Positions 1 through 64,000 of a stretch of 64,000 nucleotides of DNA are shown here, in pieces (the first letter of the stretch is position 1; every line of letters begins with the position of its first letter). Under the pieces are notes generated by a model, which did no database searches, was not told the origin of the DNA, and worked only from the letters and a program-made list of their open reading frames with translations. This DNA is from Octopus sinensis (lineage: Eukaryota). The translations under genes were made by a program, and so were the position numbers. Where the stretch lies: assembly GCF_006345805.1 (NCBI RefSeq), contig NC_042997.1, positions 205,902,001 through 205,966,000 on the forward strand, in the 5' to 3' direction.

Positions 1-179
1 AAGGGACACAGAAAAAAAACAAGGAGAGAAAAAATGCGTGTAGTAGCTAACAATCTATCATGGCGTCTTGACTTCGGACAATGGTCAGACGCGAGAGGGA
101 CAGTAGGGGAGATAACAGGGTCAAGTGACTTCTAATACGTAGGTGCCCCCAACACAAAGGTGCGTGTGTGTATAAGAGA

Positions 180-432
180 GTATGTATGTGCGTGTGAAAG
201 AGGTCTGGTGGTCTGGACGTGTGTGTGTATGTATGTGTGGGTGTAAAGATGTGGGGATGGGTGTGTGGGTGGTGTGTTGTGAAGTGATATGTGTATGTAT
301 GTGTAGGTGTAGAGATGTGGGGATGGGTGTGGGGGGAGGGGTATGGGATAGTGGTGAGGCATGTGGGATAGGGGTGAGGTGTGTGGGGGAAGGGGGTGGA
401 AGGTGGAGTATATATATATATATATACATATA
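180..432. repeat. GT/GGT-rich low-complexity tract ending in (TA)n
   Basis: Degenerate (GT)n, gtgggg and (TA)n runs. ORFs 121..429, 132..362 and 182..448 are artefacts of this tract. Confidence 0.9.
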
Positions 433-817
433 TATTACTCCTAACTAAATTATGGGAAACTATATAACGGCTTTTTCCTCAGTATCATGCGTTTGACATA
501 TGGATGCCTTGAAAAGATCTAAGAAGTCACTATACTTTCATAAATTTCCTAGTGTAACAGGAGAGAATAACAGGTGGGGACTTGTGGGAAAATGGGGATT
601 CGGTTTCAAATCCTAACTTACAAAGCTGGTAGCTATCTGCTACATATGTATATTATGTGTGTGTGTGTGTGTGCGTGTGTGTGTGTGTGTACACACACAT
701 ACTGAATTTTTGTGGAAAAAACACGCCAACAAGTGTGTGAGCGTACACAAACTGAAGAAAAACCATGCCAACTAGTGGCCACCATTAGAGAACACCAAGT
801 ATAGCGAGGAGAGTGTC

Positions 818-834
818 AAAAATGAAAGTGAAAT
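818..834 (+). promoter_or_regulatory. IRF-element-like motif (AAAAATGAAAGTGAAAT)
   Basis: Matches the tandem AANNGAAA / GAAAGTGAAA IRF consensus. Lies ~130 bp upstream of the GAS cluster. Confidence 0.45.
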
Positions 835-932
835 CTTCTCTAACCTACATTCGACTTCATTTCCTATAAAAAAAACTATCTCCAGCTTTTCTTCTTTTGA
901 AAAGTTGTTTTTTTTTTTATGTCGTCTGTTTT

Positions 933-1101
933 AGATAATAATAAAACTTTATCACAAAGTTTTCTTGGAAAATAAATTGTGTAAAAGAGGGCAGAGGGGA
1001 AGTGGTTTTTCTCGGAAGATAATGATAAACTTCTATCACAAAGTTTTCTTGGAAAATAAATTGTATAAAAGAGGGCAGAGGGTAAGTGTTTTTTCTGGGA
1101 A
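933..1101. promoter_or_regulatory. 84-bp tandem duplication carrying four GAS (STAT) palindromes
   Basis: TTCTTGGAA 962-970, TTCTCGGAA 1009-1017, TTCTTGGAA 1046-1054, TTCTGGGAA 1093-1101. Sites 1/3 and 2/4 are each exactly 84 bp apart. Confidence 0.6.
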
Positions 1102-1139
1102 AACCATTGATGTCATACAAAGTTGTTGTTAAACCAAAC

Positions 1140-1203
1140 GACAGCTTAAAAACGATTAGATAAAGATTATTCAAGTTTCAGTTTTACTCAGAGTTGTTAC
1201 GAG
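1140..1203 (+). other. Putative non-coding first exon of the PARP14-like gene (start not defined)
   Basis: Consensus donor GAG|GTAAGT at 1203/1204, just downstream of the GAS/ISRE cluster in a CpG-retaining region. No transcript evidence. An alternative donor AGG|GTAAGT lies at 1081/1082. Confidence 0.35.
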
Positions 1204-1220
1204 GTAAGTTTTCGTTTTAC
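1174..1220 (+). promoter_or_regulatory. Two ISRE-like motifs (AGTTTCAGTTTT at 1174-1185; AAGTTTTCGTTTTAC at ~1206-1220)
   Basis: The first is one mismatch from AGTTTCNNTTTC. The second reads AAAACGAAA on the minus strand. Confidence 0.35.
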
Positions 1221-1317
1221 ATCTCTCCATTGCTTTACAAATATTTCACAAAATCGCTTTCAATGCTTTTCACTACATTATAACTACGTGGATTTGTTGT
1301 TTCTTCTCCGTTTTCAG

Positions 1318-1377
1318 AATGTGTGTGTGTCTGTGTGTCTGTGTGTGTGCACGCGCGCGAATTTCCAAGTTTTGTAG
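1318..1377 (+). other. Putative small 5' exon containing a (TG)n microsatellite
   Basis: Strong pyrimidine tract plus acceptor (ttgttgtttcttctccgttttcAG, 1316-1317) and donor AG|GTATGT at 1377/1378. Confidence 0.25.
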
Positions 1378-1723
1378 GTATGTGTGATGTGTGTCATTAT
1401 GTATGTCTGCAAAGCCATCGATATTTTCTCTCTTCAAGCGAATCTACAGCTTCTGAAAGTTATGAAGAAACAAAACCGACGAAGGGGCACATGTGTAGGT
1501 ATGCCATGTTTTTCTGGTCATAAACTGGTGACCGGTAATAAAGTCACAAATAATTTATGTTCCCTCCCCCTAGGATAATCCCCCCAACGGACAAAACCCC
1601 CACCGTTTTCCTGTGACTTTTTTTTCATGTGGATTCCATAAAATTATGTTGAAAGTTTGAACGCGTGTCAAGCTCGAAATGGCAGCCAAATCTCCTCATA
1701 TAGGCCACACCCTAGAAGGACAA

Positions 1724-1912
1724 GCGAAATACTTAGTGGTATTTCATCTGTCTTTACTTTCTGAGTTCAAATTCCACCAAAGTCTTTGCCTTTCATCCTT
1801 TCGGGGTCGATAAATTAAGTACCAGTTGCATCCTGGGATTGATCTAATAGACTGGCCTCCCCACAAAAAGTTTCGGGCCTTGTGCCTAGAGTGGAAAAGA
1901 ATATTGAAGACG
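1724..1912 (+). mobile_element. tRNA-derived SINE, family A
   Basis: Core ttctgagttcaaattcc...cctttcatcctttcggggtcgataaattaagtaccagttg...ggccttgtgcctagag, repeated several times in the window. Confidence 0.8.
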
Positions 1913-2370
1913 ATGGAGTTTTGTGGCAAATGACCGCCGCCCCAGTAGAATGAAAATATAGCAAATCCGGGCTAGGTTTGAAACAGGAGTTGTAGTGAGA
2001 AGCAATCGAAAAGGTATGTGGAAACTTGTTTGGATTTGGTTTGAGAGAATCTCTGAATAAACAGATTTTATTTTTCTTTCGGTTCTATATTAATTGATGT
2101 AATACACCATACATACATACACACAGATATAGTATACATTTCATACATATACACACACATATACAAAACCTGTATACATTGATAAATGCAGGGTGGGAGG
2201 GACAAGTTCGAAGTTTGAAGTGCCATGTGGTTTTTAGCGAAATCGGAATAATTTGGTATCATCGAAAACGTGGGAATTATTTATCCAAGATTTCCCAACA
2301 GGTTTTCTATTAATTGAAGCCGCTTTAGTAAAAGGTTACTCTGTAATGTTTGTTGATCACGGAAATATAT

Positions 2371-2519
2371 ATTTCTTTACTACCCACAAGGGGCTAAACA
2401 CAGAGGGGACAAACAAGGACAGACAAACAGATTAAGTCGATTATATCGACCCCAGTGCGTAACTGGTACTTATTTAATCGACCCCAAAAGGATCTAACGT
2501 TTCTGCCAGCTCGCCGCCC
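2371..2519 (-). mobile_element. Internally deleted SINE family A copy with 18-bp target-site duplication
   Basis: ttgatcacggaaatatat at 2353-2370 and 2520-2537 flanks a reverse-oriented SINE head fused to the core. Confidence 0.75.
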
Positions 2520-2600
2520 TTGATCACGGAAATATATTTACACGTTACGTCATCTTCTTTTTACAGCTATTCATTTTCTGCCTTAATTTTATTGTCACTC

Positions 2601-2800
2601 ATAAGGCAGCAAGCTGGCAAAATCGTTAGCACGTCGGGCGAAATGCTTAGCAGTATTTCGTTTGTCTTTATGTTCTGAGTTCAAGTTTCTCCGAGGTCGA
2701 CCCTGCCTTTCATCCTTTCGGGATCGATAAATTAAGTGCCAGTTGCGTATTGTTGTAGGTCTAATCGGCTGGCCCCTTGTCCCTAGATTAAAAGAAAAAT
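2601..2800 (+). mobile_element. SINE family A, near full length
   Basis: Head aaggcagcaagctggcaaaatcgttagcacgtcgggcgaaatgc plus the same core as 1724-1912, with CpGs retained. Confidence 0.8.
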
Positions 2801-3529
2801 TGATTAATGTTTACATCTTGCCCCAGAAATGAAAATAAAAAAAAATACTGGAATGGATGTAAAGCAAAGTGTAGGAAACGAATATGGAAAAAAAAATGCG
2901 CGCAAAGCAACGGGAGGGTGAGGAGAGGACTTCGGAAAATTCACAACATCCGAGCTTTTCCTTCGTAACTTTTTGGAAAATGGGGATTTTTTAATGAAAT
3001 TTTATTAAAAAAAATACCATTCAAAGGGCATAGAATACAATTATAAAGAATTTCGTGAGTAAAATCTTTTCCAAGGGGGTGGGGAGAGGGCTTCGGAAAA
3101 TTCACAAAATCCGAGTTTTTATTTGTTGTTGTTGTTGTTACTATTGCTGCTGCTGCTGTTGTTGCCGCAGCCATACTGTGAAGACATGGAAATTTGGTGC
3201 TCTATAAGTTGAAAAGCTGGCCTTCTAAAGCCCCGTCTTTTCAATACCTTTGTTACCGTTACATTTCTGAGATTGTCTGAACTGTGTAGAAAGTATTTTT
3301 GTGTTGAAGCACCTGCTGTTTTGCAGGACGTGTGCTTCAATAATGTTTGAATTTTAACCGCCTTCAGCAGAAACAAATATATCGCAATTTTCTGTAGTTA
3401 TTTCAAGATGGCTGATAAAGAAGCCATCATAATTTTCGAGAAAGGAATGCATTCCTAGTCGGGAAAAAATGAGAATGAGGAAAGAACTTAGAATATGAAT
3501 ATTGAATGACCTAGACTTAATGACATGAG

Positions 3530-3905
3530 GAAGAAACTAATTCTGAGCACCTTTTCAAACTCCACCCATCTAACACCCATGGACATGTTTACAAAGTCAG
3601 AAAACAGCACAGCTCCCATGACTTTCGGAAATATTTTTTCACGCTAAGAGTTGCTGAAGCATGGAACAAACTGCCAGCATCAGTTGTTAGTTGTCGGAGC
3701 ACTGCATCCTTCAAAACTTCCATGCTTCCTGAGATTCGCCAATACTACACCTGATTTTCTCCCCTCCATAAACACGCAAGCATGTATCTGACTCATACAC
3801 TGTTCACTTCCCAGACATTTGTACCTTACTGCAGATGCTTTATACGCACTTTTGACAAGTTGTGGTGCACCTGAGCACTGTATACAATAATTTCGTTATA
3901 TATTA
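3530..3905 (+). mobile_element. CR1-clade LINE 3' end
   Basis: Translates to HGHVYKVRKQHSSHDFRKYFFTLRVAEAWNKLPASVVSCRSTASFKTSM, the CR1 ORF2 C-terminal FF..RV...WN.LP..VV motif, followed by a 3' UTR. Confidence 0.8.
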
Positions 3906-3959
3906 TAAAAAATGTTTCACCTCTAAGCAACGTCAAAACTTTCAGTGTCAACTATGAGA

Positions 3960-6190
3960 ACAACAGCAACAACAATACAAAACAAATGAAACATAAAAAA
4001 TGCAAATATCGCCTCTGGGTCTTTTGCATCTGCAGTGGGAAATATGGAAAATTTCAATAGATGAAGAAGAATTAAAATTGGCAAGAAAAATTGTAAAAAG
4101 AGATGGGAGAAGGATAACACTAAACCCTCCATCTGACGTGATTGATGGAGGGTTTAGAGTTACCCTTCTCCCAGCAAGAATGGCCCTTGACCATTTCTTT
4201 GAGCCAAAACATGAAGGGTGCATTATCAGAGCTGAGGTCTATGCACTAAAACACGAAAGAACTAAAGCTATTCCATGGGCCCGAACTGTGGAGACAGAAT
4301 GTGGAAAAAAACCCACAATCGAGTCTTTGACGGATGAGGATAAATACGTGCTATTTGATTCTGAGCAGATGTCTGTGGCTTTCCAGCAGCACTTTGCATG
4401 GCTGTTTGGAGAGCATGATGGGTTGACGACAGTAGCGAACTTTATTTTGTACTTGGATGGTCTACCACCGCTCTCAGTGACGAACAGTAGATTCTGCAGA
4501 AAGCTGATTACAGCCTCTGAAATACAGGAAGTGGTGAGCTATTGCACAGTTGCAAATCATGTGGTTTGGATGGTTTGCACCACGAATTCTATGTTTACAT
4601 GCAAGATTTATTTGGAAGCCTCTTGCCAGATGTCTACAATAACTGGCAGCCGAACGGAAGAATTCCTAGTGCCCTTAGCCAGGGTGTGGTAATACTACTG
4701 GGAAAGGATGCCGACAATGGGGACATACTAGGGAATTTTAGGCCATAACTCTGCTAAACACAGAGTTTAAGATTTTGGTCAAGTTATTTGTGAAAAAGTT
4801 GGCACTTGTCATTGTTAGTCTCGTCGGGGAGGCACAAATGTACACAATCTTGAGTAGGTCTATCCATGACAATCTCCACCTTATGTGATACATTGTAGAG
4901 AGAGATGGAATTAAAGCTAGTTCCTGTAAAACCTGATCAATTTAGATCAGTCAAAAGCTTTCAATAGAGTAGACCATCACAACTTGGAAGCCATCCTTAA
5001 AACAGCCAGTTTTTGACTCATTTTCAGATGCTGGATTGCTGCAATGCACAGCAGCACCTGCCACCTATCTGAACCATTTAGGATCGCTTGTTCGGTCCAT
5101 CAGGGCTGCTCACTGTCACCTCTTCTGTACGAGCTGGCTCTCAAACCACTACTGTGGAAGTTGGAACAGTCAAGAGACCTCCCTTTCAAAATTGGACTAA
5201 GTGGGGGTGCATATGCAAGTTATATCATCGTCATAGTGTTGGATGCCTCCAAAGTAGAAACAGTCAGCCCCATTGTAAAGGAATATGAGTTAGTTGCAGG
5301 GGCTAAAACCAATGCCAGCAAGTCAGTGGGATCATGATTGGGCACCTGGAGAGGCAGATCGATGCCGTCGGACGCTGGGCTGATGGACCACTTAAACTGC
5401 TTGGGATCTGGTATGTTACCGAACTCCAGAATTGGGAAAAGGTGATGAACAGGGTGACCTGTCTTACCCAGAAATGGGCATAGTGGAAGCTGTCCCTGAA
5501 AGGTCGAGCAGAGGTGACAAATGCGTATGTCGCCTCTGTTAATATTTATTGTCTGACCGTCGCACTTACCTCAGTTCTCGTTGGATCAGATTGGAACTTC
5601 TGTTTATTTTCTTGTAGGAGTGATATGTTCCAATGGTCAAGTGGTCAGTTTGCTGCCAACTCCCTCTGTGTGGCAGCTTAAGCATGCCATGGCTTTTGAT
5701 GTGCAGACACACACTCAGATTGCACCGTCTGCTGCGATTTCTAGAAGGTGAACATGTATGGACTGTTTGTGAGACACGTCTTTCCATAGCTTGTCTCTTT
5801 GATGGAAATGGGTAAAGGATAGGCCAAGAATGGGCGCCTGACACTTAGAATGTCATCAGGCCTGCTCTGTCCTCAGGCAATAGGATAGGTTGATCTTCCA
5901 CTTCAGATATTTACAGAGGATTAGTAGCAGGGAAGTGTGATGATGTCCTCCGGGGGACCCTAGGTGTCAGTGAAGATGAACTGGCAAGTCTATTCCAAAG
6001 GACTTTCCAGTCGGGGACCATTGTGGATAATTTCCAGATGTCTTTGGCCTGGTAGTGCTACCAGTGGAGGGGATGCTATCAGTTTGCGATAAACTCTACA
6101 GGCATGGATGTGCTCACCGAGAAATGAAACCAATCTGCATACATTTGTTCAGGGTCTCAGTATTGCTGACTTGTTGAATTATGTTGAACA
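3960..6190 (+). mobile_element. Degraded Tx1/L1-like non-LTR retrotransposon ORF2 (RT)
   Basis: NFRPITLLNTEFKIL, DQSKAFNRVDH and SVHQGCSLSPLLYELAL RT motifs in broken frames (ORFs 4000..4692, 5044..5337). Confidence 0.85.
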
Positions 6191-6464
6191 GCTGCTGTTG
6201 TGCTACACACAAATTCATCTGTCATCCAAGTCCATAATGCTTCCAAGGGAAATAACCCATTCCTTCTCGAAAATAACCACCAAGGGAAATAACCCATTCA
6301 TCTTCAGTATGCTTATTTCTTAGTATTTGAACTATTTTAGTTATTTTCTCAATTTATCCAGTGCAACCCTTAAACAAGTAAATAGTATTTTCCTAAACAA
6401 TAAATCCACTTATTTCGGTTAGTGATTTATTCACGAATATACCAACACTAGTACCGCTGAGGGT

Positions 6465-6800
6465 AATATTCTCTGGGAACGCACAAAAGCCCTTTTCAGA
6501 GTTATATACTTTGAAGTGTTATTATCTCATACCTCTTATTACGTAACATGTTTCACAATTTTAGTATACATACCGTATTAGTATTTCTTCCCAAGTTCTA
6601 TATATTCTGGGAATGCAATAAAGTCCCTTTCAGGGCTACTTTATTTGAACTCTTACTATCGGGTTACTAATTATTACATAGCTGACTTCACAATTTGGGC
6701 ATTCGTAACTTATTGGGAATTCCTAAAAACAAGATCCTGTGTAAGACAGTTCGGTATTCTCTGTAAATGCACAAAACCGTTTTAAGGGCTACATACTTTG
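6465..6800. repeat. Three degenerate ~140-bp direct repeats
   Basis: attctctgggaacgcacaaaagcccttttcagagttatatactttg-like unit recurs near 6467, 6604 and 6757. Confidence 0.5.
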
Positions 6801-7220
6801 TATTGCTGTTACTGGATTAGTGAAACAGTTATGAGAACGGAACCAAGGGATAAGCCTGCTTTCCCGGGAATTACCAGATATGTCAGCTAGTACTTTTTAT
6901 TTTATCATTCCACTATATGTAAACCCCTTTGCTGGGTTTTGTTTTTACTTCCACAGGGTGTCAAAAATCCACCGTGCTCATCAAGTAAGTTTAGTGGGGT
7001 TGCTAGTTTAGTTGTCGATGACTCGATGGTTTCACAACTCCATCTGTTAACCATTCTGGCTAATTATCAATCTGGGTGATTATTTACTCATTCACTATTA
7101 TCATTTCACTTTTACTACTATAATCCCTATCTTATTATTTATTAGTTCACTACTGTAGTTTCACAATTATTACTATTTATAATGATGTTATTATTATAAG
7201 GCTGAGTCGGTCTTATAGTC

Positions 7221-7232
7221 ATATTATTATTA

Positions 7233-7280
<48 letters not shown>
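7221..7280. repeat. (TTA)n microsatellite
   Basis: Direct reading. Confidence 0.95.
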
Positions 7281-7282
<2 letters not shown>

Positions 7283-7499
7283 GGCCATCAGCCTATCAAG
7301 CCTTGCTCAACATCACTCTGTTGATTTTGCAAGGAGGAACATATTTAAGTGTATTTGCACCCTTCAGTCCTTGTGCCATCACGGACGACAGGCTGGTTGC
7401 TATCTAGTGGTGAGTTTTATTTTCCTGTTTGTCCCCCAGAGGGATGGCTCAATTAATTTTGCTTTCCTATCTGGAGTTGTTTGAGCTTTCCCCATCTTC

Positions 7500-8900
7500 A
7501 AGGAGAAGGCACATCAAAACACAGTGATGCTCATATGTGAGAGAGGGGGAGAGAGTAAGGAGTGTCTCAAGACGTTCATAAGAGAGAGTGAAAGAGCGAC
7601 GAGCAATGGTATGCTTTGTGAAAAGACAGACGACAGCTGTATTTTGGTTCAAAAAGGAATAGGGAAGACAACAGGGCAAATTTCTTGTGAGAAGGATTTC
7701 TTGGGGGTTCTTTGGAAAGTTGGCAGCTCTGTTTCCAAAAACATAGTTCAAAGTCAAAGTGGCAACTGCGGAGATGTGAACGGTGAGCAAAGTGAAGCAT
7801 GATGCAAAAGCATTAGCAACAGCAGCAACAGCAACAACAACAGCATCACCACCACCACCACTACCACCAACAACAATAGCAGGGGTGATAACAACAACAA
7901 CATTGGCTGCAGCGAAAGCAACAACAAAAGTGATGAAAGAGTTGAAGAACAGGCTGGTGCAATGCCTTGGAATGGCTCTAAACCTTTCTTCGCTTATGCC
8001 ACCAAGATGTCTCTTCACAGAATCAGATTCTCTGAAGAGAAGAGAAAGTTATAAATGCCAGACAGGTAGTTAAGAGAGAAGGACTAGCTGTAAAGCTAAA
8101 TACTCCCTTTCAGGCTATCCAGGATACAATATGTTTCCAAGTGACGTACTGTACAATCAGATTAAAATCAAAGAGAGTAGAAAGCACCACAGAGGTTCAA
8201 ATACAAAAAGCTTTAGGTTTCTTCTAGAATCTAAAGGAATATATACAGAGAGGAAGGGTCTGTGGAATGGTGGAGGTCTGATTTCGCACTGAGGCGGAAA
8301 CTAAGTCTTGCTCTATAAAACCCTACAAAAGTGAGGAGCTGTTGTTGGTTCTTTTCTACTGCGGCCAGAGACTGACCATATCCATTAATCAACATATACC
8401 ATAAAAAATAGCCATTCCTTGGCTAATTGCTGCATTTATGATAGGTATCAAGGAAAACCTGAAAATCTCCAAAGCTTATCAGACCAAAAAAGAGAACTGG
8501 TCTAGGATGATGATAGAACTCCTCATGACCCAAAAGAATGTGGATCTCATCTCACACCAGATCCATCTTCCTGGAGGCAGCATTATTCCAGTCAAGGTGG
8601 ATGGAAGGAAAGCAAAGTGCCACATTTGTTTTCCAACTAATCATTTAAAAGCCTTCTGCCATAGACTGAAAGAAAAAGCGAGACGGACACCTCTCCTCCC
8701 TACACCAACAACGGCCACCAGATCTCCAGTGACAACAGCAGCATCACCATCAGCAGGTTCAGCCATGGCACCACCAATACCAACCATACTGATACTTAGT
8801 TCTCTCAGACACTTCTCAGCCCCCAGACATGTTCCACTTCCCGATGTGAAACTGATTGACACACAGATGGAGAGTTGGATCAAGATGAGGAGAGGGAGTT
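7500..8900 (+). mobile_element. Tx1/L1-like ORF1 remnant with zinc knuckle
   Basis: ORF 8438..8902 contains VKVDGRKAKCHICFPTNHLKAFC (CX2CX4HX4C), flanked by Ala/Thr/Pro low-complexity tracts. Confidence 0.65.
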
Positions 8901-9079
8901 AAAATCACAAAAAAAAAAAAAAGCAGAAAAGGAACAGAAAGACAAACATGCATATGGACAAATGAGAACAATCTTCATCCACAAAAGAAGTAAAAAGAAC
9001 AAAAACAAATACAACCCAAACAAACACTGCATCGACACCACTACCTCTAACACCTGAAACACAAGCCATCCCACACACA

Positions 9080-10130
9080 CAGTTCTTACCTGCAGTTGGT
9101 AAACGTAAAAATTCATCACTGTTAATGTTTGTCCATTTGATATCTTCATATTGACCTGTCAACCATCTAATCCCTCCGGTAGTAGCAGAACATAATGCAG
9201 TGGATCGTATGATCAGTGGATAGAGTTTATTCACTGAACATGTCCATTATGACAGTGTATGATTACATCTAGAGGGTTCTTGATATCATCCGGAACCAAT
9301 GCAGCCTCCTCTGGATTCATAGACAAGTTGTTCCGGCAACAGTGAGCCTTGGATGGTTTGAGCTTTTTGTCACGGTGTAGAAGGATTGAAATAACTTCAG
9401 TTATCGAAAGTTCTACAGCATCTTGAAATGATGCTAAACATGGATTTACTTGCTGAATATAACCTTGTAGTGTCATGAATATATCTGCCTGCAAATCATT
9501 CATGTTTCATCTGATTCTTGTAGTGTGTATCAAAGAAGTACAGCTGTGCGAATGATGGCACTTGACTGGCTTCTGGCATTAAACTTCGAATGGCGTGATA
9601 TACTTTACCTTGGATCTTAAATGTGAGATTAAATCAACAACACAACGAATCTGTGTGCATTATTAAACTCTCGAATATTTGTTATGAAATTGTTATCATT
9701 CCATAATGACACACTGTCTGCCAACAAATTCAGAATGGGTTCCAGCTGAACTTTACCATTTTGTAACAGAGGGAAAGTGGTTCTGCTGGCCAGTGCTTTC
9801 AATAACAATGTGGGCATAGGTAATCACCCAAGCTTCCGCAGTAGTGAGAATGGTATGATAATGGAATATTACTCTCGATAAAGTTTTCCTGAATCGCTGT
9901 CAATCTGTAATCCACTCATTGTCATATCCAGCGAGGGAAATGCTAACCAAGGCATTATCTTTCACGTGTTCTGAAGCTCTAACTTGAGGATTCCTCTGTG
10001 TTATTTGGCAAGCTAGCGTATCCCTGCCATGTTCTGATGCTCTTACTTCTGTATCACGGGGAATTCTATGACCCTCAGTATCCTTATTCTATTGGGCTTG
10101 TCTGTATTCACTGTTAGATTGTCTCTTACG
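9080..10130 (-). mobile_element. Helitron RepHel N-terminal fragment
   Basis: Minus-strand pieces NGKVQLEP...NFITNIREFNNA, DIFMTLQGYIQQVNP...DVIIHCHNGHVQ and LTVMNFYVYQLQVR match conserved Helitron Rep N-terminal blocks. Confidence 0.75.
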
Positions 10131-10429
10131 TTTTATTGTGGCAGCTTTCCTGGTAGTCCTACCAATTCCTGATTACTGTTTCCAGGTCATAATGACATGG
10201 AACCAAGGAAAATTTAATAAAGCATTACACAGCTTTATGCATACAAAATTTTTTTCATTAAAATCCTTCCTGATTACCTCCTTGGTAATTTTGAAAAACA
10301 TTGTGACCATTGGTCCAGCCTTTTCACCATGAAAAGGGTACAGACAGACAGACATAACAGCCTTTATAGGATGATTAATATAGATTGGTAAACCATCCTG
10401 TGACTAAGGCAACTCACTCCTTTCTGATT

Positions 10430-11040
10430 ATATTCAACTTTGAAGATTCTTTATGTAATGCATTGGTAAGGCACCAAAGAATGGCTTGTTGAGAATTTGC
10501 TGAGCCTTGTTGATTGGCCAGTTGTAATCCAAAAGTTGTACATTAGTCTGTTAAAAAACGAAACGAAAAAAAACAGCAACAGGTTTGGTTTCTTTGCTTT
10601 CCACATTTTAGCAGGAGTCACGGTGACTGGCATTGTGACAGGAGTACCACAACCCCAACGAAGCAATTGACCAATCACCATTGCCGTATTATGTGGTTCA
10701 AGACCAAGGTGTTGTTGGCAGAAAACACACTGGGAAAAGACTGTCCAACTGCTGCACATCTTTCTCTGAACCTACTGCACACATATGCAGACTTCACTTG
10801 CTGATGGTAGACACACTGCAGACTCACTTGCATTTTGAGCAAAATCATACAGAGCCCCTTGTTTGCACATTCCATGACAATAACTCCTACCAGCTTAAAA
10901 AATGTACTGTGTTTTTGCTTGCTGTCAACCATTGTCAATTGGTAAACATGTTGATTTTATAAACACAGGCATTTGTGCATTCATTTTCTATCACGTTTGG
11001 CTAACAAGTTATTCAGCTGACTTTGTTAAATGTGAAAATA
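10430..11040 (-). mobile_element. hAT (Charlie/GTF2IRD2-like) transposase fragment
   Basis: LQCVYHQQ...LVLNHIIRQW...LLRWGCG resembles the hAT HCIIHQQ...LNHRQF...VRWLSRG blocks. Heavily decayed. Confidence 0.55.
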
Positions 11041-11241
11041 TCTTTTGTACTTTCTCCCAAACACATGTAAACCTTATTACCTTGCACAATGTTGACAATT
11101 AACCTTTTAGCGTTTAAACTGGCCATATCTGGCCCAAACATATAACATGTTTTATATTTAAACTGGCAAGATCCAGCCCCTAGAACACCTGCCCTACAAT
11201 GTCATGCTAAAAAAATAATCACATTATCACAATGTTTAAAA

Positions 11242-11461
11242 CCCTTTCATTACCAACCTGGCTGAAACCTCTCTGGCTCTGTAGTACAAATGTCTTGTTT
11301 TCATAAGTTTTGAATTAAAATTTTCCACCAAACCTTAGTCACAGTTTATGTTCCTAACACTAGCTTAATGATAACTAAGTTATTTTACTAAATTCTTTGT
11401 TATACTTAAAGTAATTGAAAGAAACACAGAGCATCTCAAAATAAATACGGTAACAAAAGGG
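11242..11461. mobile_element. piggyBac-like MITE (220 bp), nested in a second piggyBac-like MITE starting at ~11103
   Basis: TIRs ccctttcattacc / ggtaacaaaaggg (11/13 match), CCC...GGG termini, TTAA on the right flank. Confidence 0.65.
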
Positions 11462-11841
11462 TTAAGCCATGTGATAATGGCATCGATTCAAAACAATGTG
11501 AATAGACAGGCATTACATTTGACCGAGTAATCCGAATCCACAAGTCATTCTGTAGACATTATGGTTGGAGGCATGTTGTAAGCAGTATTCTTCACTTGCA
11601 CGGATGTGCGTGAACCACTTGAAGAATTGGATGCAGGTGGATATTGGAGGTGTTAGGATGTTGTTTCAAATAACTAGGGGAAGGATTTTCATCTCTCCCT
11701 TAACTGTGAGAAAGAGAAATAATATGAGAGAGAGGGAGTGAAAAACAACTTTGAGTACAAATGATGTATTCAATGCCTTAACGATGTTTTTTCCTAATTA
11801 TTTTCTTTTCATTTTGCAGAGTAAAAATACCTGTTGAAATC

Positions 11842-11854
11842 ATGGCAGAGAAAG
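11842..11854 (+). CDS. PARP14: PARP14-like macro-PARP, first coding exon (exon 11820-11854; MAEK, phase-1 end)
   Basis: Acceptor ttttcttttcattttgcAG (11818-11819), Kozak-type aatcATGG, donor AAAG|GTATTT. Splices in frame to 28889. Confidence 0.65.
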
Positions 11855-11869
11855 GTATTTATTTATTTT

Positions 11870-12095
11870 TTACTCTTTACTCTTTTACTCTTTTACTTGT
11901 TTCAGTCATTTGACTGCAGCCATGCTGGAGCAGCGCCTTTAGTCAAGCAAATCGACCCCAGGACTTAGTCTTTGTAAGCCTAGTAGTTATTCTATCAGTC
12001 TCTTTGCTGAACTGCTAAGTTACGGGGATGTAAACACACCAACATCGGTTGTCAAGCGATGTTGGGGGGGGGGGACAAACACAGACATACATACA
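11870..12095 (+). mobile_element. SINE family D (strand given as read)
   Basis: (ctctttta)n...ttgtttcagtcatttgactgcagccatgctggagc...atcgaccccaggact...ctgctaagttacggggatgtaaac. Related copies at ~29140-29360 and 60060-60270. Confidence 0.75.
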
Positions 12096-12184
12096 TCATA
12101 TTTTTCTAAAATTTTCTCTTTGAGACATAAATTTTCAAAAATACTACTTGTGAAAATTTACAGAAATAAAACAATAAAACCTTT

Positions 12185-12385
12185 ACCCATCATCAGCATC
12201 ATTACCATTGTCAGCACATTCATTATCATCAGCTTCATCATTATAAAATTATCAACATCATCATCATCACTATGATAATCACCATCATCATCACCATCTT
12301 CATCTTCATCATCATCATCATCATCATCATGAGCATCATCATAATAAACATCATGGTCATGATGTCCATTATGATGATGCATAGA
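12185..12385. repeat. Degenerate (CAT)n microsatellite
   Basis: Direct reading. ORF 12158..12391 is an artefact. Confidence 0.9.
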
Positions 12386-12409
12386 CAGCAACTAGCCTGA
12401 AAGTATGTC

Positions 12410-12560
12410 CTTCACAGTCTTTCACGTCCAAAACCAGTGACTTACCTTCCGGATCCAGGAAGATCATCTGTATTGCAAGATCCAGATTTTTCTGAACCAT
12501 CACGGTAACTCCACCTCTCGCTCCCAGATGACTTCCCAAGATGCATACACCTGCTTAATA
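12410..12560 (-). mobile_element. Tx1/L1-like APE endonuclease fragment
   Basis: Reverse complement aligns by eye with 36100-36240 (gtgtatgcatct...aaaaatctggatcttg...ttcctggacctggaagataagtca). Confidence 0.7.
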
Positions 12561-13554
12561 CAAAGAAATTTCAAATTCCAAAATATCAACTTAAATTGAA
12601 AATAACTGAATTTGTGATGAATCCTAGAAATGCTGACTGCCATGGGTGAATGATATATTTTGAGAGACAAACTTTGAGGTACCAAATGAGGTGATATTTT
12701 TGCAGAAAATAAAACAAACCTGAATATAGAATTGCTGTGAAAACAGCTTAGCAGATGAGGTAAATACCCTTGAAAGACACACAGAAAGAAGAATGGCCTC
12801 ACAAGCCACTACAGAGAATCAAAGTGTGTACCTTTTTAATTTCAGTTAAGCTGTACCCTTAAGCAAACCCTGACATCATCTACCATCTTCTATAATGCTA
12901 AATATCTTAAAATTACAGAAATATTTTAATTCGTTAAAAATAATCACCTTTTGTTTTTGTCATTTGTTTTATTGCTAATATTTATTGACAATATTTTCAC
13001 TGTAACATTCCTATCATAGAGCACTTTCATTCTAACACAACTTTTGTATAATTCCCTTTTAAAATAATTCACATATTTTGATTTAAAGTCAATTTGGGGG
13101 GTTACTTAACATATTTTTGGTCATTTAAAGCCACACCACTGTTTTGTGGCTAATATCTTTTAATGAGTTCCTCACAAAAAATTCATCTCATTGAGCACAT
13201 TCTTTGAAAGTCAATTTCTTTAAAAATAATTCAAATATTTTGATTCAAAATCAATTTTTCACTTGACTTTCTCATTTTCACCTCAAATATTTTGACCTAA
13301 CTTTTTTTCTAATGAACGATGATGATGATGATGATGAAATTTCAATTATTTATATCCAAATGTAGATTTGGATGGACCATTATTACGAAAAAAAAACTGA
13401 ATGGAATTTGGTTTGGAACTGACTTAGCGATGGAGGCTAGAAGTTCTTATGAGTGATTCAAATTTGACCTTAAGAATATATTAACCACTATTATAGATTA
13501 ATCACATGTGTATCTGTCTATCTATCGATCTATCTATATAGATACAAATACATC

Positions 13555-13830
13555 ATCATCATCATTGTTGAATGTTCATTTTCTATGCTGTCATGGATTG
13601 GACGGTTTGACTGGGGATTGGCAAGCCAGGAGGCCATACCAGGTTCCAATCTCACCTGGCAAGGTTTCTACAGCTTTTTACATGCTTTTTACTTGTCACT
13701 GGCATAGGGAGCCAGTCAGGTGGCACTGACATTGATCCACACTTGAATGGTGCTTATTACGTGTCACTGGCACTGGGAACCAGTCAGGCAGCACTGACAT
13801 CAACCCACGGTTGAATGGTGCTTGAATGAT
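13555..13830 (-). mobile_element. SINE family B (RTE-type 3' tail)
   Basis: (cat)n-tgttgaatgttcattttctatgctgtcatggattggacggtttgac tail plus internal ggtgctt..acgtgtcactggcac repeats. Confidence 0.75.
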
Positions 13831-13939
13831 GAGCTTACTCTCTGCAACTCCCATCGCCTCTGCCTTCCATCCGATGTTTTGTGTCAACCCATGGGCTTGA
13901 ATGATGAGCTTGCTCTCTGCAACTCCCATCACCTCTGCC

Positions 13940-16160
13940 TTCTATTCAGTGTTTTTAAATCTGTCTAAACTGATAATCTGTTTCTTACCATGCATATCCA
14001 AAGTTATAGTTTTATCTTTAATTGACAAAACTTTAAAAGGTCCAGTGTATTTATAATTCAGTGAATGATGACTAGCATCATAACATATAAATACATGAGT
14101 CCAAGAATTGATATCAGAAGGGAGGAAACTTTTAATATTTTGTAATTTACTTGTAAAAGAAGGAACATCAGAATTTGCAAAAGTACCTAATGGTGCTTTA
14201 ATGTGATGATTCACTTTTGCTTCTTGGCACTGCATACACGATTGAACCCAAGAACGAATATCCTTATTCATGCTGGGCCAAACAAATTGACTCGATATTA
14301 ATTTTAATGAAGCTCCAATACCAGGATAAGATAAATTATGTAAGGTAGAAAAAACAACTTTTCTATGTCTTTCAGGCACAAATGGTCTAGAAATACCAGT
14401 AGAAATATCACACCTAACCCTAACCTTAACCCTCACCCTAACCCCACATATATAAAAAAATAAAAATTTTACGGAAAGTGACGATCTTCTTCAAATGTAA
14501 ACAAATACACGTACCACTGGAAGCTGTTCTTGAACTTGTTGCAAGCAACAGCAGTAATTGTATTCACCTCAAAAGACATCATTAATTGGTTGAAATTGCC
14601 GAAATACAAGAAATTAAACAAGAAATAGCTTACAAAATACAGAATTTTCTCAAGAAAGCCAAGAGAAAAAGATGTTTTATGCGACACATTCTACCAGCAT
14701 ACGAAGTTTAAAAGTGTTTAGTTACAAAGAAATTATTTTTAAAATCTGCCGGTCAAAGTGAAAAGATCCATTTTCAACACCCTTCATATACTGTATATCC
14801 ACAGTATACTGTGAAATATAATCAAGGTGTCTAATTTATTTGGGAGAATATTTTTCAGAAGAATTTTTTAGTGCATGTGTCAATGGTTTATGGTCAGTAA
14901 ATAATGTAAATGACCTACCTTCAAGAAGATGTCTGAAGTATTTAGTTAACAAGTAAGCTGCCAATAATTCTCAGCCGAAAACACTGTGTTTCGTTTCTGG
15001 TGCCTTGAATTTCTTTGAAAAGAATGATAATGGTGGCCAAGAACCACAATGAAACTGTTGTAAAACTCCACCGATTCCAACATCAACTACTAATGATAAT
15101 TTTGCTTCAGGAACCGGATGACTCAAAAGTGTTTCTTCACAAAGTTTTCCTTTTATGCAATGAAAGGCCTGTAATTCTTCACCTTTTAAAGCTATAGCTT
15201 CATTTTTCTTTTTCCTATTCTTTAATAATTCAGTTAGAGGAAATAGAATTTCTGTGCAATTGTGGAATGAAACGTCTCTAAAAATTAATGAGTCCTAAAA
15301 ATTCTCAATGCTTTTTGTAAAGAATTTGGTATTGGAAATTTGTTATTAGCTTCAACTTCGTCTGGCAGTGGGTGAATTCCAGCTTTATCAATGAGATGAC
15401 CTAAAAAAGATACAGTGCGTTCACTGAAAACACACTTTGATGGATTTATCACTATACCATATTTAGTCAGTCTTTCAAAAATATGTTTTAAGTGATTTTC
15501 ATGAACTTCTTCTGGCGGACTAGCAATGAGAATATCGTCTATATTAGCAAATACAAAAGGTAAATCTTTTGTTACTTTGTCAATGAATCTCTGAATCCTC
15601 AATCCAAAAGGCATACAAAATAATTCATACAAGTGAAACGGAGTTGTAATTGTAGTTTTTGGTATATCATTCTCTTCAACAAGAATTTGATTGTATGCTC
15701 TAACTAAATCTATTTTCAAAATGTTATTACAACCACTCAATGAAGCTGCAAAATCATGGATATGTGGAATAGAATAGTTATCTTGTAGTGTTTTTGCATT
15801 AAGCTGTCTAAAATCTCTGCATGGATGCCAGTCTGTGAGATTTTTTTTTACCAAAACTAAAAGTGTAGACCAAGTACTGCTAGAAGGCTGAATTATTCTG
15901 AGGTCTAACATGTGACAAAATGTGGCCTTAGCAATCTTTAATTTCTCTTGATATAGTCTACAAGGTTTGGAAAAACTTGGTGGTCCATGGGTCACAATGT
16001 GATGACTGACTGAATGAACACATTTGGTGTTTAGAGCTAATGGTTTTGTAAATTCAGGGTAATTCTTCAAAATCCTGTAATAATGATTTTTGGAGTATGC
16101 CATAAAATATAACAGACTAATTGTCGCATTCCCGCATCTCATGCCTTGAATGTTCCTCAA
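13940..16160 (-). mobile_element. Degraded Gypsy (CsRn1-like) LTR retrotransposon pol: RT, RNase H and integrase pieces
   Basis: RT ORF 15285..16160 (DFRQLNAKT..D.YSIPHI, KIDLVRAYNQI, NIDDILIAS, SFLGH). RNase H at ~14870-15250 (LSFFSKK..ELLAAY..FTDHKPL). Integrase zinc finger in 13942..14436 (LHNLSYPGI..FVWPSMNKDIRSWVQSCMQCQ). Confidence 0.9.
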
Positions 16161-16989
16161 TTTATAATGGTGATTATTCTCCAGGGTAGAATTTGGAATC
16201 CATGTCAGTTGGTCACCAATTTATAACAGCATGGGTATTGAGAAAAATGATGAGTGGCAATTTATAACAGTGGGAAATAACCTATAACCGTTAGATAATT
16301 TAATCTGTTTATAATATGTTCGACTTCAAAATATAATAAATATAAATATTTATTTAGCAGGAATCTGTGGTGATAAATCTGTCACTTATAACTTAATTAT
16401 AAGTATTTTATCACCATACATAAATTCTAGCTTAGACTATCTAAACACTGTGGTGAGTTATACACACCAGGTCGCTGAATGTACATGTTGAATATAAGAA
16501 AGCTCACTCTTTTTCACCGCTATAATAACAGTTTCAATAGTTGCAGAAATAAATTTCATCAACAGGTTGAAGAAAATGAAGAAAAAGAAATTATTTACTA
16601 AATCAATTAATTTACATACATTTAATATTTACAATATATTTTTATAAGAGAAGTCAAAAGAAAACTGTTGTAGAGAGTTTATGACATGAAGATTGAATTA
16701 TCTAATTCTTTCATTACTAAACTAGAAAGACTTTTAAACAACAATTCAAAATAGTTGAATTAGACAAGACTTGGCATGACAATGACCAATATCTCAAGAA
16801 AGTGTCATGGAATCAAGTAGAAGACCAATAAATACTGATATATTTCCCCAAAATCAAGGTTTTTATAACTGCTAATATCTGAATTCTAAGAATTGTATTT
16901 CATGAAAGATTTCTCTTTGGCAAAAGTTAGAATTCAAATATGGGTAGTAATTTTAACCAATGGGAAACTAATAATTATAGCTATTTAGT

Positions 16990-19283
16990 CAACATGATCA
17001 TGACGTCATATCACCACTGATAAAGGTTTATTAAGACTTGCTGCACCAAAAACAAAAGAAACTACTAACCCCGCAAAATACCAACCCATACCATGCCTCA
17101 CCACCATATATAAACTGTTAACATCTATGATAGTGAATAGAGTATATGAATTCTTGGAAGTTACTCCCAGTGGCACAACAAAAGGGATGTAAAAGGAGTT
17201 CATATGGATGTAAGGACCAATTAATGATTGATAAAATGGTCATTGAAAATTGCAAATCCAAATGCAGAAACCTTAGCACCACTTGGATAGATTGCAAGAA
17301 GGCTTGTGACAGTGTCCCCCATGCATGAATCATCAAGGCCCTGGAAGTTTACAAGACAGCTCCAACAATTGTGAACTTTTTAAAATAATCATGAATTTGT
17401 GGAGAACCAGCTTCATTTTAAACCAAATACAAGGATATACCACCTCACCAGACATCAATATCACCTGTGGTATCTTTCACCATTACTCTTCTGCCTCGCT
17501 CTGTTCCCTTTATCCACACAAGTGAATAATGCTAAGAGAGGATGTAAGATGTTTGACCAGAAAATTAATCAGCAGCTCTATATGGATGATCTAAAACTGC
17601 CAAAAACAACAAAGAATTAGAAGAGCTCCTGAATATTGTCAAGGAATTCAGCTCTGATATAGGCATGGAATTCGGACTTGATAAATGTGCCAAGGCTACT
17701 TTCAAGGCAGGGAAGTTCATAAGGGCAGAAAACATAGAACTTGATATTACCAGTGCTATTTGAAACCTAGACCAAACTGAAGTATACAAATATCTGGGAA
17801 CCAATGAAGGTGATGGTATCCAGCACTCTAAAATAAAAGAGAAAATCTGCAAGGAATACTACCAAAGGGTAAGAATGGTCCTAAACTCAGAATTAAATGC
17901 TGCTAAAGGAATTAATGCAATCAATTCTTTGGCCCTACCAGTAACCACATATAGCTTTGATATCATTAAGTGGAATCTCACTGACATACAGAATATGGAT
18001 GGAAAGACCAGTAAAATCATTACAAGGTACCGAATGCACCATCCAAAATCAGATGTAGACAGGATTTATCTCCCAAGAAAAATAGGCAGAAGAGGCCTGA
18101 TACAGCTTGAGCTATCCTTCAAATCAGCAATAATAGGCCTTGAAATGAACCTTAATACAACAAGTGATGTGCTCTCATGAACTTCACTGAAGCATGAAGA
18201 TTCCAAGCAAGCTTCGGTCATGAATCTTAGTCAAGAATAAAAAAAAAGTCTCTTGACCTACAAGCTAACAATAAGAATGACCAAAGACACCCAACTACTG
18301 ACAGACCTACCATTGCTTCTCCTGATTTAGAAATTAACAATCAGAAAGAGCAAAGAGATCCAAATGGTGACAAACCTATCACTGATGCAAAAGACATCAA
18401 ACAAAAAGCAAAGAAGGCTTGCATGAATAACATGGAAGACAACTGGAAGGGTAAACTCCTGCCTGGAAAATACCCTCACCGCCTGTCCAAGCCAGATATT
18501 GATCAAAATCTAACACGCCAATGGCTGCAAGGGACAGGTCTGAAAGGGGGAAACAGAAGGTTTTGCTATTGCAGAGCAAGATCAGAGCTTATCTACCAAG
18601 CAAATGTCCTTAAAGATGGATTTGGAGGAAATTCACAGAGACAATTGATCATGCTGTTTCTGGCTGCTCAGTCCTCGGTGAAAAGGAGAACCCAATAAAA
18701 CATGACAAACTAGGTCAGTACATGCACCGGATTGCTTCTAAAATACCTACAAAATTAAATCCCATGATAAGTTGTACAAGCACCATCCAGAGGATGTAGT
18801 AAATGGCAAAGGCATCACCATTCTCTGGAACTTCCCAATACAAACAGACAGAAAAATTGACTCCAATCAACCAGACACTGTGATCAAGGACAACAACAGA
18901 GGAACTTGTCTGTCTTAATAGATATGTCTGTCCCACAAGATCAAAATGTCTCAAGAAAGGAATGCGAAAAGCTTTCTCACTGTAAAGATCTGCAAATTGA
19001 AATCACAAAAATGTGGAAGCTTAGCTCTACGATAATACCAGTAGTATTTGGTGCCTTGGGAATGATAAAGAAGGGAGCTGAGAATTATATAAAGTAACTC
19101 CTTTGTAACTCCAATCTCTGTGAACTATAAAAGATTACTTTCATGGGTACAGCCCATACACTACAGAAAGCACTCTCCATCTAAAATGCACAGCAAAACA
19201 AAATTGCCCTTGCTACTCTTGGTCTCTGGAGGATGCCCGGTACCAAGGCAGCTGAAATAAAGTATTCATGAAAAGAAACTATA

Positions 19284-19325
<42 letters not shown>
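16990..19325 (+). mobile_element. R4/Dong-clade non-LTR retrotransposon (RT plus restriction-like endonuclease), 5' truncated, ending in (TAA)n
   Basis: YQPIPCLTTIYKLLT, GCKDQLMID, WIDCKKACDSVPH, LYMDDLKL, HPKSDVDRIYLPRK, QPDTVIKD..LIDMSVP..EKLSHCKDLQIEITKMW..IIPVVFGALG. 3' end joins (TAA)n at 19284-19325. Confidence 0.85.
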
Positions 19326-19327
<2 letters not shown>

Positions 19328-19454
19328 AAAGAAGAAGAAGATGACTACAACGACCAGCTATTGACAGCAGTTGGACATGTTCTTCACTGCTCTGACCAGT
19401 CAGCAGCCAGAGGCACAGAAACACTAATACAAAGCAGCAAGACAACTGAAAAAT

Positions 19455-19770
19455 AACCCTGAAAAAGGGGCTGATTGCTCCCTAGCTCAGATACCAGGAA
19501 ACACCAAAATGGTAGAAATTCAAAAGATAGTGCTCATGGGAACTGCCCATACCCTACATAAAATACTGTCTAAGTAATCTCAAATTTTAAAACAAATTCA
19601 TAATTTTCTTATGTTTTCTTAAACATTCTCTAGAACAATACTATGTGCAAAACCAAATATATGATACCCTAGGTATAACACCAACATGAACTTCTAACTT
19701 GTTGTCTCTTGAGGTCTCTGTGTGAGACTTGGAGCCAACTTGTACAAATACAAAGCAAAAGTCAAACATA

Positions 19771-19818
<48 letters not shown>

Positions 19819-19821
19819 TAA
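19455..19821 (+). mobile_element. Second R4/Dong-type 3' end, also ending in (TAA)n
   Basis: EIQKIVLMGTAHTLHKILSK* then 3' UTR and (TAA)n at 19772-19821. Confidence 0.7.
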
Positions 19822-20554
19822 TGGAAGAGTGTCAGCTATTGACAGCACCTGGATGTGTTCTTCCCTGCTCTGACCATTCAGCAGCTGAAGACACAGAAAC
19901 AACCCAGCAGGACAACTGAAAAAATAACTCTCAAAGACTGGAATATCTACAATTTCCTGCAAGTATTTTAAATTTCTCTCAAAATAAGAAGCTTACATAC
20001 CTACAGTTTTCGAACACACAAACGATCAGCTTTAAAAACTTTAACATCTACAACTTCTGTGAATACCCATCCTTTCCTTTCTCCCTGAGTATTCGAAAAT
20101 GTAAACATCCTCTTTATTCTAAGAACACTACAGTTTTCTCTGTTCAGACATACAAACAATCGTCTCTAGTAAATTTTAAAACCTACAATTTTCTTTGAAA
20201 ATTTTACCCTCCTTTTCTTTCCTTTCTTTTCTCCCTGAGTATTCAAAAATGTAAACATACTCTATAGCTTTCTATGGTTAGATGTATAAACAATCATCTT
20301 TAGAAAATTCATAACTTTAATATCTACAATTTTCTGTGAGAATTTTACCTCTCTTTTCCTCACTGCTTGAATCTGTAAACATACTTTTTATTGCAACAAT
20401 AGAAATGCACGATAAAAATTATGGAGGAAGCACCTGCCAATATATACAAACGACACAATTGTGAAAACTGCAAATCAAAAAGAGAAGAAAAATTTTTTTG
20501 AATTAACAAAAAAGTTCAGAAATTCAAATATTCAATGATGTGAACGTCGGTATA

Positions 20555-20948
20555 TCTCTCTATATATATGAAGCTGAAGTTGTCTGTGTGTGGCAGGTTT
20601 GGTAGCCTTCAACTAACACTATCTCCTCCGAGACCCTGCAGCACAAGTTGACCAAAATTGAGAGTATGGTAGAAGAAGGCTTGCTCTTCCTTCAGTAGAA
20701 GAAAAAAATTCAAATCGGACCATGTTAACACCAAAAATTATTTACATAAAAAAGGTGCTTTTTTTCTATGAAAATCCCTATTTTATACGATTTTTTGACT
20801 GCTGTGTCGCCATTTTTCAGTGTATTTCAACCAGAAAAATGTTCACTTAAAGAGAATAACAAGCTACATAATGCAAAATTTTAATTTTCAAAAATTCCAA
20901 TTCTAAAGGGTTGAAACAAACCCGAGCAACGTCGGGCGATACTGCTAG
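20555..20948 (+). mobile_element. Non-autonomous Helitron (394 bp)
   Basis: 5' A|TC, subterminal hairpin cccga-gcaacg-tcggg (20921-20936), 3' CTAG|T. Inserted between A and T with no TSD. Confidence 0.75.
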
Positions 20949-21399
20949 TATATATATAATTTTTTCCCTATCAGTAATTAAAATAATAACAAGGTGAACT
21001 GATTCCTTTCAAGTTCAAGGTCAGCACTCTCCATTGCAAGTAGTAGTAAACACATTTGACCTCTACTGACCCCAAGGGTGTGAAGCTTCTTTTGTCTCCT
21101 GATCATACAGGAATGTGAAAGCCCATTGTTGACCGTCTTACCATCTGCTGATCCTATTTACAGATCTGTAGAATTTGGTCTGTCTTCCTCAACCTTTACA
21201 TATTTATGATTATCTCAAGTACAAGACAAAAGTCGAAACCAAACAACATTTAATAATACCACACTGTAGTAGGAGCAAAGATGGTAGTTTTAAATAAATA
21301 ACAGTTATACTGTCACCATGGCTACAAAGGTTAACCACAACCATACAGATCAAGGCAGTATTGGTGGTAACTAACGATGAGCAAAGCTGTAAAAGCAAG

Positions 21400-22400
21400 G
21401 TTAAAGTAACTAATGGCATTAATGACATTAGTGGCAGAGACAACAACCGGCTCTACATCTGCCACAATACAGCACTCAATACTAATAATTTTAGTGTAGC
21501 ACTGATATGTCTCACAAAACACAAAGGAAAACTAAAACAATACACCAAATCGCTTGTCCTATGGTCAATCTAGAAGCACTTCCCCCCAGGAGAGAGCCAG
21601 CCTGGGGTCGAAAAGTCATCCACTGGCACAAACTCTTCTCTGAATATAAACCTGGATGGTCACTTGAATGGGAACTGCCCCAACTCAAGCCCTCCAAGTC
21701 CACCACCACAGACAGAATGGACCCAAGAAGAGTATACAGAAGTAATGTATGCCTCGTATTATGCATTAGGCTGATCATCTGAAATGAAACACACCACATG
21801 CTCTTATCAAATATGGAGAACACGAAATCAAGACAACAGACTATATTTGGAGGAAAACAAGTTAGCAAATGTTAGGAGGGATATCTTCAGAAATAAAAGA
21901 CTCACAGATAGTGAAATAACCACAATCAAGTGAGCAGCAGAAAAAAGACTTAAATATAAGACAACAAGGAAATGAAGAACCAGACGAAGAGAGCAACTCT
22001 ACACGAGTCTCCATTAGAAGACTGCCATCTGACCAGAATACGCAAACGTCTGGAGAAATAAATTGTAATGAACCTGAGAAAGATAACAAGGTAAGTGGTA
22101 AAGAAACAGTGTTTGAAGACTGCACCTTTACTGAAGAACATAGAGAGTCTATGATAGAACTGAAGCAGAAAATCTTGAATAACCTTGCAGTTGCAAGGCA
22201 CAACAATATGCATGATAGAGAACCCCTTCATAAATTCTCAAATGTAATCCAAAATAGAAAACAAATTAAAATTGGAAACTATGTAACAAAGGAAATTATA
22301 CAAGAACTAAAACCAGATCTCACTGAATTAAATGAAATGATTTATGCAGCTGCTAAGACAATTGAAACCAGTCGTATGCCTCTGAAAAAATATGTTGTCA
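21400..22400 (+). mobile_element. R4/Dong-type element 5' ORF fragment
   Basis: EWTQEEYTEVMYASYYALG...ENKLANVRRDIFRNKRLTDSEITTIK and TELNEMIYAAA resemble R4/Dong ORF N-termini. Confidence 0.6.
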
Positions 22401-23620
22401 TAGGTATGACTCCTTAATGTATCACCTAATTGACTATATGGAAGACTAGACTACACTGCCAAGTATTTTAAGCATCTCTGCAGTGATTCCTGATGGGCCA
22501 GGGGCTTTCCCAGCCTTCATACCCTTAATTGCTTTATCTACCAAGGTTTTTTTTTAATTCAGATAGCTAATCCCTCTGTTGGGTCGACATTTGGCAGACT
22601 CTCTTTCTCCCATTCATTCTCTTCATTTAGCAACCTTACAGAGTGGTGTCTCCAAGTCTCCTTCCTTGCAACCTCATTAAATGCAAATGAGCCATCATCG
22701 ATGCAGACACATTTCTCTCCTGTGACATCATGATTCTCTCTCACACACTGTCTTGCAACACGAAATACTTCAAGTCTTTGGTCTTCATGACACAGGACAT
22801 TGGCAAATTTCTTCTTATCAGCTTCTCCTCTGGCTAAATAAACCTGTCTCCTGGCTTCCCTTCTGGCAATCTGATAGAATTCCCTGCTGCCACTGTTCTT
22901 CCAGTCCTCCTATGCCTGTTTCTTTTCATTAATGGCCCTGTCAACTACATTGTTCCAACACCATGTTACCTTGGGTTGAGAGGGGACTTTGCACCATCCA
23001 CAGATCTGGTCAGTAGCCCTCAGCAGGTTGTCCCATAGAAACTTGCAGTTGTCTTCCACATCATGCGATGCTATATGCTCCCCTATTTTGTCAAAAGTTT
23101 CAAGTAATATGTCTCTAAATCTCTGTCCATTTGCAGGATCATTAAGCTTCCAGACCCTGCTTTTCTATACTGGTCATCTTCTGGGCATCCATTTAACCCT
23201 GATCCTAAAGTCAATAACTACTAACCTATGTTGTGCTGGTGTATTCTTCACCTAGGATGGTTTTGGCATTTATAAGTTGCCATCTTTCCTGTTTCTTGGC
23301 AAGGATGTAGTCAATCTGATTAGTGCGTCCACCAAACCAGTGGGTGAATTTGTGACTGGCAGGTTTTCTGAAATTAGTATTACAGACCATAAGATCATTT
23401 GCATCACAGAACTCCAGTATCCTTGTTCCCTCCTCATTGCAGGAACCAAATCCATGTACACCATGGAAGCCCTTGCACGTTGTCCAACATGCCCATTGAA
23501 GTTGCCAGCCACAAAGAGAAGGTCCCTTTCATTCATCAACGAGATAGTCTGCAAGAGGGTGTCATGAAATCGGTCATTCTGTTCATCAGGTAGCCCTGGC
23601 TGAGGGGCATAAGCTGAGAT
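22400..23620 (-). mobile_element. RTE-clade LINE fragment (APE endonuclease and linker)
   Basis: SAYAPQPGLPDEQNDRF..LFVAGNFNGHVG. Near-identical by eye to 39450-40430. Confidence 0.9.
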
Positions 23621-23789
23621 AATCTGATAAGATATATATCTGACAAACAGCTTCAAGGAGAAAACTTTGATCTCCAATCCTCCAAAGGAGCAATTGCTGC
23701 TTTTCTGAGGAAAGTACAGCTCTAGGAAATAAATATTGTATGCTGTGTATTATTAGAATTTCCCTGTTTGGAATCAATTAACAGTAATC

Positions 23790-24240
23790 TGCACGATGAT
23801 GACCTTGTTTACTGAACATTTGAAAAGCTTGCATAATGATATCAAGGTCAGTTTAATGACCTGCTGCAGTTAAATATACCACGTTGGGTGACATTTCATG
23901 TTGCTGGTGTAGATATCTGTTTGCAGGAGAATCTCATTGAATTGCAGAACGATGAAATATTTCAAGCAAGATTTAAAGATGGAGAACGTAATGTATGGTA
24001 AAAAAAATGACACTGCTACAAAGTATCCATTATTCTGGTGGGGGAGTGCAGTTGTACTTTACTGCTTTTCCTTTATCTTACCTTGTTGAATCTGGTTTCA
24101 GCCATGTCGCTAATTTACTGTGAACAGCTCATAATTGAATCGACATTGTAGAAAAAGGTGATCTTCAATTATCATTGACAACACAAGAGCAGAACAATTT
24201 AAAACTAGCAAAGCAGCACCAACCACCAGACTTGCATTAA
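23790..24240 (+). mobile_element. hAT (Charlie/Buster-like) transposase C-terminal fragment
   Basis: FNDLLQLNIPRWV, LIELQNDEIFQARFK, KYPLFW, SYLVESGFSHV, KGDLQLSLT. Confidence 0.7.
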
Positions 24241-24284
24241 AGAAATTAACACTAAAGTACTACCTTATATTAAAAAGCAGCATT

Positions 24285-24510
24285 CGAGCATGGTCGATGC
24301 CAGTGCTGCTTGTCCAGCCCCCATGCTTGTGGCCTGTAAAAAGCACCCACTGCACTCTCAGAGTGGTTGGCATCAGGAAGGGCATCCAGCTGGAGAAACT
24401 CTGCCTGGCAAGATTGGAGCCTGGTGCAGTCATCTGGCTCGCCAGTCCTCAGTCAAACCGTCCAACCCATGACAGCATGGAAAGCGGACATTAAATGATG
24501 ATGATGATAT
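24285..24510 (+). mobile_element. SINE family B (RTE-type tail)
   Basis: aaaaagcacccactgcactctcagagtggttggcatcaggaagggcatccagc...ccaacccatgacagcatggaaagcggacattaaatgatgatgat. Confidence 0.8.
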
Positions 24511-24738
24511 ACTTGTATATTTATGACTAATTTTACTTGTGATCATTCATTTTGAATAGAATTTAGTTGTTAAGAAATTGGTTATATACAGTACACAAAA
24601 TATCTTAACAATTTTTATATAATTCCTAATAATCTATGCTATAATTGAGAAAGCTGCTTATTAATTAGGTATGTAATAATTACTAAAAGTACTAAAAGAC
24701 ACAAATGAAATTTTAATGTTGAAGAAAAACTGGTAGTT

Positions 24739-24904
24739 CTTAAATACAGAGGTCCCTTAATGTTACTCTTTAAATACAGGTGTTACTTACAAAACATGTA
24801 TGCTGTGTGGACATGTAATGACACCGTAGCCCTAACCCTAACCCTAAAAACTAACCCTCCCCTTCATATCATTACATAGATGCATTGGGACCTCTGTATT
24901 TAAG
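24739..24904. mobile_element. 166-bp MITE-like element with perfect 18-bp inverted repeats enclosing (CCCTAA)n
   Basis: cttaaatacagaggtccc (24739-24756) is the exact reverse complement of gggacctctgtatttaag (24887-24904). Internal ccctaaccctaaccctaa. Confidence 0.65.
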
Positions 24905-26129
24905 TGGGACTTCAGGATTTAAGTAGTGCTCTGAAACTAACAGTTTTTGTGTGCTCTTGAATAGCTTACAACATCTTCTACACTGCAATTGTTTGTGTTT
25001 CAGCAAATGATCTCAGGTCAAGTCATTTGCTGTGCAAGCAAATCTCCATAATTTTTTAAAATTACTATGGATAAATGCCAGCAATGACCTTCTCAGGCTC
25101 TCCAATATTTTAAATTCTAAACAGAAACAATCAGGGGCAGGGAGTGGGGTTGCCAAAAATTCATAATTTCTCAGATTTTCTCTTTTATGGCATATAAATG
25201 TATTTATGGGGGAAAAATATCGAAAAGCATCAATACACATGAGAGGGATAAAGAAACGAGGAGGGTTGTCTTTGGATGTGCTAGAAACAACAGCCAAATT
25301 GCCCTTAAATCACTGACTTTTCCCTTTTTTTCCTTTATTTTGTTACTGAAAATACTCTTCCAATGGTTTTGAAGTGGCAAAAAAACATTGGCCAAAACAG
25401 TCTGGTGTGGGATGATGAGGGAGGGGGTGTAAAAAAAAAAGAATTTCCAAAACATTTTCATACAAAGATACCCCTCCCCCAACCCCATCATTTCGAAGGC
25501 TGTGGCTTAAAAAAATGGGGAAAATCCCTGAAAAAATTTCCCCCACAAATTTCTTTATAATCATAATCTATGCCGTTCGAAAGGGATTTGTATGAATTTT
25601 CATTAAAAGATACATATCTCTGTGAACATTATGAGGGAAAAAAGTCAGATTGTATGAATTTTCTGAAACTCCTCTTTCCACCCCCTCGGAAAAATTGTTT
25701 CCCATAAATCCCTGAAGCCACAACATCTAAGCGGTATTTGTAGAAAATTTTGTTAAAACGTATCCATTTTTCTGAATGTCATGAGGCAACAAAGTTGGGG
25801 GCATATACATCTGTAATAATGCTTTTTTATATTTATTCAATTTTTTCATTTCATATTCATTTCATTCATTGTTTGCAATGTTTTCTCTCTCATTCTCTCT
25901 GACACACACACTGCAAGGCTTACAGAAGGGCTGCTGAATTGAAATCTCTATGTTGCTTTGAGGGGAAGGGAAGGTAAAACTTGATAAACTGCTTCTCCTT
26001 CTGTTGTTGGACTACTGTGATGTTTGTTTAAAAAGGAGAGATTATGACTGTGATAAAATAATGAAAGCAATATGTGCTAAGCAAGTGAGCACTATTATAC
26101 AAAGAAATAATTAGACGTAAAATATAATC

Positions 26130-26480
26130 ACCATCATCATCATCATCGTTTAACATCCGCTTTCCATGCTAGCATGGGTTGGACGGTTCAACTGGGGTCT
26201 GGGAAGCCCGAAGGCTACACCAGGCCAGTCAGATCTGGCAGTGTTTCTACAGCTGGATGCCCTTCCTAACACCAACCACTCCGTGAGTGTAGTGGGTGCT
26301 TTTTATGTGCCACCGACACAGGTGCCAGACAAGGCTGGCGAATAGCCACACTCGGATGGTGCTTTTTACGTGCCACCGACACGGAGGCCAGGCGAGGCTG
26401 GCATGGCCATGATCGGATGGTGTTTGTTACGTGCCACCAGCACATAGGCCAGTCGATGCGGTGCTGGCTACGGCCACGTT
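26130..26480 (-). mobile_element. SINE family B with internal ~60-bp tandem units
   Basis: RTE-type tail plus three ggtgctttttacgtgccacc(g/a)gcac units. Confidence 0.8.
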
Positions 26481-26649
26481 CAGATAATTATCAGAATTGG
26501 GAATCAAATGTGAACATATTATCAAGGGGCGAGCAGAAAACCACGCGGAGGGTGGTCTTTCTGCTAATATTTAATCATAAAAATACAATAGGAGTTTTTA
26601 AACATCAAATGGGTATGGTGGTGGTGGTGGTGGGTCCACAGAAGTGAAA

Positions 26650-26853
26650 TAGGAATCAAAGTGCAGCCATGGTAGTAGGCCAGAAATTGGTCAATATCCA
26701 TGAAGGACAGGCCATCAGGGTCAAACCCAGCAACCTCACAGTGGATACTTTGCGAGATGAATGTTTTTCTTTGTATTTGATCACCCTACAGGACAAAAAC
26801 CGGGCAAAAGGTGGAGGGTTTCAGTTTGAATCAATGACCATCCAGACAGTATT

Positions 26854-26903
<50 letters not shown>

Positions 26904-28290
26904 GCTGCTGAAGACAGCCTTGTTATTGTCATATCGTTGTACACTGTGCTACTGGTCCATGATAGTAGCCGTAATGATAATGTGTACCTGCCGAGACCAG
27001 AGAAGATAGAGAGGTCCCCTTTATTGGGTTAGGTCTACGACAACGGGAAGTAGGTCTCTTTTGCCTTAGAGATGGTTGCTTTTGGTTGAAACACCACAGT
27101 CCTCTTTATGAGTGAAATGCCAAATAAAAATTATCATCACAACACTGAATCCCCAAGGAAAAGCCTTTTGCGACCTGCTGTACATCCAGGTGGGCTTGGT
27201 CGTTTATTCGAATACTTCTGCAAAGTAGAGAAGAAGATGATCTCAGAATGACAAAAGGGCCATAATGGAATGTTATGGCAGAAGTGAGTCTACCAAACTA
27301 GGATACAGGATATGGAGGCATGAAATATGGATAGAGAAACATATGTTCCCTCTCTCTGAATATTGTTCTGTGAAATCCTTTGTAAATTAAAGTCTCCGTC
27401 TAACTTATGCTAACATGAAAAAGTGGGGGGATGGATGGAAGCTGCAGTCTGGGATCAAGAAAAAAAAAGACCAAGATTAGAGTCATGGCATCTGGAATGT
27501 CATCTGGCATTCACTGGCAATCAAGTATTGTGGTCATGGAAGTTCTATGTTAGCAATATATAGAAATCTATTGGCAGGAAAGAGCAATGACATTCTCAGG
27601 AAAACATTAGGCGTTGACCAGTATGAAGCATCTGGTCTGCTTTGGAGGACATTCAGGCCAGGAATTAGCACAGGTAGTTTCCAGAAATTCTTGGTCTGGC
27701 TATCGAGGAGCAGCGCTGGCATAAACTCTATGGATGGGACTGGCTGAGATGCCCTCGTACAGTGTCCAAGCATTTCTGATCTGCAGAGTCATGTTGAACA
27801 GCTGTTGGCACATGTAGGAAGGATCTGGCTATGAGTTGAGTCTGTTTTGAGGATTACCCCATCACTGACCTTTAAGAAAGCAGGTCAGATGATGTTTCTC
27901 TCCCGAGAGAAAGGGCTTGTGTGGTGGACGAGGCCGAAAAAAATTAAGGAAAGACACCTTCCACTTAAGTTAAACCCAGATCCCTTTTTTTTTTAAAGTT
28001 CCATTTGGAAAAGAAATTGAGGGTGGAGAGGGAAGGTGGCTGACTGGTAAGAATGATTAGGGTGAATGAAGCTCCTTTAGGCATGCACCTGGTGAGTGGA
28101 GGGCAGCAGTGGGGTGAGGACTCGTGCCCTTCATGGTCAGGGTGATCCTGGATCTGTGGGGTTCATTGACTGGTGCTTTCTTTCCCTTCATCCGTTATAT
28201 GACCCCCCCCCACAGATTGCAAAATGTCTGAGTAATGCCCCTCACTGACGCCCCTGTGGCAAATAAAAGAAATCATCATCATCATCATAA
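26650..28290 (+). mobile_element. Tx1/L1-like element 3' region, highly decayed
   Basis: Ends ctgtggcaaataaaagaaatc(atc)n, matching the minus-strand end at ~44790. A GLVWWT-type C-terminal block lies near 27900. Confidence 0.55.
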
Positions 28291-28451
28291 TTATTGCATT
28301 CTATATTAATCAGCAGGGATTTTGCCTTGATGTTTGATGGCAACAGGTCACCTCAAATCCGAAGAATCTTTCTCTATCTACATAATGGTCTACTAGTTAT
28401 AAAGCTTTTCATTGAGTACTGCCTCCTCCAAGTAATGCCTTTTGGTGATAA

Positions 28452-28491
<40 letters not shown>

Positions 28492-28888
28492 TCCTATGAT
28501 GTCCACAGTTTCTGTCTTCTAAATATCAGTCACAAGGCTCTGGTCATCTTCAGGCTGTGGTAGAAGATACTTGCTCAAGGTGCTGTTGGACAGTGGGATT
28601 GAACTAAAACCAATTAATTGTACAGGGAACCTCATAATCCTCTCGGCTATCAAGCAAAGAAAGGGGCCTCTAAGTGATGACTTGATCTGCTAGAAAAGGC
28701 AGTTAAATCTTCTTCATGTACCACCTAACATCTTAAAGAAGGAAGGACACTTGGGGGTATTTATGGTCGGAATGTCTCTGACCTGGTTAGACACTTCAAC
28801 GCCAATACAACCATGCCTTCCACTCTTAAATAATTACTTTATATTCTCAATTATATTTTGAAATTTCTTCTGCTATTTTGATTTTCAG

Positions 28889-29062
28889 ATGCAGAAAATC
28901 TAGTCTGGCAAGAAGATGCAATGATTGTGTCAAATGGCCCCAAAGACATGTCTGAAGAAATGTTAATTGCTTTTTTGGAAGAGAACGGGAAATTAGAAAT
29001 TCTACATGTCTTCCCTGGAAGAAAACCTGGAACTTTTCTTGTGTATTGCGAAAATGAAATTG
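28889..29062 (+). CDS. PARP14: PARP14-like coding exon 2 (RRM-like domain 1)
   Basis: ttttcAG acceptor, G|GTAAGT donor, 174 nt (phase 1-1). (D)AENLVWQEDAMIVSNGPKDMSEEMLIAFLEENGKLEILHVFPGRKPGTFLVYCENEI. Confidence 0.8.
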
Positions 29063-29359
29063 GTAAGTTTCTTCAAGTTTGATTTGTTCTGAAAAAGATT
29101 TCTTGAATTTTGTTTTGTTAATAGGATTGGTATATCTTTTGTGTTTTAAACGTTTTAGTCTAATGACTCAGGCCATGCTGGGGCACCACCTTGAAGATCT
29201 TTTTGCGTCAAAAGAATCGACCCCAGTGCTTCTCACTTTTGTAAGCGTGGTAACATTTAATCACCCCATTTTGCTGATCTGCTAAGTTACAGGAACATAA
29301 ACATACTGAGACCAGTCATCAAATAGTGGCGGATAACAAACAGTCACACACACACACAT

Positions 29360-29520
29360 ACTGGGCTTCTTTCAGTTTCCATCTACCAAATTCACTCACA
29401 ACGCCTCGGCCGAACTGAGGCTACAGTAGAAGATTCTCACCCAAGGTGCCACACAGTGGGACTGAACCCAGAATCCTGTGGTTGGGAAGCAAACTTGTTA
29501 GCACACAGCCTTGTCTGCAC
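29360..29520 (-). mobile_element. tRNA-headed SINE family C (preceded by a family D copy from ~29140)
   Basis: Reverse complement ggctgtgtgctaacaag...gggttcagtcccactgtgtggcaccttggg...gatggaaactgaaagaagccc has A/B-box-like pol III motifs. Other copies at ~28500, ~33830, ~54000, ~62050. Confidence 0.75.
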
Positions 29521-29999
29521 CTGTTTATATCTTTTATTTCTTCCCAGATTTTGCCTTTTGGTTTCTCACATTTATCAGGAAAGGAAGAAATTTGTCAGGA
29601 ATGATGGTTATCAGGCAGGAAATCAGAAATATTAGAGATGATGTTTTATCAGTGAAACTGATTCCAGTATTTGACCATTCCTTCAGTTTCTAAACATTGG
29701 AAAGAGGGAAAGTAAATGGAATATTTTACCATCTTTGTTTGATTGATAGAGGGAACTTGTTACAAATGTAATTTCTATCTAAAACGAAAAGAAAACTGAG
29801 TCTTTACCATGTAAATGCATATTACAGAATAATAAAACAAATATATAGTTCAATTCTAAAACAAAATCTATGTTGTGTGTCTTGGGAGGGTCATTGTGCC
29901 AATGATAAACACATGCACAGGTCTGCCTGTCTTTTACTTTTAATTATAGTTTCAATATAAAACGAATATGTTGAGTAATGATACTCTCATAATATTGAA

Positions 30000-32203
30000 C
30001 ACATCAAACTAAAATTTTCAAATCAATAAAATTCTACAAAGGACTTTCCACACAGGATTATATATTCGGTTGATGTAATTTTTTCTTTTATTCATGAAAG
30101 TAGTTTCGCTCTACAAATGGATCATCGCCCACTACTCTCAATATATGGTTCTAAAAAAGGAATATCAACACACTCAGTGAATAGATAACAGCAGTGGGGC
30201 ATTTCATAATTGAAGTATGACTACAAAATGGAATATTTACCATGAAAAAACTAGGGAATGTGGATGGTTTGTCTAGAAGGACACTGAAACACTGTGAGCC
30301 ATTTAACAGCAGAAGAAGAAATAAAAAATGTATTGTGGGATTGTTAAGTGAATTACTGGTGACACTAGAAGACATAAAATGAAATGTGGAAATTCATAAC
30401 AGAAATGAAAATAATACTGTAGACAGGAGAGTAAATAGGAACAAGATTGGTGTGAAACAAAAGCAAGATGTAAACCTATACTCAATTTGTGATGGTGTAT
30501 AAATTGTATGCCCAGAGAGTAGTAATACGGGAAGCATTGCAAAAGAAAATGTTGAGGGAATTCCATGTTGGACATCCTGGTATTTCAAGGATGAAAACTT
30601 TAATGTATAGCTACGTGTACTGGCCAAAAATGGATAGAGTGTTATGGCGAGAATCATGACACCCCCTGTGAGAATGGACTGGTCAAACTCATATAAGTAG
30701 CAGCGTGTTTGACTGAGAGCAAGAGATGAGAAATTGCAGGAAGTTGAAAGGTGTCGTTCGTGAGTTCATGGAGTTGCAGGAAATTGTTGAGAAGTTGTTA
30801 TAGTTCGTTGAGAGTTGTTTTGGATTGGTTACAGTTGTTGGCAGAGTATTTGGGAATACATCATGTGGAGACAGTTGATGTCAACTGCACTACGTGTATC
30901 ACACTGTTATCAGTGCATGACACCAAGGTGTCATGTACAGAAACCATGCTACAAAATAGAGAAATTGAAAATTTAGTGTAAGGTTGCAGAGGATGTGCCC
31001 TAGCAGCAAAATTACCGACAATAAAAAGTGAACCTTGGCCAAAAGTAGATGTCCCCTGGTCAAGATTACACATTGATTTCGTTGGTCCCTGAAACGGTTC
31101 ACACTACTTAGTGGTAGTAAATAGTTTCTGTAAATGGTCCGAAATTTGTAAGTGTAAAAACCCAACCTCCTCAACTACAACAAACTTTCTACATGAGCTG
31201 TTTGCGAGATTTGGCATTCCAGACACAACAGTGTCTGACAATGGAATGCAATTCATGTCTTGAATTTAAAAGTTTTGTAAAATGTTCCCCGTAGAACATG
31301 TAACTACTGTGCCATACCATCCCAGATTTAATAGATAAGCAGAATTTGATACATTCAAAAGAGGCCTAAGGAAGTTGAATAAGGAAGTCAAGGATGAGAT
31401 AGTTTTACAACAATTCTTAAGAGTATACCATGTGACATCAGATCCAAACACACCAGCAGGTATGTCAGCAGTGGAGCTGATGTTTGTGAGGAAAATCAAA
31501 TCAGTCTTTGACAAATTACTATCTGGCAAGAAATGGAAAATTGCAATGGAAAATACAGCAAAACATTTAACAAAATTGGTGAAGATGTATTTGTTAGGGC
31601 ATATAAGATCAGAAAACAAAGTTGGGAAGATGGCTTGATTACCAAACGCATTGGAACAATGCTATACTTGCTCTAAAAGGAAGGAAAATGGTATACAAGA
31701 GACATGTGAATCAACTAAAAAAAAAGATTCGTTGAGAATGAACCCAAGAGAATGGAAGAACCAATAGAATGGTTCTATGATACTTTTCAAGTACCAATGC
31801 CACTACAAACAATTGAACCAAGATGCACAAGTATAAGGAAAAGAAAATATAGGGAGTTCCTGAAAGTGAATGCCAAATGCAAAAGAATTATAAATATGTA
31901 ACTGTATGAAAAAAACTCAAAAAAGGTAGGTAGAGTGATGTAAAAATGATTGTTAATAAAAAGAAATAAAATTACATTCCCTAAGAAAGAAAAAGAAAAC
32001 TTAAAAGGGGAGATGTTATGAGGACAATGGCAATAATGGAACACCCTTCCCACGTGATGAGTGGTATGTGCTAATCATTACAAATACTGTGACATCAAGC
32101 AGTTGGAATAGTCAGTCATAGATAGGCCTGTCTTTACTTGTCCAACTAACTATACAACTGTACCGGAGTGGATGTTATAACAGTCTAACATTGGTTTACA
32201 ACA
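30000..32203 (+). mobile_element. Degraded Gypsy (Mag-like) element: RNase H tail, integrase, PPT, probable 3' LTR
   Basis: QMDHRPLLSIYGSKKGI; FHVGHPGISRMKTLMYSYVYWPKMDR|EIENLV..CRGCA..WSRLHIDFVGP..FARFGIPDTTVSDNG; PPT aaaaggggaga 32003-32013 then TGTTATG at 32014. Confidence 0.85.
30640..30955. mobile_element. Probable solo LTR (316 bp) inserted in the Gypsy integrase
   Basis: Splits the integrase between MDR and EIEN. atagag is duplicated at 30634-30639 and 30956-30961. Begins TGTTATGG, and the right end (ccatgctacaaa) is an imperfect CA terminus. Confidence 0.6.
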
Positions 32204-32469
32204 TTTATTCAGATTGTTTTGAATTAATAATGTATTATCTCATAGCTTTGAGATTTTGATGAGCTAAATGTTAATTTTCAGAATGATGTTGTAGGGTTGG
32301 TGTGAGAGGCCAGATATGGTTTGCTTAAATGTTCAAGGATTAAACATTTCTTAATATTTTCTGGATTCTTTATATTATCAATAAGTTCATAGAAAAAAAA
32401 AAGCGAGAGCAGCAAGTATATTTAACACACTGCTTCTTGCTTTGATAACTTTCAATAAATATCGGGATT

Positions 32470-32690
32470 GAAGAAAGTGGCCAGATGGTCGAATTGTTAG
32501 CATGATGGACAAAATGCTTAGCTGCATTTCATCTGTCTTCATGCTCTGTGTTCAAATTCTGCTGAGAATAACTTTGCCTTTCGTCCTTTCATGGTTCAAG
32601 AAATAAGTACCAGTTGAATACTGGGGTCAATGCAATCAACTAACCCTTCCCTCCAAATTGCTGGCCTTGTGTCACAATTTGAAATCAAGA
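32470..32690 (+). mobile_element. SINE family A, CpG-depleted copy
   Basis: Same head and core as 2601-2800. Its 3' part (32601-32688) aligns with the 115-bp satellite unit. Confidence 0.75.
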
Positions 32691-32739
32691 GACATTTAGG
32701 GATGTGCTGTGCTTGAGAGGATCCGTCAAGCCAAGTGCA

Positions 32740-33065
32740 CCTGAGCTGGTGGCACCTAAAGAGCATCCTTTGAATGTTGGGCCTCACGGAGGCAAAGTGG
32801 CTGAGTCGTTTTCGAGTGTTAGGCCTCATAGAGGCAATGACCAAGGCTTTTGGTATTATGTCATGTTTGGGAAGATACATAAAGGCATGTTAAGGGACCC
32901 ATTACACTCTCGGAGTGGTTGGCGTTAGGAAGGGTATTCAGCCATAGACAACCATACCAAATCAGACTGGAGTGAGTCTGATGCAGCCTTCCAGCATGCC
33001 AGCCCAGTCAAACCGTCCAACCCATGCCAGCATGGACAACAGAACTTAAATATCCAATGATGATA
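32740..33065 (+). mobile_element. SINE family B / RTE 3' tail
   Basis: cactctcggagtggttggcgttaggaagggtattcagcc...ccaacccatgccagcatggacaac. Confidence 0.75.
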
Positions 33066-34151
33066 TATCTTTAGAAATGGTTGGGTAGTTATATGTATTT
33101 TTAGTGAAATAGTTTTTTTTTTTTGTTTTTTTTGTCTAAATAACTTCATCTCTAACTTGTCTCTGATATTGTCATGTCTTTAACCAAAGTACAATATTCT
33201 AGAATACAAGAATGAGCCCAGACGAGAAATGTTGAAATTCCCATCTCTACCTTAAAATACACACTTTTAAGGATCTGAAGACCTTTACACAGTTGCTCAG
33301 GCTGATAGAAATAGCAGGAAAGTATCCCTCCCATTACACCCTGCCTTCTTCAAAACAGAAGCTACCGTTCTAGATATTGGAATGGTCATGGCTGGATTGT
33401 CTTTCATCATAAATCTGCTCAATCAAATTTTGTTTCTTATGTTTTACACTTTATTTATCCCTAAATAGAAATACCTTTTACATTTAAGGATGAGTAAACA
33501 TTTACTAAAGGACACATCATCATCATCACCATCATAATGATCAGCATCACTGTTTTAACGTCTGCTTTTCCATGCTTGCATGGGTTGGACAAAATTTTAA
33601 CGTCTGCTTTTCCATGCTTGCATGGGTTGGACAAAATTTGATGATGAGTTGGATTTTCTGCAGCTGGATGCCCTTCATGTTGCCAACCTTCACCTATTTC
33701 CAAGTAAGGTAATGTTTCCCCATGACCAGACATGTTTTAAGGAAGATTGGAAATGAAGGACACTGCTTGTATGACAGGGACACTCGTTTACAACAAGCAA
33801 GGAGACAGTAACATACAGACAGACAGATGGCTTCTTTCAGTCTTCGTCTACCAAATCCACTCATAAGGCTTTGGTTAACCCAAGGCTATAGTAGAATACA
33901 TTTGTTCCAAGTGCTATACAGTGGGACTGAACCCAGAACCATATGGCTGGGAAGCAACCATCTTACCACACAGCCACACCTGTGCCTATATGGAGTTGTT
34001 AAATAATTGGAACTGCATTTTAATGCTAAAATCTCCAAATTTGAAGAATTCTCAAAATCATTTAAAAGTAAAATGTGTTAAAACATCAGTAAATTGACTT
34101 CAATTTGATTCTTTTACCAAAATGTATTTCCATTCACTGTATTTATTGCAG

Positions 34152-34385
34152 ATTTTGAGGATGTTCAGAGGATGTGCCAAAACAACCCCTTAAAAGGAAA
34201 TCAACTGAAAGTGGATAGAATTAAGGAAATAAACAGTGTTCAAGTGAAAAACGTTTCTTCAAATGTCAGCTCTGACAGTCTTCGAAGATATTTTGGAAAC
34301 AGTAAAAGAAGTTCTGGTGGAGATATTTCTTCAGTTCTACAACAAACCTCTGATACTTATATTATAAGTTTTAAAGAGGCGTGTG
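34152..34385 (+). CDS. PARP14: PARP14-like coding exon 3 (RRM-like domain 2)
   Basis: ttgcAG acceptor, G|GTAAGT donor, 234 nt (phase 1-1). SVQVKNVSSNVSSDSLRRYFGNSKRSSGGDISSV matches the LYFEN.RRSGGG.V signature of PARP14/PARP10/NMI-type RRMs. Confidence 0.9.
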
Positions 34386-35429
34386 GTAAGTAATTTTTCT
34401 CTCCTCTCTTTGTCTAGTCTACCTATCAGAGTCAGTTATTAGCATTGTTTTAATTCAGGTTTTGTTGGAACTCCTGGAGGCTTGCTATCCACAGCCTACG
34501 GTACCATGCTATCTCTTCTGTTCAGCCATGTAATATTTTCTTGATGATAATGGCTGTGACAAGGAGGCAGACATTTGGTAACAGCTCTACTCGGCGCTCT
34601 GTCCTCATTTCCTCTTAATATCTTCTGATACTGTCCCCAGGGCCCCAATAATAATTAGTACTATCTCCATCTTTCACTGTCAAGCACATTTAAGAGGATT
34701 GTCTACTTGTTCATCTAACTAATTGTGGGTCAAATGCATATGCAACATCAGTTATAGAGCACATGTGGTTCACCTTGTCCACAACGACCAGGTCTGGCTT
34801 GTTGTACTCAAGCGCTTGGCCCATTCTGCATTGAAAAATCCCACAAGATTTTACAGGTCTCTGACTCTGTGATACTCTGTGGTTTCTGTTTGTACCATGT
34901 TTTGCTTCTCTCTAACCCAAACTTTCCTCAGTTTCCAATGCAGCACTTTTGTAACCTCATCATGTCACCACAACTCATATTGGTTAGGGGCAAGTTGAGA
35001 GCATTCATTCACAGTAAGGGCAATGGCTTCATCAAATTATTATTATTATTATCATTATTATTGTTGTTGTTGTTGAGTGAGAGAGCAGTGCATGCCATCA
35101 AAGTGACACTGGGGTATGAATATATGAAGCCCAGTATACCCATCATGACTACCCATCTGATAAGGGTACACCAGGCTCATGCATCACAACTTGTATTGGT
35201 TAGGAGCAAGTTGAGAGGACATCCTCAACCAACAACACCACACACAACAACAACAGCAGGAGTTGCAGCAGCAGCAGCAAATACAAAGTAAATCCAGCAA
35301 CATTACAAAGTAGAAAGCAATTCACTCAAAAATGCATTGAGGTTGGGGTGGGGATACACCTGCTCCCCCCCCTCCAAACAAAACCAAGTAAGTTTTTTTT
35401 TTTCATTTCCAATATTTTCCCAACAATTC

Positions 35430-35930
35430 CTGCACCAGTTCTACATAGCCCCTGCCCATTCAAAGTACCTTGGATTCCAGAACATCCCGCTGTGCTTGAG
35501 GAGACCTACTGAGTCAAGTACATGAACATCGAATAAATATCAATGGAAATAGTAGTTGTGATACCTGTGCTGGTGGCACATAAAAAGCACCATCCGAATG
35601 TGGCCAATGCCAGCACCGCCTCGACTGGCTTCTGTGCCAGTGGCACATAAAAAGCACCGTCCGAACGTGACCGATGCCAGCGCTGCCTTGGCTGGCTCCC
35701 GTGCCGGTGGCACATTAAAAACACCAACCGATCGTGGCCGATGCCAGACTCCCCTGGCACGTAAAAAGCACCCACTACACTCGCGGAGTGGTTGGCATTA
35801 TTAGGAAGGGCATTCAGCTGTAGAAACACTGCCAGATCAGACTGGAGCCTGGTGCATCCACTGGCTTCCCAGACCCCGGTCGAACCGTCCAACCTGTGCT
35901 AGCGTGGAAAACGGACGTTAAATGATGATG
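35430..35930 (+). mobile_element. SINE family B, long copy with four internal tandem units
   Basis: gtaccttggat...gcttgaggagacctactgagtcaagt head region, repeated aaaaagcacc..cgaa.gtggcc.atgccag units, RTE-type tail. Confidence 0.8.
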
Positions 35931-38125
35931 AATATTGTCATGTTCAGAATAGTCACTGTGAGTGCATGTGACTTGGGGTCACCACGGAAGCAGGGTCACC
36001 TGCTCAACAACCTCAGGGCACTGAATGTTGATGTGGTGACCATTAATGAAACCAGAATATCTGAATCATAAGACTTTCAACTCATTCACGATGACTATGA
36101 GGTGTATGCATCTCCAATTCATCTGGAAGCAAGGAGTGGAGTGGCTGTGTTGCTTTGAAAAAATCTGGATCTTGTGATACGGACCGTTTTCCTGGACCTG
36201 GAAGATAAGTCAGTGGTGCTGGATAAGATCAGCAATGAAGGACATACTGTCAGGCTTGTTGCCCGACAGGGGTGGGATGACCAGATTTCTTCAGGCATCT
36301 AGAAACTTTCCTGGAAACATCCCACTCTTTAGTGTTAGTGGGAGATTGGAATGGGATTTTAAATGTACAGTGGGACTGTGTGGGTTTAGCAGATAGGAGG
36401 GTGAAACAGCCTCACAAATCTGCTCAAATAATTTCAAATATCTGACTGGTATCAAGTGAATTTCACTGATGTGCCAGTATGGCATTGGGTCTTCCAGATC
36501 GTATCTAGATAGGGTAGAGAAGGAGATAGGGATAGTATAGGTTATCGACAATATTAAAGTAGTTGACTACACAGACCACAAATTCGGGATCTGTACAGTT
36601 GACTTCACAGACAGGGTCTCAGGTACTGGAAGCTGAACACTTCATTGCTGATGTGCAGAGATTTCAGAGTGCGGATTAGCGAATTAATTAAGTGGGTATT
36701 GCAAGGGTCAATTGCCAGCAATAAATAGTTGTTCACCCTGAAAAGGGCAGTTAGTGTAGAATTGATAACGTTTAGCAAAGGATTAGCAGTAGAAAGAAAA
36801 TGAGTAGAAGCAGAGCTAGTAAAGTTAGACAAGGCTTTTAGAAAAAACATTATGACCGATGTGCTTGTAGTGAGAGTGGCGCTCAACCAATTCTACAATG
36901 CGAAACACAATTGTTGCATTGTCAGAGCTGAGGCCTATGATCTTGGACATGGAGGGACAAAAGCCATTCATTAGGCGTGAGTGGCAGAGGCATGGCATGG
37001 TAATAAATCCACAATCCGATCTTTAGCAGACCATGATAGGCAAATGATAATTGATCTGAAACAGACGTGTACGGCTTTTCAAGTGTGCTTTACTTAATTG
37101 TGCAGGAGTAGCAGTGAGCTGGGTCATGGGAAGGACTTCACTTTCTATCTCAATGGACTGCTGTGGCTCTCAGCGACAAAGGCAGAGCATTGCAAAAGGC
37201 CAATAAGTGCTTTTGAAATTCAAGAAGCAATAGCTAGCTGCACAAGAGGTAAAATTGCCTCATTTGAATGGTCTGCCCTACGAGATTTATGCTTACATGC
37301 CAACTTGTTCAGCAATCTGACCAAGGGGGATTGTATTGATAACTTTGGGCCCATAACTCTACTGAATGCAGAGTTCAAAATTGTGGCAAAGATATTAGCT
37401 ATGAGGTTGGTGCTTGTCATTGGTGATCTGGTAGGGGAGGCGTAGACATGCGCCATCCTGGAATGATCCATCCATGACACCTCCACTTTATGCGATACAT
37501 CACAGAGTAAGTGGGTAAAGAGTCTAGGTGAAGTCCTGGTCAGTTTAGAACAATCTATAGGAGCTGGTTTCAGGTCTGTATTCAAGGATCACTGCAATGC
37601 ACAGTGATATATGTTCAGTAGTCAGAGTGAGTGGTTACCTCTTAGAAACATTCAACATCATGTTCTTGGTCCACCAAAGTTGCCCTTCTCCTCCCCATTC
37701 TATATACTGACTCTCAAGTCACTTCTACATGAGCTAGAGATGTTGAGGGACATCCCACTTAACCTAGGATGTAGCAGATACATGTCAGCTCGTACTGACA
37801 ATCTCAAGGTAGTGGTGACAAAAAATAAACACATTGAGATAACTGGCTCCACTCTCAGGGACTACGAGACGAGGTAGTATCGGGAACAAAAATTAACCAG
37901 AACAAGTCAGTGGGCTTGCAACTTGGCACCTGAAGAACCACGTTAATGCTGTACAGCTGCATCATTGAGTACTGGCTGGATGGACTAGTTAAATTGCTCA
38001 GAGTCTTGTTTGGACTGGACATCCAAATAGACCAAAACTAGCATAAGGTAACAAAAAGGGCGACTACTCTCATGTGGAAGTGAGCCAAGGGGAAGCTATT
38101 CCTGAAAGGTTGGGCAGAGTTGACG
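35930..38125 (+). mobile_element. Degraded Tx1/L1-like ORF2 (APE plus RT)
   Basis: IVTVSACDLGSPRKQGHLLNNLRALNVDVVTINETR endonuclease start and NFGPITLLNAEFKIVAKILAMRL RT block. Same family as 3960-6190. Confidence 0.8.
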
Positions 38126-40431
38126 AATGCATGCATTGCATAGGTTATCTACAGCTGTTCTCATCCATATGGAACCCATGACCAAACCAGCACAGTCGTT
38201 TCTCTTGCACACCACATCTGATGCTTCTTATGTTCAGCCTTTCTCTCAGGGTGCTTACACTTTGTCATGTATGCACACTGACATTGCATATCCAGCGGAG
38301 CACACTGGCTTCATTACTTTCAAGCCTACATATGTCCTCAGAAGTCACAGCCCATGTTTTGCTGCCATGTAGCATGGTTGTTCACACACATACTTAATGT
38401 AGTCTACCTTCACTCTGAGAGAGAGGCCCTTTTTCACCAGCAGACGTAAGAGCTCCCTGAACTTTGCCCAGGCTATTCTTATTCTAGCAGCTACACTCTC
38501 AGAGCAACCACCCCCACTACAGACTTAGTCACCTAGACAATAGAATCTGTCAACTGCATCTAGTTTTACCCCTGGAATGTGATGAAATCTATTTTCTGTA
38601 CATCTTTGAAGTTTATTGCCGTTGTGCACCTGCCACACACAAAAACTATCTTCTCAGTTAACCTTCCTTTGATATTGCTGTACCTCTTATGTGTCTATAG
38701 CTTACACTGGGTGCATCATATGAAGTTTCTATCTATGCCTTTTCTACAGATCAAGCAGGGCCATCAACCTGAAGGGATTTGTGGTTTGTCTGCCTTCCTA
38801 CTTATTAAGACTTTGGTTTTAGCTTTGTTGACTCTAAGGTCCTTCGATTCTAATCCTTGTTTTCACACTTGAAACTTCTCGAGTTCTGATAGGGACTCAG
38901 CTATTAGAGCAAGGTCACCAGCATAGAGGAGCTCCCAGGGGCAGCCTCCCTTGAATTCCTCTTTTATTGCCTGGAAGACTTTGATGAATAAGATGGGGCT
39001 GAGGACTGATCCTTGGTGAACCCCTACTTCTACCCAGAATTCTTCATTATACTCCTTGCTAACCCTCACCTTACTGACAGCATCCCTGTATATGGCTTGT
39101 ATGGCTCTCACCAACCACTCATCCATCCCCAGTTTACACATTGCCACCAGATAAGGGATCGGGGACCCTGTCGAAGGCTTTCTCCATGTCAACGAAAGCC
39201 AGGTACAGAGGTTTATCTTTGGCTAGGTATTTCTCCTGCAGCTGTCTTACCAGAAATATGGCATCAGTGGTGTTTCTCCCTGGCACAAACCCAAACTGCA
39301 TCTCATCCAAACTGACTCTATCCCTAATTAGTTGGGCTATGAACCTCTCCATGACCTTCATTAGCTGATCCAACAGCTTGATACCTCTGTAATTATCCAT
39401 ATCTAATGCGTCACCTTTACCTTTGTAGCAGTTGGCTATTATGCTGCTACACCAGTCATTGGGTATAACTCCTTCATGTATCACCTGGTTGGCTATATGG
39501 ATGACTAGAATATACTGCATCTCAGCAGTACTTCTTTATGGACCAGAGGATTTCCTTGTCTTCATACCCTTAATTGCTTTCTCTGTCAAGGTACTGTCAA
39601 TTTGAATAGCTGGTCCCTATGTTGGGTCAGTATTTTTCCATGTCTCTCTCTTTGCAGCCTCATTAAATGCAAGTGAGCCATCATCCATGCGGACACAGTT
39701 CTCTCCTATGACATCATGATTCTCTCTCCCACACATCTTGCAGCACGAAACACTTCAAGTCTCTGGTCCTCATGGAGCAGAACATTGGCAAATTTTTTCT
39801 CATCTCTGGCTAAGTAAACTTGTCTCCTAGCTTCTCTTGTGGCAATCTGATACAGTTCCCTGCCACCAACTGACTTCCCATCCTTACATGCCTGAGTCTC
39901 TTTCCTAATGGCCTCATAAGCTACATTGTTCCACCACCATGACACCTTAGAAAGAGAGGGGACTTTACACTGTCCAAAGATCTGGTCAGTAGCCCTCAAC
40001 ACGTTCTGTTGGAACTTCCAGTTGTCTTCCACATAATGTGATGCTATATCCTCCTCTATTTTGTAAAAAGCTTCCAGTAATACGTCTCTAAATCTCTGTC
40101 CATTCAGATGATCCTTAAGCTTCCAGACCCTTCTTTTCTATATTGGTCATCTTCTGAGCATCTATTTAGCCCTAATCGCAAAGTCACTAACTACTAATCT
40201 ATGTTGTGGTATGCATTCTTCACCTGGTAAATCTGGGCACTTATAAGCAGCCATCTTTCCTGTTTCCTGGTGAGGATGTAGTCAATCTGACTAGTGTGCC
40301 CACAGACTGGTAGATGAATGGGTGTCTGACAGGTTTCCTGAAGTTAGTATTACAGATCGTAAGGTCATTTGCATTACAGAACTCCAACAGCCTGGTTCCC
40401 TCCTCATTCCGGAAACCAAACCTGTTGCCAC

Positions 40432-40667
40432 TGTTGTTGTTATATATATATAGTATTGAGTATTAAAGGAAGTAGTGAGTACTTAGTATGAAAGATTAAG
40501 AAAATGAGAGAGACTGAAACAACGTGTTAACGATACAAGATACTTTATTCGACTGCCGTTGTTGTACAAGTTAATTGTTTTGGCGGGAAACAAAGTGAAA
40601 GTCCTTTTATCAAGGGAGACAATGGGCGACGTTGATTGTTCATGTTTGCTGTGATGATTATATAACA
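40432..40667 (-). repeat. 3' LTR of the gag-only element
   Basis: 236 bp. AATAAA (minus strand) at ~40544-40549 and TATA-like GATAAAAG at ~40604-40611. Confidence 0.95.
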
Positions 40668-41130
40668 TCTTCCTTTTTTTTTTTTTTTTAAATTTTTTTT
40701 TTATATCATCTGTATCTACAGGGAATAATTATTCGTCGTCCACTTTTTGTTGTTTTATTATTTTGTAGTGTTGAATTCTGTAGTTGTGCTGTTTTTGTTT
40801 TTTCATGCGTGTTTGTTGACTTTGGAAATATATTTTCATAATCTAATTCTTCTGTTATGCGAACGTGTTCGTTTGTTTTAAGAATATGTTGTCTATTTCG
40901 TTTGACTGTATTACCTTCCTCTGTTATTACTAAGTATGAACGAGGTTGCTCTAGTTTTTTAATTATTTTTCCCCTTCTAAACCAATTGTTGTTAAACTTA
41001 ACTCTAACCGTGTCGTGTGGTTTTAACTCTGGGAGTTCTGTTGTAATGTTTGATTTCTTCTTTTCGTGAAGCCTGATACCAATTTTGTCGTGTAGTATGT
41101 TTGGGAGATTTGTTCACAATGTTCTATTCA

Positions 41131-42210
41131 TTATTTGATTTGCAGTTGTGGTTTTGGAATTATATTTCTATATTCTCTGAATGGCAGTACGGTTATGTCT
41201 GCTCCTGTATCTATTTTGAATGTTACATTCGAGTTGTTCACTTTTAGTTCGACCGTCCAAATGTCTTTTGGAGTCTTGAACTTTTCGATTTTGTGCACGC
41301 GGGAATTATTTGCAGTGATCATTTCGAGTACATGTGTATCGTCATCTGATTCATCGTCGGTATGTATCTCTACTTTATGTACAAATTTTCTTGATTTGCA
41401 CATTTTTGCATAGTGTCCTTGTTTCTTGCATTTTTCACATGTCTTGTGAAATGCTGGGCATTTATTTCTTTTGTGATTATAACCACAATAGTGACAGTTA
41501 GTGACGTAGTGTTGACTTGGCGCTTGAAACTTCGCGGGCTTTCTGTCACTTCCGCCTTGTTCGTTTTGATGTCTGGATTGCATATGGCGGGTTATTTGAG
41601 TTTTGGCGCCTTTTCTGTCGTGTTGACTATATACCCTCGAGATTTCGTTATCTCTTGTTTCGGATGTGGCATTTAGCATCCTTGATTGGAGTCGTGTTTG
41701 CTCTGCACTCTGACCTGCTTGAATTGTTTTTTGTAGGTCTAAATTTGGTTCTCTCAATAATCTTTCTCTTAATCTCATGTCTCTGATTCCACATATCAGA
41801 ATATCTTTGGTGAGACTGTCTGTGAGGTTGCCGAATTCGCACTGTTGTGCCTTTTGGCGCAACTCTACTACGTACTCATTGAATTTTTGATGTTCCGCTT
41901 GTCCACATGTGAAGAATTTGTGTCTTAGGAAAGTTATGTTTTTCCTGGGTTCACAATATGCATCGAATTTTTCGATTACTGTCTGAAGGTTCATTTCTTC
42001 GTCGGGTGAATCGAAATCCAGTGTGGAATGGATATCTCGGCCTTTAGAACCGATGCAAGTTAAAAACATTGAAGTTTTTACATTGTCTGGCTTCATGTCA
42101 CTTTCTGTTGCTATCAAAAAGAGATTGAATTCTTTTTTCCACTTTTTCCATGCTGCGGCTAGATTTTCCTGATTAAAGTCTAGGTCTTTTGGATGCGGTA
42201 AATTTTCCAT
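41131..42210 (-). CDS. gag: Intact Mag-type Gag (359 aa from the first ATG) fused to the N-terminal half of an aspartic protease
   Basis: MENLPHPKDLDF..WKKWKKEFNLFL..RKNITFLRHKFF..ICGIRD..LRERLL. Twin knuckles CHYCGYNHKRNKC and CEKCKKQGHYAKMC. Protease FKIDTGADITVL, then a stop after PKPQLQIK. Confidence 0.9.
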   Translation of the reverse strand: MENLPHPKDLDFNQENLAAAWKKWKKEFNLFLIATESDMKPDNVKTSMFLTCIGSKGRDIHSTLDFDSPDEEMNLQTVIEKFDAYCEPRKNITFLRHKFFTCGQAEHQKFNEYVVELRQKAQQCEFGNLTDSLTKDILICGIRDMRLRERLLREPNLDLQKTIQAGQSAEQTRLQSRMLNATSETRDNEISRVYSQHDRKGAKTQITRHMQSRHQNEQGGSDRKPAKFQAPSQHYVTNCHYCGYNHKRNKCPAFHKTCEKCKKQGHYAKMCKSRKFVHKVEIHTDDESDDDTHVLEMITANNSRVHKIEKFKTPKDIWTVELKVNNSNVTFKIDTGADITVLPFREYRNIIPKPQLQIK

Positions 42211-42288
42211 TTCGTCTTTGAAGTATGATTTCAACTTCTTTTTTCCTTTGGTTTCTGTATTTTGGGTTCTTTTAGTATTCTGACACCA

Positions 42289-42524
42289 TGTTGTTGTTAT
42301 ATATATATAGTATTGAGTATTAAAGGAAGTAGTGAGTACTTAGTATGAAAGATTAAGAAAATGAGAGAGACTGAAACAACGTGTTAACGATACAAGATAC
42401 TTTATTCGACTGCCGTTGTTGTACAAGTTAATTGTTTTGGCGGGAAACAAAGTGAAAGTCCTTTTATCAAGGGAGACAATGGGCGACGTTGATTGTTCAT
42501 GTTTGTTGTGATGATTATATAACA
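42289..42524 (-). repeat. 5' LTR of the gag-only element
   Basis: 236 bp, directly abutting the PBS. Confidence 0.95.
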
Positions 42525-43149
42525 GCCACCATGTACACCAGAGAAGCCCCCTGCATGGTATCCAACATGTCCATTGAAGCCACCAGCCACAAAGAGAAGG
42601 TCCCTGTCATTCGTTGATGAGGTAGTCTGCAAGAGTGGGTCATAAGATTGGTCTTTGTGTTCATCAGAAAGCCCCAGCTGAGGGGTATAAACCGAGACAA
42701 TGGTTGCTAATCGATGCTGTAGCACTAGTCTAAGATTAAGTATTCTATCACAGACTCTGACTACCTTGATTACCTTAACAACCCATTTCTCTGCAAGGAG
42801 TATACCCATTCCCCCAACCCCATCAGTGTTCCCGACCCAGAAAATCTTATACCTATGTTCTTTGCCTGTGAGGAACCTGGCAGAACTTCCTCTCCACCTT
42901 ACTTCTTGGATGCTGCACTAATCTACATGTCTCCATTCAAGCATCTGAACAATCTTACCAGACCTGCCTTTCAATGTGAGCCTGTGGAATGTGTGGACCA
43001 GCGACACACTGGGGTGGGGGACAGCAGTATTATGAATCTGGAAAGAAAGTTTGACCTTGGATTTGCGCATACTAGATCATTATCCAATAAGATTCAATGT
43101 GCTTAATTAAGTGTTCGGGTGCATGCTTTGGTGCCCAGACTCAAACACT

Positions 43150-44675
43150 TTTCCCAATTATGCTTTGTGGCTCAGTTTCCGTTACTGACTGCAAATTTTG
43201 TTCATAAAATTCCACTTTACCTATCACTTTTACTTGGGTTGCCTGGCCATATTTTTGCCTAGCAACTCATCAATTAACAATTTATTAAAGCATCTGCTAC
43301 ATAAAAGTAGCCTTTTTGTGCTCGATATCAGTTCATGTTTTGATTACTGCTTCTTTTGATTAACCAAAGTATTAATTAGAGAATTTGCTGTAGTTCAGCA
43401 TCATTTTTTTGAGTAAAAAATAGACATTTTCGTGTTTGATATCACTTTTTGATTACTGCTTCTTGTTTTGCCATAGTTCGGCATCAATTTTGGAGTAAAA
43501 ATAGATGTTTTCCTGTTTGAAATCACTTTTTGATTACTACTTCTTTTGAGCAGCCAACGTTTTTTGTTTTCACCAACCTACAAGCACAGTAGACAGTTTT
43601 TGTGCTTGCAACCTGTCTACGATTCTTTTACTGTTTTTAAATAGCCCTTTGTTTTCCATCTGGGTACTGCTTCTGCCATTATCATTTTGATTATTGCTTT
43701 GCCATTGCTTAAAATCGTGTGCTTATCGGTTGCCCCAAACTATCTCACTTAGTCCACAAAAACTAAATCCATTTAAAGTTCACTAATTTCAATAAATTGC
43801 TAAAATGCCCCCAAAGAAGAGTGCTCGCATTGGAAGAAGGACAGCTGATTCAGAGGCTAAGAGGGCCAGAACGGCCAATGAGGTGCCCCAAGACAGAGCT
43901 ACTCGATTAGCTCAGAATGCCACTGCCATGGCCAATGCAAGGGCAGTTGAAACCACAGAACAAACACAGGCCTGCCATTCTCAAGATGCCACTGCCATTG
44001 CCAACACATGATCTACAGAAACCTCTGAGCAGAGGCGCACAAGGCAATAGAAACAATCTGCGGTGCGAGGCTAGAGTTGAAATTTCAAGCCCAAAGCCTC
44101 AATTCTGGAGCATGAAGGCCTTCAACTACGTTCCAACGATGAACTACTCCTCTCGCTCTGACATTCGTATTGGAAATATGTGCTCAATCTACGACCATTG
44201 CAGTGCAATGAAATGGCCCGGTGAGACACCCAGCATGTGCTGTTCCAAGGGCAAAGTCCAGCTCCCTCCTTTTCAAAACCCTCCACAGCCTCTTCAGGAC
44301 CTTCTCACTGGCACTGTCCCAAGCTCATCGGATTTTCTACAAGCCATCCGAATCTACAATTCTGCATTCCAGATGACATCTTTTGGCGCCAAAGTTGTCC
44401 AAGCGGAAGGGTGGATGCTCACCTTTAAGGTGCAGGGGTAAGTGTACCACCTGATTGGATCTCTGCTGCCAACAAACAACAACTTACCGGCGAAGTCTAA
44501 TGAATATCAATTACTCCCATAAAAAGCTCCAACTAGCTCAAAAACAACAAAACTGGCCCGGGCTGAAATGTGATAAGAAACTTAACTCTTGATTTAGTGA
44601 GAAATTTTTACTGCGACCCAGCAATGAACAACAAGCATTAGCACTAGACTTGGCGACGCCAGGTCATAGTGCTAG
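43150..44675 (+). mobile_element. Internally deleted Helitron (RepHel N-terminus plus 3' terminus); 5' end not defined
   Basis: HCSAMKWPGETPSMCCSKGKVQLPP..IRIYNSAFQMTSFG..TFKVQG*VYHLIGSLLP. 3' hairpin tggcg-a-cgcca (44651-44661) then CTAG|T at 44672-44675. Confidence 0.8.
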
Positions 44676-44789
44676 TAATGATAATAATGATGATGATAAG
44701 AAGAAAAAGAAAAATGGTTTCAAATTTTTCACAAGGGCAGCAATCTTGGTGGGAGGATCACTTACAATGACCTCAGTGTTAATATAATG

Positions 44790-46600
44790 ATGATGATGGA
44801 TTTCTTTTATTAGCCAGAAGGGCACAAGCCATGGAGGACAAAATTGAAGGACGAGTTACAGTACACATGCAAAAAAACACAACAAAACAAAAATTAGAAC
44901 AACATTGAATTAACATCGATTTAGGGGGTGATACTATCACATTATAGGATATAACAGAGGATATATAATAGGAAGTAGAACAATAAATAGAATTTCCAAT
45001 AGCATAGCAGTCCACTTAGGGCAATCTTGGGTAAACACCTCACAAAAATCCCAGATTACTCAGCCATTTCCAAGGCATGGGAAAGGGCCCCTCTTCCAGT
45101 TTCTTTCCTCCTGCTTAGAAAGGCATATTCAGAGTAGATGCATTCTGTCTCACCAGGCTTGCTACTGTCGACTAGCTTTTGACAAATACACTAGAAGGCA
45201 GAACCTCCCTCTCTACCCACACCTTCCTTTTCAAATATTTGAAGAAATTGATAAGGGCTTGACCAGATAGGAAATTGGTGATCTTCAAACCTTTCAGATC
45301 GGTCCACCACACAGCCTCTTTTGCCACTGCCACTAAGCAGCGAAAGATCTGTCTTCCTTCTCTGAAAAAGGAAGGTGGTGTTGTGCCGACCTTCACATTA
45401 CACTCAGCAAACAGTTGAATTCATCTTGCATGCAACAACAGCTGCTCCACACACTCCCACAACTCTCTAATGCACGGACACTGAATGCAAGATGGTTTCA
45501 TCCCCCTGCAAGCATCTCAAACAGATTTGACTGTTGGCACTTCCTTGCCTGAATAGCTTGTCTCGAAAGGGCAGTGCCCCTCTGTAGCACTGCTATACCA
45601 AAGACTTTTGGAAACTGTCCATGATCTTCAACCCAAAGTTCCTCTGAAAGAAACTACTCAGACTGTTCTCATTGAAGCCTAGATTCAATCCTAGGCCATC
45701 CTCATTCACACCCTCAACTAATCCCCAATAGAAATCTTGGGTTACTTTCCAGCTAATGATTTTGTGCATCTGGTACAATGCAATGAGTGCCTAACAACAT
45801 TCTAGATGCCAAATGCTGACCCTTGCTCTATGTTTGACCCATGACTACTGCTCTGCTAATGAGATGAGCTGCAGAAGGACATGTCACACGTAGGACACCC
45901 ACACCATGTCACCCTTATTTTCATCATCGTCACCCACATAAACTCAGTGATCTAGGTATTTGTGTAGGTGTGACAGTCTCAAAGTGTGCTGTCACATCAT
46001 TAAGGATGGCATCCCAATCCCACCATAGTGTAACAGGTGACAAAAGATGGATTTTCTGACCAGTGGAACCTGAACCTTCAAGAAGAATTGGAAAAGCAAG
46101 CACTCCAATCTGGTCAGAGTTTTCTTAGGTGAAGTTTGATGCTGATACTGCTGCTGATGGTTAGAATATTATTGCTGTTGTTGCTACTGCTGGTTTCGTT
46201 ACTAATATTATTGTTGTGCATGTTGTTCTTGTTAATTTCGTTGTTGTTGTTGTTGGAGATGTCACAGGTCATACTGGTGTCAATGGTCTTACTTCAGTTG
46301 TTGGCAATATTGGTGGTGGTGGGGTTGGTGGTGGTGGTGGTGGTGTTATTGTCCGTAGGTTCTTTGCAAAAGTCAAAGGAACTGACAACATCAATGCTTG
46401 GTTGACTACTTCACCATGGGTCTCTTGAACATGTGGAAACAAATACCTTTTCTCCTACAAACACTATTTAGAAGAGTACTGGCCATGTTGTGGAAAGGAA
46501 TACATTGAAAATATATCCAGGAAAGATTTTGGAATGGGCAGAAATCCCATTCTGTAATTAAAACAGGATGAATCTCTTCTAGAAGACACTTGGATACGTC
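44790..46600 (-). mobile_element. Tx1/L1-like element 3' end (zf-RVT) joined to ORF1-like low-complexity sequence
   Basis: CLRCLQGDETILH..QCPCIRELW zinc motif, AKEAVWWT block, 3' tail gctaataaaagaaatcc(atc)n. Confidence 0.7.
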
Positions 46601-46709
46601 TGCCAAAAATTAGTTATTAATTTCAGCAGCCAAAAAAATGGCAAAAGATAAACACAATTAGAGGAAACTCACCAGCGATGATTCAGACGTGGATTCCATG
46701 TGTGAAGAC

Positions 46710-46759
<50 letters not shown>

Positions 46760-46789
46760 TATTAATAATAATTTCAAATTTTTGCCGCA

Positions 46790-46980
46790 AGGGCAGCTCT
46801 GGGGAGATGAGGATGAGTCACTCACATTGACCCCAGTGTTAAACTAGTATTTATTTTATCAAACTTCAAAGAATGATAAATAAAATCAACCTCATGGAAA
46901 TTCAACTCAGAACACAGCGAGGGGTGACATACCACTACGCATTTACTCCCGTGTGCTAACAATTCTGCCATCATACCACC
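46790..46980 (-). mobile_element. SINE family A, decayed
   Basis: Reverse-complement core (cattgaccccagtgtt..tatttattttatc) between (TAA)n and (TAG)n tracts. Confidence 0.65.
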
Positions 46981-47382
46981 TTAATAAAAATAAGAGTAGT
47001 AGTAGTAGTAGTAGTAGTAGTTGTAGTAGTAGTAGTAGTAGTAATGATGATGATGATGATAATCAACTCTACTGGGAGCACAGGGCCTCAACGATAATAA
47101 CATCACAAAGGCAATCTTGGGGTGCTCTGTAAAAGTGTCTATGGGGTGTCAGGTAAAAGTAGCCAACATGTCCTGTAAAGTGGTTCCTATAAGGAAGGAG
47201 ATACAGCTGTAGAAATCATGTAAATTCAGATTGAAGACTGGAGCAGCTCTCCAGCTTCCAAGGTCTGTTCAAACAGTTCAACACATGCCACCATGGACAA
47301 CGGATCTACATGATGATGATGATGGTAGCATGTAAGATATATTATTGCTATAATGAATCTTACCATCATAACAATGTTTAAT

Positions 47383-50300
47383 ATTCCAGTGATGTTTATG
47401 GTCAATACAATAAGTACCAGTTGAGCACTGGGGTTGACGTAATTCACTTAGTCACTCTCCTGAAATTGCTGGCCTTGTACCAAAATTTGAAACCAAAATT
47501 CCAGTGATGTTTATGGTCAATAAAATAAGTACCAGTTGAGCACTGGGGTTGATGTAATTGACTTATCCACTCTCCTGAAATTGCTGGCCTTGTGCCAAAA
47601 TTTGAAACCAAAATTTCAGTGATGTTTATGGTCAATAAAATAAGTACCAGTTGAGCACTGGGGTTGATGTAATTGACTTAGCCACTCTCCTGAAATTGCT
47701 GGCCTTGTGCCAAAATTTGAAACCAAAATTTCAGTGATGTTTATGGTCAATAAAATAAGTACCAGTTGAGCACTGGGGTTGATGTAATTGACTTAGCCAC
47801 TCTCCTGAAATTGCTGGCATTGTGCCAAAATTTGAGACCAAAATTCCAGTGATGTTTATGGTCAATACAATAAGTACCAGTTAAGCACTGGGGTTGATGC
47901 AATTCACTTAGACACTCTCCTACATTGCTGGCCTTGTGCCAAAATTTGAAACAAACATTCCAGTGATGTTTATGGTCAATAAAATAAGTACCAGTTGTGC
48001 ACTGCGGTTGATGTAATTGACTTAGCCACTCTCCTGAAATTGCTGGCCTTGTGCCAAGATTTGAAACAAACATTCCAGTGATGTTTATGGTCAATAAAAT
48101 AAGTACCAGTTAAGCAATGGGGTTGATGTAATTCACTTAGACACTCTCCTAAATTGCTGGCCTTGTCCCAAAATTTGAAACCAACATTCCAGTGATGTTT
48201 ATGGTCAATACAATAAGTACCAGTTGAGCACTGGGGTTGATGTAATTGACTTAGCCACTCTCCTGAAATTGCTGGCCTGGTGCCAAAATTTGAAACCAAA
48301 ATTCCAGTGATGTTTATGGTCAATAAAATAAATACCAGTTAAGCACTGGGGTTGATGTAATTCACTTAGACACTCTCCTAAATTGCTGGCCTTGTGCCAA
48401 AATTTGAAACAAACATTCCAGTGATGTTTATGGTCAATACAATAAGTACCAGTTGAGCACTGAATTGATGTAATTGACTTAGCCACTCTCCTGAAATTGC
48501 TGGCCTTGTGCCAAAATTTGAAACAAACATTCCAGTGATGTTTATGGTCAATAAAATAAGTACCAGTTGAGCACTGGGGTTGATGTAATTGACTTAGCCA
48601 CTCTCCTGAAATTGCTGGTCTTGTGCCAAAATTTGAAACCAAAATTCCAGTGATGTTTATGGTCAATAAAATAAGTACCAGTTAAGCACTGGGGTTGATG
48701 TAATTCACTTAGACACTCTCCTAAATTGCTGGCCTTGTGCCAAAATTTGAAACAAATATTCCAGTGATGTTTATTGGTCAATAAAATAAGAACCAGTTGT
48801 GCACTGGGGTTGATGTAATTGACTTAGCCACTCTCCCGAAATTGCTGGCCTTGTACCAAAATTTGAAACCAAAATTCCAGTGATGTTTATGGTCAATAAA
48901 ATAAGTACCAGTTGAGCACTGGAGTTGATGTAATTGACTTAGCCACTCTCCTGAAATTGCTGGTCTTGTGCCAAAATTTGAAACCAAAATTCCAGTGATG
49001 TTTATGGTCAATAAAATAAGTACCAGTTGAGCACTGGTGTTGATGTAATTGACTTATCCACTCTCCTGAAATTGCTGGCCTTGTGCCAAAATTTGAAACC
49101 AAAATTTCAGTGATGTTTATGGTCAATAAAATAAGTACCAGTTGAGCACTGGGGTTGATGTAATTGACTTAGCCACTCTCCTGAAATTGCTGGTCTTGTG
49201 CCAAAATTTGAAACAAACATTCCAGTGATGTTTATGGTCAATAAAATAAGTACCAGTTGAGCACTGGGGTTGATGTAATTGACTTATCCACTCTCCTGAA
49301 ATTGCTGGCCTTGTGCCAAAATTTGAAACCAAAATTTCAGTGATGTTTATGGTCAATAAAATAACTACTAGTTGAGCACTGGGGTTGATGTAATTGACTT
49401 ATCCACTCTCCTGAAATTGCTGGCCTTGTGCCAAAATTTGAAGCCAAAATTTCAGTGATGTTTATGGTCAATAAAATAAGTACCAGTTGAGCACTGGGGT
49501 TGATGTAATTGACTTAGCCACTCTCCTGAAATTGCTGGCCTTGTGCCAAAATTTGAAACCAAAATTTCAGTGATGTTTATGGTCAATAAAATAAGTACCA
49601 GTTGAGCACTGGGGTTGATGTAATTGACTTAGCCACTCTCCTGAAATTGCTGGCCTTGTGCCAAAATTTGAAACGAAAATTTCAGTGATGTTTATGGTCA
49701 ATAAAATAAGTACCAGTTGAGCACTGGGGTTGATGTAATTGACTTAGCCACTCTCCTGAAATTGCTGGCATTGTGCCAAAATTTGAGACCAAAATTCCAG
49801 TGATGTTTATGGTCAATACAATAAGTACCAGTTGAGCACTGGGGTTGATGCAATTCACTTAGCCACTCTCCTACATTGCTGGCCTTGTGCCAAATTTGAA
49901 ACAACATTCCAGTGATGTTTATGGTCAATAAAATAAGTACCAGTTGAGCACTGGGGTTGATGTAATTGACTTAGCCACTCTCCTGAAATTGCTGGTCTTG
50001 TGCCAAAATTTGAAACAAACATTCCAGTGATGTTTATGGTCAATAAAATAAGTACCAGTTGAGCACTGGGGTTGATGTAATTGACTTATCCACTCTCCTG
50101 AAATTGCTGGCCTTGTGCCAAAATTTGAAACCAAAATTTCAGTGATGTTTATGTTCAATAAAATAACTACTAGTTGAGCACTGGGGTTGATGTAATTGAC
50201 TTATCCACTCTCCTGAAATTGCTGGCCTTGTGCCAAAATTTGAGACCAAAATTTCAGTGATGTTTATGGTCAATAAAATAAGTACCAGTTGAGCACTGGG

Positions 50301-52323
50301 GTTGATGTAATTGACTTAGCCACTCTCCTGAAATTGCTGGCCTTGTGCCAAAATTTGAAACCAAAATTTCAGTGATGTTTATGGTCAATAAAATAAGTAC
50401 CAGTTGAGCACTGGGGTTGATGTAATTGACTTAGCCACTCTCCTGAAATTGCTGGCCTTGTGCCAAAATTTGAAACGAAAATTTCAGTGATGTTTATGGT
50501 CAATAAAATAAGTACCAGTTGAGCACTGGGGTTGTTGTAATTGACTTAGCCACTCTCCTGAAATTGCTGGCATTGTGCCAAAATTTGAGACCAAAATTCC
50601 AGTGATGTTTATGGTCAATACAATAAGTACCAGTTAGGCACTGGGGTTGATGCAATTCACTTAGACACTCTCCTACATTGCTGGCCTTGTGCCAAAATTT
50701 GAAACAAACATTCCAGTGATGTTTATGGTCAATAAAATAAGTACCAGTTGTGCACTGGGGTTGATGTAATTGACTTAGCCACTCTCCTGAAATTGCTGGC
50801 CTTGTGCCAAGATTTGAAACAAACATTCCAGTGATGTTTATGGTCAATACAATAAGTACCAGTTGAGCACTGAATTGATGTAATTGACTTAGCCACTCTC
50901 CCGAAATTGCTGGCCTTGTGCCAAGATTTGAAACAAACATTCCAGTGATGTTTATGGTCAATAAAATAAGTACCAGTTGAGCCCTGGGGTTGATGTAATT
51001 GACTTAGCCACTCTCCTGAAATTGCTGGCCTTGTGCCAAGATTTGAAACAAACATTCCAGTGATGTTTATGGTCAATAAAATAAGTACCAGTTAAGCAAT
51101 GGGGTTGATGTAATTCACTTAGACACTCTCCTAAATTGCTGGCCTTGTGCCAAAATTTGAAACCAACATTCCAGTGATGTTTATGGTCAATACAATGAGT
51201 ACCAGTTGAGCACTGGGGTTGATGTAATTGACTTAGCCACTCTCCTGAAATTGCTGGCCTGGTGCCAAGATTTGAAACAAACATTCCAGTGATGTTTATG
51301 GTCAATAAAATAAATACCAGTTAAGCACTGGGGTTGATGTAATTCACTTAGACACTCTCCTAAATTGCTGGCCTTGTGCCAAAATTTGAAACAAACATTC
51401 CAGTGATGTTTATGGTCAATACAATAAGTACCAGTTGAGCACTGAATTGATGTAATTGACTTAGCCACTCTCCTGAAATTGCTGGCCTTGTGCCAAAATT
51501 TGAAACAAACATTCCAGTGATGTTTATGGTCAATAAAATAAGTACCAGTTGTGCACTGTGGTTGATGTAATTGACTTAGCCACTCTCCTGAAATTGCTGG
51601 TCTTGTGCCAAAATTTGAAACCAAAATTCCAGTGATGTTTATAGTCAATAAAATAAATACCAGTTAAGCACTGGGGTTGATGTAATTCACTTAGACACTC
51701 TCCTAAATTGCTGGCCTTGTGCCAAAATTTGAAACAAACATTCCAGTGATGTTTATGGTCAATACAATAAGTACCAGTTGAGCACTGAATTGATGTAATT
51801 GACTTAGCCACTCTCCTGAAATTGCTGGCCTTGTGCCAAAATTTGAAACAAACATTCCAGTGATGTTTATGGTCAATAAAATAAGTACCAGTTGTGCACT
51901 GTGGTTGATGTAATTGACTTAGCCACTCTCCTGAAATTGCTGGTCTTGTGCCAAAATTTGAAACCAAAATTCCAGTGATGTTTATGGTCAATAAAATAAG
52001 TACCAGTTGAGCACTGGGGTTGATGTAATTGACTTAGCCACTCTCCCGAAATTGCTGGCCTTGTGCCAAGATTTGAAACAAACATTCCAGTGATGTTTAT
52101 GGTCAGTAAAATAAGTACCAGTTGAGCACTGGGGTTGATGTAATTGACTTAGCCACTCTCCTGAAATTGCTGGCCTTGTGCCAAGATTTGAAACAAACAT
52201 TCCAGTGATGTTTATGGTCAGTAAAATAAGTACCAGTTGAGCACTGGGGTTGATATAATTGACTTAGCCACTCTCCTGAAATTGCTGGCCTTGTGCCAAA
52301 ATTGATACCAACATTCCAGTGAT
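47383..52323 (+). repeat. Tandem satellite, ~43 copies of a 113-115-bp unit derived from the SINE family A 3' part
   Basis: Unit attccagtgatgtttatggtcaataaaataagtaccagttgagcactggggttgatgtaattgacttagccactctcctgaaattgctggccttgtgccaaaatttgaaaccaaa. Array starts and ends with ATTCCAGTGAT. Confidence 0.97.
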
Positions 52324-52532
52324 ATTTCTAGTATTTTTATAATTAATAGAGATAGTGTTTACTTTGTATCAGTTAAATATTAATTATATTTTTCTGTTTG
52401 CTAATGTATTATAATAATAAGATATAACTTAATCTTGAAATACTTTTCTGTATTTACCCACTGAACTCCCCAGTTCACCTCTTTTTCCTCACTAACGAAA
52501 TGATTTTATCTTTTTACTTTTTCTTAATTTAG

Positions 52533-53950
52533 TTGTGCTGAACGTTTGTAGAATGCCACATCAATTGGAAGGTGTGAAGTTAGATGTTCAACCATTCTGG
52601 AAACCACCTGAAGAAAATATCATTTCAAAACAGCAAGTCCATGACTATTCACTACCTACCAAGTTCCATCTGAATTTTTTAAAGAAACATAGAACTGATT
52701 AATGACAAATTAAAGACTTTGGCTGATGTTCTTTGGGAAGATTCCAAGATTAATAAACTGAGATTTAAATATTCTGAAGAAAATTTTGAAGAAATTGAAC
52801 AGTGTTTGAAAGATTTATTAAATTCCATTACTGTTGAAACTATTGATGTTCCAGATGATATGTTTGAAGACATTGTTGGAACATTTGACAGTCAAGATGA
52901 GCGGAAGTATTTTTATTTTGATAACCGATATCATAAAGCTCATATTCTCGGATTCGATAAAAGTAACGTGATTAAAATGAAAAAGAGACTTTTGGATAAT
53001 CTTAGAACTAAATCTGCGGATGATTTAACTATTTATGAAAGACGTATTCTATCTGGTCTCGGATTCTTTGAGCAGGCAGAAGGACAATTTGAAGGTCTAA
53101 AAGTCACAGTTCATAGTAACAAAGTTGTTTTTGAAGGCCAGTTTTCCGAAATAGATATTTGTCAAAAGAAAATGTATAAAATTCTTAAGTCAATTGTTAA
53201 ATCTGAATTGTGTTTGCCTTTAAATACTGGAATGATCATAAATAAAAAACCAGTGAAAGAATATCTTGATGAAAAACTGAGAAACAAGAAATGTATCGGT
53301 TCATGGGAAACGGGTGATGGTGATTCAGTAATACTTTATGCAAGTGATAAAACACATCTTTCACTTCTGGAAGAAATCATGAAAGAAACTTTTGTTGCCA
53401 ATACACTGGATTTTGTAGACAAAATTAAGGATACTCCAAATCATGGAAAGTGGCTGACATTTGTTGAAAGTCTAAAAGAAGAGTTCCAGATTTCTGTTTT
53501 ATTGGAGAAAATTCTATTGTTGCTGTTGATGCTGTAGTTAATGATATAAAAAGCAAAATTGATAACTTTAAGCAAGGAATCGATGGATTCAGGGAAAAAA
53601 ATAAATTGAATAATGTGTTACACCTGGAAAGAACACAAGAGCAAATTAGGGGAACGGAAAGAGTTACAAGAAATTCCAGAAATGTTGAATCGTTTAAATC
53701 TCAAGAAACCCAGAAAGTGAAGAAGGAAAGAATTTCTTATGTGAAATGCAGAAGCAATCTGAGAGCATAATATCATTAAATTCAGATTTAGGAAGTGAAA
53801 CAGATGAAATAGTTAATGTTAAGTATAAGAACTGTGAAATAGTGTTGAAGGAAGGTGACATCACGACTCTGGACACAGATGCTATTGTTAATGCTGCAAA
53901 TGGCAGACTGGAACACAGGGGTGGGGTTGCAGCAGCCATTGTGAAGAAAG
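52533..53950 (+). pseudogene. PARP14: PARP14-like coding exon 4 (end of RRM, KH-like array, first half of macrodomain 1), frameshifted
   Basis: Acceptor ttcttaatttAG, donor AAAG|GTTAGT. Starts VVLNVCRMPHQLEGVKLDVQPFW, includes the 272-aa ORF 52719..53537, ends [33 protein letters not shown]. Length 1418 nt is not a multiple of 3. Stops at 52700 (entry frame) and 53535 force at least 3 frame changes. Confidence 0.8.
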
Positions 53951-53989
53951 GTTAGTAATACCATTTTTTATAGTTAATGTTCCTTTTTA

Positions 53990-54330
53990 GATCCATGTGT
54001 GGTTGAGAAGCTTGCTTCCTGACCTTGTGGTTTCAGGTTCAATTCCACTCACAGCATTTTGGACAAGTGTCTTCTGTTATAGGTCAATGGTTGGCCAAAG
54101 CCTTGGGAGTGGATTTCGTTGATAGAAACTGAAAGAAGCTCATCGTATATACATGCATACATACATATATATATATGTATGTGTGTGTGAGGGTGAGTAG
54201 CCAGGTGTTCACAGCACACGATGGTTGTAAATGAACATCACCATCACACAAGTGATGTTGTGTCATTTTCGGTCTTCCATGAAAAACATGTCTGACCATG
54301 GGGAAATATTCCCTCATTTGGAAACATGTG
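53990..54330 (+). mobile_element. SINE family C
   Basis: tgtgtggttgagaagcttgcttcc...ggttcaattccact...gatagaaactgaaagaagctc followed by TA/TG repeats. Confidence 0.75.
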
Positions 54331-55407
54331 GCAATTGGCTACAGGAAGGACGGGGTGATTTCTATTTGTGTAACACTCAGAGCTTATAGATTTGAGACAC
54401 TTGATCACTGACCAGTCCCCAAAATCTGGATAATTATAAATGATGTCATCAATGTTACAATCCATTTAAAGAAACTTATGTCTGATGCAATGCTGATCTC
54501 TTCTTCTGTTACACTCCATTCCACACCACTCGTTTCTCTTACAGTCTAAATTCTCCATCCCTTTTCATTTCAAACCATCCTTCACACCATCCACCTTTTA
54601 CATTCCCAGTGTCCCCGCAACATCTACCCACACACACACACACCTACTCTACACCGTTGAACTCATTACCCAACACCACACACCCACCAACATATTCAAA
54701 CAGCATGTACACACATCCACACGCACTCACTCCTTCTCCTCTTCCTTCGCCCACAATAGCACCCACCCACCCCTCATGCTACCCATCCACACGCTTATAA
54801 CAGCAACTATGTCATAACACACCTACACTTCCCAATACCTACCACTTTCCCCACCCATCTTCCACCAAACACCTCTATCCAGTTTCACACACTTAACACA
54901 CACACACACACAAGATATACACGCACACAATAGCTTCATAAGCCCACATGTATGAACACATAAACAGAAAACAAGGACTCACGCACACACATATACAGAC
55001 ACACAAATATACAGCTTATAATACACACATGTCATGCATTGATGTCCGTGCTCACACACCCATCGGTAACAGTTTCACAGTTATCCCCCTTGCCACTTAT
55101 GCCTTTAGCAACCTCTTCCTCCTCTGGTCATTTCAGCTTACAGTGACAGTCCAATTCAGACATGTTCGTTTTTTTTCTCTCTATATTTTATGTTCCATTT
55201 TCTGTTTTTCTTGAAGAAGAGTGTATGTTTGAAATGTAAATGACTTTTATATCTATTTTCCTTTCTTCACCTCATCTTCATGTTATTTATAATTTTGCAC
55301 TGAATATGTTGGTATGTCTGTATGTGTGTGTATATATATCTATGTACATACATACATACATATATACATACATACAGGTAATATATAATATGAATATTTT
55401 AAATGAT

Positions 55408-56040
55408 ATCATCATCATCATCATCATCATCTTTTAATGTCCGTTTTCCCTGCTCGCATGGATTGGACTATTTGACTGAGATCTGGAGAGCCAGTGACTG
55501 CACCAGGATTCAGTCTGATCTGGCAAAGTTTCTACAGCTGGATGCCCTTCCTAACACCAACCACCCCGAGAGTGTAGGGGGCACCTTATATGTTCCACTG
55601 GCACAGAAGCCAGTCAGACAGGCCTAGCATCGATCATGTTCAGACAGTGCCTTTTACGTCCCACCGGCACGGGCCAATCAGGGGGCACTGGCATTGGCGA
55701 TGTTCAGATGATGCTTCTTATGTGCCACCAGCACAGGGGCCAGTCAGTGGGTACCGGCATTGGCCATGTTTGGATGGTGCCTTTTGCATGCCACTGGCAT
55801 GGGAGCCAGTCAAGGGGTATTGGCATCGGACCTACTACAAGCACAACATCTGAAATTTGGGGGAGGGAATGAGTCGATGACATCGACCTCAGTGTTTCAC
55901 TGGTACTTAATTTATCGACTCTGAAAGCATAAAGGGTAAAGTGAACCTTGGCAGAATTTAAACTCAGAATGTAACAACAGACAAATTACTGCTAAGAATT
56001 TCATCCATCATGCTAATGATGCTGCCAGCTTGCTGCCTTA
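55408..56040 (-). mobile_element. SINE family B (55408-55850) adjoining SINE family A (55850-56040)
   Basis: RTE-type tail with internal tandem units, then reverse-complement family A core. Confidence 0.75.
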
Positions 56041-56047
56041 TAATATG

Positions 56048-56086
<39 letters not shown>

Positions 56087-56121
56087 TAAAAAATATATAT
56101 TTATTTATTATGATATATGTA

Positions 56122-56160
56122 CTAGCAATGCATCCTGGTGTTGCCCGGGTGTTATGATCT
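56122..56160 (-). mobile_element. Helitron-type 3' terminus (element extends rightward, 5' end undefined)
   Basis: Reverse complement cccgggcaacaccaggatgcattgCTAG|T parallels the 3' end at 20921-20948. Confidence 0.5.
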
Positions 56161-57403
56161 ACAGCCACATTGTATTATTTGTTCCTTTCTTATGGGACTG
56201 TTATATAGTGAACTGGATTACTGGTGTAATGAATGTTATCGTTTGTTTAAAAATAATGGTCGGGGAAGGTTACAATCTGCATGGGTTTGCATGAAAGTGC
56301 TCTCTGTTCTTAAGAAGGATCACAAACTATGTATTGTATCATTGTATAAAAGGAGGTTAATATGATTTTGCCCAGAAATCGCGTTTTCAGAATTTTAATC
56401 CCCCCCCCATCCCTACTGCACTTTCTTAATTTGTAACTTTTTTAATTTATTATTTTTTCATCCATGTAGAAAGATACAGAGATCATGAATCTGGGAAATC
56501 TGTTTTTTTTTAAAGTTTAATTTTTATCTTAAACATTCAATGCCCACCTCGCCCACCCATCACCTACCCACTTTCAAAAAAGCTAAAGACACCCAGTGTT
56601 TCACTTCTGTCTGATGTTTCATCCATGTGTAGAATTGTAAATGTAAAAAATATCAGACAACTACCAGAAAAACCAACATGCTAGAAACAACAGGTGAACA
56701 ACATTAAATTTCTCTGCTTTCTAAAATGCTAAAAGTGAAACATTGGGAGGTTGTAGGTTTTTGAAAGTAGTGAGATGATGGGTGGATGTTTGGGAAGGAG
56801 ATTTTAGTGTTTCTTTAAGCAAAAAGAAATTCTTAAAGATTCGTACTCTCTGTTTGCTTTGGCTATGGATTACCAAATAAAGAATTTCGAAAAAGTAAGA
56901 AATGAAGAAATTGTGTGGGAAGGGAGAAAATTAAAATACTGAGAACATATTTTTGGGTGAAAGACTAATTTCCTGTATTGAAAACTTAACAATTGGAAGA
57001 AATTTAAGAAAAAAAAAATCAGGTGGGGGTGGGGGACACAAATGTCACCATGGACATGCTAGAAACAACAGGTAAAGGATAGGATTTCTGGGAGAACTTC
57101 CTTTTAAGTACATATCAAAGATCAGGTTTTTAAATACAGTCATCACAAACACGAATTAACGAATAGAAAAAGGTGATTTCAACTGGATTTGAGCTGTAAT
57201 TTTGTGTGTGCACATAACAAGAAAAACATAATTCATAGAGAAGTGTTGCCTAGAGTGTGTGTGTGTGTGTGTGTGTGCCAAAGGAAGTTATTTTATGATA
57301 TTCTTTTGTTCGAAGCAGGAAAGTTGTCAATTCAATCCTATGGTCTACCATATGGAATCATATGATTGCTTGTTAATTTCCATAAATTTTTTTTATTTCT
57401 TTA

Positions 57404-57640
57404 TGCTTTGAAGAGAGGAGAAAGTGAAAAGGCAATGTTTGCTTTGAAGTGGGATTAGAAAGTGAAAAGGTGATATTTGCTTTGAAGTGTGAGCAGAAAG
57501 TGAGAGAGAGGCGAAAGTGAAAGATGTATGTATGTGTATGTGAAATGGATGTGTATTTATGTGTGCATGTGCATGAGAGAGTGAGTGAAGGCATGTGTTG
57601 TCATCTATCTATTTTTTGTTTGTGGCACTTACTTGCTCTT

Positions 57641-57674
<34 letters not shown>

Positions 57675-58630
57675 CTTTCATATATATGTACATATATACA
57701 TATGCATACTTCTTTTTTGTATGTGTATGTGCACGTGGGAGTGAAAGTGGGTGAATGTGTTTCCTCGTAACATGTACAGAAATGGATTGCTTTTAAGGTA
57801 CACACTCATACAGAAAATGTGACCATCACTATGGCATAAAATGTCATTTATGAAAGTTTACTTATCGAAAGATTATAAAGTTAATCTTTTTTTTTTTAAT
57901 CAAATATTTAACTGAAAATAAAGTTTATTTGTTGGCCAAAAGAGTACTGAATTCTTTTCAAATTGGCAACTCAGTTCTCAAATGCATTCGTTAATTTCTT
58001 TAAGAATTTTTTATCTCTTTATACTTTTAAAATAGCAGAAAATGAAAGAGAAAGTGGAGTGAAAAGGTGACATTTGCTTTGAAGTGAGAGCAGACAGTGA
58101 AAGATGTATGTACATATATATGAAATGGACATGTGTGTGTGTGTGTGTGCATGCATGCATGTGTGTGTGAAAGAGGGAGTGAGTGAGTGAATGTGTGTTT
58201 TGTCATGCATGTTTTTTTGCATGTATGTGTAAGTGGCACTCACTCGGTTTCTCTCTCTCTCTCTCACACATACATGTGTGCACACTCATTATCTTTCATA
58301 TAAACGTACATAAATACATATGCATACATCTTTTTTGTATATATGTGTGCATATTGCATGGGAGAAAGAGAGAGAGAGTGAGTGACTGTATTTCCCCATA
58401 ACCTATAGAGAAATGGATGTCTTTTGAGGTACACCACTCATATAGAAAATGTGACTTCATTGTCATTGTGGCATGAAATGTTTATGATAGTTGAGTTATA
58501 GAAAAGATTATCATGTCAAATTTTTGTAATGCAAATATGTAAATGAAAATAATGTTTATTTGGTAGCCAAAAGATTAGTGAATCATTTAATACCTCATAT
58601 GTCAAAATCAGCAACTTAGTTTTCAATTGT
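57404..58630. repeat. Old diverged tandem duplication (~620 bp x2) with a ~38-bp subrepeat containing GAAAGTGAAA
   Basis: 57410-57990 aligns by eye with 58040-58630. GAAAGTGAAA at 57420, 57458 and 57513. Confidence 0.65.
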
Positions 58631-58864
58631 ATATGGAACATATACACACACACACACACACACACAAACTCTCATTTAAATATAGATAGATATAAAACAT
58701 GTTATGTTAATATATCATTTTGGAGCCTGGTGCAGCCATCTGGCTCGCCAGTCCTCAGTCAAACTGTCCAACCCCTGCCAGCATGGAAAGTGGATGTGAA
58801 ACGACGATGATGATACGTATTATATATAAATATATTAAACAGGAACAATAGTTTTTCCCCCTGG

Positions 58865-59130
58865 CACGATGGAATCTGTTTTCTGTACATCTTATTGTAC
58901 CTGTGCATCTTCCACATGCAGAAGCTATTTTCCCTGTTGACCTTCCTCTGATATTGCTGCCCCTCTTATATGTCCATAGCTTACACCAGGTACATCTTAT
59001 GGAGTTTTTAGCAATGCCTTTTCTACAGATCCTGAAGGAATTTTTGATTTGTCTACCTTCCTACTTACTGAGAGTTTGGTTTTTGCTAGGTTTACTCTAA
59101 GGCCCTTTGATTCTAGACCTTGCTTCCGTA
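58865..59130 (-). mobile_element. RTE RT fragment
   Basis: Aligns by eye with 38570-38870 and 61260-61550. Confidence 0.75.
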
Positions 59131-59159
59131 CCTAGATATATTTATTATATTTATTATAT

Positions 59160-59690
59160 ATGCTGTGACTGAGAAGACCCGGCAAATAAAGTGAGATCAC
59201 AGCTGTAGCCTACACCAGTGTTGCATAACCAGCACACTCAAAAAGTACCTTGGATCGTAGGGCGACATGCCATGCTTGAGGAGACCTATTGAGTCAAGTA
59301 TATCAAAACCAAAATCAAATGGAAATTGTAATTGTGGCTGATGCCAGCGCCACCTGACTGGCTCCCTGTGCCAGTCACACGCAAAAAGCACCATCCGAAT
59401 ATGATTGATGCCAGCCACCTCGCTCTGACTGGCTCCTGTGCTGGTGGCACGTAAAAAGCACCATCCGAATGTGGCTGATGCCAGCACTGCCTTGACTGGC
59501 TCCTGTGTTGGTGGCACATAAAAAGCACCCGCTACACTCTCAGAATGGTTAGCGTTAGGAAGGGCATCCAGCTGTAGAAACATTGCCATGTCAGATTGTA
59601 GCCTGATGCGGCCTCTTGGCTTCCCAGACCCCGGTCGAACTGTCCAACCCATGCCAGCATGGAAAACGGACGTTAAATGATGATGATTAA
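59160..59690 (+). mobile_element. SINE family B, long copy
   Basis: Same head, tandem units and RTE-type tail as 35430-35930. Confidence 0.8.
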
Positions 59691-59742
59691 CATATATTAA
59701 CATGTATTAAACAGGAACATAAGAAGGCAAATATCTTTGCAG

Positions 59743-59991
59743 GTGGGTCTGAAATTCAAACTGAATCTAACAAAATTATGAAAGAAAGAAGGAGTGAACT
59801 GAAAACTGGAGAAGTAGTGTCAACTAATGCTGGTAAACTCAAATGCAAGACTATCATTCATGCTGTTGGACCCGTTTGGAATAATGGATGGAATCAGGAA
59901 ATGGATTACCTTTCAAGAGCTGTTCAAAATTGTTTGGCAGTTCTTGAAGAAAAGTCTTATACATCAATTGCAATTCCTGCCATCAGTACAG
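59743..59991 (+). CDS. PARP14: PARP14-like coding exon 5 (second half of macrodomain 1)
   Basis: ctttgcAG acceptor, G|GTAAGA donor, 249 nt (phase 1-1). GGSEIQTES...GEVVSTNAGKLKCKTIIHAVGPVW...SIAIPAISTG, canonical macrodomain motifs. Confidence 0.92.
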
Positions 59992-60059
59992 GTAAGAATT
60001 TACCATTTTAATTCTGTTCAAATTATTTGGTATAGAAATAAGAATTACAATATTCAAAT

Positions 60060-60270
60060 ATCTTCAGTTTGTTTCATTACTACTCTCTGTCCATGCTGGA
60101 GCAGCACTGCCTTGAAGAATTTTTAGTCAAGTGGATCAACCTCAGTACTTATTGTTTTAAAGTATGGTACTTATTCTATCAGTCTCTTTTGCTGAACCAC
60201 TAATTTACATGGACATAAACACACCAACACCAGTTATCAAGTGGTAGTGGGAACAAACACATGCATGTAT
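60060..60270 (+). mobile_element. SINE family D (strand given as read)
   Basis: ccatgctggagcagcactgcc..tacttattctatcagtctctttttgctgaaccactaa..aaacacaccaacacc. Confidence 0.7.
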
Positions 60271-60273
60271 ATA

Positions 60274-62035
60274 TCATCGTCATCATCATTTAACGTCTGT
60301 TGTCCATGCTGGCATGGGTGGACGATTTGACAGGAGGTGACACGCTGGAAGGTTGCGCCAGGATCCAGTCTGATTTGGTATGGTTCTCTATGGCTGGATG
60401 CCCTTCCTAATGCCAACCACTCCAAGAGTGTAATGGGTATTTTTACGTGCCGCTGGCACAGGTGACATTTGCGTGACACCAGTATCTGCCATGACTGCGA
60501 TTATTCTCCGCTTGATGGGTCTTCTTCTCAAGAATGACGTAATGCCAAAGGTCTTGGTCATTGCCTCCATGTGACCCAACTATGGAACTCAGCCACCTTG
60601 CCTCTATGTCGCCCAACATTCAAGGTTGATTTTCTTATGTGCCACCAGGATGGGTGCGCTTGGCTTGATGGGTCCTCTTAAGCAAAGCACATCACCAAAG
60701 GTCGCGGTCACTAGTCCTTGCCTCTGTGAGTTTCAAGGTTCGAAGATCATGCTTCACCACCTTGTCCCATGTCTTCCTGGATCTACCTCTACCACAGGTT
60801 CCCTACACAGTTAAAGATCGGCACTTCTTTACACAGCTGTCCCTGTCCATAGGCATCACATGACCATACCAGTGCAGTCTTCTCTCTTGCACAATACATC
60901 TGGTTCCTCTTATGCCTAACTTTTCTCTCAAGATGCTTACACTGTCAAACACTGACATTGCACATCCAGTGAAGCATACTGGCTTCATTTCTCTCAAGCC
61001 TACACATGTCCTCAGCTGTTATAGCCCATGTTTCACTGCCATGCTGCATCGATATTCACACACAGGCATCAAACAATCTGCCTTTCACTCTGAGAGAGAA
61101 GCCCTTTGTTGCCAGCAGGGGTTGCAGCTCTCTGAACTTTGCCCAAACTAATCTTATTCTCACAGCAATGCTCTTGGAACAACCATCTCCACTACTGACC
61201 TGGTTGCCTAGATACCAGAAGCTATCTACTACCTCTTTCTGTTGACTACCTGGCAGTCGATGAAGTCTATTTTCCACACATATTCAGCATTTATTACGCC
61301 TGTAAAACTCCTACATACAAAGGATAGTTTCTCTGTTAACATTCCTTTGATGTTGCTGCACCTTTTGTGTATCCAAAGCTTGCACTGGGTGCATCTTGTG
61401 AAGTTTCTACCTACACCTTTTCTACAGACTGAGCACGGCCATCTACCTGAAGGGATTTGTGATTTGTCTGCCTTTCACTCTTACTATGACTTTGTTTTTG
61501 CTAGGTTAACTCTAAGGCTCTTTGATTCTAGACCTTGCTTCCATACCGGGAACTTCCTCTCTAGTGCAGGTAGTGATTCAGTTATAACAGCAAGGTCATC
61601 AGCATAGAGGAGCTCCCAGGGGCATCCTGTCTTGAATTCCTTTGTTATTGCCTGGAGAACTATGATGAACAAGAGAGGGATGAGCACCGATCCTTGGTGA
61701 ACCCCTACTTGCATCCTGAATTCTTCACTGTACTCGTTGCCCAACCTCACCTTACTGGTAGCATCCCTGTACAAGGCTCGTACAGCTCTCACCAACCACT
61801 CGTCTATTCCTAGTTGCTGTGTTGACCACCAGATAAGGGATTGGGCGCTCTGTCAAAAACTTTCTCCAAGTCAACAAAAGCCAAGGTTTATCTTTGATAG
61901 GAATTTCTCCTGCAGCTGTCTTACCAGAAATATAGCATCAGTGGTGCTTCTCCCTGGCACAAATCCAAACTGCATCTCATCTAGATTCTCTCCCAGATTA
62001 ATTAGGCTAGGACTCTCTCTGCAATTTTCATCACC
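60274..62035 (-). mobile_element. RTE-clade LINE, RT through 3' UTR and (GAT)n tail
   Basis: GVHQGSVLIPLLF, WELLYADDLAVI, VDSFWYLG, RRLHWYGHV. 3' UTR ends ccacccatgccagcatggacaacagacgttaaatgatgatga. Confidence 0.9.
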
Positions 62036-62619
62036 TGATCCACGAGAGGTTTCAGTTTCTGTCTACCAGATCCACTCACAGGGCTTTGGTCAGTCCAAGG
62101 TTATAGTATCATAATTACTATCAAATAGGAATGAAATCCAAAAAAGTCCAATTTCAAATGAAAGCATACACTTGCTATAATGTTCATTGATTCCATAGAA
62201 AATAATATGTATGGAGAGTGTCAATCTTGAGTATTCAAGTACTCCTGTTTGATTATTTCTGTCTAACCTTATTTTCTGGGAAAGTTAGTTTGGTGCAGAA
62301 CCTGTATGGGTTAATTATGTACAGTAGTGACCATGCTGAATCACTACCTGCATAACCTGTTTTCAATAACATCTTTCTTGAAATTTTGGTCGAAAGCCTT
62401 TTCTACTTACTTGTATAGTTTTCCTTGTAAGAAACCCATAATGAGGTTAGCATATGAGGGTGCAAATTTCGTCCCCATTAAGAATATAAATGATGAGTCA
62501 GCATTTAGAAATAAATCTTACTTCACCCCTTACATGTAGGGGGTGTGACAAACATTTATATACATATATAGACGCAAATTTCCAAATTCACTCTCAGAGC
62601 CTGTAAATGCAAACAGAAT

Positions 62620-62780
62620 ATTTGCTAAGAAGCAAAGAAAGCTTCACTAACACTAACTGAAGAATGCCAATTGACTCATCCTCAAAGATGCCAATAAGGA
62701 TGGGGTGATAGTGATTATAGAGAGGGATGATTACAAAGACAAAATATTGGAATATCTAACCAACCAAAAACTACTATAAG
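62620..62780 (+). mobile_element. Penelope-like RT N-terminal fragment
   Basis: LILKDANKDGVIVIIERDDYKDKILEYL resembles the Penelope I.PADKG..VV.M.R.DY..K motif. Confidence 0.6.
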
Positions 62781-62899
62781 AAAGACAGAACATTAATTGA
62801 CCAATACCCAGACTTCTTCACAGGTAAGGAAATAAAATACTTATGTAAATCAGAAATTTAAGACTGTAATTTTTACAGATTACTCAAGATCCACAGAAA

Positions 62900-64000
62900 C
62901 TTTTGTTTGAAATCTCAATTTTGTAAGAATTTTCATTTTTGTGAGGAGCTCCATTCTTGTTAGAATTTTCATATTTGAAAGAATTATCATTTTTGTTGCA
63001 AGTCCCATTTAGTGAGGAGTTCCATTTTTGTAAGGAGTCCCCGTCTTGTTAGATGTCTCAGTTTTGTGAAAAATTCCACTGTTGTTAAAAGTCTCATTGT
63101 CGTGAAAATTACCATAGAAATCACATAGTTTAAAAAAAACCCTTACCTGTGAGAAGTCCCATTCTTGTGAGAAGTACCGTTGTTGTTAGACGTCCCAGTT
63201 TTGTGAGATGTCCCATTCTTGTTTAGAAGTCTCCTTTTTGTCAGAAGTCTGAATTTTGTGAGAAGCCTCATTTTTTGAAAAGCCCCATTTTTATGAGAAG
63301 TCCTGTTCTTGTTAGGTAACCCATCTTTGTAAGAATTCCCATTTTTGTTAGTAGTCCCATTTTTTTGAAAAGCCCCATGATCCTTACAAGTCCTTTGATC
63401 TTGAGAAATTCAATTCCTGTTAGAATTCTCATAGTTGTGTGAAGTCCCATTCCTGTTAATAGATCTATTCTTGTGAGAAGTATTGCTCTTCTTAAGAGTC
63501 CCATTTTTGGACAAGTACCATTCTTGTTAGAACCCCTATTACAATGAAAAGCCCTGTTTTTATTAGAAGTGCAATTATTGTGAGAAGTCTCAATTTTATT
63601 AGAAATTCCATTGTTGTTATATCTCCCGTTTTCACTTCTTAGAAGTACCATTTTTTTGAGAGTTTCCATTCTTGTTAAAAGTCACATCCTTGTTAGAAGT
63701 TCCATTTTTGTGAGAAGTCCCATTTGATTTTCGTGAAAATACCCATGCTTCTTACAAGGCCTGTTATTGTGAGAAATTCAATTCCTGTTAGAAGTCTCAT
63801 TCTTGTTAGGAGTCCCATTTTTGTGAGAAGTCTCATTATTCTTAATAAACCTATTCTTGTGAGAAGTACTGTTCTTCTTGGGAGTCCCATTTTTGTGACA
63901 AGTTCATTGTTGTTAGAATTTCCATACTTGTAAGGAGCCCCATTCTTGTTAGATGTCTTATTATTAACAGAAGTTACATTCTTGCTAGAAGTTCCATTCT
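62900..64000. repeat. Degenerate 18-bp minisatellite (gaagtcccattcttgtga-like), runs off the window end
   Basis: Units of mostly 18 bp. A longer block at ~63370-63530 recurs at ~63735-63910. Confidence 0.85.

What the first reader, a model, noticed from the sequence alone, without database searches (positions are those of the whole stretch)
933..1101. Four STAT/GAS palindromes, doubled by an 84-bp duplication, at the presumed promoter of an invertebrate PARP14-like gene
Seen: TTCTTGGAA (962), TTCTCGGAA (1009), TTCTTGGAA (1046) and TTCTGGGAA (1093). All fit TTC(N3)GAA. The two copies differ at several positions, including the spacer of the second site, yet all four palindromes survive. Established: vertebrate PARP14/PARP9 are interferon-stimulated genes controlled through STAT1/IRF sites, and molluscs have JAK, STAT and IRF genes but no recognised interferon. 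Inference: this is a STAT-inducible promoter whose site number was doubled, a candidate read-out of a cephalopod interferon-like antiviral pathway. Caveats: only two sites are independent, and the link to the ATG 10.7 kb downstream is inferred.
Basis: partly seen in the sequence, partly recalled or inferred. Interest (0 to 1): 0.72.

Follow-up and report, generated by a model that had tools for sequence, protein, structure and literature searches.

The report
Duplicated STAT-like sites, octopus PARP14-like promoter
The four STAT-type palindromes are real and lie in the probable promoter of an Octopus sinensis PARP14-like gene, but only the one nearest the gene is kept across the gene family (with an interferon-response-like element upstream), and no binding or induction has been shown.

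Summary
In detail: an 84-bp unit is tandemly duplicated at 933-1101, giving four TTCN3GAA sites, two of them independent.

By count alone this is not beyond chance. The window holds 31 sites against 25 expected. A pair within 60 bp arises in 41% of simulated windows. Survival of all four sites despite 8 copy differences has P=0.28.

The window is 100% identical to Octopus sinensis CM016859.1. RefSeq starts a PARP14-like CDS at ATG 11842.

Homologues of window 760-1300 lie upstream of at least nine PARP14-like paralogue 5' ends in O. sinensis and O. vulgaris. They are not a dispersed repeat. All share:
- an ISRE/IRF-like GAAAGTGAAA block;
- the proximal palindrome TTCT[C/G][G/A]GAA, invariant half-sites in 12 of 12 units, variation only in the spacer;
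- a candidate exon 1 ending in GAG|GTAAGT.

The distal palindrome is kept only in the three closest copies.

The duplication predates the species split, and the O. vulgaris orthologue has three units. In another paralogue the ISRE-bearing 30-bp unit is amplified about 26-fold.

Verdict: a plausible IRF/STAT-type inducible promoter. The TSS, STAT binding and inducibility are untested. Exon 4 carries three frame disruptions in the assembly.

The parts
818..838 (+). ISRE/IRF-E-like block AAAAATGAAAGTGAAATCTTC (core GAAAGTGAAA at 824-833)
   Evidence: Read; the exact core is located. It is the best-conserved upstream block across the paralogue promoters. In L007 the 30-bp unit that carries it is repeated 25.7 times.
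933..1016 (+). 84-bp unit, copy 1 (upstream)
   Evidence: TRF. Alignment of the two copies shows 8 differences in 86 columns. The O. vulgaris orthologue has the same copy-specific differences.
1017..1101 (+). 84-bp unit, copy 2 (proximal; carries the intact TATA box)
   Evidence: TRF.
962..970 (.). Distal TTCN3GAA palindrome, copy 1 (TTCTTGGAA)
   Evidence: Kept only in the window, its orthologue and L006-minus; changed in L003, L007, L008, L009b and L006-third.
1009..1017 (.). Proximal TTCN3GAA palindrome, copy 1 (TTCTCGGAA); spans the duplication junction
1046..1054 (.). Distal TTCN3GAA palindrome, copy 2 (TTCTTGGAA)
   Evidence: conservation as for 962-970.
1093..1101 (.). Proximal TTCN3GAA palindrome, copy 2 (TTCTGGGAA), inside the longer near-palindrome TTTTTCTNGGAAAA
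   Evidence: The half-sites are invariant in 12 of 12 units from 9 promoter copies; spacer variants are TCG, TGG and TCA.
980..987 (+). Degenerate TATA box of copy 1 (TGTAAAAG)
   Evidence: Unit 1 of the O. vulgaris orthologue has the same change.
1064..1071 (+). TATA box TATAAAAG of copy 2. It predicts a TSS near 1090-1100, overlapping the proximal palindrome (inference).
   Evidence: Also present in the orthologue, L006-minus and L006-third; weaker or absent in L007, L003, L008 and L009b.
1108..1115 (.). CRE/ATF-like TGATGTCA inside the conserved block. The ATG at 1110-1112 opens a 17-codon upstream ORF that ends at TAA 1161-1163.
   Evidence: The motif naming is from memory.
1095..1203 (+). 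Inferred non-coding exon 1. The 5' end is predicted only; the donor GT is at 1204-1205 (GAGTTGTTACGAG|GTAAGT).
   Evidence: The donor and its flank are nearly invariant across the paralogue promoters (one T>G change, in L008 and the L009 copies). No transcript evidence was obtainable.
11820..11854 (+). Exon 2 with the start codon ATG 11842-11844 (MAEK, ends in phase 1)
   Evidence: RefSeq XP_029658111.1 starts here. The same exon is present in O. vulgaris locus L001.
28889..29062 (+). Exon 3 (RRM-like), in frame with exon 2
   Evidence: tblastn at 100% to P0024.
34152..34385 (+). Exon 3b (PARP14-type RRM); the boundaries are approximate
   Evidence: tblastn of P0024; Pfam RRM_PARP14_3.
52533..53950 (+). 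Exon 4, with three small frame-disrupting deficits relative to XP_036364582.1 (near 52697-52700, 53480 and 53715)
   Evidence: Three-frame translation; tblastn frame jumps. P0024 ends at the resulting stop codon, 52700-52702.
59743..59991 (+). Exon 5 (continuation of the first macro domain); the gene runs on beyond the window
   Evidence: Pfam Macro and PARP domains in P0002.

Best explanation
The 169 bp are a tandem duplication of the TATA-proximal module of the promoter of an Octopus sinensis PARP14-like gene (CM016859.1, about 205.90 Mb).

This promoter type is shared by a young cluster of PARP14-like paralogues. Its layout is: an ISRE/IRF-like GAAAGTGAAA block; then (TATA) plus a proximal TTCN3GAA palindrome; then a short non-coding exon 1 ending in GAG|GTAAGT, spliced to the ATG exon 10.6 kb downstream.

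Most likely mechanism (inferred, not shown): the promoter is inducible. An IRF binds the ISRE-like block and a STAT dimer binds the proximal palindrome, as in vertebrate interferon-stimulated genes.

The duplication arose by replication slippage or unequal crossing-over before O. sinensis and O. vulgaris split. It has since grown to three units in O. vulgaris. It adds one more proximal and one more distal palindrome upstream of the working TATA box. The distal palindrome is a young, lineage-restricted addition of doubtful function.

What is shown: the anatomy, the gene identity, the paralogue and orthologue conservation, and the copy-number change. What is inferred: the TSS, the exon 1 to exon 2 splice, binding by STAT or IRF, inducibility, and any selective value of the doubling.
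For: Gene and locus:
- The window is identical to the RefSeq assembly, and the CDS of XP_029658111.1 starts at 11842.
- The exons match the PARP14-like protein XP_036364582.1 at 96-100%.
- Domains found are PARP14-type RRM, two Macro domains and a PARP catalytic domain.

Promoter anatomy:
- TATAAAAG lies at 1064-1071 and a consensus donor at 1203/1204.
- Exons 2, 3 and 4 are phase-compatible.

Family conservation:
- Homologues of 760-1300 sit upstream of paralogues L003, L007, L008 and L009 (two copies), at three places in L006, and just beyond the edge of L010. They are collinear with intron 1 and exon 2.
- The proximal palindrome has invariant half-sites in 12 of 12 units, with variation only at two spacer positions.
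- The ISRE-like block and the donor are conserved.

Array history:
- The orthologue has 3.0 units. Units 1 and 3 match window copies 1 and 2, and unit 2 is a copy-2/copy-1 hybrid, the pattern expected from unequal crossing-over.
- The TATA box is degraded only in the upstream copy.

Parallel amplification:
- The ISRE-bearing 30-bp unit is repeated 25.7 times in L007 and twice in L008.

Context from papers:
- PARP14 is interferon-induced in vertebrates, and PARP9/DTX3L use an IFN-gamma-responsive promoter (PMC13224862).
- PARP14 is listed among the differentially expressed antiviral effector genes in virus-challenged oysters (PMC12803857).
- JAK/STAT and IRF genes are present in a cephalopod genome that lacks a recognisable IFN homologue (PMC7665748).
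- STAT, IRF and ETS motifs were found at poly(I:C)-induced genes in Nematostella (PMC8476169).
Against: - No transcript, CAGE or binding data could be reached, so the TSS and the exon 1 to exon 2 junction are unverified.
- TTCN3GAA is short. Its density and its survival here are within chance.
- The proximal palindrome lies inside a roughly 45-nt conserved block that probably contains the TSS, so its conservation may reflect core-promoter constraint rather than STAT binding.
- The paralogues are young. An intron 1 stretch (1901-2370) is 92-94% identical between copies, more than the promoter at 74-86%, so conservation alone is weak evidence of selection.
- The distal palindrome is not maintained.
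- O. vulgaris gene models place their first coding exons elsewhere: 12 kb upstream in L006 and about 3 kb downstream of the promoter homologue in L007 and L008.
- Exon 4 has three frame disruptions in the assembly, and RefSeq splits the locus into two models.
Confidence: 0.5

Rival explanations
1. Neutral promoter minisatellite with fortuitous motifs. The stretch is the promoter, but the TTCN3GAA matches are chance features of an A/T-rich sequence. The conserved proximal palindrome is conserved because it overlaps the TSS or core promoter, or because it binds another factor (ETS-type GGAA readers, a kappaB-like GGGAAAACC, or something else). The duplication is slippage with no regulatory meaning.
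For: - Site counts and site survival are within chance.
- The TATA box at 1064 predicts a TSS right at 1093-1101 (inference).
- The whole surrounding block is conserved, not only the half-sites.
- The distal site decays freely.
- The array length varies between species.
- The window is full of other tandem repeats.
Against: - Variation at the proximal site is confined to the two central spacer positions, with recurrent C/G exchange, which is the pattern expected of a STAT site.
- An IRF-type element is co-conserved and has been amplified independently in paralogues.
- The gene family is interferon-regulated in vertebrates (PMC13224862).
Confidence: 0.3
2. Not the promoter of this CDS. The true TSS lies elsewhere: close to exon 2, in the more conserved intron stretch 1901-2370, or far upstream. 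On this reading 760-1300 is an enhancer, an alternative or untranslated exon, or a leftover from segmental duplication.
For: - No transcript evidence was available.
- The O. vulgaris models start 12 kb upstream (L006), or in an extra exon about 3 kb downstream of the promoter homologue (L007, L008).
- L001 and L002 lack the homologue within the sequence fetched.
- Window 1901-2370 is better conserved than 760-1300.
Against: - The GAG|GTAAGT donor and its exon flank are almost fully conserved across the copies.
- A TATA box lies 30 nt upstream of the conserved block.
- The module is always on the sense strand, upstream of and collinear with the ATG exon.
- The first coding exons in the O. vulgaris records are very short or absent from the window, and nothing could be checked about what supports them.
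Confidence: 0.12
3. Relic promoter of a decaying gene copy. The window's paralogue is a pseudogene (three frameshifts in exon 4, first RRM exons lost), so the motifs are no longer under selection, whatever they once did.
For: - Exon 4 changes frame three times in the assembly.
- RefSeq's older model stops at the first break.
- The family has many truncated models.
Against: - All three breaks are 1-2-nt deficits in short repeats, as expected of long-read assembly errors.
- XP_036364582.1 reads through them with the residues that the paralogues have. This suggests evidence-based correction by the annotators (inference).
- Outside the three breaks the assembly keeps long open reading frames that match XP_036364582.1 at 96-100%.
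Confidence: 0.1
4. Part of a dispersed repeat or LTR. The 84-bp unit belongs to a mobile-element family that carries its own TATA box and enhancer repeats.
For: The window is rich in retroelement remains (RVT_1 and integrase ORFs) and in SINE-like repeats.
Against: BLAST of 700-1300 against the window plus ten further octopus loci (about 690 kb) finds homologues only at collinear 5' ends of PARP14-like paralogues, always followed by the same exon 1 donor.
Confidence: 0.03

Closest known systems
Vertebrate interferon-stimulated gene promoters that combine GAS and ISRE elements (IRF1, GBP genes; the IFN-gamma-responsive PARP9/DTX3L bidirectional promoter; PARP14 itself)
   Same: A PARP14-type gene. 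A TTCN3GAA palindrome close to the start site plus a GAAANNGAAA element about 270 bp upstream. TATA-containing, inducible-type architecture. That PARP14 and PARP9 are interferon-regulated is stated in PMC13224862.
   Different: There is no recognisable interferon in cephalopods (PMC7665748). Binding and induction are untested. The elements lie in tandem arrays whose copy number changes between species and paralogues. No DTX3L partner or bidirectional arrangement was seen.
Drosophila STAT92E target regulatory regions (clustered TTCN3GAA sites at Socs36E, multimerised in the 10xSTAT92E reporter; the virus-induced gene vir-1)
   Same: An invertebrate STAT reading TTCN3GAA, where the number of sites scales the output. 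Here nature has multimerised a two-site fragment. This comparison is from my own knowledge and was not checked in a paper here.
   Different: The Drosophila sites are experimentally validated. The octopus sites are motif matches, and only one of them has family-wide conservation.
Mollusc and crustacean 'interferon-like' systems (oyster CgIFNLP/CgIFNR-3 and the cGAS/STING-TBK1-IRF axis; shrimp IRF-Vago)
   Same: Lophotrochozoan and arthropod pathways in which IRFs and JAK/STAT drive ISG-like genes. Oyster CgIFNR-3 activates human ISRE and GAS reporters (PMC8218723; PMC4602278).
   Different: Those studies used heterologous vertebrate reporters or IRF sites in cytokine promoters. No native cephalopod GAS/ISRE promoter has been described in the papers found.
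Promoter minisatellites (VNTRs) that change the number of transcription-factor sites
   Same: Head-to-tail units of tens of base pairs at a promoter. Copy number differs between close species (2 against 3). A hybrid unit shows unequal crossing-over.
   Different: No population data. No expression difference has been linked to copy number.

Membership tests
GAS (STAT-binding) element | Palindrome TTCN3GAA | tested here: met
   Four matches at 962, 1009, 1046 and 1093. All are TTCTNGGAA, that is, one optimal GGAA half-site each.
GAS (STAT-binding) element | Half-sites constrained and spacer free among orthologues and paralogues | tested here: inconclusive
   Proximal site: half-sites invariant in 12 of 12 units, spacer TCG, TGG or TCA. 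However, it lies in a generally conserved block and the paralogues are young. Distal site: not conserved (TTCTCATGAA, TTCTTGCAA, or absent) in L003, L007, L008, L009b and L006-third.
GAS (STAT-binding) element | Lies in the regulatory region of a transcribed, inducible gene | tested here: inconclusive
   A TATA box, a conserved exon 1 donor and collinearity with the RefSeq CDS support a promoter. No transcript or induction data were reachable.
GAS (STAT-binding) element | Bound by an activated STAT dimer; mutation abolishes induction | not testable with these tools
   Needs EMSA, CUT&Tag and reporter assays.
ISRE / IRF-E | Core GAAANNGAAA, conserved at a fixed position in related promoters | tested here: met
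   GAAAGTGAAA at 824-833. The same block is present in the orthologue, L003, L006-third, L008 and L009b, as GAAAATGAAA in L006-minus, and as GAAAGTGAAG/T in L007.
ISRE / IRF-E | IRF or ISGF3-like binding and induction | not testable with these tools
   No binding data.
PARP14-like gene | PARP14-type RRMs, macro domains and an ARTD catalytic domain | tested here: met
   P0024: RRM_PARP14_3 (1.3e-14). P0002: Macro (two stretches, 8.8e-59) and PARP catalytic domain (3.7e-16).
PARP14-like gene | Three macro domains and a WWE domain, as in human PARP14 | tested here: not met
   Pfam finds two Macro stretches and no WWE domain at E <= 0.01. The architecture is therefore 'PARP14-like', not a strict PARP14 orthologue.
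PARP14-like gene | Intact reading frame | tested here: inconclusive
   There are three frame disruptions in exon 4 of the assembly. The RefSeq protein reads through them.
Dispersed repeat / transposable element | Many copies at unrelated loci, with element termini or element genes | tested here: not met
   The only homologues in about 690 kb are at PARP14-like 5' ends, collinear with exon 1 and intron 1. A whole-genome search was not possible.
Tandem duplication / promoter minisatellite | Head-to-tail copies with copy-number change between relatives | tested here: met
   2.0 copies in the window, 3.0 in the O. vulgaris orthologue, and one in the other paralogue promoters.

The most novel reading that the evidence does not exclude
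Cephalopods have an interferon-like, IRF/STAT-driven regulon, and the expanded PARP14-like gene cluster is one of its main read-outs. Under pathogen pressure, the pieces of this family's promoter that carry response elements have been amplified repeatedly and independently. The GAS-bearing 84-bp unit is present 2-3 times in the window's lineage. The ISRE-bearing 30-bp unit is present about 26 times in one O. vulgaris paralogue and twice in another. A further triple GAAAGTGAAA repeat lies in an intron of the window's gene. On this reading the arrays tune inducibility, and they would provide native reporters with which to find the unknown cephalopod cytokine.
Probability: 0.2. Interest if true: 0.65.

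Novelty: new member of a known kind. Interest (0 to 1): 0.4.

Why it matters
If the proximal palindrome and the ISRE-like block work as STAT and IRF sites, this would be, among the papers I found, the first native cis-regulatory module tying a cephalopod gene to a JAK/STAT-IRF antiviral response.

It would also give a short, ready-made reporter fragment (about 760-1210). With it one could search for the cytokine and receptor that stand in for interferon in cephalopods, an open question in comparative immunity (PMC7665748, PMC8218723).

The paralogue series is useful in itself. It offers one, two or three GAS units, and 1, 2 or 26 ISRE units, which is a natural dose series for testing how the number of sites sets inducibility.

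If the sites are not functional, the finding is an ordinary promoter minisatellite in a repeat-rich genome.

Tried and rejected
1. A protein search with the 264-aa middle part of exon 4 alone found nothing. A concatenated exon query with X at the frame breaks then found the Octopus PARP14-like family.

2. XP_036364582.1 (P0002) is not on record in the contig index, so the later RefSeq gene range could not be read. The index gives CDS ranges only, so RefSeq UTRs could not be used to map the TSS.

3. L001, L002, L004 and L005 (O. vulgaris, O. sinensis, O. bimaculoides) have no homologue of 700-1300 in the DNA fetched. No O. bimaculoides promoter could be compared. L010 begins 40 nt inside the homologous region.

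4. The dispersed-repeat idea is rejected; see the rival explanations.

5. The idea that site density proves function is rejected on the statistics.

6. Literature searches on octopus PARP14 induction found no immune-challenge expression data. There was only a skin-mucus proteome in which a PARP14-like protein rose in aquarium-kept animals.

7. The bacterial promoter/terminator scanner, Rfam, and the phage, plasmid and E. coli collections were not used, because they do not apply to an animal promoter.

Full report
**1. Observation**

The array is real. Tandem Repeats Finder gives one array at 933-1101: period 84, 2.0 copies, 91% matches. TTCN3GAA occurs at 962 (TTCTTGGAA), 1009 (TTCTCGGAA), 1046 (TTCTTGGAA) and 1093 (TTCTGGGAA).

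The copies differ at 8 of 86 aligned columns, one of them the central spacer base of the second site. The 1009 site straddles the junction: TTCTCGGA ends copy 1, and its last A is the first base of copy 2.

**2. Chance**

Counting does not make the cluster remarkable.
- The window holds 31 TTCN3GAA against 25.3 +/- 5.5 in dinucleotide shuffles, and 13 of 100 shuffles reach 31.
- Once the duplication is collapsed, two sites 47 bp apart remain. Pairs within 60 bp arise 0.54 times per simulated window, and 41% of simulations have at least one.
- Unrelated clusters exist at 8014/8028 and at 20055/20117/20191.
- The probability that eight differences miss all 12 half-site columns is 0.28.

Any case for function must therefore come from context and comparison.

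**3. The gene**

The + strand carries exons of a PARP14-like gene.
- Exon 2 (11820-11854) holds ATG 11842 (MAEK). It is phase-compatible with exon 3 (28889-29062), and exon 3 with exon 4 (52533-53950). Exon 5 (59743-59991) continues a macro domain.
- A concatenated exon query finds Octopus sinensis XP_036364582.1 (P0002, PARP14-like isoform X4), which matches the window's exons at 96-100%. It also finds a family of paralogues at 67-88% identity in O. sinensis, O. vulgaris and O. bimaculoides.
- A second RefSeq model, XP_029658111.1 (P0024), is the N-terminal part: MAEK... through exons 3, 3b and 4.
- The locus fetched for that model is 100% identical to window 1842-62702. The window is therefore CM016859.1:205,902,001-205,966,000, and the RefSeq CDS starts at window 11842.
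- Pfam finds a PARP14-type RRM, two macro stretches and a PARP catalytic domain, but no WWE domain.

Exon 4 changes frame three times in the assembly. Each break is a 1-2-nt deficit relative to XP_036364582.1. P0024 ends at the first resulting stop codon. Assembly error and pseudogene cannot be told apart here.

**4. Is 760-1300 a promoter?**

Directly downstream of the array lies a consensus splice donor (GAGTTGTTACGAG|GTAAGT, exon end 1203). Copy 2 has a canonical TATAAAAG at 1064-1071, whereas copy 1 has TGTAAAAG. The TATA box predicts a start near 1090-1100, that is, at the fourth palindrome. This is inference.

The stretch is not a dispersed repeat. BLAST against the window and ten further octopus loci (about 690 kb) finds homologues only upstream of PARP14-like paralogues:
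- L003 7183-7647;
- L007 about 6750-7180;
- L008 about 6640-7070;
- L009, two copies;
- L006, three copies;
- the edge of L010.

In several of these the match continues collinearly into intron 1 and to the ATG exon.

L006 21289-23761 is the O. vulgaris orthologue, 96-98.5% identical to window 1-2400.

Across seven aligned promoter copies, 189 of 320 ungapped columns are invariant. The donor and its exon flank are almost fully invariant.

This supports a shared first exon and promoter, but I could reach no transcript data. O. vulgaris gene models also start their CDS elsewhere: 12 kb upstream in L006, and in an extra short exon about 3 kb downstream of the promoter homologue in L007 and L008. 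That extra exon is absent from the window.

**5. What is conserved**

*Proximal palindrome (window sites 2 and 4).* It is present in all 12 units of 9 promoter copies as TTCT[C/G][G/A]GAA. The six half-site bases never vary, and the two central spacer bases do (TCG, TGG, TCA). In single-unit promoters it is the centre of a longer near-palindrome, TTTTTCTNGGAAAAA.

*Distal palindrome (sites 1 and 3).* It is kept only in the window, its orthologue (already broken in unit 1: TTATCTTGGAA) and the 93%-identical L006-minus copy. It reads TTCTCATGAA (N4 spacing) in L003 and TTCTTGCAA in L007. It is unrecognisable in L008, L009b and L006-third.

*Upstream block.* The best-conserved upstream block is AAAAATGAAAGTGAAATCTTC at 818-838, whose core GAAAGTGAAA is an ISRE/IRF-E-type motif. 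It is retained in nearly all copies.

*Caveat.* The paralogues are young. Intron stretch 1901-2370 is 92-94% identical to L007 and L008, more than the promoter itself at 74-86%. The proximal palindrome also lies in a roughly 45-nt conserved block that probably includes the start site. Conservation is therefore suggestive, not proof.

**6. History of the array**

The orthologue has 3.0 units (L006 22214-22462). Its units 1 and 3 carry the same copy-specific differences as window copies 1 and 2. The duplication therefore predates the sinensis/vulgaris split.

Unit 2 is a hybrid: the body of copy 2 with the 3' junction of copy 1. That is the product expected from unequal crossing-over. The single unit of L006-minus looks like the undivided ancestor.

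Other paralogues amplified a different piece of the same promoter. In L007 a 30-bp unit carrying AAATGAAAGTGAAG is repeated 25.7 times (6001-6770) directly against the promoter, and L008 has two copies.

**7. Mechanism and rivals**

*Best reading (confidence about 0.5).* This is an inducible, ISG-type promoter. An IRF binds the GAAAGTGAAA block and a STAT dimer binds the proximal palindrome. The 84-bp duplication adds one more proximal and one more distal palindrome upstream of the working TATA box.

This fits what is known.
- PARP14 is interferon-induced, and PARP9/DTX3L use an IFN-gamma-responsive promoter (PMC13224862).
- PARP14 is listed among the differentially expressed antiviral effector genes in virus-challenged oysters (PMC12803857).
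- Cephalopods have JAK/STAT and IRF genes but no recognisable interferon (PMC7665748).
- Oysters have an IFN-like protein whose receptor activates ISRE and GAS reporters (PMC8218723).
- STAT, IRF and ETS motifs were found at poly(I:C)-induced genes in Nematostella (PMC8476169).

*Rivals.*
- A neutral minisatellite with fortuitous motifs, where the conserved palindrome is core-promoter sequence (0.3).
- The TSS lies elsewhere (0.12).
- A relic promoter of a decaying copy (0.1; not exclusive of the others).
- A transposable element (0.03).

**8. Verdict**

STAT binding, inducibility and any selective value of the doubling remain inference.

This is a new member of a known kind (GAS/ISRE-type promoters and promoter minisatellites). 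Its interest is moderate and rests on how directly it can be tested.

Noticed in passing
L007 6001-6770 (O. vulgaris OX597814.1, locus of paralogue P0020): A 30-bp tandem array of 25.7 copies (unit CAAAAATGAAAGTGAAGTCTCTCCAGGCGT), each carrying an IRF-type half-site. It abuts the paralogue's promoter exactly where the window has its single ISRE-like block. A 273-aa ORF with no Pfam hit is annotated across it and is probably spurious.
   Followed up: partly
window 57404-57525: A 38-bp tandem repeat in the intron between exons 4 and 5. It holds three more exact GAAAGTGAAA cores (57420, 57458, 57513), the only other exact copies in the window. It may be an intronic IRF-type enhancer or a chance minisatellite.
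   Followed up: partly
window 52690-52705, about 53475-53490, about 53710-53725 (exon 4): Three 1-2-nt deficits relative to RefSeq protein XP_036364582.1 shift the frame. RefSeq's older model XP_029658111.1 stops at the first break. The window is identical to the assembly, so this is either long-read assembly error or a true pseudogene.
   Followed up: partly
window 1901-2370 (intron 1): This stretch is 92-95% identical to the paralogue loci L001, L007 and L008, more conserved than the promoter itself (74-86%). It may be an alternative exon, an enhancer or a gene-conversion tract.
   Followed up: no
window 47383-52327: A 115-bp satellite of 43 copies (93% matches) fills most of the intron before exon 4. 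The same satellite lies at the same place in the paralogue loci L001, L002, L003 and L006.
   Followed up: partly
window 1110-1163: If the TSS is near 1095, exon 1 contains an upstream ATG (inside the CRE-like TGATGTCA) that opens a 17-codon ORF ending at TAA 1161-1163. The ATG is conserved in most paralogue promoters (ATA in L003).
   Followed up: no
L006 2585-3438 (minus strand) and 5671-7091 (plus strand): Two further copies of the promoter plus exon 1 module lie 15-19 kb upstream of the O. vulgaris orthologous promoter, in head-to-head orientation. The plus-strand copy is degenerate and split by an insertion. The annotated O. vulgaris gene (P0026) starts at an 8-nt coding exon between them and the orthologous promoter.
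   Followed up: partly
window 13942-16160, 39134-39520, 61484-61795 (minus strand): Retroelement remains within the introns: reverse-transcriptase (RVT_1) and integrase zinc-binding ORFs. Short telomere-like runs (CCTAAC/CCCTAA) lie at 14413-14444 and 24830-24847.
   Followed up: partly
window 13683-13823, 26295-26456, 35564-35747, 55635-55826, 59333-59529: A recurring element, found in both orientations, that contains 61-68-bp internal tandem units (GGTGCTTTTTACGTGCCACCGGCAC...). It looks like a dispersed SINE-type family.
   Followed up: no
window 62901-64000: A degenerate 18-bp tandem array (about 47 copies, 61% matches) runs to the end of the window, within the intron after exon 5.
   Followed up: no
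window 1071-1090 (and 987-1006 in copy 1): The conserved block GAGGGCAGAGGG(G/T)AAGTG between the TATA box and the proximal palindrome contains an ETS-type GGAAGT core in copy 1 and in most paralogues (GTAAGT in copy 2).
   Followed up: no
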